Of a stretch of 64,000 nt of DNA, positions 1 through 64,000 are shown piece by piece. The position numbers were made by a program, and so were the translations under genes. The stretch comes from a virus. Taxonomy: Duplodnaviria > Heunggongvirae > Uroviricota > Caudoviricetes. Positions within the stretch are counted from its first letter, which is position 1. Each line of letters begins with the position of its first letter. Below the pieces are notes generated by a model. That model was not told the DNA's origin and did not search any database. It was given only the letters and a program-made list of their open reading frames with translations. Location: IMG/VR virus record IMGVR_UViG_3300036768_001066, one strand, 5' to 3'.

Positions 1-338
1 ACTTCCCGAGCCTTCTCGCGGATCATCACCTTGTTGACGTGATTGCCGACGTTGGATGTCTTGTGCGATCCGGTCCCACCCCAGTTCGCCATGATGTTGG
101 CTGCGGCGTTCTTGGATATTGTGGCTTGGATGCCGTGTATTCCTTTCTGTAGGTTCTCCTGTTCAGTCAACAGCGCGTTGACCTGAGAGTCGGCCTTAAG
201 ACCGTTTAGGCTCTCGAACAGCGAAGTTTCGGCGACTTTTGCAGGCTCTGCGCTCTGCAAGAAAGATTCGCAGATGGCCCTTACTTCTGCAGAAGTGGTG
301 CTGTTGCACAGAGCCTGGATTTTCTCTCTCAAATTCAT
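1..338 (-). CDS. hypothetical protein, 5' part only (gene continues past window start)
   Basis: ATG at 338..336 opens a minus-strand frame (MNLREKIQALCNSTTSAEVRAICESF...ANWGGTGSHKTSNVGNHVNKVMIREKAREV) that stays open to position 1. It is missing from the ORF track because no stop lies inside the window. It is co-oriented with its neighbours and has an AT-rich upstream region (TATATAAAAGG on the minus strand). Confidence 0.4.
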   Translation of the reverse strand, partial: MNLREKIQALCNSTTSAEVRAICESFLQSAEPAKVAETSLFESLNGLKADSQVNALLTEQENLQKGIHGIQATISKNAAANIMANWGGTGSHKTSNVGNHVNKVMIREKARE

Positions 339-409
339 CTTTTATAGAGTTTTTATTTTCCTTTTATATATATCGAGCAAACCGTCGAAAATTCCGTCCT
401 TTTACTTCA

Positions 410-1267
410 TCAGGCTGGTATTTGCGGGGGCGGCGGTCCGTTTATCCCCGATATTCCTGGTTCCACTGGGTTACCATTAGCATCGGTCTCATTCTTTATG
501 TCGGTCATTTGCGGGTCCACGTCCACAGACAACTTAGCGAACACGCCAGATACCCCAGAATACGAAAACATCTCGTTTCCAATACCGTGGTGCATTGTTT
601 TGCCCCTGAACATCTCCGTTGTGGCGTCAAGAACAGGCTGGTATGCCTCCATCTCGAGTGTGAACTTTATGGATATTGCCTTGCTGGTATCGTCCCCGTA
701 AGTGAAGGTTATCGGCTTCTCGATCGCGTAATCCTGGGAGAACCCCACCTGTAGGGGTATGCGCATTCCCTTGTAATCTACCGCGAAGGTGGCTGCCTTA
801 TAGAACGTAGCTATAGTCTCCTGAATTATCTTGTACGCCTCGACCAACGTGTTTGATAGAATCTCCACGTCGTAAGTCAAGGTCAGGGGTATGACATTCA
901 GGAAAGCCGAGAATGCCTGTATGCTGCCGTCAACCTCCTTGTTGTATGTACCGCGGTTGAACTTGTTGGTCAGGGCCGCCGTGTTTATGGTCATGGCGGT
1001 AAGATTGATGACGCCCCTCGGCACCGGATCGGTGTTGCCCTCTGTGAACGTAGGACCGTCGCAATTGGACTGGTAGTTTATGTAGAAGTCTTGCAAGAAC
1101 CTCTCGCTGCCGTACATCGCATAGAAGAACGGCACCGGGATCTGCCTCACGTCCTCGTCCGACACCACCTGGGTGATGTAGACCTTCTTATTCAGGAAGT
1201 CCAGGAGCCCAATTGCGATGCACCTAAGCAGCACATCGTCAGTATTATACTTATCATTGAATGGCAA
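410..1267 (-). CDS. hypothetical phage protein (285 aa), Pro/Gly-rich C-terminus
   Basis: Long ORF co-oriented with and immediately downstream of the gp46-like gene. No diagnostic motif recognised. C-terminus is NGNPVEPGISGINGPPPPQIPA. Confidence 0.5.
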   Translation of the reverse strand: MPFNDKYNTDDVLLRCIAIGLLDFLNKKVYITQVVSDEDVRQIPVPFFYAMYGSERFLQDFYINYQSNCDGPTFTEGNTDPVPRGVINLTAMTINTAALTNKFNRGTYNKEVDGSIQAFSAFLNVIPLTLTYDVEILSNTLVEAYKIIQETIATFYKAATFAVDYKGMRIPLQVGFSQDYAIEKPITFTYGDDTSKAISIKFTLEMEAYQPVLDATTEMFRGKTMHHGIGNEMFSYSGVSGVFAKLSVDVDPQMTDIKNETDANGNPVEPGISGINGPPPPQIPA

Positions 1268-1292
1268 GGTCTGTGAATATTTTCTTTATATA

Positions 1293-2966
1293 TCACGCCT
1301 TTTCTATTCGCAGGTTGGAGAACCCATCTTTCTTCTCTATTTCTATCTTGTAGTCGAATACCTCCTGCGGGAGCGGATTGTGTGATATTACGAAAATATT
1401 GAGGTTCAATTCGTGGCACAGCTTGTTTAAGATCTGCAAGATAGAGTGTATTCCGTCCTGGTCAACCGAGGAGAATATCTCGTCGAGGAACAACAGGTTT
1501 AGTGTCGGGAACTTCATCTTCATAAGCCTTATCCAGGCCACGAGTATTACGAAGTCCACCTTCTTACTCTCGCCGAAGCTGAGCGTCGCTGGCGAGATCT
1601 CCTCGCCGAGGTGGTACAGCTTTGCGTCGAAGTTCTCATCGAACGTCACCTGGTAGTCGAGGTGCATCTGGAGCATCATGCTGTATATCTCGTTATTGAA
1701 CGCGGGTATTATTCTCTGCATCACGAGTTTCTTTATGCCGTTCTCGCCAACCGCCTCTTCCACAACTTTGTTCCATGCGAGCTTCTCCTCGTCGATAGCT
1801 CGCTGGTCCGCCCATTCTTTCATCTCCGCTTCTACTCTCGCTATCACATTACGTAAGCCCTCTGTCGAAGTAGTCGAGTTCTTGTTAGACTCGAGATTTT
1901 TCAGCATGGTGTTAAGCCCGCTTATCTTGCTCTGAATTTTAGACCCCTTGTCCATGAGGTCACGTTCTTCCTGGTTTATTGCGTCCCTCCTCTCCTTGAC
2001 GGCCTTGGCTTCTTTTATCAGTTTGGCCTCCTCCTCTGCCGCAACGTCGCGATCCTTCTCGAGCCCATGCTTCAAAGACACATGGTATTCTGAATCGAGG
2101 TCCGCGCCACATTCTGGGCACTGATTGTTGTCGAATAACTTGAGCCTATCGTTCGCGTACTTGACAGTGCCTCTCGCCTTTGTTATCAGCTCCAGGTATT
2201 TGTTTGCTTCCTTCTCTACCTCTTCCTTTCTTATGCGAAACTCCTTGACCTTCTCCGACTGCAGGTTGAGAAGATTCTTGAAGCTCTCCAGTTGTTTTAC
2301 AACGTCCGCTATCTCCTCGTCGTTATTCTCCTGCAGCTTCTTCATCGTCTCCTCGAGCTGGGTCATCGAGCTATCGAGTGACACCTTGGCGCCTTGCAGT
2401 TTGCTGTGCAGGGAATCGATGCTGTCCTTGAGGCTCTTGCTGCTCTTGCCGAGTATCTCCTTCATCTCATTTAATATGGAGTAGCCAAGTACGCGGTCTA
2501 CTATCTCGCGCTTATCCTTGGCCCCCATGCTCATGAAACTCTTAAAGTCGTTTATGTTCAATGATATTACGTTGGTGAATACGTAGAACGGAATATCAAG
2601 CAGCTCCTCGCAGAGATACTCATTTGGTCCACGACCGCTATAGTTCGCCTTGTCGTATGCTTGTCCGTCTATGGACAGCTCCATACCGTTTGGCATAACG
2701 GTGCGTTCCGACACTATCTTGCGTCCCTTGCTGTCTATAGTTAATCTAACCCACCCGTTCTTGTTGGACCTGTTGGCGAGATCCTTCAGGCTTTTCTTGT
2801 CCACCTTGCCGTATGTACCAAACTTAATCGCATCCGATATTGTGGACTTGCCCGCGCCATTTTTGCCCAGTATCAAAAAGAACCCAGCAGGCCCACGAAG
2901 GTCTATTACCTGGTCCTTGTTGCCATAGCTTGCGAAGTTTCTGAATTCTATTGTTTCGTATCTCAT
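1293..2966 (-). CDS. sbcC: recombination/repair exonuclease ATPase subunit, SbcC/Rad50-like (T4 gp46-like)
   Basis: Walker A GKNGAGKST near the N-terminus. Long coiled-coil middle with a CPECG zinc-hook-like CxxC. C-terminal Walker B/D-loop LLFLDEIFSSVDQDG followed by the H-loop VISH. The C-terminal block aligns with the T4 gp46 tail (LILDEVFDGSFD...FIISH). Confidence 0.85.
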   Translation of the reverse strand: MRYETIEFRNFASYGNKDQVIDLRGPAGFFLILGKNGAGKSTISDAIKFGTYGKVDKKSLKDLANRSNKNGWVRLTIDSKGRKIVSERTVMPNGMELSIDGQAYDKANYSGRGPNEYLCEELLDIPFYVFTNVISLNINDFKSFMSMGAKDKREIVDRVLGYSILNEMKEILGKSSKSLKDSIDSLHSKLQGAKVSLDSSMTQLEETMKKLQENNDEEIADVVKQLESFKNLLNLQSEKVKEFRIRKEEVEKEANKYLELITKARGTVKYANDRLKLFDNNQCPECGADLDSEYHVSLKHGLEKDRDVAAEEEAKLIKEAKAVKERRDAINQEERDLMDKGSKIQSKISGLNTMLKNLESNKNSTTSTEGLRNVIARVEAEMKEWADQRAIDEEKLAWNKVVEEAVGENGIKKLVMQRIIPAFNNEIYSMMLQMHLDYQVTFDENFDAKLYHLGEEISPATLSFGESKKVDFVILVAWIRLMKMKFPTLNLLFLDEIFSSVDQDGIHSILQILNKLCHELNLNIFVISHNPLPQEVFDYKIEIEKKDGFSNLRIEKA

Positions 2967-4078
2967 AAGTCTGGCATCCTTTCTTTGTTCTTGCGTTCCT
3001 CGGCCTGGGTGTGCAAGAAATTTAGTGTGTTCAACAATCTGTTTTTTTCCGTATCACCGAATCCGGTGGCATCGACATAATTCTTTATGAGCGAGGGTAT
3101 ACTCAGTTCAGAGTCAAAGTTGTCGAGCTTATTTTCGTTCAGATCTATAAGGTTGTCCTGTGTCGGTCTGAAGTTAACCTCGCGGTAGCATCCCTCAACG
3201 TACGACAAGAACGTGCTTACCGGTACTTTGAACATATCGTTCGACTCTACGTGCAAGTCGACAAAATTATTCTTGAATCGCTGTCTCGCTTCTTCTGGCG
3301 TCATGTCAAGTAGCGAGTCCAACTTGTAAGATAAGAACCTTGGGGAATATGTGTTCTCTATCCAAGTTTCTTCGTCCGTAGATAAATCGAGAATGGTAAC
3401 ACCCTTAGCATTACCCGAGTCAGAACGCGTTAGCTGATAAGGCGCGCCAAGCATATTAACGTTTGCCTTCTTCTGTGCGAAATGTATGTGACCAGAGTAC
3501 ACGCGCTTGAACTGCTTGTACGTACTTATGTCACAACCGTGAGTGACTTCCACGTTCTTATTGAACTTCATACCGGCGATGTCTGCATGACACAATAAAA
3601 AGTCGTTTCCGATGCCGAGCTCTTGGACACACTTGCCTTCCTCCTCGTGGTTCTTCCTCCATGGCATCAATAACCATTTGGTGTGTCCGAGTTTCACAGA
3701 TACCGGCTCCTCATAAAGGTGGACGCCTGGGATGAAACCGATGGGCTTTAACGAGTTAATGTCGTTAGAAGACTTGAGGTAACAATCGTGGTTACCGAGT
3801 ATGCAGATTATGCCGTCCTTGAATATGCTGGACAGCTTCTGGAACACGGTCATGCCGAGATTGAGCACGCGCAGGTTTATGGCATTGCGGCTGTCGAACA
3901 CATCGCCGCCGACCATGAGTATGTCGCCAGGCTTATACTCGCGCTCGCACAGAGGTATGAACCAATTAAGGAAGTAGTCTTCCTGGATGTCCATCCACTC
4001 CACGAGGTTGCTCCGCACGCCAAAATGGATGTCCGTTATGAACCAGACACGCTTCGCTGCTGGGAAATTTGTAACCAT
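2963..4078 (-). CDS. sbcD: Mre11/SbcD-like nuclease subunit (T4 gp47-like)
   Basis: Calcineurin-like phosphoesterase motifs: FITDIHFG, MVGGDVFD, ILGNHD, GHIH. The start overlaps the gp46-like stop (ATGA-type coupling). Confidence 0.85.
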   Translation of the reverse strand: MVTNFPAAKRVWFITDIHFGVRSNLVEWMDIQEDYFLNWFIPLCEREYKPGDILMVGGDVFDSRNAINLRVLNLGMTVFQKLSSIFKDGIICILGNHDCYLKSSNDINSLKPIGFIPGVHLYEEPVSVKLGHTKWLLMPWRKNHEEEGKCVQELGIGNDFLLCHADIAGMKFNKNVEVTHGCDISTYKQFKRVYSGHIHFAQKKANVNMLGAPYQLTRSDSGNAKGVTILDLSTDEETWIENTYSPRFLSYKLDSLLDMTPEEARQRFKNNFVDLHVESNDMFKVPVSTFLSYVEGCYREVNFRPTQDNLIDLNENKLDNFDSELSIPSLIKNYVDATGFGDTEKNRLLNTLNFLHTQAEERKNKERMPDL

Positions 4079-4278
4079 TATTTTTCGAATATAGCTCGTC
4101 TAAGTATAGACGCGGAGTTCTTCAATGTTTCTGCCTTCGCCTCAATTTCTTCCGCGAGACGCAAAACGTCGGATTCATTTATGGCTGTCATGTAACTATC
4201 CTTTGCGGCAATGTACGAATCTTTGTCCACCACATTTACTCTCGTGATATGGTATTGTTCACCATCATTCACCATCAT
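4078..4278 (-). CDS. small hypothetical protein (66 aa)
   Basis: ORF packed tightly between neighbouring minus-strand genes and overlapping both ends. Charged helical composition. Confidence 0.35.
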   Translation of the reverse strand: MMVNDGEQYHITRVNVVDKDSYIAAKDSYMTAINESDVLRLAEEIEAKAETLKNSASILRRAIFEK

Positions 4279-4843
4279 TACTTACCTGGTACAAGTTCTC
4301 CGGCTCGCTGTTTCTATCCCAGAAATTTAGTCTGCATCTCATGTACAATTTGGGCGCGAGTGTGGTCTCAGATATTCTGCTGGATTCTGCCAGTAGGTAT
4401 ATTACTATTGTGTCAAATCTCCTTAGATTGAAGTTTATCATATCCGCCAGTTTCTTGGTCATAAGTTCTTCGGCAAGCGATGAACTAATTGGTTCTGTAA
4501 CTGGTATATTTATGGATACTTGGAATGTGTGAGTTTCACCAAATCCAATATTCTCTGTAACATCATCAATATACTCATAATTTGGTGCCGTCGTCAGCTG
4601 GACGTTTTTACCATTTATGTTAAGCATGGTAAGTATCTTAATTGCGACCGGCAACATAGATGGAGTTTCCTTTTGGTTCGAAAAAATACTGGTAGCATTA
4701 TTGTCCCTCAATGTGTGACAGTGAGCATAATTGGCGGCGAACTGCATCAAGTCCTCGCGCACTCCGGCCTTTTCCAAAACCGGTCTCCACGTATCCAGTA
4801 TCTTCGACTGGTCCCACGTGATGTTTGAATTTACCTTTATCAT
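4265..4843 (-). CDS. hypothetical protein (192 aa)
   Basis: Co-oriented ORF in the replication block. No recognised motif. Confidence 0.45.
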   Translation of the reverse strand: MIKVNSNITWDQSKILDTWRPVLEKAGVREDLMQFAANYAHCHTLRDNNATSIFSNQKETPSMLPVAIKILTMLNINGKNVQLTTAPNYEYIDDVTENIGFGETHTFQVSINIPVTEPISSSLAEELMTKKLADMINFNLRRFDTIVIYLLAESSRISETTLAPKLYMRCRLNFWDRNSEPENLYQVSNDGE

Positions 4844-5706
4844 TAGAATAGTCTGTTTCGTTTCTTTTTTGATAGTATGGCGTACTTGCCCTCGAGCTCC
4901 TGAATAACCATGGTCTTGACCTTCAGTCCTGCCGCCTCGTACACTTTCTCGTACGATGTGTCCATGAACTCGGCGATGGCTATAAACATGTCCATCGCGG
5001 AATACCCCGACCCATTGTTCAGTCCGTTCCAGAGGTCGTTGAATATGAACGGCGCCAGCTCCTTCGGGAACTTCTTGTCTTTAGGTAGTCCCTTCCACTG
5101 CGAGTTGTTGTATATCTCGTATACCTTGTTGAGCAACTCTCGCCTGACCATGTACTGTTCCGAGTTGTAGCAATCGTCGAGCCTCGCATCAGCATATTCA
5201 TCGTTGACCTTTATGTCGGGCAGTTTGTGAGTCTCAGTGCTGCCAGTGTTGTATGTGTTGCCGAAGATCTTATCCTCTTGGCGCGGCGCGGTCTTTGACG
5301 CGGTATTATTGCCCTTCTTACTTTCCTGTATATCAAACTCGTCGAAGCTAAGTTTAGAGTAGGAATACTTCTTGCCGTCCTTCATAAACTCGCGCCTGCC
5401 AGCGGAACCGCCCGACGCGGGTTCGTCGCCACCGAATACTGAGCGAGCCGTTGGCTTGGCCGGCTTCTTGTCTTTTTTGCTCTTTTTCATATTTAGGAGT
5501 ATTCCTATTCCTATTATATTTGGTTCTTCCAGATTGTTCCTTAGAACTCCATCCGGCCGCTTGCCAAATATGTGAATGGCGCCCTGATCAGATTCCAGAG
5601 CCTCCTCGAGAATCTCGTCCGAGTATGGATCGATATTGATGGCTCCGGTCTCTTCTCCGTAACCATTGTTTGCGTGCTGTTGCTTTCTGTCAGTTTCATT
5701 GTTCAT
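4843..5706 (-). CDS. hypothetical replication-module protein (287 aa), low-complexity N-half
   Basis: Sits directly downstream of the DnaB-like helicase, the position where T4-type genomes carry the primase or loader. No Toprim or zinc-finger motif visible. Lys/Gly-rich linker (KKSKKDKKPAKP). Confidence 0.45.
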   Translation of the reverse strand: MNNETDRKQQHANNGYGEETGAINIDPYSDEILEEALESDQGAIHIFGKRPDGVLRNNLEEPNIIGIGILLNMKKSKKDKKPAKPTARSVFGGDEPASGGSAGRREFMKDGKKYSYSKLSFDEFDIQESKKGNNTASKTAPRQEDKIFGNTYNTGSTETHKLPDIKVNDEYADARLDDCYNSEQYMVRRELLNKVYEIYNNSQWKGLPKDKKFPKELAPFIFNDLWNGLNNGSGYSAMDMFIAIAEFMDTSYEKVYEAAGLKVKTMVIQELEGKYAILSKKKRNRLF

Positions 5707-5716
5707 GTTGTTATTT

Positions 5717-7021
5717 TTAATCGAATGTGTCCTCCATGATACCCGTAGTAGGGTCCTCGCTTATCCTCATGTACTTGTAGTCTATGTCGAATATCTTGGA
5801 TGCGTTCTTGTACCCCTCGTGCCGGTTGGCGAGCACTTTCAGCTTGTACTTCTTGTTGGCGTACATGAGCGGGTCCTGGATTATACCCATCATGAGGTCG
5901 ACCGTGGCCACGAGCCCTGACGATTCGGACGCAGCGCCCATAGACATGTCATTGGTATCAAACACTGACTGCTTGACCTGCGTAGCCGAAATTACCGCCC
6001 ACTCGTTGGTCTGCGCCATGGCTCGCACGTCCTCCGCTATCTGCTTAATCTTCATGTAGGTGTTCTCCGTGTTAGGGTTCCGCCAGTTCTTCATGATGTT
6101 TATGTAGTCGATGATGACCACCTTGAACTTCATCTTGTAACGTTCCTCCATCCTCCTCAAGTACGCTTCGATGTCGAGCGAAGATGCGGTGGATGTCGGG
6201 AACTCCTTGATGAACAGCTTCCCCGGTAGTTGTAGCGTGTCGAAGCCCACCTGGCTTATCTTCTCCTTGATTAGTTCCTGATCCTTGGACGCCAACTTGT
6301 AGTCCGACACCGGTATGTTGAGCATGTTCGTGCCTATCCTCTTGACATAAAGAGCCTCGGACATCTCGAGCGATATTATCGCCACGTTGTGGCCGTTTTT
6401 GACGGCCTTGGCCGCAAGGTTGGCGAGCCATATAGACTTACCGACCTTGGCCTGACCGAGGAACACAGTGAGCGTTTTGGCGGAGAAACCGCCGTCGGTA
6501 ACGAGGTCTATGAACGGGTACCCAGTGGAGAACGTGTTGTACGTCGGCTGGACGTGAGAGGACGGGTTGAAGAAGTCTGAGCCCTCAGAGAAGCTGAAGT
6601 CTATATTGTTCCTGTCCACTATGAGGCTCTTCGCCTGCTGGACTATATTCTTGATGTTCTCGGAATTTACTGGCGTGGTCTTCAGGTAGTTCACCAAATC
6701 GACCGTGGATGTTTCGAGCGCCTTGTACTCGATGAACGTCTCTGTGTTGTCCGTGAGCCATTCGTCTTCATACTTCTCGAGGTTTACATCCCACAGAGTA
6801 TCTACTTGTCCAGGCGTAACGTCGACCCCCTTCAGCCTGAGTATCTCGCGTACCTGTGGTAGTGTAGGACATTCCTTGTACTTGTTCCAGAACTCCTTTA
6901 CCACGGGAAAAACTTTCTTAATTACTGGCTCCTCGAAGAACCTATTCTGCGAGGCGTCCATGTAGCCTGAATTGCGTACGATGTTGTGAAAAAATATCTT
7001 CTCTAACTGCGGGTTAACCAT
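5717..7021 (-). CDS. dnaB: DnaB-family replicative DNA helicase (T4 gp41-like)
   Basis: Walker A FLGQAKVGKS. H1a motif ISLEMS. Walker B VVIIDYINIM. RecA-like C-terminal domain with an N-terminal helical domain. Confidence 0.85.
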   Translation of the reverse strand: MVNPQLEKIFFHNIVRNSGYMDASQNRFFEEPVIKKVFPVVKEFWNKYKECPTLPQVREILRLKGVDVTPGQVDTLWDVNLEKYEDEWLTDNTETFIEYKALETSTVDLVNYLKTTPVNSENIKNIVQQAKSLIVDRNNIDFSFSEGSDFFNPSSHVQPTYNTFSTGYPFIDLVTDGGFSAKTLTVFLGQAKVGKSIWLANLAAKAVKNGHNVAIISLEMSEALYVKRIGTNMLNIPVSDYKLASKDQELIKEKISQVGFDTLQLPGKLFIKEFPTSTASSLDIEAYLRRMEERYKMKFKVVIIDYINIMKNWRNPNTENTYMKIKQIAEDVRAMAQTNEWAVISATQVKQSVFDTNDMSMGAASESSGLVATVDLMMGIIQDPLMYANKKYKLKVLANRHEGYKNASKIFDIDYKYMRISEDPTTGIMEDTFD

Positions 7022-7086
7022 CTCTAATTGTGCCTTTATTTTATCTCTTATACAGCGATGGCACTAAGATGTTTCTACGCGATGAG

Positions 7087-7114
7087 AAAATGAAAAAGGA
7101 CCCATGTGGGTCCT
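7087..7114 (-). terminator. rho-independent terminator (minus strand)
   Basis: Perfect hairpin AGGACCCA-tg-TGGGTCCT (7097-7114). On the minus-strand RNA it is followed by UUUUCAUUUU (top-strand AAAATGAAAA at 7087-7096). It lies between the small ORF 7154-7339 and the helicase start. Confidence 0.5.
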
Positions 7115-7153
7115 ATCTTCGTCTTCCTCGCCTGGGTCCTCCAGACGAATTAT

Positions 7154-7339
7154 TTATGATCGATCAACAGTATCAGTATGAAGAATATTAGTGCTGTCAT
7201 TTTGTGGAGTTTTCATTTGTGCCTCATTATTTTTAACTTCGTCGTTCACAGAGTTCCTGTATATAGTCATGCCAAACATGAACAAGAACAGCGCCACGAA
7301 GAACAGCTGTTCCGGATCTATGCGGTTTCCTTTACCCAT
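7154..7339 (-). CDS. small membrane protein (61 aa)
   Basis: Hydrophobic stretch FFVALFLFMFGMTIY. Overlaps the upstream HAD gene stop. Terminator immediately downstream. Confidence 0.35.
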   Translation of the reverse strand: MGKGNRIDPEQLFFVALFLFMFGMTIYRNSVNDEVKNNEAQMKTPQNDSTNILHTDTVDRS

Positions 7340-7920
7340 GGCGATTTAGCTTTTATTATATGGTCGTCAGTTATGTCCTGGATCTTCTTGACTATTGCGT
7401 GGATGCGCGGGTGGTGCTTTATTTTCCAGTTGTACTTAGTGTACTTATTGGACACCATTATGGTCGGCACGTGCAATGACAGCGCGTCTATTACGCCATG
7501 CGGCGCGTCGTCGACCCAGATCTCCACGCCCTTGTCCATTATCTTGTTGATCTTGGTCTCGTTAAAGTCGACGAAGTTTATGTCCTTGATCTCCGGGTAC
7601 AGCCTGTTGACCATGTCTATTGTCGGCGCGTGCAGAGCGGGGCCTCTGGCCGTTATCAACGATATGTGATGACCGGCATCGATCCAACGCTTGATGGTCT
7701 CCTGCGAGCCCTCAATCGGCTCAACAGCATCGCACATGATAACCGGATCTACAAACATCTCAAGCATGCGACGCTTCATGTCGTCCGGGAAGTTTGATTG
7801 GTACCAGTCGATAACGTCCACGTCAGTGTAGTCGTATCCAAGTTCCTTTGCGGCCTTACCGCATACAGTCATCGTTATGAGTGTCGAGTCGAGGTCGACT
7901 CCTATAATTTTTTTTTCCAT
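7318..7920 (-). CDS. HAD-superfamily 5'(3')-deoxyribonucleotidase-like phosphatase
   Basis: Motif I IIGVDLDSTL (DxDxT) at the N-terminus. HAD-like spacing with a later WVDD motif. About 200 aa, typical of NT5C-like phage nucleotidases. Confidence 0.6.
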   Translation of the reverse strand: MEKKIIGVDLDSTLITMTVCGKAAKELGYDYTDVDVIDWYQSNFPDDMKRRMLEMFVDPVIMCDAVEPIEGSQETIKRWIDAGHHISLITARGPALHAPTIDMVNRLYPEIKDINFVDFNETKINKIMDKGVEIWVDDAPHGVIDALSLHVPTIMVSNKYTKYNWKIKHHPRIHAIVKKIQDITDDHIIKAKSPWVKETA

Positions 7921-8007
7921 GTTCTTACTTATTATATTTACGGTCTTGCCTCCTTATCTTAACCTTAAGTCCGGAGTCATCGGTTATATTAAATGTAATC
8001 ATAACAA

Positions 8008-8027
8008 GTGGTGGGATTCGAACCCAC
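8008..8027 (-). other. tRNA T-arm-like perfect palindrome (GTGGG-TTCGAAT-CCCAC on minus strand); tRNA remnant or terminator hairpin
   Basis: Top strand reads GTGGGATTCGAACCCAC. The minus strand gives a canonical T-stem/T-loop (GTGGGTTCGAATCCCAC). No acceptor, D or anticodon arms could be built from flanking sequence. It lies 30 nt downstream of the stop of gene 8056-8421. Confidence 0.3.
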
Positions 8028-8055
8028 ATTTACTGCTCCGATTACGATTAACTGT

Positions 8056-8666
8056 TTAGAAAACAGACTCGGCCTCTTCAGCCTCTTTTTTAATTTGCTC
8101 CCAGGTCTTACCCGCGTGACTCATATACGTCCTCTTGAGCTTCTCGGTCTCTGCGTACTTACGCGTGTTGTAACCGTATGCTGCGTAGAGGTCGAGCTCC
8201 ACCTCGAGCAGGTCTATCAGTTTGTAGAACTGGAGTGACGTCATAGTCTTGATGTCGAGCGTCGAGTTATCGTCGTTGAGCGGGTTGTCCGACTCGAGTA
8301 TGTTGGTCTTCTTCTTGTTTTTTAATAGACCAGCAAAGAAGCCGACAGTCGATTTATCGCTGAGCCAATCAATGATCTCGTTGCGTTCATCAGCCGTGAA
8401 CTTTGTCTCATCGTATTCCATGAAAAGTTTGGTAACTTCCTTCTTGAACGACTCGACATGTGATGCAGCCTCGGTTAACGATTCTTTGACATCTGGTATC
8501 TTGTAGCCCTTGCGCTTGGCATAGCTATACGCTATGGCAGCGGCCTGTTTGGGATTCTTGCCCTCGCTTCTCAGCTTAGCTATTTTTTTTTGGATATGTA
8601 CGACTGAGCATCGGCGCTGAGCTTCTCGTCTACTTTATCAAAGTTGTTGAACTTGCCTATTGACAT
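8056..8666 (-). pseudogene. hypothetical protein gene interrupted at an A9 homopolymer (frameshift, sequencing error, or programmed slippage)
   Basis: ATG at 8666 gives MSIGKFNNFDKVDEKLSADAQSYISKKK followed by TAG, crossing the A9 run (top T9 at 8583-8591). The other frame continues protein-like with no ATG (IAKLRSEGKNPKQAAAIAYSYAKRKGYKIPDVKESLTEAASHVESFKKEVTKLF) straight into the listed ORF MEYDETKF... at 8056-8421. One extra A, or a -1 shift on A_AAA_AAA, fuses them into a single ~203-aa protein. Confidence 0.45.
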
Positions 8667-8710
8667 TTGGTGAAGATTTGTATCTCTAAAAAAGGATTTG
8701 ATGTATGATA

Positions 8711-8740
8711 AACATATCCGGCGTTGACTTTAATTCCGGC
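8711..8740. repeat. two 10-bp direct repeats TCCGGCGTTG spaced 20 bp centre-to-centre in an intergenic region
   Basis: tccggcgttg at 8711-8720 and 8731-8740. They lie upstream (minus sense) of the ATG at 8666, in the 150-bp gap before gene 8820-9347. Candidate protein-binding site. Confidence 0.4.
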
Positions 8741-8819
8741 GTTGTTTTCTTGAGGAAACGACCAAGTTTTGAGGCTTGTACGAATACCGAATAAATATAA
8801 CAATTTTTCTAACATGATG

Positions 8820-9347
8820 TTAGCTCATTTCCTCCTGTTTGACCGCGTCCCACATCGCGTGCTCCACGACAAACGGATTAACCTTGAGATACGCCTCCCT
8901 TGAAGATGTGGCCTGAACTCCTTTCACCACGTCAACCAGTTCGCCCACGCCAGAGTACAACAGCACGTTGTACATGCTGCTCTCGGTGTTCCTGCTGTAT
9001 ACAACGTGCGGATTGTCCGACCTGTCGATGTGGAGCACATCCACGTCCACGACCTCCTTGACGTGTACCTTCAGTTTGCGCTTCGCAAAATAAGCGCCCT
9101 TGGCCGGTATCGTTATATTGAACGGTCCAATGCACTGGGGGTTGTGTCCGTCGTCCACGATGATGTTGAACTCCATATAGTAGTCCTCGTCGTGTATCAG
9201 CTTGGACTCCTTGACTTTCCGCATCTTATATCGCTTGAGTCTCCACGTGCGGAACTGGTCCCGGATCTTTATTAGAAATCCGGGTGCGAGGTATGTCCAG
9301 AAAATTTCGGACAGATTTGGTACCTTATCTTTCGGTGATAGTTCCAT
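8820..9347 (-). CDS. hypothetical protein (175 aa)
   Basis: Co-oriented ORF. Overlaps the downstream HAD-like gene start. No motif recognised. Confidence 0.45.
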   Translation of the reverse strand: MELSPKDKVPNLSEIFWTYLAPGFLIKIRDQFRTWRLKRYKMRKVKESKLIHDEDYYMEFNIIVDDGHNPQCIGPFNITIPAKGAYFAKRKLKVHVKEVVDVDVLHIDRSDNPHVVYSRNTESSMYNVLLYSGVGELVDVVKGVQATSSREAYLKVNPFVVEHAMWDAVKQEEMS

Positions 9348-9861
9348 TCGGCATAACTTGAAGTATCCTTACCGTCATAGGAGACCCCCATGCTCTCCAG
9401 TCCTCGCGCATGGTGAGATAGTGCTGGATCTGGTCCTCCATGTCGTCGAGCACTATAATGTCAACGGGGTGAAATCCCTTGCCCCTGAGTTCCTCGAGAA
9501 AATATGACAGCCGTTGGGGCTTGGTCTGTCTCCCCTTCTCCGTGTCACCGAATGACTTGTTGTCGAACTTTACACCATGCTTGTCGAGATGGAACTGCAA
9601 CAGGTCCTCGAGTTTGGCGAGCCTGTTCGTCATCATTATCATTTGCGCCTCTGCGGCAACGGCCTCTCGATAGTGAGCGAGTACGGCCTCGTTCGGCTTA
9701 ATATCAAACTCCTGGTGCAAGCTTTCTCTCTTGCTCCACCATCCCTTATGTGGGTAGGCTTGTCCGAACTGTCTTTCGTACATTGCCTTGCCTTCCTCAG
9801 GCTCCGGCGATTGCATCAACGTTCCGTCGAAATCAAATACGTATACTTTTGTTTTTTTCAT
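9325..9861 (-). CDS. HAD-like hydrolase/phosphatase
   Basis: Motif I VYVFDFDGTL at the N-terminus. Later IIVLDDMEDQ resembles motif IV (DD). Confidence 0.55.
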   Translation of the reverse strand: MKKTKVYVFDFDGTLMQSPEPEEGKAMYERQFGQAYPHKGWWSKRESLHQEFDIKPNEAVLAHYREAVAAEAQMIMMTNRLAKLEDLLQFHLDKHGVKFDNKSFGDTEKGRQTKPQRLSYFLEELRGKGFHPVDIIVLDDMEDQIQHYLTMREDWRAWGSPMTVRILQVMPNGTITER

Positions 9862-10070
9862 TTTCTAAACGATAGGATCATTATGTATGACATCATAATA
9901 GCGAAGCCGGCTATGGCAATCGGGGCTATTGTCGGGGTGAATACCGCGAACCAATTCCACTCACCTATCGAGCCGACATCAAGAAGCTTAAGAATAACAA
10001 GTATTATCTGGGCTATAACCAATATGAGTAGAGTCAGCCCAAGTAAGAAATCTATATCCCGTTGCTTCAT
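9858..10070 (-). CDS. small membrane protein (70 aa, two predicted TM helices)
   Basis: Hydrophobic segments LLGLTLLILVIAQIILVILKLL and FAVFTPTIAPIAIAGFAIMMSYIMIL. Its ATG overlaps the stop of the upstream micro-ORF (ATGA). Confidence 0.45.
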   Translation of the reverse strand: MKQRDIDFLLGLTLLILVIAQIILVILKLLDVGSIGEWNWFAVFTPTIAPIAIAGFAIMMSYIMILSFRK

Positions 10071-10207
10071 CTATCAAAGATAGCAACTAATATAATTATG
10101 ATGTGCATCACCAGGAAGAATATTCCTACCAATGACAGCACCGATGCTGTGGTGCTCGTCTTCGCGCCGTTCTTGGCAAAGTTCTGGATCTTCTCTCTCT
10201 TTATCAT
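10067..10207 (-). CDS. unlisted micro-ORF, 46-aa single-TM peptide
   Basis: ATG at 10207..10205 translates to MIKREKIQNFAKNGAKTSTTASVLSLVGIFFLVMHIIIILVAIFDR then TGA. It is coupled to the genes on both sides by ATGA overlaps (10204-10207 and 10067-10070). Confidence 0.35.
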   Translation of the reverse strand: MIKREKIQNFAKNGAKTSTTASVLSLVGIFFLVMHIIIILVAIFDR

Positions 10208-10437
10208 TGTAATTGGTTTTGATAGAATTCGTCGAGCTTATTCGCCTCCTCCATTGGGAGCAAGTTGAATATAGCCGCATCGTCTGGATCCAGCACGAAT
10301 TTCTCGTCGTCTGGGCAATCCACCATCCCCTGCTTGTCGAGCTTGTAAAACATGACGAAAGAGTCCCACTCCTTCAATCTGATGAGCTCTGCCTTGGTTG
10401 TGACAACCTTCTTGACTCTGAATTCCTGTACGGTCAT
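10204..10437 (-). CDS. hypothetical protein (77 aa)
   Basis: ORF in the co-oriented operon-like array. Acidic C-terminal half. Confidence 0.45.
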   Translation of the reverse strand: MTVQEFRVKKVVTTKAELIRLKEWDSFVMFYKLDKQGMVDCPDDEKFVLDPDDAAIFNLLPMEEANKLDEFYQNQLQ

Positions 10438-10814
10438 AGCAATAAATAATATCGCCTGAACGCGTAAAGGTTTCGGATGTCGGAGTTAATTTTATCGATG
10501 TGGTGCGTTAATAAGCTGCTTATGAGTATCTGTCCGGTCCACACCAGCCGCCTCGAGGCAGCTACGTGTTTCTCGTAGAGTTTAGATATGGACGTTCCCT
10601 CACCATGAAAGTTGTCCAACCGGTTGCGCATGACAACGAACTTGTAACGGACCGGGTCCATTACTATTATCATATCGCATTCCTGGATGAAACGGTGCGG
10701 TATACTCTCGTTAGCCGCTGCCACGAGAAGAGTCAGGCGGCTCCCGAGGCCGTCGCTACCGACAACGTACTTGCGCCCTTCGGTATCATAATATGTCTTC
10801 TTCTCGTTAAACAT
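10434..10814 (-). CDS. hypothetical protein (126 aa)
   Basis: ORF whose start overlaps the upstream stop. No motif recognised. Confidence 0.45.
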   Translation of the reverse strand: MFNEKKTYYDTEGRKYVVGSDGLGSRLTLLVAAANESIPHRFIQECDMIIVMDPVRYKFVVMRNRLDNFHGEGTSISKLYEKHVAASRRLVWTGQILISSLLTHHIDKINSDIRNLYAFRRYYLLL

Positions 10815-11266
10815 TACGCGAGCACTTCTTTGAGCATTTTACTTACGAGGCTCATATCCGCGAGACCCTTGAATTTCTTCGAGAACTCGCCCATGGCTTT
10901 GCCTATGACAGCGTTCGGATTTCCACTCTTGCCCCCAACAGCCACAACTATGCATTCGAGCTCTTTGCGGATCTCATCTTCGGTCATCTGCTTCGGCAAG
11001 AACTTGTCGATATACTCCCGGATCACGGCAAGCTCGCGCCTCTCAGCTTCTGCGCGCTCGTTATCTGCGGCCAAAACAAATGCCTCTATGGACATCTTTC
11101 TCTGTGACTCAAGCGCCCGCAGAATCTTGGACTTGTCGATTTCCTGCCCCGGATTAGCTTTCTCATAATTAGTAACTGCAGTGTTTATAGACCTGATGGT
11201 CTCGAGCCTAAATTTATCACCGCTCTTCATTGCCGCTTTCAAATCGGCCATTATTGTCTCTTTCAT
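10814..11266 (-). CDS. GatB/YqeY-domain protein
   Basis: LKAAMKSGDKFRLETIRSINTAV ... QRKMSIEAFVLAADNERAEAERRELAVIREYIDKFLPKQMTEDEIRKEL ... GKAMGEFSKKFKGLADMSLVSKMLKEVL matches the YqeY/GatB C-terminal domain pattern. The start is taken at the internal ATG (11266) because the longer ORF would overlap the upstream gene by 80 nt. Confidence 0.65.
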   Translation of the reverse strand: MKETIMADLKAAMKSGDKFRLETIRSINTAVTNYEKANPGQEIDKSKILRALESQRKMSIEAFVLAADNERAEAERRELAVIREYIDKFLPKQMTEDEIRKELECIVVAVGGKSGNPNAVIGKAMGEFSKKFKGLADMSLVSKMLKEVLA

Positions 11267-11285
11267 TTCAAATTTTGTATTAAAG

Positions 11286-12200
11286 TTAATCACCGCCGCC
11301 GCCGCATCCGCCGCCGCCACACGAACTACCACACGAACTCGATCCGCCGCCGCCCGAATCCCCTCCACCTGATGATGAGGAACAACTGCTTGAACAACTG
11401 CTGTGACTTGAACAACTGCTGTGACTATGTCCGGAACACGACGAAGAACAGCTCGATATTATTGGTGACGACGAGCATCCACTATTGTTATTATCGTCAT
11501 CTTTCTTCTTTTTTTTACTCGAACACGATGAGTAGGATCTCGTGTACGAAGAGCTTCCGTACGAAGAACCGTAACTCTTGGAATTTCTGGAATTGGAACG
11601 CCTGTTGTTTCTGACGATTGAATTTATTATAGCGGCAACAATAACCCCGCCAAGTATCAACCCTAAAACGAGCATCCATGCTGTGCCGGATGTCATCAAC
11701 AGAACAGAGGAAATTCCGAGAACTGCCCTGACTCCGTTCGCGAACTTCGAGCGTTTTCTGACAGTGTCTACTATAATTTGACGCTCGTCACGCACAACCT
11801 CGTCGCCGCCCCAGATGTCAGATGGCGGAGTCTGTCCGAATTCCACCACGTAGGCTTCCTTAGTTTCCTTGTACACATCACGGAATTTAGCTTCTGCCAC
11901 CTCATTACCGTCACCTGGATTGTGGTGAATCTCGGTTCCGAGAATCCCTGCGCAGAGGTCCTTCCAGTATGATTTGGTATATTGCAGGTGCAGGTGCCAA
12001 ACCTCATCTATGCGTTTGGATGGAGTGACCTCCATAATTGTAGCCAAATACATGAACTTCTTGTATTCTTCAAATGCACGCGCAGCAAGCTCCATGCTCC
12101 ACCCGTTCTCCTTAGCGAGCTTCTTCAAGAAGCTGCGAGGAGCGCTATTGTCGTCCACCATGAACGACGCGAGCTTATCCCAGAGTTGTTTGTTTTTCAT
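11286..12200 (-). CDS. membrane protein: N-terminal conserved domain (WHLHLQYTKSYW motif), one TM helix, Ser/Cys/Gly-rich C-terminal tail
   Basis: TM segment VLGISSVLLMTSGTAWMLVLGLILGGVIVAAII. The tail is CSSSCSGHSHSSCSSHSSCSSSCSSSSGGGDSGGGGSSSCGSSCGGGGCGGGGD. The neighbouring TPM-domain protein has the same tail architecture. Confidence 0.55.
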   Translation of the reverse strand: MKNKQLWDKLASFMVDDNSAPRSFLKKLAKENGWSMELAARAFEEYKKFMYLATIMEVTPSKRIDEVWHLHLQYTKSYWKDLCAGILGTEIHHNPGDGNEVAEAKFRDVYKETKEAYVVEFGQTPPSDIWGGDEVVRDERQIIVDTVRKRSKFANGVRAVLGISSVLLMTSGTAWMLVLGLILGGVIVAAIINSIVRNNRRSNSRNSKSYGSSYGSSSYTRSYSSCSSKKKKKDDDNNNSGCSSSPIISSCSSSCSGHSHSSCSSHSSCSSSCSSSSGGGDSGGGGSSSCGSSCGGGGCGGGGD

Positions 12201-12220
12201 ATTAGGTTTTTAATAATTTT

Positions 12221-13942
12221 TTACCAATCTCCACTCGAGCTCCCACATCCAGAACTACAATCACCAAACGACGATGATGAACAGCTCGACGATGAACAGC
12301 TGCTCGAACCGAAGGAAGAACCGAACGATGAAGAAGAGCTGTTGCGTCTACGCCTGCGTTCCTCTTCCTCCCGCTTACGCTTAGCGTCAGAAATATCGGA
12401 ATCCATGGCCCTGTACGCCGAGTCAAATGCCGACAGTATAGCAAGCGCAGCTGCAGCGTCGACAAGCGGATGGCCCGTTTTTGTGAACCCCGCGTACTTG
12501 GTCTTAGCTTCGGTGAGTTTGCGCTTGGACGAGGATTCCACGTCAGAATCTTTAGACAGACGTTCCGCCTTAGTTATTTTGTTCTTGATGTCGGTTTCAA
12601 AATCCGTCATAACTTTCTCGGCCTTGTTCAATGAGTCTCTTAACTCATAAGGCGAACGTAAGTACGAATTAGACCTGCACAGTATAGAGGTCGCAGAGGT
12701 CGCACACTCGCGTGCCTGTGATATTTTACTGTCCTTCAGAAAATTGACGGCCTTCTCGTACAAGCGCTCGGCCTCCTTGAGATTGCTGTCGATGTACGAA
12801 GGTTCCTTCATGCGGCCGTCCCACACTTCACGCTTGTACTTCTTGGTGATCGAGTCGTACACAACTTTCGCGTCAAGCTGCTGCGATCTAAGCACTCCCG
12901 TCATCCGTGCAATAGAGTTTACCGCATGTTCAGTCTCTGTCGCGTTCTTCATCTTCACTTCATACTCGTGAATCGCATGTGTGGATTCCTTGACGATGTA
13001 TTTCAACCTGGTAAGAGTCTCCTGGAGTTCGAACTCTATGTCGCTGAGCTCCACAACCTCACGGTCAATCTCTTCACAGTCGGTGTTGAACACCTTCCGC
13101 ATGTTGGCCTGGCCGATGTCGTACTTGAATGATTCTATTATAGCTACCGTCGGCTCTGTGTTCCTCTTAAATTTCTTTAACTCGAGAATGTCAGACTTCA
13201 GCTTGGCAACTCTGGCCTTGCGAGCCGCTTCCTCGCGCTCTACCCGTTCGCGTTCCTCGCGCTCGCGTCTCTTTTTGCGGCGGTCGAGTGCTATCAGCAA
13301 TACGATGAAACCTATTATACCTGCAGCCCCAAGAAACCACATAAGGCCGTTGAGAAACGCCTCTTGTCTACGTTCGCTCTCTATCCTGTCTCTCTCCGCC
13401 TGTGCAGCCTGCTCGGCAGCAATTTCGGCCTGAGTCTTCTTATAGTTGGCAAGCATCAACTCGAACTTCTCGTTGCCAAGTTTGGCCATGAAGTCGCTTA
13501 ATAACGCATCCATGCCCTCGTAATATTTTTTCTGCTTGAAGTTCGGTTTAAGCAAGGCGTCACCGCGTCCCTTCGTGTAATAATCGGTCAAGAAAGGCTC
13601 AAGACCGTATCCGACCTCTATACGCCATTTCCTCTCCTTTGCACAAACCAGGAGAAGCAAACCGTTGTTGAGTTTCTTGTCGCCAATGCCCCACTTCTTG
13701 AACAGTTTGTTTCCGTAATCGGCCACATCGTATCCGTCGAGTGTCGGGACAATGGCTATGGCGAATTCGGTGGTAGTCTTCGCCCTGTAGTCGCGTATTT
13801 TCTGATCAAGAGCCACTCTCTCCTCGTACTGGAGGAGGTTGTCAAGGTCTGTCACGTAAAGTCGCGGGTCCTTTTCCGGAAGCTTTTGCGCCCACGCGAC
13901 CGCGTTAAGCAGCACCAGAAGTATCGATATAACTTTGCGCAT
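12221..13942 (-). CDS. TPM-domain (YgcG/TLP18.3-like) membrane protein with coiled coil and Ser/Cys/Gly-rich tail
   Basis: Signal peptide MRKVISILLVLLNAVAWA. TPM block YVTDLDNLL...IAIVPTLDGYDVADYGNKLFKKWGIGDKKLNNGLLLLVCAKERKWRIEVGYGLE. TM LMWFLGAAGIIGFIVLLIAL. Charged coiled-coil region. Tail SSSSSFGSSFGSSSCSSSSCSSSSFGDCSSGCGSSSGDW. Confidence 0.7.
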   Translation of the reverse strand: MRKVISILLVLLNAVAWAQKLPEKDPRLYVTDLDNLLQYEERVALDQKIRDYRAKTTTEFAIAIVPTLDGYDVADYGNKLFKKWGIGDKKLNNGLLLLVCAKERKWRIEVGYGLEPFLTDYYTKGRGDALLKPNFKQKKYYEGMDALLSDFMAKLGNEKFELMLANYKKTQAEIAAEQAAQAERDRIESERRQEAFLNGLMWFLGAAGIIGFIVLLIALDRRKKRREREERERVEREEAARKARVAKLKSDILELKKFKRNTEPTVAIIESFKYDIGQANMRKVFNTDCEEIDREVVELSDIEFELQETLTRLKYIVKESTHAIHEYEVKMKNATETEHAVNSIARMTGVLRSQQLDAKVVYDSITKKYKREVWDGRMKEPSYIDSNLKEAERLYEKAVNFLKDSKISQARECATSATSILCRSNSYLRSPYELRDSLNKAEKVMTDFETDIKNKITKAERLSKDSDVESSSKRKLTEAKTKYAGFTKTGHPLVDAAAALAILSAFDSAYRAMDSDISDAKRKREEEERRRRRNSSSSSFGSSFGSSSCSSSSCSSSSFGDCSSGCGSSSGDW

Positions 13943-13943
13943 T

Positions 13944-14441
13944 TTATCTAATTTTTAAGTTCAGCTCGTCATACGGATCGATTGCAGGCTCGAGCATCGA
14001 CATGGCGGTCTCGAGATCCGCGTACCATCTGAGTATCTTCACGTAATGAGAAGGTAAGAATTTACTTAGGTCCGCGTGCTGCATGACGAGCAAAATTTCC
14101 GAAGACTGTGTCTCCTTATCGCATGCCTCAAATTCTGCCGCGCTCCTTACGCTTGAACCAGATTGTTTAAGATTCCATATACTCTCGAATACCGTGGCCA
14201 CGGTGACTATGTTCGGATCGGAGAATCCGCCAGGTGGCGGTTTAAATTCTGGTAGAGTTGTTGATATTCTTATAGATTCTATCGGGGATAAGTCGGACGT
14301 CTTCGCCCTGACCGTCTGCTTTGGATTCACCAGCTTGGACATAACGGCTATGCCCATAGCCGCGCTGTAGCTCTTTATCTTCCACAGGCCAGGTTGCCCC
14401 GATACGGTGAATACTTCTCTTAGGCTGAATGGTTCTATCAT
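13944..14441 (-). CDS. hypothetical protein (165 aa)
   Basis: Co-oriented ORF. No motif recognised. Confidence 0.45.
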   Translation of the reverse strand: MIEPFSLREVFTVSGQPGLWKIKSYSAAMGIAVMSKLVNPKQTVRAKTSDLSPIESIRISTTLPEFKPPPGGFSDPNIVTVATVFESIWNLKQSGSSVRSAAEFEACDKETQSSEILLVMQHADLSKFLPSHYVKILRWYADLETAMSMLEPAIDPYDELNLKIR

Positions 14442-14574
14442 TTTGATACCAGGATGTCCATTTACGTTTTGTATTAGTTGTGGTTCTCTGCGAACTTCAC
14501 TTTATTCTCGAGCGACATGTTGTCCCATCCTTCCGGTTTCGTTGTTTGTTCCTCCTGTGTCTTGAGCGACTTCA

Positions 14575-15478
14575 TCATCTTGTGCACGAGCGCTCGATCT
14601 GCATCTGGTGGTACGCCTCGTTGGACAGTATGGTCTCTTCCGGATTGTCGTTGAACCAGTTCTCCTTGAATTTTTCCGCCGCTGCTTGGTCAACTACGAA
14701 CACGTTATCCACTTTATTGAGATTGATAACTGCCTGGACCTTGTCCGAATCATAGTGCCAGTTGTGATTATCCACTTTTCCGTCACCCCACTCTATCCCG
14801 CAGTAGATGAACCCGTCGTTCATCAGGCTGGCGTACTGATGATTCTTAGGCGGGGACACGCTCAAATCGAGCAACCTCCGACTCCCGTCTGTGCCATAAT
14901 TCCCATTGTGCTCCTTGCTCCTAATCCTGTTGGCCGTATCTCGGCTCACCGATGACGTGAATCGTGAACCTGCGAATATCGCATCGTGAACCTGCGAATA
15001 TCGCATTCGTGAGGTATGTCGGGTTCGGCTCGGCAAACAAGAAATGATCCACAACTTGCACTGGGTGGGACTCGATGTAGTCGAGCACATCGTAAAGGCC
15101 CTCGAGCATCTGTTTCTCCACGTACTGCAACTTGTACTCCGTTGGTTCAAACTCGCTGCCGCTCGGAAAATGACCGCGCCCCGCGTCATCGGTCGCGGTG
15201 AATATATCCCTGGTGTCAAAGTTGTACTGTAGCACGATCCTCGACTTACCGTCCATCTTGCGGTGAAAACGCTTTCCGTTTACGAACTCATTGCGATCCT
15301 TATCCCAATCATCACCACAATACACCTCCAGAGAGCCAGAGCCGTCCTCGTGCAGGCACATCTCCATGCCGCGCACGCGCATGGACCAGGAATTGATCAT
15401 GACGTCGGCGCATAGCCTGGGGTCGGTTTTTATTCTGGAGACTCTAAGCACGTGCTTATTTTTTATCAATATCGACAT
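14575..15478 (-). pseudogene. hypothetical protein gene split by a 22-bp perfect tandem duplication
   Basis: ORFs 14921-15511 and 14575-15219 overlap in different frames. Both encode the peptide AIFAGSR across the two copies of CGTGAACCTGCGAATATCGCAT (14963-14984 and 14985-15006). Removing one copy joins ...PNPTYLTNAIFAGSR to FTSSVSRDTANRIRSKEHNGNYGTDG... into a single ~300-aa ORF. The N-terminal half of ORF 14575-15219 is Arg/Ser/Cys-rich out-of-frame junk. Confidence 0.5.
14963..15006. repeat. 22-bp perfect tandem duplication (x2) inside a coding region
   Basis: CGTGAACCTGCGAATATCGCAT appears twice back-to-back. The length is not a multiple of 3, so it produces a frameshift. Confidence 0.8.
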
Positions 15479-15662
15479 CGTAAATGAATTCGACGGAGAT
15501 GCCAGGCACATTCCAGTTGCGCATTGATAGCGCGTCCTCGATACGCTTGCGCATGTCGTTGATGCGCTCAGTCAAGCAGTCTCCCTTGAACTCATAATGA
15601 AGCTTGTTGCCGTTTAGGCTACTGAGAGTAGCATCTTTGTCTTCCAGTTTAAAAAATCTCAT
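15456..15662 (-). CDS. hypothetical protein (68 aa)
   Basis: ORF whose 3' end overlaps the start of the disrupted downstream gene. Plausible composition, no motif recognised. Confidence 0.4.
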   Translation of the reverse strand: MRFFKLEDKDATLSSLNGNKLHYEFKGDCLTERINDMRKRIEDALSMRNWNVPGISVEFIYDVDIDKK

Positions 15663-15849
15663 GGTTCGTGCAATTTTATTCCGTTAACGTTTGTCTCTCC
15701 GGCGATAGCTTCTCAAAATGCTGGAACCTGTATTTTCCGGTTGTAGTGGTCTCTGGCACTTGTTGATGGTGGCAAGGGCCACCATCGAAATCGTCCGCAC
15801 CCCTGTAGACATACAGCAGACGAAAATCTTTGGCGTACTCCATCATATC

Positions 15850-16980
15850 CTACTTCTTTTTGACGATGTGAGACAACGCGTTTTTCTCATGCAAATTTGC
15901 AATCAACTCGATGTAGGTACCATACTCCGCGATCTCTTCTGCGCTGTAACCTTCGGTTTCACCGATGCTCTTGAAGTTATTTTGCCAATATTTTATAGAG
16001 TATTTCATGCAGCCGATTTGAATCTCATCTGAGCCCCAATACGACACGTGATGTCTTGATCCGTTGAAGCTGAGAGAGCGCACGATAACGCATTCCTCGA
16101 TGCTCGCGCCGTCGCCGATGATCGTGCCGTCGCCGATGATCGCGTACCGGCTGATTTTCGCGTCCCATCCGATGCTCGCGCCGTCGCCGATGATCGCGCC
16201 GTCGCCGATGCTCGCGCACCGGCCGATTTTCGCGCCTTCGCCGATTTTCGCGCCCCGGCCGATGTTCGCGCGGGGGCCGATGCTCGCGCCGTCGCCGATG
16301 ATCGCGCCGTCGCCGATGCTCGCGCGGGGGGCGATGATCGCGCCTTCGCCGATGATCGCGCGGGGGCCGATGTTCGCGCGGGGGGCGATGCTCGCGCCGT
16401 CGCCGATGCTCGCGCCCCGGCCGATGCTCGCGCCCCGGCCGATGTTCGCGCCTTCGCCGATGTTCGTGCGGGGGCCGATGCTCGCGTCCCATCCGATGTT
16501 CGCGCCGTCGCCGATGCTCGCGCCTTCGCCGATGTTCGTGCGGGGGCCGATGATCGCGCCGTCGCCGATGCTCGCGCGTGGGCCGATTTTCGCGCGTGGG
16601 GCGATGCTCGCGCCTTCGCCGATGATCGCGCCGTCGCCGATGATCGCGCCGTCGCCGATGTTCGTGCCCCGGCCGATGCTCGCGCCCCGGCCGATGCTCG
16701 CGCCTTCGCCGATGTTCGTGCGGGGGCCGATGCTCGCGTCCCATCCGATGCTCGCGCCTTCGCCGATGTTCGTGCGGGGGCCGATGCTCGCGCCTTCGCC
16801 GATGCTCGCGCCGTCGCCGATGCTCGCGCCCCGGCCGATGATCGCGCCGTCGCCGATGCTCACGCGCTGGCCGATGCTAATGCCACGCTTTTTGAACTCA
16901 GCGGAGATGTCGCTGAGTTTATCGTACTCGAATGTTTCCCACCGTGACTTTTCCAGTGTAAAAAGTTTTACCGATTTCAT
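15850..16980 (-). CDS. hexapeptide-repeat (left-handed beta-helix) protein, ~44 consecutive repeats of x-x-[SNIT]-I-G-x
   Basis: Repeats of the form GASIGD / GASIGP / RTNIGE / GASIGW / DASIGP fill ~270 aa, between a short N-terminal region (MKSVKLFTLEKSRWETFEYDKL...) and an ~80-aa non-repeat C-terminal domain. The start is set at the internal ATG 16980 because the longer ORF would overlap the upstream gene. The repeat DNA is visibly GC-richer than the flanks and has strict 18-bp periodicity. Confidence 0.7.
   Translation of the reverse strand: MKSVKLFTLEKSRWETFEYDKLSDISAEFKKRGISIGQRVSIGDGAIIGRGASIGDGASIGEGASIGPRTNIGEGASIGWDASIGPRTNIGEGASIGRGASIGRGTNIGDGAIIGDGAIIGEGASIAPRAKIGPRASIGDGAIIGPRTNIGEGASIGDGANIGWDASIGPRTNIGEGANIGRGASIGRGASIGDGASIAPRANIGPRAIIGEGAIIAPRASIGDGAIIGDGASIGPRANIGRGAKIGEGAKIGRCASIGDGAIIGDGASIGWDAKISRYAIIGDGTIIGDGASIEECVIVRSLSFNGSRHHVSYWGSDEIQIGCMKYSIKYWQNNFKSIGETEGYSAEEIAEYGTYIELIANLHEKNALSHIVKKK
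16064..16900. repeat. 18-bp periodic coding repeat array (GC-rich) underlying the hexapeptide-repeat gene
   Basis: Iterations of cgccgatgctcgcgcc[n]. The spurious long ORFs in other frames (16025-16744 minus, 16064-17140 plus) come from this periodicity. Confidence 0.7.
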
Positions 16981-17063
16981 CCTTATTGGTTTTATTGTAC
17001 AAATATACAATGAATATCTGAACGGGCGCTCAGGCCTGTTCAACTGGTCCCAAGTAACAACAT

Positions 17064-17702
17064 TCAGGGACGGACAGCTACGATTTTGCAACCGTTCTGA
17101 CGTGCAATCTCCAAGATTGGGTCGATGTTGTTCGAACTGATTTGGTTTGTAACGGCCACAACAGAACCATCCTTCAATTTGATGAACTGGTCCGCCTGGC
17201 AGAAGTAACGCTGCTTACCGCTCGCGTTCATCTTGCGGGCCGTGCTTGCCTCGGTGAACACACCGTAGTTGCGCACCAACTCAGAAGGGAAAATTTCAAG
17301 CAACTTCTTGAAACTGCATCCCTGTTTCTCAGCGATGAATTTCACAACGGCCAAAACTAATTTGCCCTTGCGAAATTCCTGTCCGTTGAATTGGTACTTG
17401 GAGAAATCGCGTCCGAAGTTCTTACCTTCCGACTTGTCGGTCTTGGCAGTTTTCTCAACCTCGGCTGCTTTTGCGGCTTTTGCGGCTTTTGCCTTTTCAA
17501 CAGAGGGCATAACTACCGAGAACAACTTCACACTCTTAGCCCCCTTTTGGAAAGTGTCAATTTGTTTACCAAGCTCACCGATAACGGCAAACACTTCGGA
17601 ACGTTTGATACCAGTTGCTTTCTCAATGGCCTTTGCATCGCTCTTCGGGTTCTTAGTTAAGAATGCTGTGACTTTAGCTTTGTTGTCTGTTGTTGTTTTC
17701 AT
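17064..17702 (-). CDS. lysine/alanine-rich putative DNA-binding protein, paralog A (shares a C-terminal ~100-aa domain with 23357-24109)
   Basis: N-terminal region then histone-H1-like AKAAKAAKAAEVEKTAKTDK. C-terminal domain YQFNGQEFRKGKLVLAVVKFIAEK...RYFCQADQFIKLKDGSVVAVTNQISSNNIDPILEIARQNGCKIV aligns with FKFNGIEYGKGPLVHAILTAHVEA...RYFLKESQIIKLADCSIAVCNQFTSDNIQAFLGAARKLGYSI of the paralog. Confidence 0.55.
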   Translation of the reverse strand: MKTTTDNKAKVTAFLTKNPKSDAKAIEKATGIKRSEVFAVIGELGKQIDTFQKGAKSVKLFSVVMPSVEKAKAAKAAKAAEVEKTAKTDKSEGKNFGRDFSKYQFNGQEFRKGKLVLAVVKFIAEKQGCSFKKLLEIFPSELVRNYGVFTEASTARKMNASGKQRYFCQADQFIKLKDGSVVAVTNQISSNNIDPILEIARQNGCKIVAVRP

Positions 17703-17786
17703 GGTCTTGTATTGATTATGGAGTAAAGTTAAGAGGTTTTTCCTATTCCGTAAAAATATTTCGGAAAATACTTACTAACAATTTCC

Positions 17787-17887
17787 GTAACTTATTGATT
17801 ATCAGCAAGATAGAGTATAAATGGAAAAGTCCTGGAAAACTTAATTTCCAGGACTTTTCCATAATGTATTGATAATCAATAAGTTAC
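17787..17887. repeat. nested inverted repeats in a 380-bp non-coding gap
   Basis: Outer 18-bp perfect IR: GTAACTTATTGATTATCA (17787-17804) and TGATAATCAATAAGTTAC (17870-17887). Inner 16-bp perfect hairpin: GGAAAAGTCCTGGAAA (17823-17838) and TTTCCAGGACTTTTCC (17845-17860). TATAAATG box at 17816-17823. Confidence 0.5.
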
Positions 17888-17935
17888 AAGTCACTCACCC
17901 TGAAGCATCTGCCGTGTGGTCACCTTTTGTTATCT

Positions 17936-18056
17936 CCTACGGTGACGGCGTACGCCGAGGTAGGAATCCACAGGTGCAAGTTCAAGGTCGGCGACCGTGA
18001 AGCCCAAGCCAAGACATTCCACAACAACAGGAACCTCGGCGTAGAGCCGCCTACGG
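17936..18056. other. GC-rich structured non-coding element (candidate small RNA or cis-regulatory structure)
   Basis: Local base composition is much GC-richer than the flanks. 12-bp palindrome CGGCGTACGCCG (17946-17957). 11-bp long-range complement TACGCCGAGGT (17951-17961) pairs with ACCTCGGCGTA (18033-18043). Repeated CCTACGG boxes. No ORF with a plausible start. Confidence 0.35.
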
Positions 18057-18080
18057 AAGGACTTGTCCACACAGATTTGT

Positions 18081-18908
18081 TTAAAGATTTTTGAATGCAC
18101 GCCGCACGTCTCTCGTGAACTTGCCGAAGTCTGTGTCGTCGAGTATCTCTGGGAATCGCCACGCGAACCCGCGGTCCATCATGTCCTCCTGGAACTTGAT
18201 GTATGCACCAGGCTCTGGGGTACCGTCCTCCCTGAAGTCATATCCCATGAACCAGAGATTGTTTGCTATGGAAGACGTAGAGTGGTAATCGTGGGATACC
18301 ACCACTATGGTGTTTAAGTCATCAAGATTTGCGACCTCCGTGATGACCTCGCATACCTCTTCAGTCATATTCGGGTCAAGTCCTGAGAACGGCTCATCCA
18401 TCAACAAGAAATTTTCCGAACACAACAACTGCTGAATAATCGCGATACGTTGCTTCTGTCCACCGGATAGTTGCGCCGGATAGAACTTATGCTTGTCGGC
18501 CAATTTGAATCGCTCGAGGTAGAACTCAATCTTATCCTTCTGCTCCGCCTTACTTAAGCGAGTGTTCTTTGCGGCCGCAAGCTGCAAGTTTCCGAGAATC
18601 GAACGATGTTGAAACAACGGATACGCTTGTGCGACTACGCCAACCATGCCAGGATAAACCGGCTTGCCATTTACGAGCACCTCGCCGGTTGTGGGTTTAC
18701 GTAATCCGGAAAGTATGTTGAACAGCATCGTCTTCCCACGACCGGATGGTCCGAGAAATCCGACGATCTGTCCGGTAGTCTTGACAGGACGTACAACGTC
18801 CTTAATCTCGAGATTTATATCTCGCAGGATTAGCTTATCGTCGAGCTTAAGCGAAACATCTGTGACCTTAAGGATAGTCTTTTCGAGTATTTGATATTCT
18901 TGCTTCAT
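18081..18908 (-). CDS. ABC transporter ATP-binding protein
   Basis: Walker A GPSGRGKT. Q-loop. ABC signature LSGGQKQR. Walker B LLMDEPFSGLD. H-loop VSHD. Stop/start overlap with the permease gene. Confidence 0.85.
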   Translation of the reverse strand: MKQEYQILEKTILKVTDVSLKLDDKLILRDINLEIKDVVRPVKTTGQIVGFLGPSGRGKTMLFNILSGLRKPTTGEVLVNGKPVYPGMVGVVAQAYPLFQHRSILGNLQLAAAKNTRLSKAEQKDKIEFYLERFKLADKHKFYPAQLSGGQKQRIAIIQQLLCSENFLLMDEPFSGLDPNMTEEVCEVITEVANLDDLNTIVVVSHDYHSTSSIANNLWFMGYDFREDGTPEPGAYIKFQEDMMDRGFAWRFPEILDDTDFGKFTRDVRRAFKNL

Positions 18909-19702
18909 TTTCTTTCAAGTGTTATGTATGCGTAAGGACAAAGAGTCTTGCGCACGAAGCCAAGCATCCAGTCAAAGAACATACCGAGTATCAAAATCAT
19001 TATCTGGATAGCGTAAACCGCATCGAGGTGGAATACTTTGTTCTGGTCGTTGAGTATCACACCGATACCGCCTTCCGACCGGCATAGGTTCTCTACCATT
19101 GCAAGCATCATCCACGCAATCGCAAAGTTCTGTCGTATCACATCAAGGACCTGGTCCGCCTTTCCGAGTATGATGACTTCCCACACCGTCTCCCACTCAC
19201 TCTTCTTGAGTGTTCTCGCGTAGTCAAGCTCCGCCTTGGTAACACTCGATATGATTGCCGAGATGGACGTAACGTGAAATACAGTTATGCCGAACACGAG
19301 CAGCGCCACCTTCTGTGACGTGGTGTCCTTGCATATAAGGGCAAATAGGAAAGTTAAGCCTATAGTTGTCATGAATCTCGCCTTACCAACGAACGCCGTG
19401 AACGGCCGGAAGAAAGGCATGACTGCCAGGTATGCTATCACCAATGATATGATGGTGGCCCAGAACATTCCCTTAGCGCATAGCCAGATACTCGACAGGA
19501 GCTCTGCGAGAAATCCGTTAGCGAATAAACCCTTGGTAGCTTCCCATATATTTGGTAAACTCGGGAGGAGTTGTGTGTGACTGAACGTCCAGTATATTAG
19601 GACGGTCGCCACCCATATTGTCAACACCAGGAGCTGCTTGTTTTGTTTGAGCTGCTTGTTTGGCGTGAATATGTCTTTGATGAATGCTGTAACTTTATTC
19701 AT
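18905..19702 (-). CDS. ABC transporter permease (binding-protein-dependent inner-membrane component)
   Basis: Six hydrophobic segments. EAA-like loop ELDYARTLKKSEWETVWEVIILGKA. The start is set at ATG 19702 (MNKVTAFIKD...) because the longer frame would run through the upstream terminator. Confidence 0.75.
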   Translation of the reverse strand: MNKVTAFIKDIFTPNKQLKQNKQLLVLTIWVATVLIYWTFSHTQLLPSLPNIWEATKGLFANGFLAELLSSIWLCAKGMFWATIISLVIAYLAVMPFFRPFTAFVGKARFMTTIGLTFLFALICKDTTSQKVALLVFGITVFHVTSISAIISSVTKAELDYARTLKKSEWETVWEVIILGKADQVLDVIRQNFAIAWMMLAMVENLCRSEGGIGVILNDQNKVFHLDAVYAIQIMILILGMFFDWMLGFVRKTLCPYAYITLERK

Positions 19703-19713
19703 GACGAATGGAT

Positions 19714-19741
19714 AAAAAAGAGCCGGTAAAATACCGGCTCT
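19714..19741 (-). terminator. rho-independent terminator (minus strand)
   Basis: Hairpin AGCCGGT-aaaat-ACCGGCT. On the minus-strand RNA it is followed by UUUUUU (top A6 at 19714-19719). It sits right after the stop of the OmpA-like gene and before the permease start. Confidence 0.55.
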
Positions 19742-19746
19742 CAATG

Positions 19747-20145
19747 TTAACGGCCAAGTTTGATTTCAACACGGCGGTTCTTCTTACGACCCGCATCAGT
19801 GTTGTTGTCCCCGATAGGAGTGGTCTCGCCAAAGCCCTGAGCAGACACCTTGTTACGGAATATCTTCTGGTCTTTGTTGATTAACCACTGACGAACCGCT
19901 TCAGCACGTTGCTGTGATAACTGCATGTTCATTCCATCGTCACCCTGATTATCCGTGTGACCCTCGATGGACACGAGGAGGTTCTCTGCGATAATCAAGT
20001 CGTTTGCCAACTGATTAAGAGTAGGGATAGATGCAGGTAAGATGGTGGCGGAGCCGGTCTGGAACTCGATAACGTACGACTTGTTAGACACAAGCTGCGA
20101 CATCTTCTGGTTCTCCGAGAACGTAGGCATAGAAGCCACTGTCAT
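19747..20145 (-). CDS. OmpA/MotB-family peptidoglycan-associated domain protein
   Basis: C-terminal OmpA-like signature: IEGHTDNQGDDGMNMQLSQQRAEAVRQWL...GFGETTPIGDNNTDAGRKKNRRVEIKL. Start ambiguous; the longer frame overlaps the upstream gene. Confidence 0.55.
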   Translation of the reverse strand: MTVASMPTFSENQKMSQLVSNKSYVIEFQTGSATILPASIPTLNQLANDLIIAENLLVSIEGHTDNQGDDGMNMQLSQQRAEAVRQWLINKDQKIFRNKVSAQGFGETTPIGDNNTDAGRKKNRRVEIKLGR

Positions 20146-21491
20146 GTTGGCGTTGTTTTTATTGTTTGTATACACTGACTGCACGTACTCAAGTCCACCA
20201 CCTCCTCGTAAGGGAAGTACGTAGGCATTACATCCGGGTATGCTTTAACACATAGGTCACCAAAAGTAACATACACGGCTTTGTACTTATCGGTGCTTCC
20301 GTTTAAGCCGTAATACTCCGCAAGGTCCGCAAGGTTGAACACGCGGGATCCACCGATTTCGTTTATGTTGCCCTGCGCATCTGTAAATTGCTTACCTACG
20401 AAGTACTGCTGCCAGTCATCAGCCGTCAAGCCAGCGTCTTGGTATATCGCATCCTGCACACGGCAAGCAAATGCCAATGCCGAAGTGTGGGACTTAACCT
20501 GGTCGCCACCTAAACAACCAGCAAGGATGAATTTCTCAACGCTCGCTTTGTTGTCCTGTAACCACTTCTTACAAGCCAACCACGTGTTAGGCATCTGCGC
20601 ACCATTATCCTTAGTCGAGAATACTGTTACACCACCACGACCCTCGAAACAGATTTTGTCTCCCGGAGTCCACGTAACGCAACCGTCCACTGTGACAGTT
20701 GTATCTCGGCCTGTCCTTTTACCATTGATAACGATAGGACGCTTCTCAGTGGTCTTAGACACGTAGATTTGGGCTGCTTTAATGTAGTCATCGATACCCA
20801 TCCAGTTGATGGCCGTAGGGTCGTACGTGGTAGGGTCGTTGTTGACGTCAATACCGTTAAGGTCGGCATACTTCATTAGAATATTCCAGTCGCCGTCACG
20901 CAACACACCAACCCAAAGGGAACCGCGCAATTTCTGCGGGTCTTGACGGAAGGAACCATCCTTATAGATGGCCTTGCCCTCACCGAATGAAGCACCGAAC
21001 GCTGTGAACGCCTGAATAATGTAATCGTCACCGAGTTGTTTTTTGATTTGGTCGTTAAGACCTGCGAGATAAGACGGAACCCCGTCTCCCATCCAAGCAA
21101 TCATGTGATAGCCCTTTGACGAGTTCTTGTTTCCGGAAGCGTAGTCCTGCGCGAAGGCGAACAATTGGTTGCCCTGCTCGGTACAGTTGTTCTGGCAGAT
21201 AAGACGCAATTTAACGCCTTGTTCCTCCATGATAGATCCCTTCATTGTTGAAGGACCACCGTTTGCGTAAGCCACACCGGCCTGCGCGTTCCAACCCATG
21301 ATACCCGCTCTCCATTCTGGAACTGCAAGGGTTGTCATTTGTGTAGTGTCGGGGAGCGCACGCTTTGGCGCGTTCGCGTTCTTGTCATACTGCAGTGGCG
21401 GAAGATCCGCTACCGTAATTTGTCCCGACTGTTTTGTTGGTTTTTGGAACCAGCCGAAGAATTTTGTATCCGACTCCAAGGGTTCCACCAA
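20142..21491 (-). CDS. putative periplasmic substrate-binding protein of the adjacent ABC transporter (assignment tentative)
   Basis: 449-aa ORF upstream of and co-oriented with the permease and ATPase. Mixed alpha/beta composition. No transmembrane segments. The listed start is a TTG. No clear signal peptide was found from either the TTG or internal ATGs, so its role is inferred from position only. Confidence 0.35.
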   Translation of the reverse strand: MVEPLESDTKFFGWFQKPTKQSGQITVADLPPLQYDKNANAPKRALPDTTQMTTLAVPEWRAGIMGWNAQAGVAYANGGPSTMKGSIMEEQGVKLRLICQNNCTEQGNQLFAFAQDYASGNKNSSKGYHMIAWMGDGVPSYLAGLNDQIKKQLGDDYIIQAFTAFGASFGEGKAIYKDGSFRQDPQKLRGSLWVGVLRDGDWNILMKYADLNGIDVNNDPTTYDPTAINWMGIDDYIKAAQIYVSKTTEKRPIVINGKRTGRDTTVTVDGCVTWTPGDKICFEGRGGVTVFSTKDNGAQMPNTWLACKKWLQDNKASVEKFILAGCLGGDQVKSHTSALAFACRVQDAIYQDAGLTADDWQQYFVGKQFTDAQGNINEIGGSRVFNLADLAEYYGLNGSTDKYKAVYVTFGDLCVKAYPDVMPTYFPYEEVVDLSTCSQCIQTIKTTPT

Positions 21492-21593
21492 CGATGATTA
21501 ACGCCAGGAAGAATATTCCCCCATTGTCAATCCTTTGAAAAAGTTACCGATTTTGCTCATAGCACTTTGTTTTTATATTTTTATTTTGTTCCA

Positions 21594-21609
21594 CAAAGTT
21601 ACAAAGTTA
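21594..21609 (-). promoter_or_regulatory. tandem TAACTTTG boxes (match to the Bacteroidota sigma-A -7 element TAnnTTTG)
   Basis: The minus strand reads GTAACTTTGTAACTTTGTGG. A TTCG box lies ~20 nt upstream (minus sense). It sits ~30-100 nt upstream of the start candidates for gene 20142-21491. Confidence 0.35.
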
Positions 21610-21635
21610 CGTAGTTTTTCTGATTTACGAAAATG

Positions 21636-22613
21636 TTATTTAAGTAAGTTGGAAAACTCCGTGTTCTTAGTTCCGCTTGCGAAAACTTCGACACTCGAGA
21701 ATTGCCTGAGGTCATCATCGTTCTCCGGGAGGAATAAGGAAGATCCGTTCGCGATGTATTGGTCGAGTAACTCGGTGCCCTCATTTTCCGTCATCTTGCG
21801 TTCAAGATCAAGTGAAGCCATGATGTTCTTCGAGTTCTTCTCGAATTCGTCAATAGCGGCAATCTTCTGAGACAACGATTCTTCGAACGCGTTAACCGAC
21901 ATGCGGTAGATTTTGGCCTCCTCTGTGTTGCCGTTGGCGAACTCCTCGGCTTGTCCAACAGCCTTGGCCATCTCAGACATGGTCTCGTACTGTGTGCGCA
22001 TGCGGTTCACCTCGTGCTTCAGCTTGTCGATACCGAGGGCCCAGTTGGTCTCAAGACGATCGAGGAAGCTGATATTGGCGTTCATCTTAGCGAGCATCGG
22101 TTTGTACACATCAAGTGTCTGCTTGTCGCTCGATGCGAGACTTGAATGGTGATTTGATAGAGTTTTGTCTCCGAGGTCCTTCGCGGCCTTCGCCTTCCTG
22201 AGATTCTCGTCGATGTTCTTAACCAGTCCGTTCATCTGATTTTCCAGCTTAACCTTCTTACCAACAAGATATGTTTTGCTCTTGCGAAGGTTAGCCAGCT
22301 TCTCGATGAGAGTGTCCACATAGCTGTCCATGTACGACAAGAAATCGAGCTTCACGAAAAAAGCTGTGATCTTGCGGCACAGGTTTGTGTATGACATCCA
22401 GATGAACTTTGGGTTCTTCATGACGTACAGCACAAGCATGGCCAACGGCACGCCTATTCCCAGGATCACCCAGATGTTTGTGAGGAAATCGATTATTGAC
22501 GGTGCGATGTAGTTGAAGAGCTTAATACCTCCCCAGATCAATCCTACCGGGATTGCAAGGCGAAGTACTTTCTCCAGCCAATGCGCTTTTTGCAGTTTAT
22601 CTAACGTTTGCAT
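21636..22613 (-). CDS. membrane-anchored coiled-coil protein (325 aa)
   Basis: Two N-terminal hydrophobic helices (LAIPVGLIWGGIKLF..., IWVILGIGVPLAMLVLYVM) followed by a long charged helical region. Confidence 0.5.
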   Translation of the reverse strand: MQTLDKLQKAHWLEKVLRLAIPVGLIWGGIKLFNYIAPSIIDFLTNIWVILGIGVPLAMLVLYVMKNPKFIWMSYTNLCRKITAFFVKLDFLSYMDSYVDTLIEKLANLRKSKTYLVGKKVKLENQMNGLVKNIDENLRKAKAAKDLGDKTLSNHHSSLASSDKQTLDVYKPMLAKMNANISFLDRLETNWALGIDKLKHEVNRMRTQYETMSEMAKAVGQAEEFANGNTEEAKIYRMSVNAFEESLSQKIAAIDEFEKNSKNIMASLDLERKMTENEGTELLDQYIANGSSLFLPENDDDLRQFSSVEVFASGTKNTEFSNLLK

Positions 22614-22634
22614 TTTTATTTATTTTAGGTTTAC

Positions 22635-23176
22635 TTACTGAATGTACTGCTCGATCTTTGTGGAGTTATCGGAAATCTCCTTCACCATGCGCTCGTACGT
22701 TGCGTTGAAGTCTGCGTGCTTCAACTTGAGACGGTTGGTCTCCTCACCAATCTCAGTTGTCAGCTTGGCGATGGTCTCGCCGTTCTTCATCTTCTTCTCG
22801 ACGAGCTTCTGCATCTCCTCGTCCAGCTTCTGGTTCTCCTCAGTCAGTCTCGCAACCTCGGTCTCGCGCTTGCCGACGGTCTCGTCGAAGCTCTGCTCGA
22901 GCGCGTCCTCAAACTTCTTCTTCTTATCAGCAAACAACCAATGTACGTCTGGGCGCTCTCGGTCAAGCGCTCTTTGGTGCATCCCTGCGCGGCGAACCCG
23001 GCAAAGATACTCACAAGCTTCATCTGCTCTGGAATGGATTTGAGCGCCGGATTTTCGAGTGCGTTGACGAACTCGAAATAATCGGGGCCCGGCAAGTTCG
23101 CCTCTTTGAATACCTCCTTGAAGTATTCTACGAATTCCGGCGGCTCTGTACCACCGCTCAGATTGCTCGGTGTCAC
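22635..23176 (-). pseudogene. coiled-coil protein gene with probable -1 frameshift near an AAG-repeat (two overlapping ORFs 22844-23176 and 22635-22982)
   Basis: The upstream ORF ends in an Arg/Ser-rich out-of-frame-looking tail (RRRSLRTRSSRASTRPSASARPRLRD). In the other frame those same nucleotides encode the protein-like ADKKKKFEDALEQSFDETVGKRETEVARL. The overlap is 139 nt around CTTCTTCTTCTT (22914-22925). Confidence 0.35.
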
Positions 23177-23195
23177 GATAGGAGTTGTGCTTACA

Positions 23196-23324
23196 TTAGT
23201 ACTTTCGAACGAGGGAATACTCTTGGATACTACCTTGCTTGAAAGAGTTCCATGCTCTGCTGAGGGTGTTCGTACCCTTCGATTCGGGCACGAACACCAC
23301 CAGTATTATGAGGAGCATCCACAT
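23196..23324 (-). CDS. small membrane peptide (start taken at MWMLLIILVVFV)
   Basis: The hydrophobic segment sits only in the C-terminal third of ORF 23196-23435. The upstream part is Arg/Gly/His-rich and probably untranslated. Confidence 0.3.
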   Translation of the reverse strand: MWMLLIILVVFVPESKGTNTLSRAWNSFKQGSIQEYSLVRKY

Positions 23325-23356
23325 TTTTGTAAAGTTAGATAAAAAACGGGCTCCTA

Positions 23357-24109
23357 TTACTGCTCTATGGAATAACCAAGCTTCCTGGCCGCGCCGAGGA
23401 ACGCCTGAATGTTGTCGCTCGTGAACTGGTTGCACACCGCGATGCTGCAGTCAGCCAACTTTATTATTTGCGACTCCTTCAAGAAATAACGCTTGCGATC
23501 CTTCGAAATCTCCTGTGCCTCTTCGAGCTTCTTGAATATCCCATAGCTGCGCAGCAATGCGTCTGGGAACGCGAGCTTCATCTGGTCGTGCTTGATGCCC
23601 TTGTTCGCCTCCACGTGGGCCGTGAGAATAGCATGGACAAGCGGGCCCTTGCCGTACTCGATGCCGTTGAATTTGAAGTTCGAGCGGTCGCGGGCGCCCT
23701 TCGGTCTCACGACCTTCGGTGTGAGGATCTTCACCTTCGCTATCCTGTCGCGGTTCACGCTTTTAGGTTTAGCGTCCGTAGGTCCTCTCTTAGAGCGCGG
23801 ACGGTCCTCGTCATCTCCGAAATCCCCCTCGTCTCCGTTGTTGTCGAGACCCGCGAGGATTCTCTCCATCTCTCTTTGAATGAGCTTCTCTTTGTTAACG
23901 CTTGACTTGTTGGGATATTTCTTGAAATACTCGGCAGCAATCGGCTTATATTCGTCAAGTAACTGGAGGTACTCCTCCTTATTGATGGACATTAGCTCAT
24001 GGAACATTCTCCCGATGCCTGAATTTTTTGGTGTGAGGTTTCCCTCTTTGATTTGAGCGATAGTGCCTGCTATCCGCTCCTTTAAGTTTGCTTCCGATGT
24101 TTCTGTCAT
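23357..24109 (-). CDS. putative DNA-binding protein, paralog B of 17064-17702
   Basis: Shares the C-terminal ~100-aa domain with paralog A. N-terminal helical region plus an acidic/basic linker (GDEGDFGDDEDRPRSKRGPTDAKPK). Confidence 0.55.
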   Translation of the reverse strand: MTETSEANLKERIAGTIAQIKEGNLTPKNSGIGRMFHELMSINKEEYLQLLDEYKPIAAEYFKKYPNKSSVNKEKLIQREMERILAGLDNNGDEGDFGDDEDRPRSKRGPTDAKPKSVNRDRIAKVKILTPKVVRPKGARDRSNFKFNGIEYGKGPLVHAILTAHVEANKGIKHDQMKLAFPDALLRSYGIFKKLEEAQEISKDRKRYFLKESQIIKLADCSIAVCNQFTSDNIQAFLGAARKLGYSIEQ

Positions 24110-24526
24110 GGTTAAATTATGTACTGCTAAATTAGAAACCGCAGATAAAATAAGTGACGGAAAACAGAATAATTACCAACGTGCATTTGTTTGAAACACT
24201 CCGTTATAATGGTGACAAGCGTTTCGGACCAAAATAAAAATTCCGACATAAATGAAAAAGCCCCGAACTGGTATCAATCGGATGTAATTTTTGGGGAGCG
24301 GCCAGGCGACTTTTTCTTTCAAGCTTTCCTTCCAGTTCTCAAATATATGAGGTTCTGCCCATTTGGGCACCAGAATGCAATTCTCCAACAACTTATTGCC
24401 GCCAGGTATCACCACGGCCTTGGTCTTCTATCGGGCGGACCTCACGGTTGTCAAAGTGTCAAGATCCGAATATCGTCTTGCGCATGACAGTGACGCTGCC
24501 GCCGCTCATTTGTGTAGTATTCCATT

Positions 24527-25522
24527 TTACATCGAGTATTTTGAGACGCACAGTCTTTGTCTGACGTGGTCCGCTATATGTTTAACTTTGAATCCGCAAT
24601 CCTTGTACACGACGAACCCCGCGATGGGCACATCCGTCTCAACGCACTTGCATATCTCGGCCATGACCTCGCGCGCCCTCGGGTGCGAGTCCGTCACCGT
24701 AATAGTCTTCACCTTGCCGGAATCGGCCATCTTCGCTACCGAGTTTCCCGGGAGCACTCCATGCGTCGCGACAACATGCACCTCCTTGGCACCTGCCTCG
24801 AGGTACTTCTCGGCCGCACCAATGACGGAACCGCCGGTGCGAATCATGTCGTCGTATATGATGACGATTCGATCCTTCACGTCAGCGTTAACGCTGGTCA
24901 CCTCGGTCTCGCTGCCGCTGATGCGGCGCTTGGTAATAATCGCGCAATTAACTTTCATGTCCTTGGCGAGAGACTCGATCCACTTGGCGCGTCCGGCATC
25001 CGTAGAGCCCAGAACGAAATCGTCTCCGGCAATCTCACGGCAAGCCTCAATAACGAGGTCCTTCGCGTACATGTGAATAGGCTGAACGTTGCCCTCGAGG
25101 TAGTGCGGGAGTCCTTCAGTATGCAGGTCGAGAAACACTATGCGATTTGGTCTTGCTCCGCTCGGAATGGTCGACAACAGCCTCGCTCTCGTCTTGGCCT
25201 TCACGATCTCCCCGGGCTTCAGCGCGCGCTCCATAGTGGAGTACCCGAAGTACGGGATGAACAGCGTGAGCGACTTCGCACCGTGCTTGACGGCAGAGCA
25301 TCCGAGGTCGTACAATTCGAGGGTCTCCTCAGCAGTATATGTGCCTCCGATTATGATGACATCCTTGTCCTCAATATCGGACAGGTTAAACTTGTGGTAG
25401 ATCTCGCCGTCGGCGAAAACTTTTCGTTCCAATCCGCCAGACATAATCGGCGCCTCAACTCTGCGGCCTACTATTTCGCCGAGGAGGTATGCGTAATTGG
25501 TTGTTGAGAAAGCTACGTACAT
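24527..25522 (-). CDS. prs: ribose-phosphate pyrophosphokinase (PRPP synthetase) homolog
   Basis: N-terminal LxxxIxxxLG...FxDGE block (YLLGEIVGRRVEAP...KVFADGEIY). Divalent-cation/ribose-5-P region VFLDLH. PRPP-binding loop IIYDDMIRTGGS. Overall ~320 aa with two Prs-type domains. Confidence 0.85.
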   Translation of the reverse strand: MYVAFSTTNYAYLLGEIVGRRVEAPIMSGGLERKVFADGEIYHKFNLSDIEDKDVIIIGGTYTAEETLELYDLGCSAVKHGAKSLTLFIPYFGYSTMERALKPGEIVKAKTRARLLSTIPSGARPNRIVFLDLHTEGLPHYLEGNVQPIHMYAKDLVIEACREIAGDDFVLGSTDAGRAKWIESLAKDMKVNCAIITKRRISGSETEVTSVNADVKDRIVIIYDDMIRTGGSVIGAAEKYLEAGAKEVHVVATHGVLPGNSVAKMADSGKVKTITVTDSHPRAREVMAEICKCVETDVPIAGFVVYKDCGFKVKHIADHVRQRLCVSKYSM

Positions 25523-25532
25523 ATTGCTGGAA

Positions 25533-25877
25533 TTATAGGTTACTTGGTATTTTGTTTACCTTGACAGTGATGTCATCGAACTTCTCGGCCGCTTTGAGGA
25601 TGCCTGTGACTATATCATTAGGTTCCCAGTAGTCGATGGTCAGTTCATAGTTTGTCAGGTGAACGTTTATTGTGTGGTCTTCCTGGAAGAAACACGCTTC
25701 TTCAAGCCACATTGGAATATCACGCGGCGGTATTTTGCTTGTACAAAGATCAATCAGCTTCTCTTTAGAAGGGTCCTTCATCATGAGCACAACCGAATCC
25801 CTGCAAACAAGCTCGATCCCAGTCTGACCAAGTAGCAACTGAGATACCCTCTCGGCGAGGCCGTTGTTTAATCCCAC
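25533..25877 (-). CDS. hypothetical protein (114 aa)
   Basis: ORF overlapping the next upstream ORF by 10 nt in a different frame. No motif recognised. Confidence 0.35.
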   Translation of the reverse strand: MGLNNGLAERVSQLLLGQTGIELVCRDSVVLMMKDPSKEKLIDLCTSKIPPRDIPMWLEEACFFQEDHTINVHLTNYELTIDYWEPNDIVTGILKAAEKFDDITVKVNKIPSNL

Positions 25878-26161
25878 GACATATTGATCTTTATGGACGA
25901 TGGTTCGGGAAGGACCGCAAGAATGCCCTTGATAGTTTCTAATGATGCTGGTTGTACCGATCTTACCATAGTTTCTAAATTATAGTTGTTTTCGTGAATG
26001 TAAATGTTGTCCTTATACTCCTGCCTGACACGGCTATTGTACATCACCAAGTAAGTTACATCCATTTTGAATTGGTCAACGATATGCTTGACGTCAGGCA
26101 TGTCAGCTATTAAGAATACGTGCTCGAACGGAGACTCCCCGCCTGGAACGGCCACGCGCAC
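25868..26161 (-). CDS. hypothetical protein (97 aa)
   Basis: ORF. Possibly the 5' part of a gene frameshifted into 25533-25877. Confidence 0.35.
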   Translation of the reverse strand: MRVAVPGGESPFEHVFLIADMPDVKHIVDQFKMDVTYLVMYNSRVRQEYKDNIYIHENNYNLETMVRSVQPASLETIKGILAVLPEPSSIKINMSWD

Positions 26162-26224
26162 CTCATCAAACTTCGAGAGTATGCGTCTGGTGATCTGTCT
26201 TCAATATGCCAGAGTCTACTTCCA

Positions 26225-26476
26225 TTACAGCATTACGTTCATGCTGGACAACGGGCCGGTCTCGTTTCTCACAGAAAATTCAACCCCCGAATACATTGTC
26301 TCTACTATAATCGGTCGGCACGCGATGCTCCACGAAAAGAAGTCGAGGCACAAAGGCCTGGACGGCTCTGACGTAAGCAGTGTACGAGGATGGTAAACCG
26401 CTTCCAGAACACCGAGCGTACTGTGATACCACAGCTCAAGGTTGTGCCCATTTATTTCGGCTTTGATTTTATTCAT
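26225..26476 (-). CDS. hypothetical protein (83 aa)
   Basis: ORF in the same frame as 25868-26161. It is separated from it by two stops (TAA at 26225, TAG at 26216). Confidence 0.3.
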   Translation of the reverse strand: MNKIKAEINGHNLELWYHSTLGVLEAVYHPRTLLTSEPSRPLCLDFFSWSIACRPIIVETMYSGVEFSVRNETGPLSSMNVML

Positions 26477-26494
26477 AGAGTAAAGTTACGAATA

Positions 26495-26523
26495 AAAATA
26501 CAAATAAAAAAGGGTCGCTGGAA
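26495..26523 (-). terminator. rho-independent terminator (minus strand)
   Basis: Hairpin GGGTCGC-tggaatt-GCGACCC (26502-26522). On the minus-strand RNA it is followed by a U7 tract (top A-run 26495-26501). Located 34 nt downstream of the stop of gene 26557-26739. Confidence 0.55.
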
Positions 26524-26556
26524 TTGCGACCCTCTTATTTCCGTACGAATAACTGC

Positions 26557-26739
26557 TTAAGAACCCTTCTTGGCATTCTTAGCTGCCTGGATGTCGGCGC
26601 GGCTCTCTTTGCAGAGAACGGCTATCTCCTGCAGGATTCCGCGCGCACGAGTTCCTGCAGAAGCGTTTCCACTTTCAAACTTAGCCACTTCCGGCTCTAA
26701 CGAAGCTACAAGCTCCTTGATCTTTTCGAACTTTTCCAT
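26557..26739 (-). CDS. small basic histone-H1-like / nucleoid-associated protein (60 aa)
   Basis: MEKFEKIKELVASLEPEVAKFESGNASAGTRARGILQEIAVLCKESRADIQAAKNAKKGS. The xGNxxAGTRAR core and Lys-rich tail match the small histone-H1-like proteins common in Bacteroidota. It has its own terminator. Confidence 0.5.
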   Translation of the reverse strand: MEKFEKIKELVASLEPEVAKFESGNASAGTRARGILQEIAVLCKESRADIQAAKNAKKGS

Positions 26740-26772
26740 TGTTTTTGTTTTTTGTTGGTTTTACTTACTTTA

Positions 26773-27660
26773 CTATATAATCGCCATAATTCGCGGCGCC
26801 CTGCGGGCCGCTACGTCGAATTCCTTAACTATCACAGACATCAACCTGCCGCCCGATCCGCACCCACATCCGCAATCGGCGAGCACCACCTGCTTGGGCA
26901 GTCCGCCGTGAACGTAGTTATGTATCCTTGGGAAGTTAATGCCCTGGCTCAACCTGTGGAAGTGCCCGTGAACGGACATCATCTTGTTGTTCGGGGTTAT
27001 GAAGCAGCCGTCGCCCTTCGGGTTGCTGTAGTCGGACTGCCTCCCCCATATAAGGCTGTTGTTCGTGTACTCATTTTTGCTCTGCGGCGCATGACTGAAG
27101 AACAGCGAGTCCGTCTCATGAAACAGCTTGGCGTGCTCTTTCAAGAACGCGTACTCCTCGCTATCGAGTATTTTTCCCCAGTAGACATTAACGTCCTCAC
27201 CGGTCGGTATTCCCATGTTCTCGTTTCTGAGCGGCTCTATATCCGTGGGCCTCGCGCCATACAGCTGGACGCAGGTCTTCCACCCGTGGTTTATCGACCA
27301 TAGGTGCGAATGATACGCCCACTTGCCGTTCTCGAACTGTGTCATCGACATGTCGCCTGTGCCAACGAGAAATGCGTCGTGATTGCCGAACAGGCATATA
27401 GCTCCGTTGTCCACGTACTCCTTAACCTTCATTATGACGGCTCGAGGCTCGGGCCCGCGGTCGATGAAGTCGCCGAGAAACACATACTGGGGGTTGTCCT
27501 TGGACACCTTGTTGTACTTGCGCCATGCCTCGATGGACGCGAGCACCCGCTCCAGCTCGCTTATCTCGCCGTGCACGTCCGCTATACATGCGTAGAACTT
27601 CCCCATCTCCCGCATGGTCTCCATCATCTTTAGCTGTTCTCTGAATTCTCTGTCTTCCAT
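26773..27660 (-). CDS. Ser/Thr protein phosphatase-family metallophosphoesterase (lambda-PPase/ApaH-like)
   Basis: Motifs ADVHG, FLGDFIDRGPE, FGNHD, HGH. C-terminal Cys/Gly cluster CGCGCGSGG. Confidence 0.75.
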   Translation of the reverse strand: MEDREFREQLKMMETMREMGKFYACIADVHGEISELERVLASIEAWRKYNKVSKDNPQYVFLGDFIDRGPEPRAVIMKVKEYVDNGAICLFGNHDAFLVGTGDMSMTQFENGKWAYHSHLWSINHGWKTCVQLYGARPTDIEPLRNENMGIPTGEDVNVYWGKILDSEEYAFLKEHAKLFHETDSLFFSHAPQSKNEYTNNSLIWGRQSDYSNPKGDGCFITPNNKMMSVHGHFHRLSQGINFPRIHNYVHGGLPKQVVLADCGCGCGSGGRLMSVIVKEFDVAARRAPRIMAII

Positions 27661-27941
27661 TACTTTATGTTGTGCACATTCGCGAGCTCTCCGAGGGTCT
27701 TCACCATCTCGTCGAACTTTGTCGGTCTTTCGTTCTTGCAGTACTCAAGGCACCTGACAGCCCTCTCGGATATTGCGCCCTCCGCGTTCTCTGATTGGAC
27801 ATGCCCAACGCACGGAATATCCACCTTTAACTCAGGGTCCGCAAGACCCATCATGGCATCCTTACCATTCGTGGTCGCGTGAAAAAAGGTATCTATCATG
27901 TGCCCGTACTTTCCAGGCGGAACGTAAACTATAGTAAGCAT
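27660..27941 (-). CDS. hypothetical protein (93 aa)
   Basis: ORF with stop/start abutting the phosphatase gene. Contains paired Cys (CVGH...CLEYC). Confidence 0.4.
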   Translation of the reverse strand: MLTIVYVPPGKYGHMIDTFFHATTNGKDAMMGLADPELKVDIPCVGHVQSENAEGAISERAVRCLEYCKNERPTKFDEMVKTLGELANVHNIK

Positions 27942-27968
27942 TTTATATCGTGTTTGTGTGTTTTAGTT

Positions 27969-28736
27969 TCAGTCCATTATCAACTCAAGTATCTGCTGAT
28001 AGTGCCACCTGCTCAGCAAGTACAGCATGTCAGTGCCGAACTGCACGCCATCCGTCGCCGAGTCTTTCAGCTCCTGGCTCTTGAACCGAATTAGCCGGAG
28101 GTTACGGTTGCTCGAGCTGAATGGGTTGCCCTCTATGGTCAACTGGTTCTCCCTGTACTTGAACGACTTCACCTTCGTCTCGCCGTCTTCGTTCCTCTCT
28201 ATGACCACGTTCTCCGGAAGTATCTCGACGAGCCTGAAGCATGCCGACGTGGGTGCGTAGTAGAAGTGCACCGGGTAATTGTTGAGCCTGCTCGCGTTTA
28301 TGTACGGGAGAACCTGCTCGAGCTTCTTGCCCTCGCCGTCTTCGAACTTGAACAGGTAGCTCTTCTCCGAGATCCTGCCGTACGCTTGCTGGAACTCCTC
28401 GACGATAAGGCTGTGCAAGCCCTCGAGTTCTGCTTCGGTGACCTCGACCGGGTCGGTGGCGCGGAACGTGTCGCCATCGCGCACCTCGTAGAGTTCGGTG
28501 CCCTTACCGTCGTCGTGCTTCATCACCAGGAATCCGCCGACGTAGTGCGAGTCGCCGTGCGATTTCATGGTGTTCACTTTGCACAGCACGTTCTTGCCGA
28601 ATTCCAGGGCGTTGTCCGCGTACACTTTGCCGGTCAGGCATCCGTACCGCTCGAACATTATTTTGCCTTGCTCCATCATTTCCGACTGGGTCAGGTGTGG
28701 TTTTGTCATTGGTGTGTCCATATCAACCTTTATCAT
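27969..28736 (-). CDS. hypothetical protein (255 aa)
   Basis: Co-oriented ORF. No motif recognised. Confidence 0.45.
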   Translation of the reverse strand: MIKVDMDTPMTKPHLTQSEMMEQGKIMFERYGCLTGKVYADNALEFGKNVLCKVNTMKSHGDSHYVGGFLVMKHDDGKGTELYEVRDGDTFRATDPVEVTEAELEGLHSLIVEEFQQAYGRISEKSYLFKFEDGEGKKLEQVLPYINASRLNNYPVHFYYAPTSACFRLVEILPENVVIERNEDGETKVKSFKYRENQLTIEGNPFSSSNRNLRLIRFKSQELKDSATDGVQFGTDMLYLLSRWHYQQILELIMD

Positions 28737-29789
28737 TTAATTACCGGCCGCAAATCCCGCTCGTCTTTTCTCTTCCAGTCCCTCGTTTTTCTGGCGCATG
28801 AACCCCACGTTTTTAATTGCGCCTCTTCCGTTCTTCGGACGCTTCATGTCCTCGAAGTGAGCTATCACCTCGTCAAACGCCTTCCCGAGTATCACCACTG
28901 ACACTATGAGTTCCTTTATGTGGGACAAACTAAGTCCGTCAGTGGCGTTCAGCCACTTCTCCATGTCGAGCTCGTCCACATCCTTCTGGTGAAGTTTGTG
29001 TCTTATGAAGTACTCACGAACCTCCCTGTTCGGCGCGTCCACGAGATACACACGGTCGAACCTGCTCGGCCTGTTCGAGATACGCTCTTGAAGTTTCTCC
29101 GGATAGTTGGTAGTTGCAAGATACACGACGTTGTCTATCTGGTTTACACCATCAAGGATGTTCATCAAGGCGGACAGCACGTTTGCACCCGCATCTATGA
29201 CGTTATCTATATCTTCAAGAATAACGACGAGCGGTCGCTCCGGTTCTATCTTCCTGAATTTCTGTGCGAATCCCACGAAAAGCTCGACGCAGTTCACGGT
29301 GTCGAGCGTGATCACGACGCCGTTCTGCTTGACGAGGTCGGATATTATTATCTGCATCATGTACGACTTGCCGTTGCCCGGAGGACCATACACTATGATG
29401 CCCCGCTTGTACACAGTATTATACTCCTTGAACTTGTGCTTGGTCGTCTCCTCCCAGAAGTTCTTGACGTCGTCTATGATCTCGTTGCATTCCTTGATCG
29501 GAAGCCTCAGCAACTTGTCGCTAAGTATAGTGTTGTTCTTGGACATGTATGTCCCAAGGTGTTGTGAGTAGCCGAGCCTGTAGACTCCTGCCGGCACTTT
29601 GCTCCTCGTCTCGTTACACGGAGAGAACACGGTCCCCGCATCGTGTACCGACCATTGCATTTCCGAGGGCTTCTGCTCGCTATCATTCTTGGACTCATCG
29701 ACCTTCCCCTCAATAGGTACTTCGTCGTTTCTTCTTGCATTTCTTCCCATGCTTTCTAATTTGAAAATAGGTTTAACAAACGATGACAT
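28737..29789 (-). CDS. AAA-family ATPase
   Basis: Walker A GIIVYGPPGNGKS. Walker B VVILEDIDN. Second region of homology NRPSRFDR. N-terminal non-ATPase domain of ~120 aa. Confidence 0.75.
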   Translation of the reverse strand: MSSFVKPIFKLESMGRNARRNDEVPIEGKVDESKNDSEQKPSEMQWSVHDAGTVFSPCNETRSKVPAGVYRLGYSQHLGTYMSKNNTILSDKLLRLPIKECNEIIDDVKNFWEETTKHKFKEYNTVYKRGIIVYGPPGNGKSYMMQIIISDLVKQNGVVITLDTVNCVELFVGFAQKFRKIEPERPLVVILEDIDNVIDAGANVLSALMNILDGVNQIDNVVYLATTNYPEKLQERISNRPSRFDRVYLVDAPNREVREYFIRHKLHQKDVDELDMEKWLNATDGLSLSHIKELIVSVVILGKAFDEVIAHFEDMKRPKNGRGAIKNVGFMRQKNEGLEEKRRAGFAAGN

Positions 29790-29932
29790 CCGCCATCACG
29801 CATAATCGTCTAACACCTACCTGGTGACCGCCGCCTCGAACTTAGGCCTTGGTGTGAAGGGCCGCGCTTCTATATCGACGCGCCACAACAATAATAACAA
29901 AAAATCAACGAATTTATTCTTGCCCTGCAGAA

Positions 29933-31174
29933 TTATTCCATCTTCCACTTTTTAAGCTGCGCATACATCTCTCTTCCGTCGTATCGCAACAAATAGTCGT
30001 ACAGATTGGCGGTCCTCGATTCCGGCGAGCGCACAGCCCTGGCGCCGCCGAGCATATTGAAGAAGTAAGCCTGGAAAGGGGTCAACCCCCTCCGCTTCGC
30101 CTCCTTTGATATAAACATTGCCGCGTCCTTTCTTGCGAGTCTCGATTCTGGAGATTCCGGGTCGCTCGCCCTCACTTTATCTGCGTGCGGCTTGACGTCC
30201 GCCGCCATCTCTTCCATCTTAGATATTAAGCTTTTCCATTTTGACTCAATATCGGACACCTCCTCCTTCCTTCCCGGGAAGTACGCGAGGTACTCGTCCA
30301 TCTCGCCGGAACGGACAACGTCGACTATCCTCCAGTAAGCGGTAGCTTTGCGCATGTGGTGAACCGATACGTATGCCGGGTTCTTCAGCTTGCGCCTGTT
30401 GAAGTTCGCGTCGCACGCCACCACGCCCTCCATGCTGAACGGCTGTTTCGCCACCATGACCATGAGCTCGTCGACATCGCTCACGTCGAACGTCCTCGGT
30501 CTAAGCACGCCAAGCGCCTCCGCCATCCTATTGAGGTCGTCGAAACCGACCTCCTCCATTGTGTCCAGCTTGCGAGCGCCGAGAAGGTACACGCGGAAAT
30601 CTGTGTGCGGCGTGACCACTATGTTGTACGGCGTGCACAGCTCGAACGCGAGCGTGTATCCGGACCACCGGGCGAACGCCTGCCTCCTGCTCTCGTATAC
30701 CATGCCGTCGGGGGCTACCGCCCGGTTGGTCTCGAGGAACGCCTTCCAGAAAAGATCGGCGAACGTGCCGAACGACCCCTCTGTCGCCCCGTCCGGGGAC
30801 CAATGGAAGTTATCCACAGATCCCTCCCCCTCAGCGGTGCCGGTTGTACCAAAACAAATATCATGGCCGTCGCTGTAGACGTGCACGAGCGTGCCGTCGA
30901 GCTTCTCGTAGATGCGCGCGGTCGACCAGTCTAATGGCTCGCCGTTGCCCTCGCCCACGTTGAAGAATTTTCTGAATGCAAGGGACAGGACGCTCCAGTC
31001 GGACTTGCGAAGAACGAGCCCCCTCGCGTCCTGCACCTCTGGCATGGACATAGGGGACTCTATCTGCTTGTACTTAAGCAGCACTTTGTGCGGATAGTCC
31101 TTGAAATCGAGCTTGAACTTCTCGATGGTCGCGTCGAGCCCGTGCTCTATTATGTGTTTCTGAATGGCGAGCAT
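29933..31174 (-). CDS. putative ATP-dependent RNA ligase-like nucleotidyltransferase
   Basis: Covalent nucleotidyltransferase motif I KLDGT in IYEKLDGTLVHVY at about residue 90. This matches the position and context of the Rnl/DNA-ligase adenylation lysine. 413 aa with a helical C-terminal domain. No other ligase motifs verified by eye. Confidence 0.5.
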   Translation of the reverse strand: MLAIQKHIIEHGLDATIEKFKLDFKDYPHKVLLKYKQIESPMSMPEVQDARGLVLRKSDWSVLSLAFRKFFNVGEGNGEPLDWSTARIYEKLDGTLVHVYSDGHDICFGTTGTAEGEGSVDNFHWSPDGATEGSFGTFADLFWKAFLETNRAVAPDGMVYESRRQAFARWSGYTLAFELCTPYNIVVTPHTDFRVYLLGARKLDTMEEVGFDDLNRMAEALGVLRPRTFDVSDVDELMVMVAKQPFSMEGVVACDANFNRRKLKNPAYVSVHHMRKATAYWRIVDVVRSGEMDEYLAYFPGRKEEVSDIESKWKSLISKMEEMAADVKPHADKVRASDPESPESRLARKDAAMFISKEAKRRGLTPFQAYFFNMLGGARAVRSPESRTANLYDYLLRYDGREMYAQLKKWKME

Positions 31175-31196
31175 GGACTTGAAAATCGTAGATCGG

Positions 31197-31550
31197 TTAG
31201 TTCTTGATCGGACCCTCTACCTCCACTTTCACGCCATAAACTCGGCTGTACACCGACTTGAGTTGGTCGTTAGACACGAAGAGGATCACCGGGCGATCCG
31301 GGTAGTTATTCATGTCCCACACCTCCTTGATGGTGTAGCAGATGGCCTCGTCCTTGTTGAAGAAAAGCGTGTCCTTCTTCATCGTCACCACAGCGATCAG
31401 CTGCGTGTCTGCCGGTATCATCTCGGCCGTCTGCTGCTCAGCGGTATTCTGCGTCACCGAGTTGATCTTCCTGGGCGACTTGGTCTCGCTCTGCGCCGAT
31501 CCAGCAGCAGCGAACGACAGCGCGAGCAGGACTAACATGAATTTTTTCAT
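31197..31550 (-). CDS. small secreted protein (signal peptide)
   Basis: Start taken at MKKFMLVLLALSFAAAGSAQS (cleavable signal peptide). The longer listed ORF adds 13 non-signal residues. Confidence 0.5.
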   Translation of the reverse strand: MKKFMLVLLALSFAAAGSAQSETKSPRKINSVTQNTAEQQTAEMIPADTQLIAVVTMKKDTLFFNKDEAICYTIKEVWDMNNYPDRPVILFVSNDQLKSVYSRVYGVKVEVEGPIKN

Positions 31551-31778
31551 GGTTATCTTTTTGTTTGTCAATCGGCCTAATATAGGCAAATTTTCGGGTC
31601 CGATCAGCGACGGCTGGAGATTCTTCCACCGCGTAAGTACTTAACCGGTTACAAACCCTGGGGTTTTTGGGATAATTTTTTTATGCGCGTTTCGAACTTT
31701 TGTTTCGGCCGAAGCGCCGTTTCGTCATTTTTTTTTAGGGACCCGCGACAAATGGGCGATCCGCCGGTAATAGATGGT

Positions 31779-33584
31779 ATGGTAGAATTCGAAAGGGTCA
31801 AGCTGCCCAAATACTCAATAATAATACCGACGTACAACCACTTCGAGGACTGCTTCAAGCCGTGCCTCGATTCGGTTATTACGTCGACCAAGGACCTGCT
31901 CGTATCCGGCGACGCCGAGGTGATAGTCGTGGCGAACGGCTGCACCGACGGAACCGTCGATTACGCGAGGGAGGCGCCGCATTACGCGGACGGGTATCGC
32001 ATAAGGATAGTCGAGATCGACGAGCCGCTCGGATACACCGTTGCAGTTAACATAGGGTTGGGGCTCGCCAGGGGCGAGTTCGTGGTTCTAATGAACAACG
32101 ATGCGCAGGTTCTCGAGTGGGGCAAGGACGGCAAGTGGCTCGAGATGCTCCGCGAGCCGTTTGACCTCGACCCGACCGTCGGCATCACCGGCCCAAAGAA
32201 GATAATGTCCAAGGAGACGGGCAGGCCATTCGTGATATTCTTCCTCGCCATGATAAGGCGCCGGACGTTCTATGAGATCGGATACCTTGACGAGACGTTC
32301 AACCCCGGTGGCGGAGAGGACATCGATTTCTGCATGAGGCTCGAGAAGAACGGGTACAGGTGCGTGTGTGTGCCGGACGACGGTCCGACGGCCGGCGATT
32401 ACGTCACGTCGTACCCGATCTACCACGTCGGCGAGGCGACGGTTCACTCAGAGGTGGCCGGTTGGGAGGAGAAGTTCGAGAGGCGCATGAAGCTGTTGGA
32501 GCATCGCACCAAGAATGCTTATTACGCTACGCACGCGGACGTGACCTGCTACATATCTACCAGGGGCAGGTACTTCTCAACGCTGCCGCTCGCCATAATG
32601 TCAGTGATAAACCAGAAGCTGAAGCCAAAGCGTCTGATCATATTCATGGACGACTACAACGAGAAGCCGGTCGACCTGCGCAAGTACAGCGTATACCAGC
32701 ATCTGTTCAAGATGCTCCTCGATGCCGGCATAAATTGGGACGTGGTGTTCGGCGAGGGAAAGGGTCAGGTGCTAAACCACCAGAAGGCCATCGACATGGC
32801 GGGCACCGAGTTTCTATGGAGGCTCGACGACGACAACTCCGCCGAGCCGGATGTCCTCGAGAAACTGATGGCATGCTTCGACGAAGGGGTAGGCGCCGTT
32901 GGGGGCAGCGTCCCGACTCCGGGGCAGAATGTGCCCGGCCCTTGCTCCACAAAAATATCGGAGATATGCTCGTCCAGCAACATACAGTGGTCTGTCGGAA
33001 CTGGCATTATACCGGCAGACCATCTGTACAGCACCTTCGTGTTCAGGAAGGTGGCAGCCGCGCACGGGTACTGTAAGGAGCTGTCTACAGTTGGCCACAG
33101 GGAGGAGACTATATTCACGCACGAGATGAAACGTGCGGGGTGGCAGCTCCTGATAGACCGCTCTGCCGTGACTCATCATTTGAGGGAGACCGTGGGTGGA
33201 ATACGCAGTTTCGACGATTCCAAACTATGGGAGGCCGACGAGGCCGTATTCAGGCGCAAGATGGAGGAGTGGGGGGTGAAGCTGAAGGGACGCAGATATA
33301 TCGTTCTCGATTGCGGGCTCGGAGATCACTGGAGCTTTAAGATGATTCTACCAGAGGTCAAGGCCAAGTACCCGGATGACCGCATAACCATAGCTGCGTG
33401 CTTCCCCCACGTGTTCGACGATTCCGGCGTGGATCTGATGAGCATCGCGGACGCCAAGCAGATGTTCGACGAAAAACGTATTAGCAAGATGAACGTGTAT
33501 CAGTTCGGGGTTGAAGAGAACTGGAACGGTACGTTGCTCGACGCATTCAGGGAGCTTTACGTGAAGGGGAGGGCCTGGTCATGA
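31779..33584 (+). CDS. multi-domain glycosyltransferase (GT2 domain + second GT2-like domain + C-terminal GT9/heptosyltransferase-like region)
   Basis: KYSIIIPTYNH then D-rich NNDAQV and GGGEDIDFCMRL (GT2 DxD/ED motifs). The second half has LIIFMDDYNE ... WRLDDDN. The C-terminal region has LDCGLGDHW. Start set at ATG 31779 (alternative 31752). The ORF-track start 31683 lies inside a poly-T/hairpin leader. Confidence 0.75.
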   Translation: MVEFERVKLPKYSIIIPTYNHFEDCFKPCLDSVITSTKDLLVSGDAEVIVVANGCTDGTVDYAREAPHYADGYRIRIVEIDEPLGYTVAVNIGLGLARGEFVVLMNNDAQVLEWGKDGKWLEMLREPFDLDPTVGITGPKKIMSKETGRPFVIFFLAMIRRRTFYEIGYLDETFNPGGGEDIDFCMRLEKNGYRCVCVPDDGPTAGDYVTSYPIYHVGEATVHSEVAGWEEKFERRMKLLEHRTKNAYYATHADVTCYISTRGRYFSTLPLAIMSVINQKLKPKRLIIFMDDYNEKPVDLRKYSVYQHLFKMLLDAGINWDVVFGEGKGQVLNHQKAIDMAGTEFLWRLDDDNSAEPDVLEKLMACFDEGVGAVGGSVPTPGQNVPGPCSTKISEICSSSNIQWSVGTGIIPADHLYSTFVFRKVAAAHGYCKELSTVGHREETIFTHEMKRAGWQLLIDRSAVTHHLRETVGGIRSFDDSKLWEADEAVFRRKMEEWGVKLKGRRYIVLDCGLGDHWSFKMILPEVKAKYPDDRITIAACFPHVFDDSGVDLMSIADAKQMFDEKRISKMNVYQFGVEENWNGTLLDAFRELYVKGRAWS

Positions 33585-35503
33585 TAAATGATATTGAGAG
33601 CCAGAGATGCGACAAGCCAGATCCGCCGTATTTTGCCGGACGCATTGCAATAGTCATGCCGTTCAAGAATACCAAAGACGCGGATGGCAACAGCCTAATT
33701 CTCAGGTCCGCCGCCGTGGCATTGAACCCCACCGAGATGCGCGGTCCGAACGAGATTATACTTCTCGCCATCGACGACGGAGCCACCGACGGGAGCCGGG
33801 AACTTCTCGAGAGTATCGTGCAAGAGCACACTCGGAGGCTCGTAATCCTTAATGGCAGCGGCCGCGGACCGGCCGCTGCACGAAATGTTGCACTCGAGTA
33901 CATAAGGAGTTTGGACAACACGCCGGAAGCTTTCACTCACGTGGCATTTTGTGATAGCGACGACATGTGGTTCCCATGGCACCTGGCCCGTAGCTTGCAG
34001 GCCATTGATGACGGGTATGATATGGTGTATTCGAACGTCGAGTGCGAGAACGAGAAGGGCGAGCCTTTGCAGATATTCGGCATACCGAATCCGGAGGAGT
34101 TCGATTATGAGTTGCTCAAGCAGGGCAATTATATCTTCATATCAACCGTGGTCATGAAGAGGGAGTGTATAGACGTCGGTCAGTTCTCCGAGGATGCCGT
34201 CCCGATGGAGGACTGGGAGTACTGGTTGCGCGTTGCCGCGAAGTATCGGGTCAAACACGTACACGCAAAGAAGCCGAGCATAATCTACACATGGAAGAGC
34301 ACGGGCTCGTACTATACGGCAGAGGACTCGCATGCCGCTAAATTAAGAATACAACGGAAGATGAATTTACAAGATCCAATGAATGTCGAGGGATGGCTCT
34401 CCAGGGCGGAGGGCGAGTTCCTCGCAAAAAACGCCGAGGGCCGCAGATGTATAGAGATAGGCTCGTACAAGGGCAAGAGCGCTTGTTTTATGGCGCCGAA
34501 GGCGACGAGCATCGTGTGCATAGACACGTTCAAGGCGGACAACGGCGGACAGACTCAGATGCAGTCGCTCACCACCTACGTTGATTTCGCAAGGAACACC
34601 GCGCATCTCAACAACGTCACACCGCTCATTGGTATGTCGCAGAACGTGCACCAGTTGCTGAAGAACGACGAGTTCGACTTCATATTCATAGATAGCATGC
34701 ACGATTACGAGTCGGTCATGAACGATGTAAAGAACTACCTGCCCAAGCTGAAGGACGGCGCCGTGATAATGTTTCACGACTACTTCGAGCGCGACTGGCC
34801 GGGTGTTGTCAGGTGCGTCAACGAGTTATTTGGCGGCCCTGACGAACTCGTCGATACAATAGCGAAGGTGACAGTTACCGCAGAGAGGAGGTTCGACCTC
34901 GCTATCAAGTTCGCTGGGATGACATCCAGCGTTGATACTATCCCGAGCAATGAACCAAAGTTAGAGTTGACTCCTGATGTATCGGATTTCGAGAAGGGCT
35001 CACTCGATGGTAAAGTCATAGTGATAGCCCCATGGGCTGCTAAGTTGCCGGGGATGGAAAACGCCAAGAATTACCAGGACTGGCCGGAGGTGGTTGGCAT
35101 GCTTCGCGCACTCGGCGCTTACACCATACAGGTAGGTGTTGCTGGCGAGAAGTTGGTCGGATGCGACGAAGTCATACTGAACGCGGCGCCCGATAAACTC
35201 CTAAAGATCCTCAACGCATGCGATACGTTCGTGTCGGTGGACTCGTTCTTCCCTCATTTTGCAGCGTACCACAACAAAAAAGGTGTGGTTATTTTTTCGA
35301 AGTCGGACCCAAAAATTTTTGGACATTCCATCCACCTAAACCTCTTAAAATCAAGAGAATATTTGCGCCCGGACCAGTTCAGATGGTGGCGCGATGTTGC
35401 CTTAGATAAATCAGCCTTTGTGACTCCAAATGAGGTAGTTGCGGGTGTTTTGGAAATCTTAAAAGATGCGGAAATATATACAGAGCTGCCCGAAAGAAAG
35501 TGA
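33581..35503 (+). CDS. tri-domain enzyme: GT2 glycosyltransferase, class-I SAM methyltransferase (TylF/MycF-like), GT9-like C-terminal domain
   Basis: N-terminus IAIVMPFKN...LAIDDGATDGS...DSDDMW (GT2). Middle CIEIGSYKGKSA...FDFIFIDSMHDYESV...MFHDY (Methyltransf_24-like). C-terminus VIVIAPWAAK...FVSVDSFFPHFAAY (heptosyltransferase-like). ATGA overlap with the upstream gene. Confidence 0.7.
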   Translation: MINDIESQRCDKPDPPYFAGRIAIVMPFKNTKDADGNSLILRSAAVALNPTEMRGPNEIILLAIDDGATDGSRELLESIVQEHTRRLVILNGSGRGPAAARNVALEYIRSLDNTPEAFTHVAFCDSDDMWFPWHLARSLQAIDDGYDMVYSNVECENEKGEPLQIFGIPNPEEFDYELLKQGNYIFISTVVMKRECIDVGQFSEDAVPMEDWEYWLRVAAKYRVKHVHAKKPSIIYTWKSTGSYYTAEDSHAAKLRIQRKMNLQDPMNVEGWLSRAEGEFLAKNAEGRRCIEIGSYKGKSACFMAPKATSIVCIDTFKADNGGQTQMQSLTTYVDFARNTAHLNNVTPLIGMSQNVHQLLKNDEFDFIFIDSMHDYESVMNDVKNYLPKLKDGAVIMFHDYFERDWPGVVRCVNELFGGPDELVDTIAKVTVTAERRFDLAIKFAGMTSSVDTIPSNEPKLELTPDVSDFEKGSLDGKVIVIAPWAAKLPGMENAKNYQDWPEVVGMLRALGAYTIQVGVAGEKLVGCDEVILNAAPDKLLKILNACDTFVSVDSFFPHFAAYHNKKGVVIFSKSDPKIFGHSIHLNLLKSREYLRPDQFRWWRDVALDKSAFVTPNEVVAGVLEILKDAEIYTELPERK

Positions 35504-35557
35504 GACTTTTTCGGGGATTGTTCTATAAAAAAAAACAAACAATTTTTCAGAAGAGAG

Positions 35558-38101
35558 ATGGAAGTAATCGAAACTAAAACAGAGAAAAAATCCTACAGCT
35601 ACGCTGAGGTGCTCGAGAAGGCAAAAAGCTACTTCGGTGGCGACGAGTTGGCGGCGAGTGTTTGGATTAACAAGTACGCATTGAAGGATTCCGATGGCAA
35701 CATCTACGAGCTGACCCCGGAGGACATGCACCGTAGGATTGCGTCGGAGATCGCCAGGGTCGAGGCCAAGTTCCCGAACCCTGTGAGTGAGGAAGAGTTC
35801 TTTTCTCTACTCGATAGGTTCAGGTACATAATACCTCAAGGCAGCCCGATGGCAGGTATCGGCAACAACCTGCAGAAGATTTCTTTGTCCAACTGTTTCG
35901 TGGTTGGTAACCCAGACGGAATGGGTGATTCTTACGGTGGCATCATGAGGATAGACGAGCGCATTGCACAGCTACAGAAGAGGCGTTGTGGCGTGGGCAC
36001 GGACTTGTCCGACATTAGGCCAGCGGGCACTGCCGTCAATAATGCAGCAATCACGTCCACTGGTATAGTTCCATTCATGCAGCGCTATTCGAACACAACC
36101 CGAGAGGTCGCGCAGGATGGGCGTCGTGGGGCACTTATGTTGTCCGTTTCTATCCGGCACCCGGAGTCCGAGGCTTTCATCGATGCTAAGATGGATAGCA
36201 CGAAGGTCACCGGAGCTAACGTTTCTGTGAAGATCCACGATGATTTCATGGATGCCGTACTTGCGGGCCGGATGTACAAGCAGCAGTGGCCGATATACGG
36301 CGATGGGCGCATTCACAAGGAGATCGACGCCGCTGCATTATGGAAGAAGATCATTCATAATGCGTGGAAGTCTGCGGAGCCGGGCGTTTTGTTCTGGGAT
36401 AAGATCATTAAGGAATCTCCGGCCGATTGCTATTCTGCATTCGGGTTCAGGACCGTATCTACTAACCCGTGTGGTGAGTTGCCATTATGTTCTGGCGATT
36501 CTTGCCGATTACTTGCTTTGAATCTTTATGCGTATGTTCGTAATCCGTTCACTCCGGATGCTTACTTCGATTTTGAGTTGTTCGACAAGCACGTTCGCAT
36601 AGCGCAGAGGATGATGGACAATATTGTCGAGCTTGAGCTCGAGAAGATTGATGATATTATAACCAAAATCAAATCTGATCCAGAGAGCGCAGAGATTAAG
36701 TTCAACGAGCTTTCTATGTGGGAGGAGATTCGTCAGAAGTGCGCTAATGGTCGCAGGACTGGAACTGGTGTTACGGCCGAGGGTGATATGCTTGCAGCGC
36801 TTGGACTTCGTTATGGTACAAAGGAGGCAACTGCATTTGCCGAGTCTGTGCACAAGGCACTCGCCATATCCGCATACAAGAGTTCGGCAATTATGGCGAA
36901 GGAACGCGGCGCGTTTCCTATTTATGATGAGAAGCTCGAGGTCAACAATCCGTTCTTGAACAGGCTCAAGGAAGCAGACCCGGAGTTGCGCGAATTGCTC
37001 GCCAAGTACGGTCGTAGAAATATCGCTCTGTTGACCATAGCTCCTACCGGCACTGTGTCTTTGATGACGCAGACAACGTCAGGTGTAGAGTGCGCGTTCA
37101 TGGCTGCGTACATGCGTCGTAAGAAGATCAACCCTAACGACAAGAGCGCGAGGGTCGATTTCGTTGATGAGGTCGGAGATAGCTGGGAGGAGTATAACGT
37201 GTTCCACCACCACTTCAAAACCTGGATGATTGTCAACGGATACGATCCAGATGCGGTTGCTCACATGTCTACCGAGGAGCTCAATAAAGTAATTGAGAAG
37301 TCACCTTACTACAAGGCCATGGCTAATGATGTTGACTGGGTGGAGAAGGTTAACATGCAGGGTGCGATACAGAAATGGATTGACCACTCAATATCGGTTA
37401 CGGTTAACCTGCCCAATCACGTGACGGAGGAACTCGTAAACGAGGTTTACGTCGCGGCTTGGAAGGCCGGCTGCAAGGGTTGCACCATATACAGGGACGG
37501 GTCACGTTCCGGAGTTCTTGTGGAGAAGAAGGAGAAGGAGGAGGACAAGCCTAAGGCCAAGGACAATAATGCGCCTCGCCGTCCGAAGACTCTCGAGTGC
37601 GACATTCACAGGTTCATGAACAAGGGCGAACAGTGGATAGGTTTTGTTGGGCTGTTTGATGGCAGACCTTATGAAGTGTTCACAGGTAAGGCCGAGCACA
37701 TAAAGGTGCCCGGAAAGATCGATACTGGCCGTATACGCAAAACCAAAACCGACAGTGGATCAAAGTACGACTTCATCTACGTGGACAAGGGTGAGGAAGT
37801 TGTGGTTGAGTGGTTGAACAAGTCTTTCGACCCGCATTACTGGAATTACGCCAAGATGCTGTCAGGAATTCTGAGGCATGGAATGCCCCTGCCTTATGTG
37901 GTAGATCTTATCACTTCATTGAATCTCGATGACGAGGTGATAACCACGTGGAAGGGTGGCATCCAGAGGATGATCAAGAAGTACATCCCGGACGGCACTC
38001 GGGCGACCGATAAGAAGTGCAAGGACTGCGGGTCCGAGTCTGTAATATTCCAGGAGGGGTGTTTGACCTGTACTTCGTGTGGAAGTTCGAAATGTTCGTA
38101 A
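35558..38101 (+). CDS. nrdJ: ribonucleotide reductase, class II (adenosylcobalamin-dependent, NrdJ-type) with C-terminal zinc ribbon
   Basis: Active-site NPCGE(L). IAPTGTVSLM block. 847 aa. C-terminus CKDCGSESVIFQEGCLTCTSCGSSKC (Cys4 ribbon). Confidence 0.85.
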   Translation: MEVIETKTEKKSYSYAEVLEKAKSYFGGDELAASVWINKYALKDSDGNIYELTPEDMHRRIASEIARVEAKFPNPVSEEEFFSLLDRFRYIIPQGSPMAGIGNNLQKISLSNCFVVGNPDGMGDSYGGIMRIDERIAQLQKRRCGVGTDLSDIRPAGTAVNNAAITSTGIVPFMQRYSNTTREVAQDGRRGALMLSVSIRHPESEAFIDAKMDSTKVTGANVSVKIHDDFMDAVLAGRMYKQQWPIYGDGRIHKEIDAAALWKKIIHNAWKSAEPGVLFWDKIIKESPADCYSAFGFRTVSTNPCGELPLCSGDSCRLLALNLYAYVRNPFTPDAYFDFELFDKHVRIAQRMMDNIVELELEKIDDIITKIKSDPESAEIKFNELSMWEEIRQKCANGRRTGTGVTAEGDMLAALGLRYGTKEATAFAESVHKALAISAYKSSAIMAKERGAFPIYDEKLEVNNPFLNRLKEADPELRELLAKYGRRNIALLTIAPTGTVSLMTQTTSGVECAFMAAYMRRKKINPNDKSARVDFVDEVGDSWEEYNVFHHHFKTWMIVNGYDPDAVAHMSTEELNKVIEKSPYYKAMANDVDWVEKVNMQGAIQKWIDHSISVTVNLPNHVTEELVNEVYVAAWKAGCKGCTIYRDGSRSGVLVEKKEKEEDKPKAKDNNAPRRPKTLECDIHRFMNKGEQWIGFVGLFDGRPYEVFTGKAEHIKVPGKIDTGRIRKTKTDSGSKYDFIYVDKGEEVVVEWLNKSFDPHYWNYAKMLSGILRHGMPLPYVVDLITSLNLDDEVITTWKGGIQRMIKKYIPDGTRATDKKCKDCGSESVIFQEGCLTCTSCGSSKCS

Positions 38102-38228
38102 AAATTATTCCATAATTTGTATGACCCTTACGGTGGCGGTGCTTAACGAAAAACGTGCCGCCGTCGATGAAACATCTAAGTTCTGCCTGCATATAATGAT
38201 CCAATAGTAACTTAAACCAAACGTTTCC

Positions 38229-38471
38229 ATGGAAAACAACGTTCAACAACCGGCGGCAAACAACCAGGTTCCTGAGAATCTGACGCCACAGCAAGCACTT
38301 GGTCTTCTTATCCAAGGCGTTCACTTCGCACAGTCTAAAGGAGTATACACCCTCAAGGATGCAGCTCTCCTCGACAAAGCGGTATCAGTGTTCGCTGTAG
38401 AGCAGAAGCCTGAGGCCACAGCAACTCCTGCGACAGCAGAAACAGCTCCTGTGGCAGAAGCTAAGGCTTAA
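38229..38471 (+). CDS. small conserved hypothetical protein (80 aa), Ala/Thr/Pro-rich C-terminus
   Basis: ORF with its own TATAAT box (38192-38197) and a strong downstream terminator. Confidence 0.45.
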   Translation: MENNVQQPAANNQVPENLTPQQALGLLIQGVHFAQSKGVYTLKDAALLDKAVSVFAVEQKPEATATPATAETAPVAEAKA

Positions 38472-38490
38472 GCGCCGGCTTTCAAGAAAC

Positions 38491-38524
38491 AAGCCCGATC
38501 TTAGCAGGTCGGGCTTTTCTCTTT
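38491..38524 (+). terminator. rho-independent terminator (plus strand)
   Basis: 8-bp stem AAGCCCGA / TCGGGCTT with a 10-nt loop. Followed by TTCTCTTTG. Confidence 0.65.
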
Positions 38525-38551
38525 GATATATAAGAAAACAAGAGTTCGTTA

Positions 38552-39688
38552 ATGAAAAAGTTGATGAAGTTTGGGGAGTATGCAACCCCGAAAGACTTGC
38601 GGAAAATATACCTGATTCCGCACTCGGATCGGTTCTCTTTCAGTCACATCGACCACCTTGTCCGACGTGTGGCGGAGAATCTGTTCGATCTCGTGATGGC
38701 GCCAGGTATTTTTAAAGACTCCATAAACTCCGAGCTGCCGGTTTACAACTATGGTAATCATGATGAGATATACGACCTGATAGAGAGCGGCGTTTTCAAA
38801 AAGAAGAACATATACAACCACCCCGATAACCTTAAGTACGCCAACGACAAGATAGAGTTCCACAAGGCGATGGATGGTCTTGACTTCGTGCCGAATACCG
38901 TGTTCAAGCAAGAGGACGTATCGAAGCTTAAGTTCCCCATAATAGCCAAACCCAAGGATGGTAGCAAAGGAGAGGGCATCACCGTATTTAAAACCAAGGA
39001 AGAACTTGACAGTTTTAAACCGGAGGACGAAGAATTCAAACTTGATTTGTTCAGCGAGAAGTTCGATCTGAAGAGGGAATTCAGGGTGATAACCGTAAAT
39101 GGCAAGAGGGTGTACATCGCCGAAAGGATCCCGATAAATGAGAAGGCCAAGAGTCTGAGGGAGAGTGCCAACATATTCCCGAGCAAGGACCTATTTGGTA
39201 AGAAGGGAACACTTGACGGTCGTAGCAGCTATAAGTGGGTCGAGATAAAGAACTCGGACCTCGACGATAAGGTGTGGAAGCAGATGGAGTCCATCATGCC
39301 GACTGTCTGTGAGAAACTGAAGCTGCAGGTTATGGGTCTCGACTTCGGTCTCGACTCGAAAGGCAAGGTGTGGATTATAGAAGCCAACACGTGCCCGGGT
39401 CTAAACAAGGACCAGATAGTCAGGATATACTTGGAGATATTTGAAGACTTCTATGGCCGCAAACCAGACGAGGTCACTATGAAGAAGATAAAGCAGATGC
39501 GCGACGAGCTTGTACGCGCGAGCAAGTCCAAGGTAAAGTTTTCGCACTCCGCATCGATGGGAAGAAGGATGGATTGGACCTATAAGGAGGACGGTCGCAA
39601 GACATCTAACGTTAAATTCGATGTTGAGAAGAGCTTTGGCCAGACGCTGAATAGTATTAAGGACCGCGCTAAAAAGAAGAAGATATGA
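38552..39688 (+). CDS. ATP-grasp domain enzyme (RimK-like ligase)
   Basis: PIIAKPKDGSKGEGI (ATP-binding loop), KREFRV, MGLDFGLD and WIIEANTCPGL (ATP-grasp C-terminal signature). Confidence 0.7.
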   Translation: MKKLMKFGEYATPKDLRKIYLIPHSDRFSFSHIDHLVRRVAENLFDLVMAPGIFKDSINSELPVYNYGNHDEIYDLIESGVFKKKNIYNHPDNLKYANDKIEFHKAMDGLDFVPNTVFKQEDVSKLKFPIIAKPKDGSKGEGITVFKTKEELDSFKPEDEEFKLDLFSEKFDLKREFRVITVNGKRVYIAERIPINEKAKSLRESANIFPSKDLFGKKGTLDGRSSYKWVEIKNSDLDDKVWKQMESIMPTVCEKLKLQVMGLDFGLDSKGKVWIIEANTCPGLNKDQIVRIYLEIFEDFYGRKPDEVTMKKIKQMRDELVRASKSKVKFSHSASMGRRMDWTYKEDGRKTSNVKFDVEKSFGQTLNSIKDRAKKKKI

Positions 39689-40371
39689 ACATTTCGGTTT
39701 TAATTCCGACCCGCGGCGACCGACCGCAATTTCTATCCAATGCACACAGGTTGCTCGAAGCTCAGACGCTGAAGCCGACCCACGTTGAAGTCGTTGACGA
39801 TCCGCCTAAGGACGCGGCCAAGAAGGATATTACCTGGAGATACCGCATTGGGTGTGAACGCATCCTCGCGGCCAACCCGAATACCGAGGCCATCGTGCTC
39901 ATAGAGGACGACGACTGGTATGCGCACAATTACATTGAGACCATGTACAACAACTGGATTAACGCAGGTCGCCCGCTCGTGTACGGCATAGGTGAGACAA
40001 TCTACTACCATCTCGGTATGCGCGCCTGGTTGAAGTACACGCATTTACCAAGGGCCTCGGCCATGAGCACGCTCATGTCTGCAGCTGGCGCCTCCAAGAT
40101 GCGGTGGCCTGATGATAACTACGTGTTCACCGACATAGAGATATGGAAGAAGTTGACTGGCAAGACATTCATTCCGGACAAGCCAATATCCATAGGTATT
40201 AAGGGATATAAAGAAGGTGCTTTATTTGGAGGTATAGGTCATAGATGGGACCTATGTCAGTATAAAATAAATGATGAAGAACTGAATTGGCTTAAAGATA
40301 AAGTAGATAGTACAAGTTTCGAGTTTTATAAAAAAATGTCCGATCTCGCCAGAAATACCGGTACCAAGTAG
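39685..40371 (+). CDS. GT2-like glycosyltransferase
   Basis: ISVLIPTRGDRPQFL ... VLIEDDDWY (DxD). ATGA overlap with the ATP-grasp gene. Confidence 0.55.
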   Translation: MNISVLIPTRGDRPQFLSNAHRLLEAQTLKPTHVEVVDDPPKDAAKKDITWRYRIGCERILAANPNTEAIVLIEDDDWYAHNYIETMYNNWINAGRPLVYGIGETIYYHLGMRAWLKYTHLPRASAMSTLMSAAGASKMRWPDDNYVFTDIEIWKKLTGKTFIPDKPISIGIKGYKEGALFGGIGHRWDLCQYKINDEELNWLKDKVDSTSFEFYKKMSDLARNTGTK

Positions 40372-40380
40372 ATATAAGAT

Positions 40381-41219
40381 ATGGAAATATATACGGGAGC
40401 AGCTGTTTATATAATTAAAAATTTAACTACCTCTAAATTTTATGTAGGTTCTGCTATAAACTATTATCAACGATTCTACCATAAAAGTTCTGGACATCTT
40501 GCTAAGTTAAATAAGGGATTACACCATAATATCTACCTACAACGTGCTTGGAACAAATACGGACAAATCGACTTCGTATTTGATATTATAGAAAAAATAG
40601 AAGATGTACATAAGTTGCTTGAACGCGAACAATTTTTTATAGATATACTGAGAGCATGTGAATATGGATATAATATAAACCCCACAGCCGGCAGCAGGTA
40701 TGGTACGATATTATCTGATGAGATAAAGAATAAAATTAGTAAATCGAGAACTGGTAAATGCGTTGGTACTGATAACGGATTTTTTGGTAAACAACATTCT
40801 GTAGAAACTAAGAAGATAATTAGTGATGCTAATAAAGGTCGGTTTATTGGTAGTGCTAATCCATTTTTGGTAAACAACATTCTGTAGAAACTAAGAAGAT
40901 AATTAGTGATGCTAATAAAGGTTGGGTTATGTCAGATGAAACAAAAACTAAAATATCAGAATCGATGTCGGGTACCAACAATCCAATGTTCGGTATTAAA
41001 AAATTTGGTAAAGCCAATCCATTTTATGGAAAAACTCATAATAAAGATACCAGAGATAAGATACGAAAAACTAAGAAAAATTTAATGCCGATTGACATGC
41101 GTACCGAAGATGACCAAATAATTCACTTCGATAGTTTAAATCTTGCTGTTAAGCACAGTGGTTTACATAAAAATACTATAAAAAATTGTGTGTTTCCGGT
41201 AAATCTAAAAATGGTATGA
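40381..41219 (+). pseudogene. GIY-YIG homing endonuclease with NUMOD3-like repeats, reading frame broken by an 83-bp insertion carrying a 59-bp direct repeat
   Basis: N-terminus VYIIKNLTTSKFYVGSAINYYQRFYHKSSGH (GIY-YIG). ORF1 stops at 40887. ORF2 (frame 0) is open from 40860 and re-encodes FGKQHSVETKKIISDANKG from the second repeat copy. Deleting 83 bp (40781-40863) restores one ~250-aa ORF with NUMOD3-type motifs (GKQHSVETKKIIS, GKTHNKDTRDKIRKT). Confidence 0.55.
40781..40922. repeat. 59-bp perfect direct repeat (40781-40839 and 40864-40922) separated by 24 bp
   Basis: TTTTTGGTAAACAACATTCTGTAGAAACTAAGAAGATAATTAGTGATGCTAATAAAGGT occurs twice. Period is 83 bp, not a multiple of 3. Confidence 0.8.
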
Positions 41220-41229
41220 CTTTTAAATT

Positions 41230-42012
41230 ATGCGTTTAGGAGTGGCATACAACGTTTTTGACGGTATCGAACTACTCGAATCGTCGATCGACAGTGTTCG
41301 TCCGGTTGCCGATTATATCTGTGTAATATACCAGACAACCTCGAACCTCGGCAATTTCATAAACGCGGATGTAGAGGCGGAAGTGCGCAGACTGAGGATG
41401 TCTGGCAAGATAGATGAGATGGCTCGGTACGTTCCTAAGGTTAATGGGGGTCACGTTAACGAACTGGCCAAGCGCAACTGGGGGCTCGACCTCGCCAAGT
41501 CAGTCGGGTGCACACACTTCATGACGATGGACGTGGACGAGCTGTACGATAAGGACGAGCTCATGTTCGCCAGGCAGATGGTCGAGGCAGGCGGGTTCCA
41601 ATCGAGCGCGTGCAAGATGCTCACGTACTACCGGTCCGGAGAGTTCATAGTGGATCCGCCCGAAGAATATTACGTCCCGCTGATATATAAAATAGACGGT
41701 CGTGTATTCTCGATGAGTTCGCGGTGGCCGGTTGCTGCAGATCCTACAAGAAGGATGCTGCCAGGCAACATCAAGCTGTTTGAGCGAAATGAGATACAGA
41801 TGCACCACTTCTCGTATGTTCGCAAGGATATACGTGCAAAGCTGATAAACTCGTCCGCTTCTGTTAATTTCAAGGACAGGATTGAGGAGATAGCCCAGCA
41901 CTACGAGAACTGGCAGTACGGGCAGAAGTGCCTGTTCGCCGGCAAGGAGAGAAGGATGTACGACGTCAAGAGAGTGGACAATAAATTCAACATACAGGAC
42001 CAATGCGCATAA
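41230..42012 (+). CDS. putative glycosyltransferase (GT-A fold, DxD)
   Basis: FMTMDVDELYD DxD-like motif. 260 aa. Sits in the glycan island. Fold assignment not certain. Confidence 0.45.
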   Translation: MRLGVAYNVFDGIELLESSIDSVRPVADYICVIYQTTSNLGNFINADVEAEVRRLRMSGKIDEMARYVPKVNGGHVNELAKRNWGLDLAKSVGCTHFMTMDVDELYDKDELMFARQMVEAGGFQSSACKMLTYYRSGEFIVDPPEEYYVPLIYKIDGRVFSMSSRWPVAADPTRRMLPGNIKLFERNEIQMHHFSYVRKDIRAKLINSSASVNFKDRIEEIAQHYENWQYGQKCLFAGKERRMYDVKRVDNKFNIQDQCA

Positions 42013-42458
42013 AAGACCTAAGAGATTTACTCGCACAGCTTCCGGCCGAACTCGACGAGAAGACCGTAGTTATACGGGAATTTGGACATCTTGACGAAGG
42101 CAAGTATTTCAAGCTTGACAAACCGATAGGCCTCGCGCACTACGACGAGGAGACCGGTGAACTCGCTGTCACAGAATCCGAAATGTTCGAGAAATTCAAG
42201 AACGAGGGATGGTTCCCAGTTAAAGAGGGATACGTGAATAAGTACGACGAAGTTAAACACGAAGTTAGCGAAGACGGAGAAGGCGGAGGTCCTGGACCAG
42301 ATTCCGGATTCGGTACTGTTGATTCAGTAAATGGAATGGGTGCTCCGGTTCTTGCATCTCGAGGCGTGACTGGTTCTGGTGACGTTCCAAGTGTTGCACC
42401 GACAAAGAAGAAGAAGAAGCGCAAGATATTGTCGTTCGACAAGTTCTTTACTCGATAA
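42003..42458 (+). CDS. hypothetical protein (151 aa) with Gly-rich linker and poly-Lys C-terminus
   Basis: ORF ending in convergent overlap with the minus-strand block. EDGEGGGPGPDSGFG linker. KKKKKRK near the C-terminus. Confidence 0.4.
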   Translation: MRIKDLRDLLAQLPAELDEKTVVIREFGHLDEGKYFKLDKPIGLAHYDEETGELAVTESEMFEKFKNEGWFPVKEGYVNKYDEVKHEVSEDGEGGGPGPDSGFGTVDSVNGMGAPVLASRGVTGSGDVPSVAPTKKKKKRKILSFDKFFTR

Positions 42459-43098
42459 TCTCTGGCACGATTTCTATGGGTTCGTCGACGCCTTTCAACC
42501 GCCATACGCCGTCGCCCTCCCACCAGTCGTTGACCGTATGGTATGCTATGAAGTCGTAGTTTTCAGATAGCAGTTCCATGAAATCTTTCATTTTGTTGCC
42601 GCCAAGCCCATCGTAAATGTTTGGCTTGTCATCCTTTTCAACCTCGCATTGTATATTCACAATGCGTTTTTCTTTTATCCAAGACTCCATGGTCTTTAGT
42701 ACGGTCAAGTCCATACCCTGTAGATCGGTGACGAGAAGGTCTATCTTCTCTATTCCACGACGCTTTAGGTACTCTGACAAGTTTATGCAAGGAACTTTCA
42801 ACTTCTTTATACCCGTATTGTATAACACCGAGTTGGGATCTTTCATGTGGTGAAACTCTGGGTTGAACGTGCCCATGGATGATGATGCGTCCCACTTCTT
42901 CATTATGTTGAACTCGATATGTCCGGTATCTTTGTCGCACAGGGCGCCGAATACCTTCTTCACCTTTGGTGGGAGTATCTTGGCTGCGCGCGCAATCTTT
43001 CGGGGATTAGCATCGAATCCAATGATGACGTCAAACTTATCTATGAGCTGCATGATGGTATTGCAATTATGAATACCACAGTAAACGAGTGTCTTCAT
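42448..43098 (-). CDS. FkbM-family methyltransferase-like protein
   Basis: VIIGFDANPRK near the N-terminus (FkbM GxDxGAN-type motif). 216 aa. Confidence 0.55.
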   Translation of the reverse strand: MKTLVYCGIHNCNTIMQLIDKFDVIIGFDANPRKIARAAKILPPKVKKVFGALCDKDTGHIEFNIMKKWDASSSMGTFNPEFHHMKDPNSVLYNTGIKKLKVPCINLSEYLKRRGIEKIDLLVTDLQGMDLTVLKTMESWIKEKRIVNIQCEVEKDDKPNIYDGLGGNKMKDFMELLSENYDFIAYHTVNDWWEGDGVWRLKGVDEPIEIVPEIIE

Positions 43099-43099
43099 A

Positions 43100-44755
43100 T
43101 TAGTAGAAATACTTGCTGACTATTTTGTAGTCGGCAAACTGGTTGGCAATATCAGAAAAGTCCTCCTTTACTTTGACCAAGAATGGTATGGTCGTATACA
43201 CCTTGTGACCAGGTTGTACCCTGTAGCACAGGTAATCGTCGAGCGTCATCTCCTCTCCCTTAGTGACTTCGTATATCCTCTGTAGCATGTGCTGACCGCG
43301 TATCAATACGCCGAACACTCCGAAGCAGTTGAGCGAATATACGTTATTGCCTATGTGTCTCGGGTTTGGTAGTCCGTGCCAGTGGCATCCAATGTACAGC
43401 ATTTCCCAGTCTTTGGGAACAGTGGACATTAGCTTCACGAATCTTTTGTTGAAGTCGGGCTGCAGTACAACGTCATCCTCAAACACACATATAGAATTGT
43501 GACCTTTGTCGAGCGCGTCCTTTATGGCATTGCGATGCGAACGCAGACATCCGACGGCACCTTTTATCTTGTCGCCTTGCATATCTCCGTGCCTCATGTG
43601 GTGCGTGCCCTCGATCTTCCATCCGTCCACCGCAAGCCAGCGCGTCACCTTGATGTTGTGCACGTCAAATTGCTGAGAAACCTCGAGCCATCTATCGTGC
43701 CTTCTCTCGAGGTTTATGCAGTACACTTCGTCCACCACATCGTTTAATGGACTTGGAGAAGACCCGAGTCCGAACAGAAGTTCAGGGTAGTTGAAGTACA
43801 TGAAGTCTTCGTATGATAGGAACTGCCTTATGCAGCGCTCATAGTTGTCCCTTATCGCCGGCAGCATCTTCTGGTACATATCAGGCGTCAGGGAGTTAAG
43901 CATCGTCTCGGCCTCGGCCAGGTTGTCTATCTGTATTATGCCGTTCGGATTAAAGAACTGAGCAATGGACGGGCATCCGTAGTATATCGGAACAGTGCCG
44001 GTCATGAAGCAATCTATCAGCTTCTCCGTGAAGTAATAATCCTCCTTCGTGTTCTCTATCGCAAAGGAGAACATGTAATCTTTCAAACCCTCTATCTTAT
44101 CCGGTATGTCGTTGAACCCGCGCCCGTATAAGTCAATCTTAGAGCGCAGGCGTTGCACGATTCTGTGGCGTAGATGATGTCCGCTTGTGAAGTTCTTGTT
44201 TGACGTTATCATCGACACCAGTTTGGTCTTGGGGTGCAGTCCCCAATCCTTCTCCTTTATCCAGCATGACCCGCCCGGAACAAACTTGAACCTGACAGGA
44301 TCGGAGTCGAGCAATGATCGCTTGAACGTAAATACCTTGTTGAACTGCGTTGCATTCTGAGCAAGCCACCCATACTCGTCTGTTGTTATCTCTGGTGACT
44401 CAATCATCCATGCGTACTTAGTCTTGCCGTTAAACATCCCGTGATTCTTGATGCTCGCATCCGTCATGAACACATAGTTGTACGCGTTAACGTTACGATC
44501 CCAGTCGAAATAACGTCTGTCGTCCGGCACGTGCCCGAACAGAGTGTCGGCAAGCGGCACCTTCTTCTTAGTTGCCGGCGGGGTTAGCGGAGCCGGCAAG
44601 CTGCCGACTACCTGCTCTGGCTTGAAATCATCCAAATCCTCCTGGCTGACTGGTGATTGTGGTGTGCTCACTTCTTCTTGTTTTTGTTGCTGGTTCAGTT
44701 TCTTCTGTACAAAATGTACCAACTTGCTTTTGTACTGTTTGCTGAAATATCCCAT
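43100..44755 (-). CDS. bifunctional glycosyltransferase: N-terminal GT10-like (alpha-1,3-fucosyltransferase motifs) + C-terminal GT25 domain
   Basis: FAIENTKEDYYFTEKLIDCFMTGTVPIYYG matches the FucT FxxEN...TEK motifs. C-terminal VYCINLERRHDRW ... GAVGCLRSH ... VFEDDVVL matches GT25 (LPS glycosyltransferase) hallmarks. Confidence 0.65.
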   Translation of the reverse strand: MGYFSKQYKSKLVHFVQKKLNQQQKQEEVSTPQSPVSQEDLDDFKPEQVVGSLPAPLTPPATKKKVPLADTLFGHVPDDRRYFDWDRNVNAYNYVFMTDASIKNHGMFNGKTKYAWMIESPEITTDEYGWLAQNATQFNKVFTFKRSLLDSDPVRFKFVPGGSCWIKEKDWGLHPKTKLVSMITSNKNFTSGHHLRHRIVQRLRSKIDLYGRGFNDIPDKIEGLKDYMFSFAIENTKEDYYFTEKLIDCFMTGTVPIYYGCPSIAQFFNPNGIIQIDNLAEAETMLNSLTPDMYQKMLPAIRDNYERCIRQFLSYEDFMYFNYPELLFGLGSSPSPLNDVVDEVYCINLERRHDRWLEVSQQFDVHNIKVTRWLAVDGWKIEGTHHMRHGDMQGDKIKGAVGCLRSHRNAIKDALDKGHNSICVFEDDVVLQPDFNKRFVKLMSTVPKDWEMLYIGCHWHGLPNPRHIGNNVYSLNCFGVFGVLIRGQHMLQRIYEVTKGEEMTLDDYLCYRVQPGHKVYTTIPFLVKVKEDFSDIANQFADYKIVSKYFY

Positions 44756-44756
44756 G

Positions 44757-45374
44757 TTATTTTAGTTTCCAATTTTCCCAAACAAAATCGTAATTGTATG
44801 TAAGTACGTGTGTCCTTGATAGGCGTGTCCTTATAGCGTCCCTGCGCTGCTGGCACTCCGGATAAAACGTATGGAATTGTACTTGAATATTATCGAGCTT
44901 CAAAAGTTCATCTGTAGTCAGGCAGTCAAGTAGGTCGTATTCGGCGCCCTCTATGTTTATCTTTATCAGGTCCACCTTCTGTATGTTTGCGAGGAACTCG
45001 TGCACCGAGTCTATAGTTATAGGCACCTTCTCGTCGCCCTCCGCGAACATGCCCGATCCATCTGCCGACATCGTTATGGTTGCATCGCTTTTCTCGTGAC
45101 CGAGCGCGGTCTGGTAAACGTGCACCTTTGGGCTGTTGGCGAACATCGCTTTGATGTTCTGGCAGAACGAGGCCACTGGCTCGAACACGTGTATCGTGCA
45201 TCCGTACATGTCGCTGATGGTCTTACCCCATTTGCCCTCGTACCCGCCGAGATCGATGACTACAGAATCCTGCGTTAGCGCATAGTTTACCCTGTGCGTC
45301 TGGTCTCCCCTGTTGTCGAACCACCTTCGTATCTCCGACATGAAGTGGTTGTGTAGCTGTTCTGGTGTCATCAT
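44757..45374 (-). CDS. FkbM-family methyltransferase
   Basis: VVIDLGGYEGKW and DLIKINIEGAEYDLL (FkbM signature). Confidence 0.65.
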   Translation of the reverse strand: MMTPEQLHNHFMSEIRRWFDNRGDQTHRVNYALTQDSVVIDLGGYEGKWGKTISDMYGCTIHVFEPVASFCQNIKAMFANSPKVHVYQTALGHEKSDATITMSADGSGMFAEGDEKVPITIDSVHEFLANIQKVDLIKINIEGAEYDLLDCLTTDELLKLDNIQVQFHTFYPECQQRRDAIRTRLSRTHVLTYNYDFVWENWKLK

Positions 45375-45892
45375 AGTTTTGCGACTAAAATATCATTCGG
45401 TATGTGTCCGTCCTCGTACGAGAATTTGTATCCTTCATTTATTTGTAGGATTTTCTCCTTTATGTCGTTCTCTCCGAACTTGATCTCCGGGTCCTCTACC
45501 TGCCAGCAGCGCATATCGTCCACGAGAATTATGTGGTTCTTGATGCCGTGCCGCTGGATCTGCTCGAACTCCTCTATGAGCGGGCAGTTCTTCTTGCCGT
45601 ACGCAGTCTCACCGGCGGACCAGTGCCCGTCGAGCCAGAACGTTATGGGAGTATCGACATCCTTTATCGCATCGTATAGCACGTCGGCGGAGTCGCCCTG
45701 CACTATCTTGACGTTTGGATTATCCTTGAATCTTGCAACGCAGTGGTTGTAGAATTTCTCGGACAGCTCTATAGATATGACCCTTTTGAACCCGGCGTCA
45801 AGCGCCCCTTGTATACCATCACCCATGTAAGAACCCGTTTCTACGAGGCAGGGATTTAGGTATTTCTTGAATGTATCTTTCTTTATTGGCAT
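45371..45892 (-). CDS. class-I SAM-dependent methyltransferase-like protein
   Basis: Motif I LVETGSYMGDG. Acidic motif ILVDD. Start set at internal ATG 45892 to avoid overlap with the upstream gene. Confidence 0.5.
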   Translation of the reverse strand: MPIKKDTFKKYLNPCLVETGSYMGDGIQGALDAGFKRVISIELSEKFYNHCVARFKDNPNVKIVQGDSADVLYDAIKDVDTPITFWLDGHWSAGETAYGKKNCPLIEEFEQIQRHGIKNHIILVDDMRCWQVEDPEIKFGENDIKEKILQINEGYKFSYEDGHIPNDILVAKL

Positions 45893-45906
45893 AGTATATT
45901 TATTCT

Positions 45907-46650
45907 TTATATTTTTGACCAGTTCTCTGGCAACAAGTCCTTTGTATCGAGGTTGTCGTACGCAGGTCCGAACCATTTGCCAGGCGCTATAACTCGTTTG
46001 TTGGGGTTTTTATTAAGGTACGCGCCCCACCAGCTGAAGCTCGAGTTTGCTATGACGTTGTGCTTGCACTTGGACATCAACATCAGGTCGTATACGTCCG
46101 GGTGCTGCTCGTCTACAAAAACAAACTTATTACCTACAAAATTCTCCCTACACCAGTTTATATCGTCAGAGAATATGACAAACGTACAATCACCCATCAC
46201 CTCCATAGCCCTGGTGTAATATGCCATGGGCATGACCGGATGGTGTTGCGACAGATTCACATAGTCCGTCCTCCTTATATGCAAAGAACAGGTATTGTCT
46301 CCGAACGATGCCGCGAGCGCGTCTATTTTTTCGGCGTGCTCTGGCTTTAGCTCGAAGTACCCGAGAGCCTCCTCTTTGTACTTGTCGAAGTACCGCCATG
46401 ACTGCAGGTATCCTACAATATCAAAGATGCCCTCGCCGACCTTTATCTCGCCGTAATGAAACCCTACCTCGTCCACCTTCGTAGCCGGCACTATTCCGGC
46501 AGGGAGCTCTTTTTTCATGTAGTGTGAGTACTTCCACTCTGGGAATATGTATTCGTGTCCGTTGGCGCGAGCTATTCCAATAACGGATGCTATCTGGAAC
46601 ATCTGGTTGCCGAGGCGGCCGTATTTGCCGAGATTGCTGAATGTTATCAT
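45907..46650 (-). CDS. alpha-1,2-fucosyltransferase (GT11 family)
   Basis: Canonical GT11 motif I GRLGNQMFQIAS at the N-terminus. HIRRTDY motif. C-terminal SSFSWWGAYL motif. Confidence 0.8.
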   Translation of the reverse strand: MITFSNLGKYGRLGNQMFQIASVIGIARANGHEYIFPEWKYSHYMKKELPAGIVPATKVDEVGFHYGEIKVGEGIFDIVGYLQSWRYFDKYKEEALGYFELKPEHAEKIDALAASFGDNTCSLHIRRTDYVNLSQHHPVMPMAYYTRAMEVMGDCTFVIFSDDINWCRENFVGNKFVFVDEQHPDVYDLMLMSKCKHNVIANSSFSWWGAYLNKNPNKRVIAPGKWFGPAYDNLDTKDLLPENWSKI

Positions 46651-47552
46651 AGACCTCTAATGTATTTCTTAGTTTTATCGTCAAGCTCTCCAGTTATGTC
46701 CATGCCGTTATCCGATTGCCACTGTATTATGGCCGCTCTTGTCTGTTCGTCGTATACACCAGTGCAGGACACGTTCATGCCGAGATGTATCATTCGGTTT
46801 TGCATTATTATTATATCGGTGTTACAGTCTCCGAACTTTGGGATGTATTCTGAAGGTTGTTCGTACGGGTAGAACTTGTAGTACGAATTGTTTATTATGC
46901 CGTCATCGTCCGGGTAGAAGTGGAAGTAGTCCCACGCGTATAATTTTTTAATTCGTTCAACCTGCTCCGGGAATGGGACGTACGAGTCCTTGTCAGATAT
47001 GTTCTCCCTGAAGTCCGGAACGTTTGTGCCGAGGATCTGGTTTATTCGTGGTATGACAGGGCCGTCTTCTATCCGCAGTATGTGGTTGAACCGGTCCCTT
47101 ATCGGTCCTTTGTGGCAGTTGTGGTTGTCCGGAAACAGGCACTGCAGATTTAGATGGTGCTCTATATTGGAGTCCATGTCCCGTTCTTCCAGAAACCTCA
47201 GCAGGTCCTCCATCCGCTCAATCTTGTGTTTGTTCAGGTTTGTCACACCGAGCACTTCAAGAACAGAATGGTTCAAAACCGACACAAGTCTGTCCACTGG
47301 GTTGCGGGTCACGAGGATGCTTACGTAGTCCTTTAAATTTTCGTCGTTGGATATTTTGAACGGGATTTCTATGTAGGGTACGACCATGTGCACCCTGTTG
47401 GAGGGCAGAGAAACCCCGTTGCCGTTTATCAATGCCACGTGCGAGTAGGTATCGCGGTCGACGAAGTAGAACCAGTTTTTGAGAGACGTGCAGGCGCACC
47501 TCGCGTTCCAGTACAGTATGAATTTTCTATTGCCGTTTATCAGTGGATACAT
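46647..47552 (-). CDS. sulfotransferase-like domain fused to a C-terminal peptidoglycan-binding (PG_binding_1-like) domain
   Basis: ILVTRNPVDRLVS matches the sulfotransferase 3'-phosphate-binding motif (RxPxxRxxS). C-terminus TGVYDEQTRAAIIQWQSDNGMDITGELDDKTKKYI matches the PG-binding helix repeats. Start at ATG 47552 overlapping the upstream stop (TAATG). Confidence 0.5.
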   Translation of the reverse strand: MYPLINGNRKFILYWNARCACTSLKNWFYFVDRDTYSHVALINGNGVSLPSNRVHMVVPYIEIPFKISNDENLKDYVSILVTRNPVDRLVSVLNHSVLEVLGVTNLNKHKIERMEDLLRFLEERDMDSNIEHHLNLQCLFPDNHNCHKGPIRDRFNHILRIEDGPVIPRINQILGTNVPDFRENISDKDSYVPFPEQVERIKKLYAWDYFHFYPDDDGIINNSYYKFYPYEQPSEYIPKFGDCNTDIIIMQNRMIHLGMNVSCTGVYDEQTRAAIIQWQSDNGMDITGELDDKTKKYIRGL

Positions 47553-48172
47553 TATTGTCCTGGAGGTTTCATTAGTCTGGTGTAGTCCATATATGCGTTC
47601 TGTATGTCGCTGTGCCCCGGCTTCTGCCACGCTATGCTCGGATTGAACACGTAGCAGTTGTGTGTTTTCTGAAAATCGGTATACGTGACGTCTATCTGGG
47701 ATTTGAACTTCTCCACCTCTGCTATCACCTCGGCCGCCATCTTCTTGGTTATGCCGTAGTGGCTCGTCGTGTACGTCCTAACTATCTTGGACACATTTTG
47801 CGTCACCGGTATCGGGTGGGCTATGTGGTTGCCCCCGAGATACAGCATGTCCCAATCGGCAGGCACCTGACCGATCCATTGGTGGAACTGGGCCGGCGCG
47901 TGCACGGAGAACTCTATGTCGTCCTCGAGGATCAGAATCCTCTCCCATCCCTCGTGCAGCATTCTCTTTAGAATGGTGGTGTGACTTAGCGAACACCCGA
48001 CTTCGCCAGGCGTTATTGCACAGTTTGGCGGCAATGCAATGGTGCTTCCGTCGACTGCGGAGAACCGTACGACGTCGATGCCGGCCTGCTCGAATTCCTT
48101 CAGGCACAGTTCCCATTTGTCAGTACGCTTATCAAGGTTGACGCAGAATATCTTGTCGAAGTACTTATTCAT
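47552..48172 (-). CDS. GT25-family glycosyltransferase
   Basis: IFCVNLDKRTDKW ... EVGCSLSHTTIL ... ILEDDIEF, typical of the GT25 family. Confidence 0.7.
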   Translation of the reverse strand: MNKYFDKIFCVNLDKRTDKWELCLKEFEQAGIDVVRFSAVDGSTIALPPNCAITPGEVGCSLSHTTILKRMLHEGWERILILEDDIEFSVHAPAQFHQWIGQVPADWDMLYLGGNHIAHPIPVTQNVSKIVRTYTTSHYGITKKMAAEVIAEVEKFKSQIDVTYTDFQKTHNCYVFNPSIAWQKPGHSDIQNAYMDYTRLMKPPGQ

Positions 48173-48482
48173 CTTTGTCTTTTATTCTTTTTATCAGATC
48201 CACCATTTTATTGACCGTATCAAAGTTCTCCGGTATCGCGAGAGCGTCCGGCACCTGTATGTCGAACTCATTCTCTATGAACACCAGCACGACCACCATC
48301 GAAAACGAGTCGATGTATCCGCCGTTTATCAGTGACGTATCATAATTGACATCGAACAAATCGTTGCACGTACACTTCTCAAATGGAGCATAGCAGTACG
48401 AGTAGTGGTGCCTCCTGTTTTCGCTGCGGTCTTGACTACCGAATTCTTTCTTTATGTAGTTAAGGATTATATCCTTCATCAC
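48165..48482 (-). CDS. acyl/aminoacyl carrier protein-like (ACP/DltC-like)
   Basis: GGYIDSFSMVVVLVFIENEFDIQVPD resembles the ACP helix-II motif with a DSxS phosphopantetheine site. Four-helix-length C-terminal 70 aa. N-terminal 35-aa extension is atypical. Confidence 0.45.
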   Translation of the reverse strand: MMKDIILNYIKKEFGSQDRSENRRHHYSYCYAPFEKCTCNDLFDVNYDTSLINGGYIDSFSMVVVLVFIENEFDIQVPDALAIPENFDTVNKMVDLIKRIKDKDE

Positions 48483-49063
48483 ACTATATTATTTTTTACG
48501 AACTCCCTTATGTACACAGGGTCTTGTATGTGTATCATGTTGTCGCTAAGTTCCTTCTGAAGGAACCCGTATTTGTCCGCATAATCATTGTAAACATCCA
48601 CAAATAAGAAATCGTTGGCGCCACACAGTTCTTTGTACCTTTCGTTCATGTACCTTATGTACTCTGCGCGCTCCGCATCTTCCCCATAAAATGGGAAATC
48701 CACGTTCTCTTTAGCATCCGCCTTCCTGAGGGTCGGAGGGATGTTGTACACCATGACCTTCACCCCTGGCATCTTTTCGATGTTGGCATTTATGGCCTCG
48801 AAGTAATTTTTTGCGATACTGTCCATCAGCATCCTGCTGCTCGACCTGAATTTGCCTATGTGGCACCTGCAGTCTATCTCTCCGAACGAGAAGCATACGT
48901 AATCGCCGGGCGCCACATTGAACCTCGGCTCGGATATATCCAGTATCTCCAATTTCTTACGGCCGAAACTCTGCGCCGTTATCGGTCCTATCCTGTTTGT
49001 AGAAACCCCCTCGATCTGGTCCCAGGCGAACCAAGCGTGACTATCTCCGAACGTATGAATCAT
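48479..49063 (-). CDS. SGNH/GDSL-family hydrolase or acyltransferase
   Basis: Block I IHTFGDSHAW (GDS-H) at the N-terminus. About 190 aa, typical of single-domain SGNH proteins. Immediately downstream of the carrier-protein gene. Confidence 0.5.
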   Translation of the reverse strand: MIHTFGDSHAWFAWDQIEGVSTNRIGPITAQSFGRKKLEILDISEPRFNVAPGDYVCFSFGEIDCRCHIGKFRSSSRMLMDSIAKNYFEAINANIEKMPGVKVMVYNIPPTLRKADAKENVDFPFYGEDAERAEYIRYMNERYKELCGANDFLFVDVYNDYADKYGFLQKELSDNMIHIQDPVYIREFVKNNIV

Positions 49064-49997
49064 TAGTTACCAGGTTTTTAATTTTGTCCGCCATGTGGTT
49101 CCACGTATAGTTGCGGTGAACCAGTTCGCAACCTGCCTGCGATATTCTTATCCTCTCGTCCTTGTTCCTCTCGTCAAGGTAGTATTCTATAAGTTCATCG
49201 AGTTCATCCAAATCGTGCCATACTCTTATATTGATCTTGTCTTCAAAATCGAGTTCTATGCCGGGGTACCACTTAGACAAGCACAGTGCCCCGCTGCCCA
49301 TTAGGCGTAGCATGCGGTCTGATGTGTACCTGAGCGCGTCGAAGTGTGACACGTTTATGGCCACCTTAGAGCTCCTGTAGCACTCGGCCTCCTTGGCCTC
49401 CCTGTACATGAAGTTACGCATGTCGTTACCCCACCCGAATCCGTACACTCCGAAATTTGTACCGTACTTGGACGACAGCGTGTTGACCATCTTGATTCTA
49501 TAGTCTGCCAGGGGGAAATCGTAGTCTTCCTTTGGGTAGTTGTTGCCCATGAAAACTATCTGTGGGTATTCTCCCACGCCACCGTCTGGCCTGAATATAT
49601 CATCGTTGAATCCGCTCTGGATGAACTCGGCGTTCATGCCGAGGGCGCGCATGAACATAACATCCTCATCGTTGGTGAACGCGGTTACGTCCACGGACCT
49701 CCCACAATCAATCATCCACTGAGGCGTAAGTTTTCGAAAGTCCCAGGTCCAGTTCACCTTAAACCCCGGTAGCTTGGCGAGCACCTCCGGCGTGTAGACA
49801 CCCGGTGATTGCACGTGCAGGAATATCAGGTCTGGTTTGAACCGCTCGGCCGTCTCTAACGTCTTCGCGTGAAGAGCCGCCGTGTTGTTGGGCACGGAGG
49901 TCCACAGAGTCCAGTCGAGGAACAGGTATTCGCTCGATGCGTCCGATAACGCCTTGCAGAGTGCGGGTACGGTAAATCCTATGTGCAGGGTCCTCAT
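49041..49997 (-). CDS. glycosyltransferase (CgeB/GT4-like C-terminal domain)
   Basis: About 320 aa. C-terminal half with ...VAINVSHFDALRYTSDRMLRLMGSGALCL... resembles CgeB-type GT-B domains. First gene of the minus-strand glycan block. Confidence 0.5.
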   Translation of the reverse strand: MRTLHIGFTVPALCKALSDASSEYLFLDWTLWTSVPNNTAALHAKTLETAERFKPDLIFLHVQSPGVYTPEVLAKLPGFKVNWTWDFRKLTPQWMIDCGRSVDVTAFTNDEDVMFMRALGMNAEFIQSGFNDDIFRPDGGVGEYPQIVFMGNNYPKEDYDFPLADYRIKMVNTLSSKYGTNFGVYGFGWGNDMRNFMYREAKEAECYRSSKVAINVSHFDALRYTSDRMLRLMGSGALCLSKWYPGIELDFEDKINIRVWHDLDELDELIEYYLDERNKDERIRISQAGCELVHRNYTWNHMADKIKNLVTNDSYVRR

Positions 49998-50004
49998 CTA
50001 TCTA

Positions 50005-50086
50005 TAAGTTATGGCTTTTATTATATACTGCTCACCAAATAAGTTACGGCTTTTATTATATACTGCTCACCAAACATTAAGTTTTA
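50005..50086. repeat. 35-bp tandem direct repeat (2.3 copies) in a divergent intergenic region
   Basis: TAAGTTA[T/C]GGCTTTTATTATATACTGCTCACCAAA at 50005-50039 and 50040-50074, then a partial CATTAAGTTTTA. It lies between the divergently oriented gene blocks, with starts at 49997 (minus) and 50138 (plus). Confidence 0.75.
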
Positions 50087-50114
50087 CAGCCGGCGCAACA
50101 AAGTTTCAAGGACA

Positions 50115-50122
50115 TGTATAAT
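50115..50122 (+). promoter_or_regulatory. extended -10-like box TGTATAAT upstream of the guanylate kinase gene
   Basis: TGTATAAT lies 16 nt upstream of ATG 50138. Sequence-only call. Confidence 0.3.
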
Positions 50123-50137
50123 ATCAAAAGCATTTAG

Positions 50138-50719
50138 ATGAAAAGGGTAATACTCATCGGTCCGGGCGCATCCGGCAAGGATTTTTTGAAACACGAGCTC
50201 GAACGGAAGGGGTTCAAGTGCTCCGTATCGTTCACGACGAGGCCGCCGAGGCCTGGCGAGGTGGAGGGCGTAAACTATTACTACATATCCGAGGAGCAGT
50301 TTCTGGGGATGATAAATAACGATGAGTTCCGTGAGTGGAACAAGTTCGCCGATAAGTGGTATTACGGCACGCCAAAGAAGCACTTCGACGGCGCCAACCT
50401 GTTCATAATGACCCCGTCGGGGATCAAGGCGTTGACCGACGAGGAGCGCTCGGAATCGTTGGTTATATACATCGACGCGCCCGAGGATGTGCGCAGACAG
50501 AGACTTGCATCAAGGAAGGACGCTGACGACCCGGAAAGGCGTCTTGCTACCGACCGTGCTGATTTTGCCGGGTTCAAGGATTTCGATTGGCACATAACGG
50601 ACCCCGAGTTCAGCGCGGACGAGATGTACGAGAAGATAGAGTCGCACAGACGCTGGTCCATGCTCGCCGACAAAGATCCAAAGGCCGGCAGCACAGTACT
50701 CACAAGACCTCGAAAATAG
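50138..50719 (+). CDS. gmk: guanylate kinase
   Basis: P-loop ILIGPGASGKDFL. Signature SVSFTTRPPRPGEVEGVNYYYIS (TTRxxRxxExxGxxYxF). Confidence 0.75.
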   Translation: MKRVILIGPGASGKDFLKHELERKGFKCSVSFTTRPPRPGEVEGVNYYYISEEQFLGMINNDEFREWNKFADKWYYGTPKKHFDGANLFIMTPSGIKALTDEERSESLVIYIDAPEDVRRQRLASRKDADDPERRLATDRADFAGFKDFDWHITDPEFSADEMYEKIESHRRWSMLADKDPKAGSTVLTRPRK

Positions 50720-50734
50720 TCTTAAACGGATAAG

Positions 50735-51301
50735 ATGAAATGGTTAAGGAATTTATTAAAAAAAGATACAAATAAGATGACGCCAGAACAATTACAATCT
50801 CTGCGCGAAACCTTATCGGCGGTGCCTCTTTACCAGTGGGTGAAGACGGAGCGCGCGGGTACGGTTTGCCGATTCCAGGATGTTATGGAGGATGATGGTC
50901 TTCTGTTCGTAGGGTTCGACGATGGCAGCAGGGTAAACTACAATCTGCTCGAGGAGATGCTCGTGAAGCTCAATTCGGAGCAAGAAGCCATGCAACTGGG
51001 AGGAGACCCAATATCTCTTGACCAGCCGTTGAACACAATAGGAAAAGCAACCATACGCAACGCGTCGGTCGCTACTGTAAAGGATAGTCCCATACACAGC
51101 CTGCTTAAGAAGCAAAAGCCAAACAGGGTGGGCGTTGACATATCGCTCGACCTCAATATGCCGCCCAAGGAGCTCTACAAGGTTTTGGAGAACTCTTTTG
51201 AGAACGCGCAGGAGGAGATAGTTGAGTACATCGTGGCCGATATAAATATAGAAAATATCCGTGCTGCGGTCAAGGACGCGATAAAAAAATTCTACGAATA
51301 A
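50735..51301 (+). CDS. hypothetical protein (188 aa)
   Basis: ORF. No motif recognised. Confidence 0.45.
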   Translation: MKWLRNLLKKDTNKMTPEQLQSLRETLSAVPLYQWVKTERAGTVCRFQDVMEDDGLLFVGFDDGSRVNYNLLEEMLVKLNSEQEAMQLGGDPISLDQPLNTIGKATIRNASVATVKDSPIHSLLKKQKPNRVGVDISLDLNMPPKELYKVLENSFENAQEEIVEYIVADINIENIRAAVKDAIKKFYE

Positions 51302-51906
51302 TGGAAAAAGAGATTTTACATTCAAACGATTGGTTCTCCGTCATAAAGAAGGACGGACGTGTTGGTACCGAGATGAACGGTCTCAGCATAGTGATAATGC
51401 CGTATACTTCTGTACGCGGGCTCCCCGCGACAATAGGCGTTGTAGAAGAGACGAACCCATTTAGGGACGGAGGTAAGTCGGTTACGCTGCTTACTGGATC
51501 GTCCACTGACGAGGACCCCGATGTATTGAGCACTGCACAGAGGATGCTCAAGGAGGACGGCGGCTTTGATGTGCTTGATCCCGATAGGTGGACGTTCCTC
51601 GGGTTTCTCACAACGAGCAAGCATGACGCATGCTCGCATCCGTGCTTCGCATGCGATGTTACCGGCCTCGAGCGTCTGGCGACAGAGGGCGAAGACAAAT
51701 CAGGTTTCAGCATGGTCCCGGTCAAGGACGCATTAAATACCGACGACTGCTTCATACCCTCGTTGTTTATGAAGGTGTTCAGGTACATATTCGGATTCAC
51801 CGGACAGCAACAGCCGGAAGAAGAAACAAAAACAAAAACAAAAACAACGGCGAAACAGCCGCTGCCTGCCGACGTAAAAGATGATGTTCTCAAGAGGGCA
51901 TCATAG
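51301..51906 (+). CDS. hypothetical protein (201 aa)
   Basis: ORF with ATG overlapping the upstream stop (TAATGG). No motif recognised. Confidence 0.45.
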   Translation: MEKEILHSNDWFSVIKKDGRVGTEMNGLSIVIMPYTSVRGLPATIGVVEETNPFRDGGKSVTLLTGSSTDEDPDVLSTAQRMLKEDGGFDVLDPDRWTFLGFLTTSKHDACSHPCFACDVTGLERLATEGEDKSGFSMVPVKDALNTDDCFIPSLFMKVFRYIFGFTGQQQPEEETKTKTKTTAKQPLPADVKDDVLKRAS

Positions 51907-52055
51907 GCGCTGGAGTAGGTATCGACAACGTGGCTGTGGTTTACTCAAAGGTGGAGCCATCCGAGGAGAACAAGGCGGCGCTCGACGGGATCTTTTCTAA
52001 ACTCGGGCAAGAATACAAGGTTGAAGTTGTAGGAGAAATTAACACTCACTAAATA

Positions 52056-52367
52056 ATGGAACAGAAAAAAGAACAGCCCAATTTCGTAGGTGGGCACGCA
52101 AACGGGGAGAAGGGGTTTGGAGATTCTGTATTTCTCGAGGGATTGATGCAGAACGACGAGAACAAGGACGGGTTCCTCGATCCGGATAAGAACGCCGCGG
52201 ACATAAACCCGCAATCTAATTTGGAGGTGCTTGCTGAGCCTAAGTCCGTGTCCTTTAATCCTTTCAGGAGGAGTGTGCCTAAAAAGCAGATGTCCAAAAA
52301 AACCGAGCAGAAGCGCAAGAAGAACCGCCGCATGCAGAAGCAAGCACGAAGAAAAAACCGTAAATAA
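52056..52367 (+). CDS. small protein with highly basic C-terminal tail
   Basis: The C-terminus KKQMSKKTEQKRKKNRRMQKQARRKNRK suggests nucleic-acid binding, possibly a virion internal or packaged protein. Confidence 0.4.
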   Translation: MEQKKEQPNFVGGHANGEKGFGDSVFLEGLMQNDENKDGFLDPDKNAADINPQSNLEVLAEPKSVSFNPFRRSVPKKQMSKKTEQKRKKNRRMQKQARRKNRK

Positions 52368-52375
52368 AGATACAG

Positions 52376-52846
52376 ATGCACTACAACAGAAGAGAACGTC
52401 GCAGATTGGCCAAGCAGCTTGGCCTCCTGTCAACTAAGAATGAAAACCAGGCGCAAGCGGCCGAGAGACGCAAGCGTTCAAGAGAGGCTGGCGACCAGAT
52501 ACACAGGCAGTTTCTGGCGGAGAACGAGGTACGCTTAAGGGAGGCCCGTGCTGACAGGGAGGCCCGCATGCTCGAGAATCTCACCGCCACGTACGGGTCC
52601 GACCGTGCCAAGGAGATAATGGCGAACAATCTCGCACACGATAGGGCGCGTCAGGAGGAGCGTTCTAAATCGAGGCAGGCGACGTTGACTCTGGCCAAAG
52701 AATCCGTCGAGAGACAGAAGGCTGCCAAGGCTGCCGAGCAGGTTAAAGCAGGCGAGAGGCGAAAGAGGGCTGTGGCAAGAAAGCGTCAGAAAGAGTCCGA
52801 GAAGAGGGACCGCATCAAAATAATGCGCGCCGGAAAGCGCAGATAA
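52376..52846 (+). CDS. highly basic, Arg/Glu-rich coiled-coil protein (156 aa)
   Basis: RERRRLAKQ...ERRKRSREAGD...RAKEIMANNLAHDRARQEERSKSRQ...KRAVARKRQKESEKRDRIKIMRAGKRR. No hydrophobic core. Histone-like or internal-protein-like composition. Confidence 0.5.
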   Translation: MHYNRRERRRLAKQLGLLSTKNENQAQAAERRKRSREAGDQIHRQFLAENEVRLREARADREARMLENLTATYGSDRAKEIMANNLAHDRARQEERSKSRQATLTLAKESVERQKAAKAAEQVKAGERRKRAVARKRQKESEKRDRIKIMRAGKRR

Positions 52847-52849
52847 ATA

Positions 52850-53251
52850 ATGTGCCGGGCGTGGATAAGGCGTCCGGCACCTATTTACATGAGATTCATA
52901 TTCACCAAGGAGGACAGGAAGACCGTCCGTAAGCAGGTCGACAACTTCAGGCAGAGCTATATCATAGATGCCCGTGAGATTATATTGGAGTCCGACTACA
53001 CGGACGCCGGCATAATATCGACGGCCCAGGACTTCATATCTAACAATGAGATAGAGAAGCGCCTGATGCAGGCCATGAATAATAAGAAGTCTACCCAGGT
53101 GATATACTTCCACTACAACATCACCGGTACCCTCGTAAAGAACGTAAAGGCCTTCTTCAGGGCCAACGGGACCAAATTCGAATATATCTTGTTCGACCCT
53201 GGACAAGAACTTAAACCCATCTACCGTCTATTCGACGAAATACAGCCTTAA
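52850..53251 (+). CDS. hypothetical protein (133 aa; start may be internal ATG 52889)
   Basis: ORF. No motif recognised. Confidence 0.4.
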   Translation: MCRAWIRRPAPIYMRFIFTKEDRKTVRKQVDNFRQSYIIDAREIILESDYTDAGIISTAQDFISNNEIEKRLMQAMNNKKSTQVIYFHYNITGTLVKNVKAFFRANGTKFEYILFDPGQELKPIYRLFDEIQP

Positions 53252-53310
53252 ATTGGTGAGAATATATAATAGTAAGGACCGCAAAGGACCCGAAATTAAA
53301 TATTTTAACC

Positions 53311-55044
53311 ATGGCAGGAGAAGGCACAAACGTAACAACAACGGCTAACGCAACCTCACCGGATCCTAAGAAGAGTGTATTCTCTTCTCAGAACTTCGAG
53401 AGCAGGAGCGTTAAGTCGCTTGATTTTTTCAGCTACGCTTACTCGGACAACCTCACTTTAAAGGAAATGCCGGGTCAAGGCACCAAGTCTTTATTTAATG
53501 ACTATTCGGTATTCAGGTACTCATCGGCAGCGGGAGATTTCAACGCCCTATACGATAAGAACAATGCCAAGCTGACACCGGTAGAATCAAGGAATCCGTC
53601 GGCAAGCCAAATAATTACTTGGTCGCAGGAGAACTCCAATGGTTACAGCCCGTTTGGCTCGACCCCGTACGCATACGCCGATTTCTTATATTGTAAATAC
53701 TACGGTCTGATCCCAAACAATTACCTGGTGACGCTCAGACGCTTCCCAATTCCGATGCTCGATAACTTGCGCACACCTGACGAGAAGAAGGTTCCGCCAA
53801 TAGCACAGGCCGTCACATGGATGGGAGAGGAGACAGGCAATAAGGTTGGGGACATTTTGAAATTTGCCGCAGGTCTTAACTGGAAGGAGATAGAGGCCAA
53901 GGTTCAGGAGGTTACCGGTAATGAACGTGGATTCGAGTCGAGCCCGTTCGCTACGGTGCCTGGCGGTAATATCCTCGCGGGTATAAAGGGGTTCCTTAAT
54001 CCGAAAGAATATTCTGGACAGGCGCAGGCCGAATCCGATTATGCTAAGCAGGTTTATGGATCGGAAGGCCCGTACGCCAATAAAGTTTACGGACCGGTTA
54101 ACTCCGTTAACAAGACTATGGCAAGAGACATGGGTCTCAAGTTCGAGCACGACATAGCGCTAAACTTCCACTATAGCTTGAAGTCTATAGGCGGCATCAA
54201 CCCGAAGGCGGCGATGCTCGACATACTCGCCAACATATTGACACTCACTTACAACAACGCCAAGTTCTGGGGCGGTGCCATCAGGTACTTCCCGCAGCAC
54301 CCCAATGTTAGTTTCTTCGGCGATCAGAAAGCGTTCTACGCCGGTGATGTCGAAGGATATATCGACTCCGTGATCAAGGAATTCAAAAGTCTCGGAAACA
54401 CATTCATGGACACCTTCTCTAAATTGCTACAGGACCCCATCAGCGCGCTCAAGGAGCTTGCGACCGGTGGAGCTAAGTTCGCTATGGGCGAGATAGCCGC
54501 TAAGGACCGTCCGCAGATCCTCGCCATGAACTCGCTGTTGACCGGTAGGCCGGTGGGCGAGTGGCACCTCGTGGTTGGTAACCCGATGAACCCGATAGCG
54601 ATGATTGGCAACCTTATATGCACAGACGTCGAGTTTGAATTCGGCGAATTGCTCGGTGCTGATGATTTCCCTACGGAGATGAAGGTCACTATAAAGCTGA
54701 AGCACGGTAAGCCGCGTGACAAGGGCGATATTGAATCTATGTTCAACCTCGGTAACGGTCGTCTATATTATGGTATCAAGGACGACTCAGTATTCTCATC
54801 CACACACAACTCTGTTATAGACACGTCCGGCACCAAGGGTGAGGTGGCCAATAATACAGAAACCGGACGCAGAGGATTCCAGACCTCTACCGCCATAAAT
54901 GAAGTTTATGCTAACGGAGGAAACAACGCCAAGATACAAGGCTCGTCAATGTACGGCAACAAGTTCGACATAACTGAGATCAACATAGCCCGCACGTGGG
55001 CTGGTGAAGGTTTCAAAGATTCTAAAACAAACGGTAACAAATAA
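53311..55044 (+). CDS. putative virion structural protein (577 aa), baseplate-type module
   Basis: Long Gly/Asn/Thr/Ser-rich ORF. First of five co-directional ATGA/TAATG-coupled genes ending with the gp5-like spike. Confidence 0.5.
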   Translation: MAGEGTNVTTTANATSPDPKKSVFSSQNFESRSVKSLDFFSYAYSDNLTLKEMPGQGTKSLFNDYSVFRYSSAAGDFNALYDKNNAKLTPVESRNPSASQIITWSQENSNGYSPFGSTPYAYADFLYCKYYGLIPNNYLVTLRRFPIPMLDNLRTPDEKKVPPIAQAVTWMGEETGNKVGDILKFAAGLNWKEIEAKVQEVTGNERGFESSPFATVPGGNILAGIKGFLNPKEYSGQAQAESDYAKQVYGSEGPYANKVYGPVNSVNKTMARDMGLKFEHDIALNFHYSLKSIGGINPKAAMLDILANILTLTYNNAKFWGGAIRYFPQHPNVSFFGDQKAFYAGDVEGYIDSVIKEFKSLGNTFMDTFSKLLQDPISALKELATGGAKFAMGEIAAKDRPQILAMNSLLTGRPVGEWHLVVGNPMNPIAMIGNLICTDVEFEFGELLGADDFPTEMKVTIKLKHGKPRDKGDIESMFNLGNGRLYYGIKDDSVFSSTHNSVIDTSGTKGEVANNTETGRRGFQTSTAINEVYANGGNNAKIQGSSMYGNKFDITEINIARTWAGEGFKDSKTNGNK

Positions 55045-55652
55045 TGCTGCTGATTGACACACTAAGAAGGAAGAGCGAGTTCACCAACCCGGTGAGCAAC
55101 GAAATAATCATAGACCTGACCGAGGCGTCTTTCAAGTTCACCGGTCAGCAGCTGATTACAGGTACCGTGCTGGTCACTGAGGATTTTGCTATGCGCCCGG
55201 ACCTGGTAGCAAAGCACGTCCTGGGCAATCAGAATAACTTTGACTACCTGTTAAAGTTTAACAGTGTATCCAATCCGTTCTCTGTTGACGCGGGTGACAT
55301 CCTGCTACTCATAGACGAATCGAGCATGAAACTTTCGAGGGCATCCACAGGAACAGAGAACAAGAAAGAGGATATAAGGAAGAGGTTCTTCGACCCTAAG
55401 AGGCTCAGCAAGAAGGACCAGAAGAGGCTCGATTTCATAAAGAAGAAATCAAGCACCTTGCCAAATGCTTCCGCCCAGGCCCTTCCGCCTAATTTTGCGG
55501 AACCGGGATCGCAGGAGATGAAGGTCGTGGACGGCAAGATAATATTTGGTGGGGATGTGGTTGTAAACAAAAACAATTGTCCGGAACCCGCATCGCGCGC
55601 CAGAGTCAAGGCCAAATTGCTCGAGAACAAGATCTTTAAGAAGAACTCATAA
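55044..55652 (+). CDS. putative structural protein (202 aa)
   Basis: Start overlaps the upstream stop (TAATG). Basic middle region (KKEDIRKRFFDPKRLSKKDQKRLDFIKKK). Confidence 0.45.
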   Translation: MLLIDTLRRKSEFTNPVSNEIIIDLTEASFKFTGQQLITGTVLVTEDFAMRPDLVAKHVLGNQNNFDYLLKFNSVSNPFSVDAGDILLLIDESSMKLSRASTGTENKKEDIRKRFFDPKRLSKKDQKRLDFIKKKSSTLPNASAQALPPNFAEPGSQEMKVVDGKIIFGGDVVVNKNNCPEPASRARVKAKLLENKIFKKNS

Positions 55653-57109
55653 TGGCAGTAGAGAAGAAAATAATAAAACTCGCCAAGCCGACCATCGCGC
55701 TTGACCAGATGGACCACATCAATACGGACGATCCAAACTCGCCCGTGCAGTCCACAGAGCGCAAGCACAAGCAGATGGGCTCGCTGTTCCCGCTCGTGCA
55801 AATAAACAAGTACAAGTTTACCGAGAACGAGCTAACGCGGTTCAGGCTCGATGAGACCGGGGAATATCCCACCTTGTCGGTGACCGTAGTGAGTTCTGAT
55901 GGTGTTTTTCTATCGAAGTCGTACCCCAAGGACGGCGACCCAATATCCATATTCGTACGAAGCAAGCTGGACGAGTTCAACCCAATACGCCTCGACTTCG
56001 AGATAACCAATGTTCAGTCAGGCAAGAGCACAGATAGTGACGGTGAGGTCGCTAAGTATACTTTTAATGGTGTGTTGCGGGTTCCGGGTTTGTATTACGA
56101 CCATTGCAGGGCTTTCAAGGATAAGGGTTCCATGGACGTGTTGATGGACGTGGCCACAGAATTGCAGCTCGGTTTCGCCTCGAATGAAACGATGACTGAT
56201 GACAAGATGACTTGGATCTGCCCGTTCGACACGTACTTGAAGTTCATAAATGACGTGACTCTGGCATCGTATAAGGACGAGGACAGCTTCTTCGATTTCT
56301 TCATAGACAAGTACTACAACCTGAACTTCGTAAACGTAAACAACCAGTTCGGCGAAGAGTTCGAGCTTGACGAAGCGCTTGATAACTTCCAGGCACAGCG
56401 TGACTATAACGCTGGCCACGTGCTTGAGAAGTTCGATACTAAGTTGCTACTGAGCAACCACAAGAATCTGAGGGGTCAGGGTAACTGGATTTCTAATTAT
56501 ACGCTTGTCAGCAATGCGGGCGAAGTGATAATAACAAACGGCTACAGGAGATACGTGCAATTCTACGATGCACATGGCTCTGCGAGTAATCCTGCGGACA
56601 AATACCAGTCGCACTTCATAGAGCCGTCCAATACTAAGAATGTGGGTGACGACAAGATACTACAGAGGGGCAGGATGAAGGAGCCGGAGATATACAAGAA
56701 CACCAACAAGTACAAGTGGCTCGGCATACACGAGTCGCTGCCGGATGGCAACGCCCATAAGAATTACATGCACGCGATTATTCAAAATTGGCAGAACCGT
56801 CAGGAGATAGACAAGTATGAACTGAGGGTGTGGTTGCCAAGATGCAACTTTAACCTTTACCGTGGCATGCGGGTTCCTGTATTGATATTGAATACGGGGT
56901 CTCAATCGAGGCTGCAGGTTACAAAGCAGCCAGAGCAGGCTGAGGAGGAGCGTTTGACATTTGATAGGTTCCTCAGCGGATACTATTACATAAAGGGTAT
57001 GACCGTATCCTGGAACGCGGACGATACTGTGTTCAGGCAAGAGCTCATACTAACAAGGAGGGAGTGGCCTATTCCGCCGCAGACCTCTGAAAATATAGCA
57101 CAAGGATAA
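55652..57109 (+). CDS. putative structural protein (485 aa)
   Basis: Translationally coupled to neighbours. No catalytic motif. Confidence 0.5.
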   Translation: MAVEKKIIKLAKPTIALDQMDHINTDDPNSPVQSTERKHKQMGSLFPLVQINKYKFTENELTRFRLDETGEYPTLSVTVVSSDGVFLSKSYPKDGDPISIFVRSKLDEFNPIRLDFEITNVQSGKSTDSDGEVAKYTFNGVLRVPGLYYDHCRAFKDKGSMDVLMDVATELQLGFASNETMTDDKMTWICPFDTYLKFINDVTLASYKDEDSFFDFFIDKYYNLNFVNVNNQFGEEFELDEALDNFQAQRDYNAGHVLEKFDTKLLLSNHKNLRGQGNWISNYTLVSNAGEVIITNGYRRYVQFYDAHGSASNPADKYQSHFIEPSNTKNVGDDKILQRGRMKEPEIYKNTNKYKWLGIHESLPDGNAHKNYMHAIIQNWQNRQEIDKYELRVWLPRCNFNLYRGMRVPVLILNTGSQSRLQVTKQPEQAEEERLTFDRFLSGYYYIKGMTVSWNADDTVFRQELILTRREWPIPPQTSENIAQG

Positions 57110-57110
57110 G

Positions 57111-58424
57111 ATGTTTGCAAGCTACGACCAAATAGTACAGAACTTTCACAAGGGGTTCAAGAATACACCACAAGGAGAGACCGAGGACCCGACTTACCTT
57201 GGGTTTAAATTCATATTTGAATTCCATCCGTCGCATAGGGATCCGCTCGATAAAATGACGCATGACGCGCTATTTGCCGAGGCTGACAACCCACACGGTC
57301 TTGAGTCCGCCGAAGAATACTTGATGAACATTGGATATGTGGAGAAGGCAAAAATGCTGAGAGCGTTCAAACAAAACCTCGAGTACATAAACAACAAGAC
57401 GCCTTATTATTTCCAATCAGTTGAGGGTGTCGGCGATCTATGGAAGGTCGAGAAGGGCGAGACGTTCAATAGTTTCAGGGGTAAGGACAAGGTGCTAACC
57501 ATCAATTGTCTGGAGAGTATAGACATGAGGATAACCTCGCTTGCCGATATGTACAGGAAAGCTACATTTGATTATGTGGCCATGAGAGAACTGCTCCCTG
57601 AAAATTTGAGGCACTTTACCATGGTGTTGCAGGTGGCGGAGATGCGTAAGTTTCACAGGATTAAGAGCGCGGTAGAAAATGTATCGACGACCGATCAGGG
57701 CGTTATAGAAAACCCAACCAATGGCACCTTACAGGTATCGCTCGAGGAGGTCACCGATCTAATATCCATATTACAGTTCAAGCTCGAGTACTGCGAGTTT
57801 GATTTCGACGAGAGCTGGCCGACCGAAAACCTTTCACATGCGGAGATGGAGATGGCAAAGCAGAAATTCAAAATCAAGGTTGGTAGAATACGCGAGTACA
57901 ACATGTATTCCCAAATAAAGAGCTTTGATGACTCATACGTGGCCCTTGCCGATTCATACGGTGTTGATGACCGAAGCCGGGTAAACATCAAGGACGGCAA
58001 CGTTCCAGATCGCACATTGCTTAAGGACCAGATCAAGAGCCCCAACGAGCTCGGCTCTGCCTTCAGTAAGTCGTCAAATTACAGCACGCTCGGCACGCTC
58101 GTCGGCGGTTCCATAAGTGACCTTCAGAAGAAACTCGAGAGAGCCCCTGGCGACTTGGTCGCGCGTGGATTGAACCAATTACAAGAGCGGGTGAGAGATC
58201 GGGTTCTCGGTAATGTATACGGCGACGCCCGCAGCCAGTCATCACTCGGCGCCATACTTAACGGGTTCCTAAATAGGGAGGATCAGTTCACGGTACCAGC
58301 AGGTGACAACGTCTATCCGGCGCAACAGCCTGTGCCGCCTACACTTGGCAAGGAGGACGTGTACCCTAACGTACCGGAACCTCCTAAGGACAGTCCGACA
58401 GATTTAGGCAACGTATTCAAATAA
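57111..58424 (+). CDS. putative baseplate hub-type protein (437 aa), immediately upstream of the gp5-like spike
   Basis: Position-based inference only. In many contractile-tail phages and T6SS the gp27-like hub gene directly precedes the gp5/VgrG spike gene. Confidence 0.5.
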   Translation: MFASYDQIVQNFHKGFKNTPQGETEDPTYLGFKFIFEFHPSHRDPLDKMTHDALFAEADNPHGLESAEEYLMNIGYVEKAKMLRAFKQNLEYINNKTPYYFQSVEGVGDLWKVEKGETFNSFRGKDKVLTINCLESIDMRITSLADMYRKATFDYVAMRELLPENLRHFTMVLQVAEMRKFHRIKSAVENVSTTDQGVIENPTNGTLQVSLEEVTDLISILQFKLEYCEFDFDESWPTENLSHAEMEMAKQKFKIKVGRIREYNMYSQIKSFDDSYVALADSYGVDDRSRVNIKDGNVPDRTLLKDQIKSPNELGSAFSKSSNYSTLGTLVGGSISDLQKKLERAPGDLVARGLNQLQERVRDRVLGNVYGDARSQSSLGAILNGFLNREDQFTVPAGDNVYPAQQPVPPTLGKEDVYPNVPEPPKDSPTDLGNVFK

Positions 58425-58430
58425 TAAATC

Positions 58431-59204
58431 ATGAAAGTAAGAGAACTAAAGAACGACGACCTCAAGAGCATGGTGTTCATGGGTGAGGTTGTGGACATAG
58501 AGGACCCCATCAAGCAGGGTCGCGCCAGGGTGCGCGTGTTCGGAAAGTTCGACGACCTCGCGGACGACGAGATACCTTGGGCCAACCAGCAGATGGGTAT
58601 AACGTTTGGGACGGCCGGCGGTAGCGGCGCCATATCCATACCGAGGAAGGGCGCTGTCGTCAACGTCATGTTCGACAACGGAAATCTGTATTCGCCATAT
58701 TTCTATAACATACAGGAGGCGTCGCCGGATCTGCTCGAAGAGATAAAGAATTCCTACGAAGGTGCGCACGCGCTCATATATGATAAAGACGAGAAGGGTC
58801 TGAAGGTTTTTTACACCAGGGAGAAGGGTCTCAATTTCATCCTCGATGAATCGAGGGTGACAATAGAGAGCGATAACGCAATAGTCATAGAGCACAAGGG
58901 CACAAGTGCTATCATAGAACTCAGGGGCAACAACATCACGATAACGGCGGATTCCGAGATAAACGCGACAGCCGGATCGAGGGTCAAGGTCACCGCCCCA
59001 GAGGTCTGGATTGACGGCAAAGAGACTAAAACCGGTCACGTTGCATCGTACAGCCAGGTTCTTGGCGAGCCTCTGTTTGCCTTTCTGAAGACGTTATCGG
59101 CAGCTGTCGACGCTAAGCTTTACCCGACACCATCGGCCATGGCCTCGGCCTGTGCCTTGGCAGAACAGCTTACTCTGTCGCAGACTTGCAAAATATCCAA
59201 ATAA
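58431..59204 (+). CDS. baseplate central spike protein, gp5-like N-terminal OB-fold (no lysozyme domain)
   Basis: The N-terminus FMGEVVDIEDPIKQGRARVRVFGKFDD...IPWA matches the gp5/VgrG OB-fold signature (GxVxDxxDPxxxGRVRVRV...LPWA). C-terminal beta-rich segment. 257 aa. Confidence 0.55.
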   Translation: MKVRELKNDDLKSMVFMGEVVDIEDPIKQGRARVRVFGKFDDLADDEIPWANQQMGITFGTAGGSGAISIPRKGAVVNVMFDNGNLYSPYFYNIQEASPDLLEEIKNSYEGAHALIYDKDEKGLKVFYTREKGLNFILDESRVTIESDNAIVIEHKGTSAIIELRGNNITITADSEINATAGSRVKVTAPEVWIDGKETKTGHVASYSQVLGEPLFAFLKTLSAAVDAKLYPTPSAMASACALAEQLTLSQTCKISK

Positions 59205-59238
59205 AGCCGGATATATAAATAAAATATCGCCACGTTCG

Positions 59239-59613
59239 ATGAAAAAAATACAATCACTTGATAAGTTTGAAACTGTCAACGAGAAAGTTAAGTCACCTAA
59301 GGTCAGCGGCAGCTTCGAGATTTCCGACAACCTGAAGAAGGTAGCCAAAATCCAGAAGACCCTCATTGACCTCTCGCAGCTCCTAACGGAGATGTCGGAC
59401 GAAATAGTCCTACTCAAGACGACTTACACCAACCTGGATCCTGAGTCTATGAATATCCTCACCAACATGAAGTACAACATAGACAATATGGTCGGCGCAC
59501 TCAAGCGCGAGCGCAAGAGCGGCACAAACACAGGGGTTATTGACAACTCCAAAAGGCTGCAGAGAAATCTGGAGCGACTCAAGAAGGACTTCCTCGAGAG
59601 AAAGTCGGTATAA
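59239..59613 (+). CDS. coiled-coil protein (124 aa), start at internal ATG after the spike gene stop
   Basis: MKKIQSLDKFETVNEKVKSPK... is helical and charged. The longer listed ORF (59152) overlaps the spike gene. Confidence 0.45.
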   Translation: MKKIQSLDKFETVNEKVKSPKVSGSFEISDNLKKVAKIQKTLIDLSQLLTEMSDEIVLLKTTYTNLDPESMNILTNMKYNIDNMVGALKRERKSGTNTGVIDNSKRLQRNLERLKKDFLERKSV

Positions 59614-59635
59614 AATCCGCGGTAATAATTCACAG

Positions 59636-59666
59636 AACCCTCGCTAAGTCGAGGGTTTTTTATTTC
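59636..59666 (+). terminator. rho-independent terminator (plus strand)
   Basis: 8-bp stem AACCCTCG / CGAGGGTT with loop ctaagt. Followed by TTTTATTTC. Confidence 0.6.
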
Positions 59667-59708
59667 TTCCATTACGAGCTTTTTGTTATTATTGTAACAA
59701 ACGCACAG

Positions 59709-60524
59709 ATGAAGAAGACTGTACTAAATAAAGCTTGGCTCACCAACGAGAAAGGTGAGTTCTGCGGGGTGGACCTTGGGTCTGACTTTTGCGCCGAGCA
59801 CGAGTCGGGCATCGACCTGATCAAGGCAGCCTTTAATATCGACGGCATCGTCAAGAAAAAGGTCACCAAGATATTCGGCCTGCCCGTGCGCACCAAGGAC
59901 GAGCCGAACTTCGGACTGTCCGCGAGATTGATAAACACCATACCAAAGCAGTTCGTCCATGGTATAGCAGGCAAGCACAGGTTCATAGGATTCTACGACT
60001 CAATGTTCGCCAAGTGGATAGATACGCTCGTCAAGGACGCGGTTCGCGACATGCGGTTGCGCAAGGGATCTGATTTCGTGGCGTACTGGTGCGACAGGGG
60101 ATTCTTAATAGTATCGGACGACCAGTCAAAAATACTCGAACTCAAAGAGGCGTTTTACGCCCGCAACATCGCGATATTTCTCGGTAACAGCAACTTCATA
60201 AGCAATCGCGGGTTCGTTATAGCAATAGCGACCAAGCTTGACAAATCTATAACGGATGCCATGTATGTGGCCGACAAATCATCGTTCGAGTTGAGTAAGA
60301 AGGTAGAGGCTATGGGAATCTACGAAAAGCTGAAGACCGCCGGCAAAGATTATTATGCGTTGTCTCCGAGTTGGAACGACGACAAAACTGACGTAATATT
60401 CTGGTTGAATCCGGTCGAGCAGAGAAAGCACCATTACGGGTGGTTCACGCTCGCGGACCTCGAAGCGTGGATAAATGATGAAGGACCTATAATTAAAAAA
60501 GATAATGAAGAAGGAAAGGATTAA
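59709..60524 (+). CDS. hypothetical protein (271 aa)
   Basis: ORF opening a new transcription unit after the terminator. No motif recognised. Confidence 0.45.
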   Translation: MKKTVLNKAWLTNEKGEFCGVDLGSDFCAEHESGIDLIKAAFNIDGIVKKKVTKIFGLPVRTKDEPNFGLSARLINTIPKQFVHGIAGKHRFIGFYDSMFAKWIDTLVKDAVRDMRLRKGSDFVAYWCDRGFLIVSDDQSKILELKEAFYARNIAIFLGNSNFISNRGFVIAIATKLDKSITDAMYVADKSSFELSKKVEAMGIYEKLKTAGKDYYALSPSWNDDKTDVIFWLNPVEQRKHHYGWFTLADLEAWINDEGPIIKKDNEEGKD

Positions 60525-61035
60525 ATACAGGATGTACGGGTTCGTCCCGTACAACATCTCCGACATACAGAAGGGGATCCAGTTCGGCCACGCGGTGGTC
60601 GAGTACGCGTTCCAATACTCCGGAACCAAGGAGTTCAAGGAGTTCGCAAGGGAAGACAAGACGTTCATCATCTTGAACGGCGGGACCACGAACAACAACG
60701 AGCCGAGCGGCATGAGCAATATCGCGGAGGAGCTGAGCCAGCTGCCTGCCAAATTCAAGTTCGCCGTGTTCAACGAACCGGACTTAAATGACGCGCTCAG
60801 TGGCATAGCGTTTCTCGTCGACTCAAGGGTGTGGGACCGCGAGACATACCCGTGTCCGGTAGACGATATTTCAGGATTCCACGGGGTGCCGTATGCGGAC
60901 CGTGAGCGCTGGCTGAAGAATCAGGTCATCGATCAGCGAGATCCTGTCGGAGAGTACAAAAATTGGGTCAAGTCGGTCGGCGGCGAGACGAACGCGTTTC
61001 TCCGTTATTTTCTATCACAGTTCAAATTAGCGTAA
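60505..61035 (+). CDS. hypothetical protein (176 aa); weak resemblance to PTH2-type hydrolase N-terminal strand (QFGHAVVE), unverified
   Basis: ORF overlapping the upstream gene by 20 nt. Sits directly upstream of the Thg1-like gene, with a 1-nt gap. Confidence 0.45.
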   Translation: MKKERIKYRMYGFVPYNISDIQKGIQFGHAVVEYAFQYSGTKEFKEFAREDKTFIILNGGTTNNNEPSGMSNIAEELSQLPAKFKFAVFNEPDLNDALSGIAFLVDSRVWDRETYPCPVDDISGFHGVPYADRERWLKNQVIDQRDPVGEYKNWVKSVGGETNAFLRYFLSQFKLA

Positions 61036-61036
61036 T

Positions 61037-61846
61037 ATGATAAACATAAGGGACGTATATACCGAGGATGAGGTGAGGGCATTGTCGCTTGGCGACAGGA
61101 TGAAGTGGTACGAGAAGAACGTTGGCAAGGTGCTCTCGGAAGGTTATCCCGCCATAATAAGAATAGACGGCAAGGCCTTCCATACATACACCAACGGGTT
61201 CGAGAAGCCGTTCGACGAGCACATATCCGGTGCTATGCTTTACACCACTATAAAATTGTGCGAGGAGATACAGAACGTTAAGATTGCGTACATGCAGTCT
61301 GACGAGATTTCCTTGCTGATGACCACGCACCAGAACCCAGAAGCGGAGCACTGGTTCAAGGGCAAGGTCGACAAGATAGTGTCAGTGTCCGCATCGATGG
61401 CATCTGCGCACTTCAACGATTACATGGACAAGATGTACTGGAACCCGCGGATACTTGCCGCCGAGGTGGTAGGTGACGCGCCGAAACGCAAGCTCGCAGT
61501 ATTCGACGCTCGCGCGTGGAGCGTCCCTTTCGACGAAGTCAACAACGTATTCGTGTGGAGGCAGCAGGACGCCATAAGAAACTCGGTTTCGGCGTTGGCA
61601 CAATCCGAATTCTCGCACAAAGAACTCAACAAAAAGAACGTGGAGACCATGAAACAGATGCTCGCGGAAAGGGGTATACTCTGGCACGAACTGCCAGAGG
61701 TTCTGCAACGCGGTCACATAGTGGAGAGAGAGTACTACGAAAAGGACGGGGCGACCAGAAGTCATTGGGTTTCAAGCAAGACGATCCCTATATTTTCCGT
61801 TGATCGTTCCAAGGTATCCAAGTTCGTGGAAGTTACCGCGACCTAA
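61037..61846 (+). CDS. Thg1-like protein (tRNA-His guanylyltransferase / 3'-5' polymerase family)
   Basis: Family hallmarks AIIRIDGKAFHTYT (vs. RxDGRxFHxF) and AYMQSDEISLLM (vs. GQSDEYSF) at the expected spacing. About 270 aa. Confidence 0.75.
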   Translation: MINIRDVYTEDEVRALSLGDRMKWYEKNVGKVLSEGYPAIIRIDGKAFHTYTNGFEKPFDEHISGAMLYTTIKLCEEIQNVKIAYMQSDEISLLMTTHQNPEAEHWFKGKVDKIVSVSASMASAHFNDYMDKMYWNPRILAAEVVGDAPKRKLAVFDARAWSVPFDEVNNVFVWRQQDAIRNSVSALAQSEFSHKELNKKNVETMKQMLAERGILWHELPEVLQRGHIVEREYYEKDGATRSHWVSSKTIPIFSVDRSKVSKFVEVTAT

Positions 61847-61883
61847 GTTTTCGTTAATCAATTTTTATTCGTACCTTTGAACC

Positions 61884-63074
61884 ATGGAGAATAATGATAA
61901 ACCTAAAGTTGCACTGGCCCTAATCATCAACAAGGATGGTCAGGTGCTGGCCGTGTCGAGGAAGAACGACCTGTACGATTTTGGATTTCCTGGAGGGAAG
62001 GCCGAACCGAATGAGACGCCTGAGGACACACTCCGCCGCGAAGTATATGAGGAGACTGGACTCCACGTGGTCAATCCGAGGTACTTGACCGAACAAACCG
62101 ATGAGCACGGGTACGTATGCGGATTGTTTGTCTGCGATTACTACGCACCCAATAACTATTTCGATCCACATTTGTGGCCGACCAAGAACAACGAGACGGG
62201 CCGTGTCAAGTGGATGGATTGGCCAGAGTTCATTAGGATGTCCAAATCTCACCCTGGATACAACAAGGACGCTTATGAATTATATCAAAAATTCATCAAC
62301 GATTCCAAGCTGCAGGCAGGCAACTACTACATTCACAAAAGAACCGGCGAACTCTACCACATTTTACACCGCACGGATAACGATTGGTTGATGGTGATGT
62401 CGAGCTTCACGTCGAGACCGATAACAATGCCGGCGCAATTCATAGAGAATCGCGTCAAGCTCGCACCCCGCGTAATGTTTGAGTACAGCGCTTCGCGTAC
62501 AGCGGACATGGAGGTGAATCCCGAAAAATACCCGGTTGACGAGCGAGCCATGGTGTTTGCCATAGGCGCGCACAACTCAGTACTTCAAGATTATGACGAC
62601 CACATGTATTCAAAACATTTGTTTGATGTGCTGGATGTCTTTGATAAGTTTTCTCATTTGATACCGGTCAAGTACCACAGGTTGGTAAAGGCTGCGTTGT
62701 GGAACCACGATGTAATTGAGGACACCCGCAAAACGTACAACGACGTCAAGAAGCGGTTTGGCGAGTTCGTTGCCGACGGCGCTTACGCCATGAGCAACGA
62801 CAAGGACAAGAACAGACAGCAGAGAGCCGGGAAGAAGTATTACGATGGCCTACTCGAGTTCGAGTTCGGTGAGTTTAAGAAATTGTGCGACCGCATAGCA
62901 AATGTAACTAACGGCTTGAGGAATGGTAAGATGATCGACGGCTACCGCAAGGAGCAGCCAGACTTCAGGAATAAGCTCAGAAGCGGCGACAAGTACAAGG
63001 AGATGTGGGACTATCTCGATAATTTACTCGAAGGAAAAATTCAACCAATCTTAGAATATGAGCAGCATAGTTAA
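61884..63074 (+). CDS. Nudix hydrolase - HD-domain phosphohydrolase fusion protein
   Basis: Perfect Nudix box GKAEPNETPEDTLRREVYEETGL (Gx5Ex7REVxEExGL) at the N-terminus. C-terminal half has H...HD motif KFSHLIPVKYHRLVKAALWNHDVIEDT plus downstream D residues. Confidence 0.7.
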   Translation: MENNDKPKVALALIINKDGQVLAVSRKNDLYDFGFPGGKAEPNETPEDTLRREVYEETGLHVVNPRYLTEQTDEHGYVCGLFVCDYYAPNNYFDPHLWPTKNNETGRVKWMDWPEFIRMSKSHPGYNKDAYELYQKFINDSKLQAGNYYIHKRTGELYHILHRTDNDWLMVMSSFTSRPITMPAQFIENRVKLAPRVMFEYSASRTADMEVNPEKYPVDERAMVFAIGAHNSVLQDYDDHMYSKHLFDVLDVFDKFSHLIPVKYHRLVKAALWNHDVIEDTRKTYNDVKKRFGEFVADGAYAMSNDKDKNRQQRAGKKYYDGLLEFEFGEFKKLCDRIANVTNGLRNGKMIDGYRKEQPDFRNKLRSGDKYKEMWDYLDNLLEGKIQPILEYEQHS

Positions 63075-63735
63075 GAACATAGACAGCATCAACAAGTTGC
63101 TTGCTGATGTATCGTACAAGAACTGGACGTTTAAGGTGCGTGAGGGCTCTGGCGGTTTCATCCTGTCCGTAATCCCTGACATGGGGACGTTGACTGAAGT
63201 CGAGCGAGTGGAACTCAGGTTCAAAAAACCGCTGGCGATAAAGGAGTGGTACATATCCAGGTTCGCCACAGACACCGAGGTTGTACGCACGGCTTACAAG
63301 GCCGTAATGTTCATCGAGATGTTCATAGTCGAACACGCCCAATTCATCGACCTCGATACGTTCACGGAGATGACTTTCGACACGGAGCTCGGTGATAAAG
63401 AGAGGACTGCGATAATGCTCGTGTCATTCAAGTACAAGAACTGGAAGGTCCGTACCGAAGAGCGCGATGGCGGCCTGATGGTGCAAATAATTTTCGAGGC
63501 GGCAGATAACGACAATCCCGAAGTCGTAGAGGAGCAACATTGCCGGAAATTCATATACAACTACGAATCCGGACTGAACGAGCTGTTCCTAACGCTCCAT
63601 TACGCGGTGAAGACCGCAGAGGAACACGAGTGCAACGAACAGTTCACATACAAGGGCAAACAGATATACAACCCGCACATGGACCTCGACGCCATTGTGG
63701 AATTCATTAACACAAACGAGTTCGACCACCGATGA
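63058..63735 (+). CDS. hypothetical protein with internal tandem domain duplication (225 aa)
   Basis: YKNWTFKVREGSGGFILSVIP repeats as YKNWKVRTEERDGGLMVQIIF about 110 aa later. Confidence 0.45.
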   Translation: MSSIVKNIDSINKLLADVSYKNWTFKVREGSGGFILSVIPDMGTLTEVERVELRFKKPLAIKEWYISRFATDTEVVRTAYKAVMFIEMFIVEHAQFIDLDTFTEMTFDTELGDKERTAIMLVSFKYKNWKVRTEERDGGLMVQIIFEAADNDNPEVVEEQHCRKFIYNYESGLNELFLTLHYAVKTAEEHECNEQFTYKGKQIYNPHMDLDAIVEFINTNEFDHR

Positions 63736-64000
63736 ATTTCAAAGAGAAGTTTAAAGACAACTCCTCACACAACGAGGACGGAACCAAGAAGTTCGAGACT
63801 TACGGTTTCAGAGAGCCTGTATCCGCCGTAGAATCATATTCTGCGGATTTCGCCATCTCCTCCGTGCTAACAAAGACGGAAGGCGGCTGGCACGGCAGCT
63901 TCAGTATAAACCTCAACAATCTCAAACTCGACGAAATGACTGTGGAGGAGGCTAAGACAGAGCTTGAGGCGCTTGTCAATCAAACATTAAAGACCCTTAG
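63732..64000 (+). CDS. hypothetical protein, N-terminal part (continues past window end)
   Basis: ATG at 63732 overlaps the upstream TGA (ATGA). The frame is open to the window end. Confidence 0.4.
   Translation, partial: MNFKEKFKDNSSHNEDGTKKFETYGFREPVSAVESYSADFAISSVLTKTEGGWHGSFSINLNNLKLDEMTVEEAKTELEALVNQTLKTL

What the first reader, a model, noticed from the sequence alone, without database searches (positions are those of the whole stretch)
8056..8666. A9 homopolymer joins two ORFs: sequencing indel or programmed frameshift/transcriptional slippage site
A 28-codon ORF (MSIGKFNNF...SYISKKK) ends exactly at the A9 run (top-strand T9, 8583-8591).

The -1 frame continues for 50+ codons of protein-like sequence with no start codon until it merges with the annotated ORF 8056-8421.

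A_AAA_AAA is a textbook slippery site, and A9 is also a polymerase-stuttering length. Either mechanism would make a ~203-aa fusion protein alongside a 28-aa peptide.
Basis: seen in the sequence. Interest (0 to 1): 0.55.

Follow-up and report, generated by a model that had tools for sequence, protein, structure and literature searches.

The report
Frameshifted spare gene copy at A9 run
The two reading frames are one phage gene of unknown function, broken by a run of nine A's that no relative has, in an extra inserted copy of a gene this jumbo phage probably also carries intact, so this looks like an ordinary, possibly leaky, frameshift mutation, not a programmed recoding signal.

Summary
On the minus strand a 28-codon ORF (8666-8580) ends TCC AAA AAA AAA TAG. 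The -1 frame then stays open for 175 more codons to the stop at 8056.

It is one gene. Homologues P0002 and P0004, and at least 13 inspected members of a family with 720 hits (E <= 0.001), read straight through this point with a fixed S-K-K-I motif. A profile built only from other proteins matches frame 0 up to the run and frame -1 after it.

No relative has a slippery run here (TCG AAA AAG ATC; TCC AAA AAG ATA). No stimulatory RNA structure follows the run. Programmed recoding therefore has no conservation support.

A9 is reproduced in an independent Logan assembly, on a contig seen in two samples. All 15 other homopolymers in the 64 kb are in frame or outside genes. An assembly artefact is therefore unlikely.

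The gene lies on an ~850-bp insertion found only in this phage; five related phage types lack it. An intact 159-aa paralogue (P0160) is recorded with the same 373,759-bp contig length.

Best reading: a genuine frameshift in a redundant, horizontally acquired paralogue. A 9-A run is known to make RNA polymerase slip, so some full-length protein may still be made. Interest is low.

The parts
8583..8591 (-). A9 homopolymer (T9 on the top strand). This is where the frame breaks: 0-frame AAA AAA AAA, followed by TAG at 8582-8580.
   Evidence: The same A9 is in the independent Logan contig L006. Homologues have AAAAAG-AT here, not a long run.
8580..8666 (-). 5' piece of the gene: 28 codons plus TAG (MSIGKFNNFDKVDEKLSADAQSYISKKK*). 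It holds the conserved N-terminus and the first third of the ~45-aa domain.
   Evidence: The N-terminus aligns with P0002, P0003 and P0160. An independent profile matches at positions 5-27, E 3.7e-5.
8056..8583 (-). 3' piece of the gene in the -1 frame: ATA(8583-8581) GCT ... TAA(8058-8056), 175 codons (IAKLRSEGKNPKQAAAIAYSYAKRKGYKIP...).
   Evidence: An independent profile matches at positions 23-61, E 1.4e-18. Against L001, pN is 0.094 and pS 0.80 in the N-domain part; dN is 0.028 and dS 0.256 in the C-module.
8056..8421 (-). The 121-aa ORF listed in the JGI/IMG record (P0001). It starts at an internal Met of the real gene.
8494..8627 (-). Widespread ~45-aa helical module (phrog_2423; weak DUF6496-like match) with the motif [LM]S..A..[FYW]IS-K-K-I..L..EG...QA.AIAYS.A+.+GY. 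The A9 run splits it.
   Evidence: phrog_2423 E 1.2e-6. Pfam DUF6496 E 0.03, below the family cut-off. 720 library hits at E<=1e-3; the best stretch of nearly all 150 listed hits spans the junction. Sequences.
8059..8298 (-). C-terminal module (ESDNPLNDDNSTLDIKTMTSLQFYKLIDLLE...LDLYAAYGYNTRKYAETEKLK.TYMSHAGKTWEQIKKEAEEAE). Its DNA is close to the L001 copy (dS 0.26). It carries an in-frame 23-codon deletion near 8200 relative to all other members.
   Evidence: The module also sits inside a 685-aa protein in L010. Logan contigs L006 and L009 both stop inside it.
7935..8790 (-). An ~850-bp insertion that carries the gene (boundaries approximate). It is absent from five related phage types, where the 175-178-aa gene is followed by the NT5C-like gene after 33-67 bp.
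8794..8823 (-). Conserved promoter-like element (CTAACA-18-TATATT; ...CATGTTAGAAAAATTGTTATATTT) just upstream of the insertion. It is inferred to drive the inserted gene.
   Evidence: Consensus scan. The element is conserved in all relatives while the flanks diverge. It occurs once in the window.
8011..8027 (-). GC-rich hairpin GTGGG-TTCGAAT-CCCAC, 29 nt after the stop. It looks like a terminator or a tRNA T-arm and lies at the 3' end of the insertion.
   Evidence: Weak sub-threshold Rfam tRNA hit at 8003-8090 (20.5 bits, E 0.92). ARAGORN finds no tRNA.

Best explanation
Window 8056-8666 (minus strand) is a single protein-coding gene of unknown function. It has a short conserved N-terminus, a widespread ~45-aa helical module (phrog_2423 / DUF6496-like), a 66-aa middle segment and a C-terminal 'LQFYKLIDLLE' module.

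Its reading frame is broken inside the 45-aa module by a homopolymer-length change that produced A9. The family's invariant S-K-K-I would be TCC AAA AAA ATA (A7), so the window is +2 nt. Equivalently, it is one nt short of an A10 allele coding S-K-K-K-I.

The lesion is most likely real DNA and a one-off mutation, not a conserved recoding device. It lies in an extra paralogue on an ~850-bp insertion unique to this jumbo phage. An intact 159-aa paralogue is probably present elsewhere in the same genome.

Standard decoding gives a 28-aa peptide, and perhaps a 121-aa product from the internal ATG at 8421.

Inferred, not shown: 9-A runs make bacterial RNA polymerases slip, and A_AAA_AAA is a ribosomal slip site. 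A minority of expression may therefore restore the frame as a 203-aa protein with one extra Lys. That would be adventitious leakiness, not design.
For: **One gene**
- P0002, P0004 and P0160 run uninterrupted across the junction.
- In the 1.84-billion-protein library the module has 720 hits at E<=1e-3. The best stretch of nearly all 150 listed hits spans profile positions ~14-58, across the junction.
- A non-circular profile splits between the two frames at the run.
- The -1 frame shows purifying selection: pN 0.094 against pS 0.80, and dN 0.028 against dS 0.256.

**Not conserved recoding**
- Homologue DNA is TCG AAA AAG ATC and TCC AAA AAG ATA.
- All 13 aligned homologues keep exactly two residues between S and I.
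- phrog_2423 aligns only from the residue after the extra Lys.
- The downstream RNA fold is not better than shuffles (z = -0.75).

**Real DNA**
- A9 is also in Logan contig L006, seen in two samples.
- All 15 other listed homopolymers (A/T >=7, G/C >=6) in the 64 kb are in frame or intergenic.

**Redundant inserted copy**
- Five related phage types lack the insertion.
- P0160, an intact 159-aa paralogue, is recorded for a JGI contig of the same length, 373,759 bp.
- Relatives carry their copy at another locus: L001 and L007 come from one sample, and L003 and L011 from another.
- The window copy also has a 23-codon deletion in the C-module.

**Leakiness**
- The Atkins et al. 2016 review (PMC5009743) states that bacterial RNA polymerase slips with high efficiency in vivo on runs of 9 A or T.
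- An A11 run rescues the interrupted tssM1 gene in Citrobacter rodentium (PMC4256274).
Against: - No reads were available. The JGI and Logan assemblies may derive from the same library, so a systematic homopolymer miscall is not fully excluded.
- The downstream frame is free of stops for 175 codons and looks selected. That is also what a gene still expressed through recoding would show.
- The 23-codon deletion is in frame, so it is not clear evidence of decay.
- The host and the transcribing polymerase are unknown. The slippage rate is extrapolated from E. coli, Thermus and Shigella.
Confidence: 0.62

Rival explanations
1. Sequencing or assembly error: the true genome has A10 (SKKKI) or A7 (SKKI), and the gene is intact.
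For: Homopolymers are the classic site of indel miscalls. All homologues are intact. The downstream frame looks fully coding. The platform is unknown.
Against: An independent Logan assembly, on a contig seen in two samples, gives the same A9. All 15 other homopolymers in the 64 kb, including an A9 at 7908-7916 and an A8 at 11509-11516, are in frame or intergenic. The family-typical state (A7) would need a 2-nt error. No intact allele of this copy exists among 5.8 billion protein clusters.
Confidence: 0.15
2. Used recoding or a contingency switch: the A9 run is kept because RNA-polymerase slippage, -1 ribosomal frameshifting on A_AAA_AAA before the TAG, or replication slippage sets a ratio, or an ON/OFF state, between the 28-aa peptide and the 203-aa protein.
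For: The run is A9, the length at which bacterial RNA polymerase slips efficiently (PMC5009743). The heptamer is in the right register and is followed at once by a stop. The downstream frame is intact and under purifying selection relative to homologues. Precedents exist: tssM1 A11, Thermus dnaX and Shigella spa13.
Against: Nothing is conserved: no homologue has a run or a split. The rescued product would carry an extra Lys inside a motif with fixed spacing in all 13 aligned homologues. No stimulatory structure follows the run. The gene is a single-lineage insertion with an intact paralogue available. The selection signal may entirely predate the mutation.
Confidence: 0.15
3. Two independent genes: a 28-aa peptide gene and a separate 121-aa gene starting at ATG 8421, with 8422-8579 non-coding.
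For: This is how the JGI/IMG record lists the region: only the 121-aa ORF is on record.
Against: The stretch 8497-8583 encodes the best-conserved part of the family domain (IAKLRSEGKNPKQAAAIAYSYAKRKGYKIP, E 1.4e-18), with pN far below pS. Both halves of one 45-aa domain lie on either side of the run. A 398-bp gap would be atypical of this tightly packed genome.
Confidence: 0.03

Closest known systems
Adventitious transcriptional-slippage rescue of poly(A)-tract frameshifts (C. rodentium tssM1 A11, PMC4256274; Buchnera and Blochmannia poly(A) genes and the Thermus thermophilus dnaX 9-nt run, as summarised in PMC5009743)
   Same: A run of 9 or more A's sits exactly where the frame breaks. The stop comes right after the run. 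The continuation in the other frame encodes the conserved remainder of the protein. One extra A in the mRNA restores it.
   Different: No RNA or protein data exist here. The run is not conserved in any relative. The rescued product would carry an extra Lys in a spacing-invariant motif. The gene is a redundant inserted paralogue, not an essential single-copy gene.
Programmed -1 ribosomal frameshifting (E. coli dnaX A_AAA_AAG, IS911/IS3 orfAB, phage tail-chaperone G/GT)
   Same: An X_XXY_YYZ heptamer (A_AAA_AAA) is in the 0-frame register, and the -1 frame is extended.
   Different: There is no upstream SD-like or downstream stem-loop stimulator. The site and the two-ORF layout are not conserved. 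The shift falls in the middle of a small folded domain, not between domains or products.
Frameshifted pseudogenes or decaying duplicate accessory genes ('morons') in large phage genomes
   Same: It is a lineage-specific insertion between conserved core genes, downstream of a resident promoter-like element. An intact paralogue is probably elsewhere in the genome. There is a frameshift plus an internal deletion.
   Different: The remaining frame is still stop-free and highly similar to functional copies. Any decay is therefore very recent, and function is not excluded.
phrog_2423 / Pfam DUF6496-like small helical module
   Same: It shares the motif ...ISKKI..L..EG...QA.AIAYS.A+K.GY.VP. The module occurs alone (41-90 aa proteins) or embedded in large phage proteins, some fused to a head-maturation-protease domain.
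   Different: The Pfam DUF6496 score is below the family cut-off (15.1 against 24 bits). The function of the module is unknown, and no solved structure matches.

Membership tests
Programmed -1 ribosomal frameshift site | Slippery heptamer X_XXY_YYZ in the 0-frame register | tested here: met
   A_AAA_AAA occupies the last A of Lys26 plus the Lys27 and Lys28 codons and is followed by TAG. The -1 codon after the slip is ATA.
Programmed -1 ribosomal frameshift site | Stimulatory element (downstream stem-loop or pseudoknot, or upstream SD-like sequence) | tested here: not met
   The fold of 8480-8600(-) gives -24.5 kcal/mol, z = -0.75 against shuffles. No AGGAGG-like sequence lies in the ~15 nt upstream.
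Programmed -1 ribosomal frameshift site | Shift site and two-ORF architecture conserved among homologues | tested here: not met
   P0002, P0004, P0160 and the other inspected family members are single ORFs. Their DNA is AAA AAG ATC / AAA AAG ATA.
Transcriptional slippage site (dnaX Thermus, tssM1, spa13/mxiE, IS elements) | Homopolymer of about 9 or more A or T in the coding strand at the frame junction | tested here: met
   A9 at 8583-8591, also in L006. The length criterion is from PMC5009743.
Transcriptional slippage site (dnaX Thermus, tssM1, spa13/mxiE, IS elements) | Heterogeneous mRNA population (A10, A11...) and a trans-frame protein | not testable with these tools
   No transcriptome or proteome data are available. 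The host and the polymerase are unknown.
Transcriptional slippage site (dnaX Thermus, tssM1, spa13/mxiE, IS elements) | Run retained in orthologues or required for function | tested here: not met
   No homologue has the run. No second phage carrying this inserted copy was found.
Assembly or sequencing homopolymer artefact | Not reproducible in an independent assembly or sample | tested here: not met
   Logan contig SRR11727984_954830, seen in 2 samples, has the identical A9. Caveat: it may share reads with the JGI assembly.
Assembly or sequencing homopolymer artefact | Other genes in the same contig broken at homopolymers | tested here: not met
   Sixteen runs were listed (A/T >=7 or G/C >=6). 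All except this one are in frame or intergenic.
Frameshifted redundant paralogue (pseudogene in the making) | Frame disruption relative to intact homologues, inside a conserved domain | tested here: met
Frameshifted redundant paralogue (pseudogene in the making) | Intact paralogue in the same genome | tested here: inconclusive
   P0160 (159 aa, JGI/IMG) is recorded with the same longest-contig length (373,759 bp) and contig count (2) as P0001, P0005 and P0007. Its coordinates could not be fetched. It is not in this window.
Frameshifted redundant paralogue (pseudogene in the making) | Relaxed selection or further lesions | tested here: inconclusive
   The C-module has a 23-codon deletion, but it is in frame. 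The -1 frame has no stops. dN/dS is low, but it is measured over divergence that mostly predates the lesion.
phrog_2423 / DUF6496-like module | Significant profile match | tested here: met
   phrog_2423 E 1.2e-6. A profile search returns 101 proteins at E<=1e-10. Pfam DUF6496 itself reaches only 15.1 bits against a 24-bit cut-off, so this is not a Pfam-level member.

The most novel reading that the evidence does not exclude
The A9 run is a functional expression switch in a jumbo-phage accessory gene. RNA-polymerase slippage, with a minor -1 ribosomal component, or replication-slippage phase variation would set the proportion of a 28-aa peptide to a 203-aa two-module protein. This would give the phage a tunable or bet-hedging dose of a second, diverged paralogue.
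Probability: 0.12. Interest if true: 0.45.

Novelty: new member of a known kind. Interest (0 to 1): 0.2.

Why it matters
Mostly this is an annotation correction. The 121-aa 'hypothetical protein' on record is the tail of a 203-aa gene, and the 28-aa ORF is its head.

It also gives a clean example of how a K-K-I codon string (AAA AAG ATA) can turn into a slippage-prone homopolymer and break a gene in a newly acquired paralogue.

If the run were shown to be used, it would add a phage accessory gene to the short list of slippage-dependent genes. Nothing here suggests a new mechanism.

The ~45-aa module, with 720 hits and often embedded in large phage proteins, and the mobile C-terminal module are uncharacterised. 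They may deserve separate study.

Tried and rejected
**Searches that found nothing**
- DNA searches of the phage collection, near and distant: no match.
- Exact-pattern scans for A7-A11 alleles in viral and metagenome contigs: nothing, not even the window itself.
- The search for related loci in viral contigs: no relatives.
- The search for related loci in metagenome contigs: only a distant C-module carrier, L010.
- Synteny between the window and the loci carrying P0002 or P0003: none beyond this gene.
- PDB sequence search: no hit.

**Look-ups that failed**
- Fetching the contig for P0001 and for P0160: not on record.

**Ideas considered and rejected**
- Transposon-like insertion. The 12-nt inverted repeat at the insertion edges (7929-7940 / 8792-8803) has its left arm in the conserved 'empty site' of relatives. 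Both arms are AT-rich -10-like sequences.
- Real 52-aa gene at 8657-8815. It starts in the conserved intergenic element, and in L007 the same frame stops after 12 codons.
- tRNA at 8003-8090. ARAGORN finds none, and the Rfam hit is far below threshold.

**Not run**
- Structure prediction, because it would not separate the rival explanations.

Full report
**1. Observation**

On the minus strand an ORF starts at ATG 8666 and reads MSIGKFNNFDKVDEKLSADAQSYISKKK. It ends TCC AAA AAA AAA TAG. The nine A's are the top-strand T9 at 8583-8591.

The frame one base back (CAA AAA AAA ATA GCT AAG CTG...) is open from 8634 to the TAA at 8058-8056. It contains no ATG, GTG or TTG until 8421, the start of the 121-aa ORF. 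The public record lists only that 121-aa ORF, as a hypothetical protein (P0001, JGI/IMG).

A -1 shift after the third Lys codon, or one extra A in the mRNA, yields a 203-aa protein ...YISKKKIAKLRSEGK.... The description is therefore accurate.

**2. It is one gene**

A search of the 5.8-billion-cluster protein set with the fused sequence found three relatives besides the 121-aa self-hit.

- P0002 (158 aa) and P0004 (144 aa) run straight across the junction...DYVSKKIAKLRGEGKGPKQAAAIAYSYARRKGYKVP... and ...EYISKKIEKLVGEGRPQKQAVAMAYSYAKRKGYKV....
- P0003 shares the N-terminus (MIGRFHNFD) and the C-terminal module, but its middle part differs.

A profile of the junction-spanning N-terminal region was searched against 1.84 billion representative proteins. 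It returned 720 hits at E<=1e-3 and 101 at E<=1e-10. The best stretch of nearly all 150 listed hits covers profile positions ~14-58, on both sides of the junction.

This ~45-aa module occurs alone (41-90 aa proteins) or inside proteins of up to 1,360 aa. Some of those carry a head-maturation-protease domain. It corresponds to phrog_2423 (E 1.2e-6). It only weakly resembles Pfam DUF6496 (15.1 bits against a 24-bit cut-off).

As a non-circular test I built a profile from 13 homologues, without the window. It matches the frame-0 ORF at positions 5-27 (FNNF-DKVDEKLSADAQSYISKK, E 3.7e-5). It matches the -1 ORF at positions 23-61 (HIQKKIAKLRSEGKNPKQAAAIAYSYAKRKGYKIP, E 1.4e-18). The overlap is the A run read in two frames.

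Codon comparison with the L001 homologue shows purifying selection in the post-shift frame:

| Region | Non-synonymous | Synonymous |
|---|---|---|
| N-domain part | pN 0.094 | pS 0.80 |
| C-module | dN 0.028 | dS 0.256 |

**3. The run is not conserved**

At the homologous place L001 has TCG AAA AAG ATC GCG, and L002 has TCC AAA AAG ATA GAA. All 13 aligned family members keep exactly x-[KRN]-K-[IV].

The family state is therefore S-K-K-I, which in the window's codons would be A7. The window is +2 nt relative to that, or -1 nt relative to a hypothetical A10 (SKKKI) allele.

Any single-base rescue, whether a -1 ribosomal shift or A10 mRNA, adds a third Lys that no relative has. phrog_2423 aligns to the fused protein only from the residue after that Lys.

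The 121 nt from the run onward do not fold better than shuffled sequence (z = -0.75). No SD-like sequence precedes the run.

**4. Artefact or real?**

An independent assembly has exactly the same A9 and flanks. It is Logan contig SRR11727984_954830, 7,640 bp, seen in two samples.

In the 64-kb window 16 homopolymers were listed (A/T >=7 or G/C >=6). The A9 at 7908-7916 (ATG GAA AAA AAA ATT) and the A8 at 11509-11516 are in frame. The 9-mers at 31728-31736 and 35527-35535 lie before or between genes. None of the others breaks a gene. The assembly is therefore not generally error-prone at homopolymers.

No intact allele of this copy is on record. I cannot exclude that both assemblies share reads, so I leave about 15% for a miscall.

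**5. Genomic context**

The window is part of a T4-like jumbo phage. Nearby genes encode Rad50/Mre11-like proteins, a DnaB-like helicase, ribonucleotide reductase, an RNA ligase and glycosyltransferases. The source contig is 373,759 bp.

Close relatives of the flanking genes exist in several samples. In all of them the 175-178-aa gene (window 8820-9347) is followed by the NT5C-like gene (window 7318-7920) after only 33-67 bp. These are L007/L008, L011-L013, L014 and L015/L016.

The window phage alone has about 850 extra bases here (~7935-8790). They begin right after a conserved promoter-like element (CTAACATCATGTTAGAAAAAATGTTATATTT). They end with a GC-rich hairpin at 8011-8027.

In the relatives the family member sits at a different locus. 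L001 comes from the same sample as L007, and L003-L005 from the same samples as L011-L013.

The cluster of P0002 contains a JGI protein, P0160 (159 aa, intact). It is recorded with the same longest-contig length (373,759 bp) and contig count as the window's own proteins. It is not in this window. The phage thus very probably has an intact 'native' copy plus this ectopic one.

The ectopic copy differs from the other copies in four ways:

- It is 45% identical to P0160 overall.
- Its N-module is anciently diverged, with synonymous sites saturated.
- Its C-module DNA is very close to the L001 copy (dS 0.26).
- It has a 66-aa extra middle segment and an in-frame 23-codon deletion in the C-module.

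Both Logan contigs stop inside the C-module. This is expected if near-identical copies co-occur in the sample.

**6. Mechanism**

Shown:
- It is one gene, broken at a non-conserved A9.
- The lesion is reproducible in a second assembly.
- The gene is a lineage-specific inserted paralogue.

Inferred:
- The K-K-I codons (AAA AAG ATA) mutated into a pure A run.
- The run then changed length by replication slippage.
- The lesion is tolerated because the gene is redundant.

By standard decoding the locus yields the 28-aa peptide, and possibly a 121-aa product from the ATG at 8421.

Bacterial RNA polymerase slips efficiently on runs of 9 A or T (Atkins et al. 2016, PMC5009743). An A11 run rescues the interrupted tssM1 gene (PMC4256274). 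By analogy, a fraction of transcripts would carry A10 and encode the 203-aa SKKKI protein. A_AAA_AAA next to a stop could add a small ribosomal -1 component. I regard this as adventitious leakiness, not a programmed device.

**7. Comparison and verdict**

The locus works like the poly(A)-tract frameshifts that are partly rescued by polymerase infidelity. It does not meet the conservation and stimulator criteria of a programmed -1 frameshift site. It also lacks the conservation or functional evidence of established transcriptional-slippage genes.

It is a new instance of a known kind of event, and mainly an annotation correction. Interest is 0.2. The most novel reading not excluded is a used slippage or phase-variable switch for a second paralogue. 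I give that about 0.12 probability and moderate interest if true.

Noticed in passing
window 8003-8090 (-), hairpin 8011-8027: A tRNA T-arm-like hairpin (GTGGG TTCGAAT CCCAC) lies 29 nt after the gene's stop, at the 3' end of the insertion. The Rfam tRNA-Sec hit is only 20.5 bits (E 0.92), and ARAGORN finds no tRNA. It could be a tRNA remnant or a terminator.
   Followed up: partly
window 8794-8823 (-); L007 4519-4555, L011, L014, L015: An intergenic element CTAAC(A/G)NCATGTTAGAAAAAATGTTATATTT, containing ATGTTA twice, is conserved across at least five related phages while the flanking sequence diverges. It is probably a promoter or regulatory site, and the insertion starts right after it.
   Followed up: partly
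window 7929-7940 and 8792-8803: A 12-nt imperfect inverted repeat (TTATTATATTTA / TAAATATAACAA) sits at both edges of the ~850-bp insertion. The left arm is also present in 'empty' sites of relatives, so it is probably two -10-like boxes, not transposon ends.
   Followed up: partly
window 7908-7916 (-): A second A9 run lies 670 bp away, at codons 2-4 of the NT5C-like gene (ATG GAA AAA AAA ATT), and is in frame. Relative L007 has ATG AAA AAG ATA here. This is the same AAAAAG-to-poly-A pattern as in the broken gene.
   Followed up: no
L002 680-860: Homologue P0004 also changes frame inside its C-terminal module. ...YYEE continues as TLLDLYAGYGFN... in another frame (ORFs L002_294_785 and L002_716_856). 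This is either another indel in a family member or an assembly chimera.
   Followed up: no
window 16098-16878: There are 43 tandem copies of an 18-nt unit (CGATGCTCGCGCCGTCGC, with a 108-nt super-period) inside overlapping long ORFs. On the minus strand it would encode a hexapeptide (GDGASI-like) repeat protein.
   Followed up: no
L001 3926-3965, 4510-4550, 5804-5840: Several neighbouring small genes in the related phage start with the same N-terminal motif (MKI.[KR]F.EF), which the window gene also has (MSIGKFNNF). A shared N-terminal tag on otherwise different proteins might be a targeting or packaging signal.
   Followed up: no
window 35520-35540 and 31728-31736: An A9 run sits within TATAAAAAAAAAC between two plus-strand genes; it resembles a T4 late promoter. 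A T9 run sits just before the probable true start (ATG 31753) of a glycosyltransferase gene. Both lie outside coding frames.
   Followed up: partly
window 50004-50074: Two tandem copies (97% matching) of a 35-nt unit lie in the divergent intergenic region between the minus-strand gene ending at 49997 and the plus-strand gene starting at 50138.
   Followed up: no

Follow-up and report, generated by a model that had tools for sequence, protein, structure and literature searches.

The interval of approximately 380 bp between an ABC-transporter operon and the gene of the protein pA in a large uncultured phage (genome of ~374 kb) raises the question of what purpose is served by the nested perfect inverted repeats and the adjoining GC-rich stretch that it contains. 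In the initial annotation, a small regulatory RNA, a replication origin or attP-like recombination site, and a terminator/operator complex were put forward as candidates. The portion of the genome studied is a stretch of 64 kb, referred to here as the window. The replication and nucleotide-metabolism genes of the phage form a T4-like set. The phage probably infects Bacteroidota, as judged solely from promoter-like motifs and from the lack of Shine-Dalgarno sequences near the start codons inspected. An independent Logan assembly is 100% identical to the window over 4989 bp, which indicates that the gap is not an assembly artefact. Zero matches to GenBank phage records were obtained by blastn with positions 15000-21000, and no tRNA or tmRNA was found in a dedicated search.

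The gap consists of two unrelated parts, namely the GC-rich island at 17888-18080 and the nested inverted repeat at 17787-17887 (Table 1). As a whole, the gap is rather likely to be a composite control region in which gene relics are combined with a terminator of the operon, the motif copies s1 and s2, and a promoter for pA, and such an arrangement is an ordinary regulatory cassette of a familiar type.

Table 1. Coordinates of the gap features and of the flanking genes in the window
Feature	Position	Strand	Remarks
pA, 212-aa protein	17064..17702	-	N-terminal winged helix, K/A-rich linker, conserved C-terminal domain
Promoter-like box TAACTTTAC	17723..17731	-	Resembles Bacteroidota -7 element TAnnTTTG
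Short inverted repeat CGGAAA-N14-TTTCCG around conserved GTTAGTAA	17762..17787	.	Kept in L003, L004, L037
Site s2, TATCTTGCTGAT-A-ATCAATAAGTTA, centre 17800	17788..17812	.	Copy present in every relative
Inner hairpin, putative intrinsic terminator	17821..17862	-	Perfect 18-bp stem, covariation
Site s1, quasi-palindrome of 25 bp, TAACTTATTGAT-T-ATCAATACATTA, centre 17874	17862..17886	.	Both halves fit WATCAANNNNTTR
Relic of last codons and stop of g58 (..QMLQGE*)	17891..17929	-	tblastn, 7/12 residues to QEFYTVQVLQGE
Direct-orientation relic of g73 C-terminus (SYLGVRRHR, then GEITK codons)	17925..17967	-	9/9 residues
Inverted relic of small gene (g73 of L003, g86 of L004)	17972..18058	+	tblastn, blastn
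16-nt fragment, antisense of third small gene of L003 (g58, 3671-3686)	18061..18076	-	blastn-short, 16/16
ABC-transporter ATPase	18081..18908	-	Pfam ABC_tran, E = 1e-25; stop codon bounds gap

Origin of the GC-rich island

A comparison with related loci reveals that the interval between the ABC ATPase and pA is ~1150 bp long and holds three small genes in L003 and L004, the pA proteins of which are 93% and 81% identical to that of the window, respectively. Among the relatives, the small genes between the ATPase and the cassette number 0, 1, 2 or 3. The ATPase is the last intact gene of an OmpA-like/permease/ATPase operon, and the gene order around it is identical in L003, L004, L009 and L010. 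The operon carries a frameshift.

The island had been described as markedly GC-rich, which is correct relative to the window mean (57-58% versus 49%), but the value lies within the range of the neighbouring coding sequence (45-59%). The 12-nt palindrome CGGCGTACGCCG at 17946-17957 and the 11-nt complementary pair 17951-61/18033-43 are both present as reported. The proposal that they belong to a structured functional element is not supported: the fold z is -0.92, and 36 of 200 shuffles equal or exceed the native sequence in stability. Instead, the island is a jumble of pieces, some of them inverted, from two small genes of which relatives still have intact copies.

The inverted relic, which runs against the direction of every neighbouring gene, encodes RCKFKVGDR-EAQAKTFHNNRNL-GVEPPTE, and it matches residues 19-49 of g73 in tblastn with 48% identity (E = 3.4e-5), including the stretch KFKVGD..KTFHN. 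At the nucleotide level, it aligns by blastn in reverse orientation to 3420-3441 and 3459-3476 of L003, with 22/22 and 18/18 identical positions. A second piece of the same gene is retained in direct orientation and matches 3527-3556 and 3570-3582 of L003 at 29/30 and 13/13 nt, respectively. The palindrome CGGCGTACGCCG lies within this second piece and is also found at 3537-3548 of L003, where it is native to the g73 gene; the palindrome thus predates the rearrangement as a part of that gene, and the 11-nt long-range pair arises from the inversion of one g73 piece against the other. Colinear alignment with L003, at 91.6%, begins at 17912.

The absence of a sensible open reading frame, as stated in the initial annotation, holds insofar as only TTG- or GTG-initiated frames (43-80 aa) overlap the gap, although the island is former coding sequence. 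The plus-strand frame 17927-18094 (55 aa, TTG start) and the minus-strand frame 17920-18162 are unlikely to be genes: neither has an ATG start, both are chimeric or antisense to the gene fragments, and the N-terminal part of the intact homologue is missing from both. Decay by deletion and inversion would have turned two small genes into non-functional debris between 18080 and 17888, and the locus presents a clear small case of accessory-gene decay in which recognisable codons remain on both strands beside the OmpA/ABC-transporter operon.

The nested repeat and its inner hairpin

The perfect 18-nt inverted repeat is reproduced at 17787-17804 and 17870-17887. The hairpin that it encloses is likewise perfect, but its stem is 18 bp long (17821-17838/17845-17862, with a loop of 6 nt) and not 16 bp as first annotated. 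No other inverted repeat with arms no more than 150 nt apart is as long as these two in the 64-kb window, in which no further copy of either arm is found with up to three mismatches, and none of 100 shuffles yields two matches to the arms. The segment 17780-17895 folds as RNA with -50.8 kcal/mol against -16.8 ± 2.8 for shuffles (z = -12.25), far beyond chance, and folding of the whole gap gives z values of -7.3 and -7.1 for the two strands. The nested repeat is also kept in relatives.

If the 101-bp element had inserted upstream of pA as a miniature inverted-repeat mobile element, its small size and its terminal 18-nt perfect repeats would be accounted for. This origin is highly improbable, however, as the element is present as a single copy in 64 kb, is bordered by TTTCC and AAGTC and thus lacks a target-site duplication, and keeps its place and order in relatives whose pA identity is as low as 41%.

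The inner stem has a conserved 14-bp core (17845-17858/17825-17838, loop 17839-17844) in which 97.1% of the cells are paired across five lineages, a value equalled by 0/500 shuffles. Two pairs have changed on both sides (pair 6/31 is U-A, C-G or G-C, and pair 4/33 is A-U or G-C), which indicates that the stem is maintained by compensatory changes. Additionally, three single changes lead to G·U pairs that are workable on the gene-sense strand only, and in L004 and L010 the folding energy favours the sense over the antisense strand by 3-5 kcal/mol. The hairpin stands on the sense strand, 29 nt past the relic stop codon (17891-17893) and 219 nt past the stop of the ABC ATPase; its stem contains 7 G-C pairs.

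The combination of an A-tract, a GC stem and a U-tract suggests that transcription of the OmpA/ABC-transporter operon most likely ends at the inner hairpin by intrinsic termination. In RNA, the hairpin (17862-17821) would act as a Rho-independent stop for the OmpA-like/permease/ABC-ATPase transcript. The tail that follows the 10-bp GC core is UUUUCCAUUUAU (17817-17828), with 5 U in the first 8 positions and 8 in 12, interrupted by CC; in L010 the tail is uninterrupted (UUUUUAUUUU). After the full 18-bp stem, only UUAUACUC is left as a tail, which explains why a generic terminator scan missed the hairpin. That scan, which also covered sigma-70 promoters, was uninformative for the gap, with counts at or below shuffle level. 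A custom terminator scan flagged the inner hairpin together with other intergenic terminators in the window, and similar terminators are found at other gene ends of the window. In L039 and L040, a non-homologous canonical terminator occupies the position of the hairpin.

The TATAAATG box noted in the initial annotation is found on the plus strand at 17816-17823. A role as a T4-type late promoter was rejected, since every local gene is read from the other strand and the box is missing from L004, L037 and L010. No enrichment of TATAAATA was detected in the window.

Two phased motif copies upstream of pA

The arms of the outer repeat correspond to the outer halves of s1 and s2, which share the motif TGATWATCAA-N4-TTA, composed of the core TGAT-W-ATCA and the better-conserved flank ATCAR-N4-TTA. 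The perfect 18-nt inverted repeat results from the opposite orientation of the two copies, in which the well-conserved half of each points away from the other copy. Each site is also symmetric in itself (TTGAT-W-ATCAA), with 9-11 of 12 positions matching in the window, L003 and L004. Site s1 is kept in L003, L004, L037 and L010, and the s1-s2 distance is exactly 74 bp in five lineages. The core TGATWATCA occurs nowhere else in the 64-kb window. The short repeat that adjoins s2 has a counterpart in L010, TGGAAA-N5-TTTCCA.

Downstream of s2, the box TAACTTTAC lies between a T-run on its upstream side (17751-17757) and a conserved AATCAAT on its downstream side (17711-17719), and TAnCTTTAC is invariant at the equivalent place upstream of all pA homologues. 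It resembles the -7 box TAnnTTTG described for Bacteroidota (PMC9723704), which provides a hint of a Bacteroidota host. The same 9-mer is found at 23329-23337 and 26480-26488, on the sense strand and between genes, and TAACTTTR has 11 matches in the window against 3.1 expected, a count reached in 0/100 shuffles. We infer from these patterns that the box may be active as a promoter that serves pA. The hairpin and the box lie within ~140 bp. From the s2 core to the TAnCTTTAC box, the distance is 72-73 nt in seven lineages, down to 41% pA identity; both this interval and that between s1 and s2 correspond to approximately seven helical turns, which would place the two sites and the promoter on one face of the helix.

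A different explanation is that the whole nested repeat forms one RNA structure in read-through transcripts, for example as an RNase III processing site or a 3' stabiliser by which the messages of the ABC operon and of pA would be separated, or as a small RNA. Phage RNase III sites consist of two stems and an internal loop, a geometry that the nested repeat resembles, and the very stable fold of the segment would be expected of such a structure. Across five lineages, 91% of the cells of the outer helix are paired and one pair has changed on both sides; however, 60 of 500 shuffles reach the same 91%, 8 cells are unpaired, and L037 has changes in the outer arms without compensation. Covariation of the outer arms (0.111 against 0.099) is matched by 191/500 shuffles, a weak negative result given only five lineages; among these, covariation is seen in the inner stem only. 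Moreover, L009 and L038 each have a single motif and lack the hairpin, the L006 contig, which starts ~10 nt upstream of the motif, shows only one copy, and in L012 the two copies are adjacent, with their cores 27 bp apart and the hairpin outside both. The constant distance from the promoter box points to a role in DNA and not in RNA, and termination at the inner hairpin would leave the 3' arm out of the transcript. The whole window gives 0 Rfam matches at the gathering threshold, and a permissive search of 17500-18300 gives only sub-threshold matches to MIR8001, His_leader and rli40, of which the miRNA and His-leader matches simply reflect the hairpin. Relatives also differ in the sequence that precedes the hairpin. 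The small regulatory RNA of the initial annotation is not supported, and a single RNA structure is unlikely.

These observations suggest that s1 and s2 are most likely phased protein-binding sites in double-stranded DNA, which would bind a dimeric or architectural protein; an IHF/HU-type protein and a winged-helix dimer such as pA are candidates. No HU/IHF homologue was found in the window by tblastn. The AlphaFold model of pA has a mean pLDDT of 74.9, and Foldseek returns winged-helix folds with a probability of 1.0 and weak E-values. There are zero Pfam matches to pA, no relatives in GTDB genomes with a single-sequence or an alignment query, and none in IMG/VR with the single sequence; the alignment query of IMG/VR gives only matches to the C-terminal domain (23-26% identity), and a metagenome scan for relatives recovered only 4 loci. 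The sites lie at about -84 (s2) and -158 (s1) relative to the promoter, which is unusual for simple repressor operators, and the bound protein would presumably activate, repress or loop the pA promoter and shield it from upstream read-through. Autoregulation by pA as the sole role of the sites is weakened by L006, in which the motif and the same promoter also precede an unrelated 220-aa gene. A comparison by eye with the Fur-box consensus gives 13/19 matches, but the site does not precede the transporter operon, and this reading was set aside.

That the AT-rich element is a site of DNA transactions, such as an attP-like site, a replication origin to which an initiator or IHF binds, or a segment that is switched by inversion between the 18-nt repeats, appears improbable, more so than a single RNA structure. 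The low local GC content (28-32%), the perfect inverted repeats and the adjacent winged-helix protein are in keeping with such a site, as are the matches to the IHF consensus WATCAANNNNTTR, of which three fall within 100 bp (17788-17886), although the window-wide count of four is not significant (20/100 shuffles have at least 4). Arrays of at least 4 copies of the motif, reminiscent of iterons, also exist in the non-coding DNA of the unrelated phage contigs L016 and L035. In the window, however, there are just two motif sites and no iteron array; the sole switch in strand and skew lies at ~31-32 kb, with no GC-skew inflection near 17.8 kb, and the occurrence of the module before the unrelated gene of L006 means that the locus is not unique. 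No recombinase, integrase or invertase is seen among the neighbouring genes examined, and the inter-repeat orientation is the same in all assemblies (the window, L001, L003, L004, L037 and L010). The arms are 65 bp apart, and the promoter-like box is located outside the repeats. Neither the origin nor the attP-like site of the initial annotation is supported, and neither is an inversion site.

Of the candidates in the initial annotation, the one that essentially agrees with the comparative evidence is the terminator/operator complex separating the ABC-transporter operon from the paralog-A gene, but with two amendments: the outer repeat is two copies of a DNA motif and not a stem, and the putative promoter is downstream of the repeat. 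With a composite control region of this kind, neither a novel RNA nor a novel origin is needed to explain the conspicuous repeats, and it provides a first working regulatory annotation for this phage, comprising a terminator type, a promoter box and an upstream motif with strict helical phasing.

The composite motif also recurs in non-coding regions of unrelated IMG/VR contigs, and the unforced A-N4-TTA extension is present in 7 of 20 loci, compared with ~1-2% expected by chance. It is conceivable, though doubtful, that TGATWATCAA-N4-TTA is recognised by an undescribed but widespread factor that binds or bends DNA and is encoded by Bacteroidota-type phages or by their hosts. If so, s1, 74 bp, s2, 72 bp and the promoter would constitute a phased three-point structure from which the operon terminator is looped out, and this structure would couple read-through or insulation to the activation of a dedicated promoter class; the motif of the same factor would build the iteron-like arrays of other phages. 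Since the motif is present in unrelated phage contigs, identification of its binder could help to annotate phage regulatory regions more widely.

Comparison with known systems

The documented IHF consensus WATCAANNNNTTR (PMC9452768, PMC10380432) is fitted exactly, as a sequence match, by AATCAATAAGTTA, the half of each arm that is conserved better. Across the relatives, ATCAR and TTA are kept while the N4 positions vary, and a location ~80 bp upstream of the promoter and in phase with it is typical for architectural sites. The palindromic core TGAT-W-ATCA of s1 and s2 is, in contrast, not part of IHF sites, and canonical IHF is not known in Bacteroidota, the probable hosts.

This core has a parallel in the operator of FabT, a member of the MarR family. 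FabT is described as the FASII repressor, and its palindromic operator ANTTTGATTATCAAATT has the core TTGATTATCAA (PMC11452403). The palindrome TTGAT-T-ATCAA is identical in both systems, the sites are paired upstream of a gene, and the winged-helix protein pA is encoded immediately downstream. However, the organism and the gene context are unrelated, s1 and s2 do not overlap the promoter, pA is not of the MarR family by sequence (no Pfam match), and the motif is also found before a gene other than pA.

The inner hairpin differs from a standard intrinsic terminator in that its stem is unusually long and perfect (18 bp in this strain) and its U-tract is broken by CC. It shares with such terminators a GC-cored stem-loop that follows the final stop codon in the sense orientation, an A-tract before the stem, and a stem upheld by compensatory and G·U changes.

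As a whole, the cassette can be compared with PeSLs, the composite terminator/promoter cassettes of T4-like phages (PMC2839356, PMC4122927). PeSLs exist as many near-identical copies per genome, at which recombination takes place, whereas the 64-kb window holds a single s1/s2 cassette, with no second copy of the arms or of the hairpin, and other terminator/promoter pairs in the window, such as 26536-26480, share only the 9-mer box with it. The box is of the TAnnTTTR type and not a sigma-70 early promoter, and the s1/s2 pair is absent from PeSLs. Like a PeSL, however, the cassette is a compact terminator-plus-promoter unit in a phage with a T4-like gene set, and it borders small genes that vary between close relatives.

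The gap and its nested repeats

The gap at 17703-18080 is located between two genes of the minus strand, which is the coding strand of all genes from approximately 400 to 31,200 of the window, and genes for a permease and an OmpA-domain protein lie upstream of the ATPase gene (Table). The source contig is 373,759 bp in length, with a T4-like gene content (an SbcCD-like nuclease, a DnaB-like helicase, a ribonucleotide reductase, an RNA ligase/gp63-like protein, a PRPP synthase and numerous glycosyltransferases). Very few of the encoded proteins have relatives in databases; taken with the T4-like content, this suggests that the source is a large phage not yet cultured. In an independent Logan assembly of a different sample, 4,989 bp with the gap inside them match at 100% identity, so an assembly artefact does not account for the arrangement.

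The 18-nt perfect inverted repeat, the 12-nt palindrome and the 11-nt pair described in the initial annotation are all confirmed. The hairpin nested in the repeat is also present, although its perfect stem is 18 bp rather than 16 bp, with a 6-nt loop. Of all inverted repeats within 150 nt in the window, these two are the longest, and the nested element folds at -50.8 kcal/mol, far from the -16.8 ± 2.8 kcal/mol of shuffled sequences (z = -12.25).

Coordinates of the features in the window, in relatives and in unrelated contigs
Feature	Position	Strand or orientation	Remark
ABC-transporter ATPase	18081-18908	-	Pfam ABC_tran, E = 1e-25; stop codon borders the gap
pA, 212 aa	17064-17702	-	without Pfam family; start codon borders the gap
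Outer inverted repeat, 18 nt	17787-17804 / 17870-17887		
Inner stem, 18 bp	17821-17838 / 17845-17862		
12-nt palindrome	17946-17957		
11-nt pair	17951-17961 / 18033-18043		
TAACTTTR matches	11281, 17724, 21594, 21602, 23330, 26481 and others	-	window scan
Identical 9-mer TAACTTTAC	23329-23337, 26480-26488	sense	intergenic
Relic piece	18027-18010	reversed	L003 3476-3459
Relic piece	17995-17974	reversed	L003 3441-3420
Relic piece	18076-18061	reversed	L003 3686-3671
Relic piece	17967-17938	direct	L003 3527-3556
Relic piece	17937-17925	direct	L003 3570-3582
g73 relic RCKFKVGDR-EAQAKTFHNNRNL-GVEPPTE	17972-18058	+	g73 residues 19-49, E = 3.4e-5
g73 relic SYLGVRRHR	17965-17939	-	9/9 residues with g73 56-64
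g58 end ..QMLQGE*	17929-17894	-	protein-level comparison
OmpA-domain gene	19747-21491	-	frameshift junction near 20187-20193
Hexapeptide-repeat ORF, 413 aa	15850-17091	-	
pA paralogue, 250 aa	23357-24109	-	
GIY-YIG genes	L003 5056-5484; L010 6427-6786		a few genes downstream of pA
Site-hairpin-site arrangement	L036 111-201		unrelated IMG/VR contig
Motif upstream of TATCTTTAC box	L026 4089-4260	-	unrelated IMG/VR contig
Array of at least 4 motif copies	L016 ~2233-2500	-	unrelated IMG/VR contig
Array of at least 4 motif copies	L035 ~556-720	-	unrelated IMG/VR contig

The nested element is conserved in related phages and aligns without gaps in contigs L003, L004, L037 and L010, in the last of which pA is only 41% identical. 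In the alignment of the hairpin (A4), which was registered by hand, 97.1% of the cells of the 14-bp core are paired, a level reached by none of 500 shuffles, and this value falls to 28-70% when the pairing is slid out of register as a control. One pair is seen as U-A, C-G and G-C, another as A-U and G-C, and three single changes result in G·U pairs. The G·U pairs occur only on the gene-sense strand, and the sense-strand fold is better than the antisense fold by 3-5 kcal/mol in L004 and L010, which indicates a putative RNA hairpin that is read in the direction of the genes. AAAA precedes the GC-cored stem and UUUUCCAUUUAU comes after it (UUUUUAUUUU in L010), and the hairpin comes after the stop codon that ends the upstream gene set. 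In two further relatives (L039 and L040), a cold-shock-like gene lies upstream instead, and the place of the hairpin is taken by a canonical terminator that is unrelated to it. Our own scan of the window yields 20 terminator matches compared with approximately 7.6 in shuffles, and hairpin-plus-U-tract sites are present at other gene ends (26536-26508, 38491-38516 and 59634-59659). Most likely, the inner hairpin is a putative Rho-independent terminator of the OmpA/ABC operon. The four additional base pairs that extend the stem to 18 bp in the window strain are not conserved.

A paralogue of pA (250 aa) shares only the C-terminal domain with it (35% identity, E = 1e-17). In the region upstream of this paralogue (24110-24300), the hairpin recurs in a degenerate form with an enlarged loop and an identical tail (GGGGCTTTTTCATTTAT), and the motif of the outer arms is absent.

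The outer arms, the putative promoter box and candidate binding proteins

In the outer 18-bp helix, 91% of the cells are paired when counted as for the inner hairpin, which 60 of 500 shuffles also reach, and covariation of this helix above that of shuffles is not found (score 0.111 versus 0.099, reached by 191 of 500). Eight cells are unpaired, and the changes in L037 are not compensated; column conservation suffices to account for the pairing of the arms. Each arm belongs to a quasi-palindrome of approximately 25 bp, TAACTTATTGAT-W-ATCAATAAGTTA. Since the two sites, s1 (centred at 17874) and s2 (centred at 17800), are about equally similar in direct comparison, with s2 reverse-complemented, and each to its own reverse complement, the outer element is best described as two copies of one putative DNA motif that face each other. 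Of the candidates in the initial annotation, the terminator/operator complex between the ABC operon and pA is largely supported, with a conserved and covarying hairpin as the putative terminator, the arms read as two DNA motif copies and the putative promoter located outside the repeats.

The motif is also found apart from the hairpin. L009 and L038 have a lone copy ahead of pA and no hairpin, one copy is visible in L006 (the contig starts approximately 10 nt upstream of it), and in L039 a degenerate copy comes after the terminator. L012 has two adjacent copies, whose cores are 27 bp apart, with the hairpin downstream of the pair. Additionally, a second module in L006 (2930-3110) comprises two adjacent copies, a hairpin and the same putative promoter as that of pA (TTATCTTTAC..AATCAAT) and precedes an unrelated 220-aa gene.

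The distance between the s1 and s2 cores is exactly 74 bp in five lineages, and in seven lineages the s2 core precedes a conserved TAnCTTTAC box by 72-73 nt, with diverged sequence in between. Each interval corresponds to approximately seven helical turns. Phasing that is conserved relative to a promoter characterises double-stranded DNA and protein bound to it rather than a stem in RNA.

Every pA homologue has the TAnCTTTAC box approximately 20-45 nt ahead of its start codon. The identical 9-mer occurs twice more in the window, each time just before an ORF, and a clear terminator hairpin lies approximately 20 nt upstream of the copy at 26480-26488. TAACTTTR, which is enriched in the window (11 matches versus 3.1 expected; 0 of 100 shuffles reach 11), is a candidate promoter box of the phage. 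Two tandem TAACTTTG boxes lie ahead of the OmpA/ABC operon, and at least four minus-strand TAACTTTR matches in the minus-strand gene block are intergenic, just upstream of ORFs. The box resembles the Bacteroidota -7 element, TAnnTTTG (PMC9723704), and the start codons inspected have no Shine-Dalgarno sequences, which fits Bacteroidota (PMC6847099). We infer only that the host may belong to this phylum.

With respect to the protein that might bind s1 and s2, one lead is a protein of the IHF/HU type: WATCAATAAGTTA, the half of the motif with the stronger conservation, agrees with the IHF consensus WATCAANNNNTTR, the element contains three of the window's four matches to this consensus, and the ATCAR and TTA positions are conserved across relatives while the N4 positions vary. 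However, no HU/IHF homologue is encoded in the window. A winged-helix dimer is another lead, as the core TTGAT-W-ATCAA is a palindrome of the dimer type, and an N-terminal winged helix is predicted for pA itself (mean pLDDT 74.9), for which Foldseek gives winged-helix matches at probability 1.0 but with weak E-values. FabT is a member of the MarR family. Described as the FASII repressor, it has the same operator core (PMC11452403). A private operator of pA is nevertheless disfavoured by the module ahead of the 220-aa gene. Additionally, the composite motif TGATWATCAA-N4-TTA is found again in non-coding DNA of IMG/VR contigs that are unrelated and mostly low in GC, with the unforced A-N4-TTA extension at 7 of 20 loci compared with approximately 1-2% by chance, which indicates that this phage group is not alone in having the motif.

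Other readings of the gap were rejected; among them, the small RNA, the replication origin and the attP-like site were candidates of the initial annotation. For a small RNA, there is no Rfam family match and no conserved sequence upstream of the hairpin. For a replication origin, the skew has no inflection at 17.8 kb and its only switch is at approximately 31-32 kb. For an attP-like site or invertible switch, no recombinase gene is present among the neighbours examined, all assemblies have a single orientation, and the promoter is outside the repeats. A mobile element is contradicted by the single copy in the window, the lack of a target duplication and the synteny in distant relatives, and the TATAAATG box as a late promoter by its antisense orientation to the local genes and its lack of conservation.

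The GC-rich island and the variable neighbourhood

The island at 17888-18080, which includes the stretch initially annotated as GC-rich and structured, is indeed GC-rich (57-58%, inside the coding range of its neighbours), but folding better than that of shuffles is not found (z = -0.92; 36 of 200 shuffles at least as good). Only ten database relatives of pA exist, and their contigs were compared. The interval between the ATPase and pA in L003 (pA 93% identical) is approximately 1,150 bp and contains three small genes of 148, 73 (g73) and 58 aa (g58); genes of 157, 86 and 73 aa are present in L004/L005 (pA 81% identical), and, among more distant relatives, one gene in L009 and two in L010. The small-gene content upstream of pA is thus variable, and the window has the shortest version.

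Window positions 17912-17711 are colinear with the region just upstream of pA in L003 (91.6% identity), and the island is made up of short fragments of g73 and g58, exact or nearly so, in mixed orientation; the protein-level comparison agrees. No trace of the 148-aa gene is present in the gap. The island is thus the debris of a deletion together with an inversion or an inverted duplication. The 11-nt pair is made by the codons around LGV, which are present in two opposed copies; the 12-nt palindrome CGGCGTACGCCG belongs to the intact gene itself and occurs at L003 3537-3548 as well. The ORFs that overlap the island have TTG or GTG starts and a chimeric make-up, and the N-terminal portion of the intact protein is missing from them; we regard them as non-functional.

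The OmpA-domain protein is a single protein of approximately 605 aa in L003, L004, L009 and L010. In the window, a frameshift divides its gene into two ORFs that overlap (449 and 145 aa), and identity of 97-98% goes on in another frame across the junction (tblastn); the independent assembly L002 has this split as well (ORFs called as 445 and 132 aa). This frameshift and the scrambled small genes downstream suggest that the accessory OmpA/ABC operon is decaying in the window lineage. On the other side of the gap, the 413-aa ORF is composed nearly entirely of hexapeptide (left-handed beta-helix) repeats, e.g., IGxGASIG, and has a GC content of 68-76% (especially at 16500-16850) versus 49% in the window. 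Because other genes (GIY-YIG and others) occupy the place downstream of pA in relatives, it looks like a lineage-specific insertion. The GIY-YIG (homing-endonuclease-like) genes of L003 and L010 are absent from the corresponding place in the window, which is further evidence for a hyperplastic neighbourhood of pA.

Comparison with known systems

The repeats are real, and the gap is an ordinary regulatory region with gene relics, both of known kinds; the sole part that deserves follow-up is the phased, widely recurring motif of s1 and s2 with its putative binder. The element would work like a composite terminator/promoter cassette. Among described systems, it comes closest to the PeSLs of T4-like phages, which lie at the borders of hyperplastic small-gene regions (PMC4122927). 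Compared with PeSL, multiple recombining copies are not found within the window, the promoter is of a different type, and the paired upstream motif is additional.

Follow-up and report, generated by a model that had tools for sequence, protein, structure and literature searches.

A stand-alone phage gene related to the PRPP-synthetase paralogs of bacterial NAD-salvage operons

Proteins of the PRPP-synthetase (Prs) family have been described in several settings besides that of the canonical class I enzymes of E. coli, B. subtilis and human (PRPS1). A second prs paralog occurs in Cytophaga hutchinsonii and other bacteria within the arrangement nrtR-prs-nadV (Rodionov et al. 2008, PMC2330246), and already in 2008 its role was noted as lacking an explanation. 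Phages SPbetaL1, Bas63 and ICP1 encode Adps, the Prs-fold enzyme of NARP1 (10.1101/2024.02.11.579819, PMC13586617), which has a remodelled PP loop (C215-S220 in ICP1) and a catalytic beta-hairpin (PMC13586617). A Namat gene is found within 10 genes of 97% of Adps genes (10.1101/2024.02.11.579819), and Namat proteins carry an adenine-clamp motif, GS(F/Y)xYQxxTRD (PMC12774641). Finally, Microcystis phage MaAM05 harbours a stand-alone prs gene of the canonical type.

We analysed a 64,000-nucleotide stretch of DNA, hereafter called the window, from a virus of the Caudoviricetes (IMG/VR record IMGVR_UViG_3300036768_001066). A Prs homolog had been recognized there in a preliminary description, and our analysis confirms that the gene is a real and intact member of the family (Table 1). 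The open reading frame is exactly as described, and its ATG start codon matches the N-termini of homologous proteins. The product matches the Pfam families Pribosyltran_N (PF13793, 47.3 bits for a cutoff of 25), Pribosyl_synth (PF14572, 43.4 bits for a cutoff of 27) and Pribosyltran (33 bits, also above its cutoff), and is assigned to PHROG 619 (Prs). It reaches 171.8 bits with the NCBIfam model TIGR01251 (ribP_PPkin, cutoff 113), a model without power to tell the groups of the family apart, since a bacterial Adps-type protein passes it too. The AlphaFold2 model (pLDDT 86.4) displays the two-domain type I phosphoribosyltransferase-like fold, and full-length Foldseek comparison with the human, E. 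coli and B. subtilis PRPS gave TM scores of 0.80-0.88. At the DNA level, a search with positions 22000-30000 of the window against the phage genomes of INPHARED produced no match.

Table 1. Coordinates and characteristics of the features discussed in the text (PRT, phosphoribosyltransferase)
Feature	Position in the window	Strand	Remarks
Prs-like gene	24527..25522	-	331 aa; 'YDDMIRTG / GRAKW(V/I)ESL' clade of NAD-salvage-linked PRPP-synthetase paralogs
Two sigma-70-like promoter matches	25636-25609 (TG extension); 25576-25549	-	a short way ahead of the start codon of the Prs-like gene; consensus matches only, possibly not of the host's type
114-aa ORF	25533..25877	-	no family match; no counterpart in related phage locus L015; not PRT-like
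Frameshifted homolog of an 87-aa small gene (L015:9732-9995)	25868..26225	-	74% identity; not PRT-like
83-aa ORF, homolog of a 99-aa small gene (L015:9433-9732)	26225..26476	-	37% identity, rearranged; not PRT-like
Intrinsic-terminator-like hairpin, strong	26508..26536	-	11-bp stem with 6 GC pairs, T-run; after Hc1-like gene
Ribonucleotide reductase large subunit	35558..38101	+	nucleotide metabolism context
Guanylate kinase	50138..50719	+	nucleotide metabolism context
Nudix-HD fusion	61884..63074	+	Nudix, residues 6-138; HD-type metal-dependent phosphohydrolase, residues 205-372

The preliminary description had offered a choice between a PRPP synthetase for nucleotide supply and an Adps-like enzyme, adding that inspection of the sequence could not separate the two activities. 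This choice misses a third group, and as far as family membership is concerned the sequence is informative. In two trees the window protein fell, together with bacterial proteins, into a clade of its own with 100% bootstrap, whose core phage subclade was supported at 93% in one tree and at 100% in the other. It did not cluster with housekeeping Prs, one of the outcomes envisaged beforehand, and it was also placed outside the clade formed by Adps and the Persicobacter paralog (96.5% support). Canonical Prs from Bacteroidota grouped with the other canonical Prs, apart from the window clade. The deep branching order of canonical Prs, Adps and the window clade is weakly supported in the distance trees (49.5% versus 15.5%). 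Group-specific HMMs gave 441 bits (440.9) with the model of the window clade, built from bacterial members only, against 159 bits with the canonical model and 69 bits (68.8) with the Adps model. The protein passed no NCBIfam equivalog, obtaining 148.6 bits with the class I model NF002320 for a cutoff of 297, whereas a canonical Chryseobacterium Prs scored 429.5 bits. Its identity is 50-60% to members of the paralog clade but 27-32% to canonical Prs of any phylum, Bacteroidota included, and in BLASTP the verified Adps of ICP1 matched it with E = 0.002. Phylogeny, group HMM scores, signature motifs and gene neighbourhood thus put the window protein clearly outside the Adps family. It is no housekeeping Prs either, and belongs with the bacterial Prs paralogs of NAD-salvage operons.

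The two signature peptides of this clade, YDDMIRTG and GRAKW[VI]ESL, are both present in the window protein and were found in the genomes of at least 596 bacterial species. The paralog occurs in Cytophagales, Chitinophagales, Sphingobacteriales, Myxococcota, Planctomycetota and Verrucomicrobiota; a search of a plasmid collection returned no member. The published description of a second paralog (PMC2330246), the separate clade of canonical Bacteroidota Prs and the NCBIfam scores together suggest that the bacterial gene exists beside a canonical prs. Among 80 bacterial loci, 30 have a gene for Nampt (NadV-type) or NAPRT (PncB-type) within 8 kb (18 of the 44 with full flanks), and the remaining 50 have no phosphoribosyltransferase gene within that distance, so that the link of the clade to NAD is frequent but not universal. 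NAPRT partners were less than 300 bp upstream and on the same strand in all 20 cases. NrtR is present in 20 of the loci and PncA in nine, and Nudix genes are frequent companions, the operon types being nrtR-prs-nadV and pncB-prs-nudix-pncA. The Nampt partner from Cytophagaceae scored 552 bits to human NAMPT and 487 bits to Xanthomonas Nampt. All 12 Nampt partners that cover the relevant region have the PRPP-type helix GMGG(A/G)LLQKxxRDT and none has the Namat clamp; judging from these motifs, the Nampt-family partners of the bacterial clade use PRPP. In Persicobacter, it is a Namat-type gene that accompanies the Adps-type paralog. The broader link to NAD metabolism proposed earlier holds in an evolutionary sense.

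Every invariant column of a 21-sequence alignment is retained in the window protein. In its own numbering, the flag motif FPDGE corresponds to F36-D38-G39-E40, the active-site histidine to H134, the PP loop to D175-A-G-R178, the catalytic loop, of canonical length (KRRxSGxxTEV), to K198-R199-R200, and the ribose-5-P loop to D224-D225-M-I-R228-T229-G-G-S232. K198-R199-R200, H134, D224-D225 and T229-G-G-S232 align with K194-R195-R196, H131 and D220-D221...T-G-G-T of the E. coli enzyme, and no member of the window clade deviates in the catalytic Lys/Arg loop, the histidine, the DD motif or the T-G-G-S phosphate loop. Phage and bacterial members have in common the invariant motifs FPDGE, GYSTMER, TDAGRAKW(V/I)ESLA, KRR and YDDMIRTGGS. 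The earlier statement that all hallmarks of Prs are present holds for the KRR loop, the histidine, the DD ribose motif and FxDGE; it does not extend to YARQDR, QIQGFF and the C-terminal ES(I/V)SxLF, none of which is found. The RF loop (Y94-S95-T96-M97-E98-R99) reads YSTMER in place of the canonical YARQDR, such that the arginine contacting ATP in PRPS and ADP-ribose (ADPR) in Adps is replaced by threonine, and the aspartate of the canonical DDMxDT has become an arginine (R228) that is invariant in the clade. Either substitution could have altered the specificity for the donor or the acceptor. The N-terminal beta1-alpha1 unit is kept and a short N-terminal insert is present. At the other end, the alignment stops before the canonical C-terminal segment, i.e. 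the allosteric tail is missing. Adps are marked by loss of the C-terminal alpha11-alpha12 module; in the window protein the extreme segment is gone, but a terminal helix (residues 317-326) is present and aligns with the canonical penultimate helix. A disordered insert specific to the window protein occupies residues ~295-305.

We then considered the surroundings of the gene. The preliminary description had seen no Nampt- or Namat-like partner nearby, and this is borne out over the whole 64-kb window: tblastn with nine phosphoribosyltransferase queries (Nampt, Namat, NAPRT) detected nothing (best E 0.23), nor did a Nampt-family profile HMM run on all six-frame segments (best E 1.1). No nadV, pncB, nrtR, pncA or Nudix gene lies near the Prs-like gene. 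Six related phage loci (L003, L015, L107-L110), followed out to 10 kb from the gene, likewise contain no Nampt, Namat or NAPRT gene or remnant, and among the best 80 of more than 577 matches in an IMG/VR scan with a Nampt alignment, none was on a Prs-like contig. Synteny around the gene is conserved in four of the related loci (L003, L015, L107 and L108; 55-86% identity), in a block ordered RNA ligase, AAA protein, metallophosphatase, ..., Prs-like protein and 250-aa protein. Most likely, the gene was passed on vertically in this T4-like giant-phage lineage.

Three short ORFs adjacent to the gene had been suspected of being remnants of a partner gene. They exist but, with respect to the minus-strand Prs-like gene, they are situated upstream and not downstream as first described. 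The frame disruptions reported in them are real. In the homolog of the 87-aa gene, the coding sequence is divided between two frames, with residues 1-14 at 26225-26184 and residues 18-86 at 26182-25976; the frameshift falls near 26183, and the GTG-initiated ORF originally listed (25868-26161) is the downstream piece. In the homolog of the 99-aa gene the segments are reordered, the one matching residues 67-92 being read in a different frame at 26375-26298, inside the 83-aa ORF. We rejected the remnant interpretation, as two of the three have homologs among the small hypothetical genes that a related phage carries, and no resemblance to a phosphoribosyltransferase is seen in any of them; the three are decayed small phage genes. 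Ahead of the small ORFs and the Prs-like gene, the terminator-like hairpin marks a predicted boundary of transcription. The Nudix gene mentioned as a possible member of an NAD pathway does exist, 36 kb away from the Prs-like gene and adjoining a Thg1-like gene. It encodes a fusion protein whose Nudix part is nearest to MutT/RppH/Ap4A-type hydrolases; with no sign of ADPR specificity and no evident tie to NAD, we did not retain it as an ADPR pyrophosphatase partner. Altogether, the interpretation given in the preliminary description is partly supported.

We favour, with fair though not high confidence, the hypothesis that the product of the window gene is an active, feedback-insensitive ribose-phosphate diphosphokinase (PRPP synthetase), that it represents a distinct subfamily acquired once in the lineage, and that it feeds host phosphoribosyltransferases. 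In the bacterial pathway, a Nudix enzyme would hydrolyse ADPR to ribose-5-P, the Prs paralog would convert ribose-5-P into PRPP, and a phosphoribosyltransferase would use PRPP to make NMN or NaMN. The bacterial paralog would have been acquired a single time by the ancestor of the T4-like giant-phage lineage and kept thereafter as a stand-alone gene. Having neither an allosteric tail at its C-terminus nor the RF-loop motif of canonical Prs, the phage enzyme is probably free of the ADP/GDP feedback that limits host Prs. It may raise PRPP during infection for host phosphoribosyltransferases engaged in nucleotide salvage and synthesis and in pyridine-nucleotide salvage; the phage guanylate kinase and ribonucleotide reductase would act downstream of this supply, the latter being a plausible consumer of PRPP-derived nucleotides. 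The invariant catalytic loop, histidine, DD and T-G-G-S motifs argue for catalysis on a 5-phosphoribosyl acceptor, probably ribose-5-P, and the PRPP-consuming enzymes encoded in the bacterial operons make PRPP synthesis a sufficient role.

A diphosphokinase with a new specificity for the donor or the ribosyl acceptor, or a non-catalytic regulator of host Prs resembling the PRPS-associated proteins, is unlikely in our opinion. The clade is an uncharacterised subfamily in which positions that contact ligands have changed invariantly (STMER for ARQDR, EG(L/I)PHY for QIQGFF and Arg228 for Asp), and PRPS-associated proteins have the same fold. Yet these proteins match the window protein far more weakly than PRPS does, and the conservation of the catalytic residues throughout the clade, along with the sufficiency of PRPP synthesis in the bacterial operons, speaks against both versions. 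It is similarly improbable that the gene acts as a one-gene, host-dependent counter-defence restoring NAD+, which would add a fourth type to those of NAD reconstitution, a hybrid of phage and host functions. In such a scheme, an NADase defence would cleave NAD+, and the resulting ADPR would derepress the NrtR regulon of the host (NadV or PncB). The phage would contribute the missing step that limits the rate, in the form of a feedback-insensitive PRPP synthetase or, alternatively, of an enzyme whose unusual STMER and Arg228 sites let it use an ADPR-derived acceptor directly, and NMN and NAD+ would be rebuilt without a phage-encoded transferase.

An Adps-like activity, in which the protein would counter NAD-depleting defences in the manner of NARP1 by supplying ADPR-PP to a host enzyme or to a Namat-type transferase from another part of the phage genome, seems to us distinctly unlikely. 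Prs-like genes of phages are indeed often Adps: the Prs-like protein of phage 7-11 matched 1564 phage records by tblastn, and a Nampt-family gene adjoined the Prs-like gene in all eight of those examined. Moreover, the window clade is tied in bacteria to the ADPR-sensing NrtR and to NAD salvage, the window protein, like Adps, is missing the C-terminal tail, though it keeps a terminal helix, and another acceptor might be accommodated given the changed RF loop, with R96 to T, and the additional Arg228 in the phosphate loop. Most of the phage genome lies outside the 64-kb window, where a distant partner could be encoded. Against this stand the tree, the low score with the Adps HMM and the BLASTP E-value with ICP1 Adps. 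The PP-loop motif DDICDGG, the short KxR..TGxI hairpin and D(P)HSD of Adps (cf. PMC13586617) are missing; in nine reference sequences (eight Namat-linked sequences and the Persicobacter paralog) the KxR...TG hairpin was present in all and DDICDG in seven. Neither the window nor the six related loci show the Namat gene that accompanies nearly all Adps, the partners of the clade are PRPP-type Nampt or PncB-type NAPRT, and the Nudix enzyme of the bacterial operons would destroy ADPR. An ordinary housekeeping class I Prs taken from the host, serving under normal regulation as an auxiliary metabolic gene for nucleotide supply, would suit the TIGR01251 match, the name 'ribose-phosphate diphosphokinase' given to relatives in public sources, the precedent of MaAM05 and the nucleotide-metabolism genes of the window, but is very improbable, being already contradicted by the tree and by model scores such as that of NF002320, as well as by the low identity to canonical Prs and the missing YARQDR, QIQGFF and C-terminal allosteric motifs.

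Being a Prs homolog thus does not by itself make a phage protein an Adps. Three features jointly sort such genes, namely the sequence motif (DDICDGG in Adps, DDMIRTGGS in the NAD-salvage paralog and DDMxDTxGT in housekeeping-type Prs), the clamp motif of the partner gene, and phylogeny, and this three-way sorting keeps NARP1 from being annotated too freely in metagenomes of giant phages. The result also draws attention to a very widespread and uncharacterised bacterial Prs subfamily. The pairing of its members with PRPP-type Nampt or PncB, as opposed to the Adps/Namat pairing of Persicobacter, makes the question of the substrate directly testable.

Compared with the systems described so far, the window gene resembles the prs of Microcystis phage MaAM05 in being a stand-alone Prs-family gene of a phage with no Nampt neighbour; the MaAM05 protein, however, falls among the housekeeping Prs, retains both YARQDR and the C-terminal tail, and is 33% identical to the window protein. 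With canonical class I Prs the window protein shares the fold, the flag motif, the histidine, an equally long flexible catalytic loop that contains KRR, and the Thr and Gly-Gly-Ser/Thr of the ribose-5-P loop. It differs from them in the RF loop (YARQDR to YSTMER), in QIQGFF, replaced by (L/I)PHY(F/L)EG, in DDMxDT, replaced by DDMIRT, and in having no ES(I/V)SxLF allosteric/filament segment. Like the Adps of NARP1, it is a phage-encoded PRPS-fold protein with the catalytic Lys and DD, apparently without the extreme C-terminal PRPS module and with an evolutionary tie to NAD recycling. In contrast to Adps, it belongs to a separate clade (22-28% identity), keeps the beta1-alpha1 unit that Adps lack, and has no Namat neighbour; Adps are partnered by Namat, whereas the bacterial relatives of the window protein are partnered by PRPP-type Nampt or PncB. 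Also among the closest described systems is the NAD-salvage Prs paralog (PMC2330246). The phage copy differs from it in standing alone, away from the salvage genes of the bacterial operons, in its N-terminal and disordered C-terminal inserts and in its location within a conserved phage block, but the two fall into the same clade with 100% bootstrap, are 50-60% identical, and have the same invariant motifs and a similar length and fold.

The Prs-like gene starts at an ATG and encodes a protein matching the Pfam families Pribosyltran_N, Pribosyl_synth and Pribosyltran, each above its cutoff, together with TIGR01251 of NCBIfam (171.8 bits; cutoff 113) and PHROG 619. An AlphaFold2 model computed from 21 homologs (pLDDT 86.4, pTM 0.85) superposes over its full length on the human PRPS1/2, E. 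coli, B. subtilis and Thermus PRPP synthetases (TM 0.80-0.88), and its disorder is restricted to a window-specific insert at about residues 295-305. The reading frame, the family matches and the PRPS-like fold thus establish a real and intact member of the Prs family, as the preliminary description had it. None of the class I or equivalog NCBIfam models was reached (NF002320 requires 297 bits; the protein scored 148.6).

The choice posed there, between a Prs for nucleotide supply and an Adps (the ADP-ribose diphosphokinase that partners Namat in the phage NARP1 pathway of NAD+ reconstitution), was answered by neither group. Two neighbour-joining trees were constructed with verified or Namat-linked Adps (ICP1, 7-11, Felix O1-like, PaoP5, Kayvirus, Rose5, a Cronobacter phage and a B. 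thuringiensis plasmid) and with canonical Prs from six phyla, Bacteroidota among them. A single clade (100% bootstrap) united the window protein with its phage relatives and bacterial homologs and contained a core phage subclade (93% and 100% in the two trees). Adps made up a separate clade (96.5% support), and the Bacteroidota canonical Prs clustered with the remaining canonical Prs. Group HMMs gave the window protein 441 bits with a model trained on bacterial clade members only, 159 with the canonical and 69 with the Adps model. Canonical Prs are 27-32% identical to the window protein and Adps 22-28%; a BLASTP comparison with the ICP1 Adps, whose structure has been characterised, gave E = 0.002. 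The nearest non-phage homologs (50-60% identity, ~303 aa) come from Cytophagales, Chitinophagales and other Bacteroidota; the signature peptides YDDMIRTG and GRAKW(V/I)ESL are encoded in the genomes of at least 596 bacterial species, which also take in Myxococcota, Planctomycetota and Verrucomicrobiota.

Adps are marked by a remodelled PP loop, a remodelled catalytic hairpin and loss of the C-terminal module (PMC13586617). The motifs of the three groups show that the window clade preserves its 5-phosphate loop and catalytic core, has an ATP/regulatory loop of its own type and lacks the allosteric tail.

Motifs of the three Prs-type groups, from the alignment
Motif	Adps	Canonical Prs	Window clade
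Ribose-5-P / PP loop	DDICDGG	DDMxDTxGT	DDMIRTGGS
Catalytic loop	short KxR...TGxI	DKRRxxxNxSEV	KRR, canonical length
His motif	D(P)HSD	DLHAxQIQGFF	DLHxEG(L/I)PHY
RF loop	mostly ARxDR	GYARQDR	GYSTMER
Flag motif	degenerate	FSDGE	FPDGE
N-terminal beta1-alpha1	truncated	present	present
C-terminal ES(I/V)SxLF	absent	present	absent

A Nampt (10) or NAPRT-type (20) gene lies within 8 kb of the clade member in 30 of 80 bacterial genomes, and in 18 of the 44 loci whose flanks each extend 5 kb or more. In all 20 NAPRT cases the partner precedes the clade gene on the same strand at a distance below 300 bp; 20 loci contain NrtR and 9 PncA. Fulvivirgaceae BMA12 has the order NAPRTase-family - Prs-like - Nudix - isochorismatase, and in a Cytophagaceae MAG the Prs-like gene is 1.7 kb away from NrtR - Nudix - Nampt.

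An adenine 'selectivity clamp', GS-X-Phi-X-Phi-X-Phi-TRD with X aromatic, separates Namat from Nampt (PMC12774641). The aromatic motif was found in all seven phage Namats, and GMGG(A/G)LLQKxxRDT in all 12 Nampt-family partners of the window clade covering the clamp region, as in human NAMPT. With human NAMPT the Cytophagaceae Nampt partner reached 552 bits and with Xanthomonas Nampt 487, but only ~270 with the 'Nampt' entries ranking lowest (9w5x, 9w5w and 9ke8), presumably Namat structures. A Prs-like gene of Persicobacter (Cytophagales megaplasmid), in a locus ordered NrtR - Adps-type - Namat-type, lies within the Adps clade, and the clamp motif is present in its partner. Given these clamp motifs and scores, each Prs type has its specific partner: Namat for Adps, and PRPP-using Nampt or PncB for the window clade. 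This pairing is the best argument at hand for PRPP synthesis from ribose-5-P by the window clade. In bacteria, the co-encoded Nudix enzyme would convert ADP-ribose to ribose-5-P, which the window-clade enzyme would then turn into PRPP. The Persicobacter locus itself (L097; Persicobacter sp. JZB09 plasmid CP012861.1, 5204-8227), whose transferase is 52-53% identical to phage Namats (clamp GSFTYQYNTRD), is a bacterial NARP1, seemingly controlled by an ADPR-sensing regulator.

The phage gene stands alone in the 64 kb. No phosphoribosyltransferase was detected there by tblastn with nine such proteins (best E 0.23), nor a Nampt-family match by profile over all six-frame segments (best E 1.1), and Pfam revealed no NMNAT, NadR, PnuC, nicotinamidase, Sir2 or macro domain in the ~60 window ORFs scanned. 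Six related phage loci likewise have no phosphoribosyltransferase within 10 kb of the gene. The absence of a nearby Nampt/Namat noted in the preliminary description holds for the whole window. Because our IMG/VR Nampt scan, in which no contig bore the Prs-like gene, covered the best 80 of more than 577 matches, a Nampt-type partner may lie elsewhere in these very large genomes. Three short ORFs, earlier placed downstream as possible remnants of a partner, are in fact upstream in the gene's own orientation, behind a strong terminator that follows an Hc1-like gene. Their frame disruptions are real, since L001, an independent assembly, is 100% identical to 24301-26800 over the 2.5 kb compared. 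They match no phosphoribosyltransferase and are small phage ORFs in decay, two of them homologous to small genes of the related phage; an origin as partner remains was rejected. Small genes near the Prs-like gene turn over fast among close relatives: when 24173-24415 was set against L015:10987-11645 of the related phage, a second small gene of that relative (131 aa) proved to be missing from the window.

The Nudix gene once proposed as a pathway member does exist, and nothing was found to link it to the Prs-like gene or to an NAD pathway. Its product is a Nudix domain (PHROG 1198) fused to an HD-type phosphohydrolase (PHROG 990), and it adjoins a Thg1-like gene. The domain is nearest to MutT, RppH and Ap4A-type enzymes (E ~5e-7); ADPR pyrophosphatases matched at E ~2e-3 or weaker. 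Both genes belong to an RNA-repair-like set (26773-31174, minus; 60505-63074, plus) that may counter tRNA-targeting defences.

Features of the window
Feature	Coordinates	Strand	Remarks
573-aa protein	12221-13942	-	strong N-terminal TPM-phosphatase domain (120 bits); other ~420 aa without assignment
Glycan/surface-modification genes	15850-17091, 31683-35503, 38552-39688, 42448-49997
ABC/permease/OmpA trio	18081-20184	-	ABC-transporter ATPase, 275 aa; permease-like membrane protein (BPD_transp_1, weak); OmpA-domain protein, 145 aa
80-aa ORF	24173-24415	-	in 417-bp gap downstream of Prs-like gene; homolog of 88-aa related-phage gene
Prs-like gene	24527-25522	-	331 aa
Short ORF	25533-25877		no counterpart in related phage
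Two promoter-like sites	25636-25549		ahead of Prs-like start
Frameshift	near 26183		breaks homolog of 87-aa related-phage gene
Short ORF	26225-26476		homolog of 99-aa small gene in related phage, 37% identity, segment order changed
Terminator hairpin	26536-26508		strongest of region
Hc1 gene (histone H1-like, PF07432)	26557-26739	-	60 aa; 95% identity in related phage
Metallophosphatase	26773-27660	-	RNA-repair-like set; weak Pnkp-phosphatase similarity
AAA ATPase	28737-29789	-	RNA-repair-like set
T4 RnlA-type RNA ligase	29933-31174	-	RNA-repair-like set
GIY-YIG/NUMOD3 homing-endonuclease-like ORF	40381-40887	+	downstream of RNR and ATP-grasp genes
Hydrolase	60505-61035	+	RNA-repair-like set
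Thg1-like tRNA-His guanylyltransferase	61037-61846	+	RNA-repair-like set; PHROG 4717, 297 bits
Nudix-HD fusion	61884-63074	+	RNA-repair-like set

The window encodes a T4 gp15-like tail sheath stabiliser, SbcCD-like gp46/47, a DnaB-type helicase, RNA ligase 1, the RNR large subunit, guanylate kinase and many glycosyltransferases; none of 50,697 phage records matched its segment 22000-30000 closely at the DNA level. An identical Prs-like protein occurs on a metagenomic contig of the 0.2-1 Mb class, and relatives with 55-86% identity on contigs of 36-482 kb, some encoding T4 gp23 and prohead protease. The relatives' contigs share one gene order, AAA ATPase - metallophosphatase - ... - Prs-like - 250-aa protein. 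The T4 genes, the contig class and this conserved order place the gene in a T4-like giant-phage lineage in which it is stably inherited. Clade members on four 'viral' contigs, L109 (IMGVR_UViG_3300024262_006558, 389 kb), L110 (a GVMAG contig), L111 and L112, fall outside the core phage subclade and do not have its synteny. L111 and L112 resemble bacterial Nudix/NrtR - prs - nadV operons. The genes on these four contigs were either acquired separately or come from cellular DNA classified as viral.

The very large surface repertoire comprises a hexapeptide-repeat transferase, two GT2 (one methyltransferase-fused), an ATP-grasp enzyme, two FkbM methyltransferases, a GT10/GT25 fusion, a GT11 fucosyltransferase-like protein, a sulfotransferase with a peptidoglycan-binding domain, a GDSL-like esterase and a GT1-like protein. 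The ABC/permease/OmpA trio, unusual cargo for a T4-like phage, is also found on L001. GC content is lowest around the homing-endonuclease-like ORF (0.41 at 40001-42000, ~0.49 elsewhere).

From clade, context, motifs and fold we infer substrate, regulation and role: the protein is probably a PRPP synthetase that lacks the classical allosteric machinery, derived from a bacterial NAD-salvage paralog and raising PRPP for host phosphoribosyltransferases during infection, with the phage guanylate kinase and RNR acting further downstream of PRPP. It is unlikely to be a PRPS-like protein of novel specificity or regulatory function. An Adps-like enzyme with a distant partner, for which very large genomes leave room, is quite improbable, the protein lying outside the 96.5% Adps clade, scoring 69 bits with the Adps HMM and having no DDICDGG. 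An ordinary housekeeping-type Prs hardly comes into consideration, with 148.6 of the 297 bits required by NF002320 and canonical Prs in a different clade.

Phage Prs genes, Adps and a bacterial NAD-linked prs paralog are already described. What is new is the third Prs type as a stand-alone gene in a T4-like giant-phage lineage, and simple criteria distinguishing Adps, canonical Prs and this NAD-salvage-linked type. The context of its bacterial members is the nrtR-prs-nadV arrangement known in Cytophaga hutchinsonii and others, species with two prs paralogs in which the role of the NAD-linked copy was left unexplained (Rodionov et al., PMC2330246). The Adps-type enzyme of Persicobacter pairs with a Namat-type transferase, whereas the window clade pairs with PRPP-type Nampt. 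Like Adps, the window clade has no C-terminal ES(I/V)SxLF, but it possesses the beta1-alpha1 element truncated in Adps; it shares this element and the KRR loop length with canonical Prs, with GYSTMER in place of GYARQDR.
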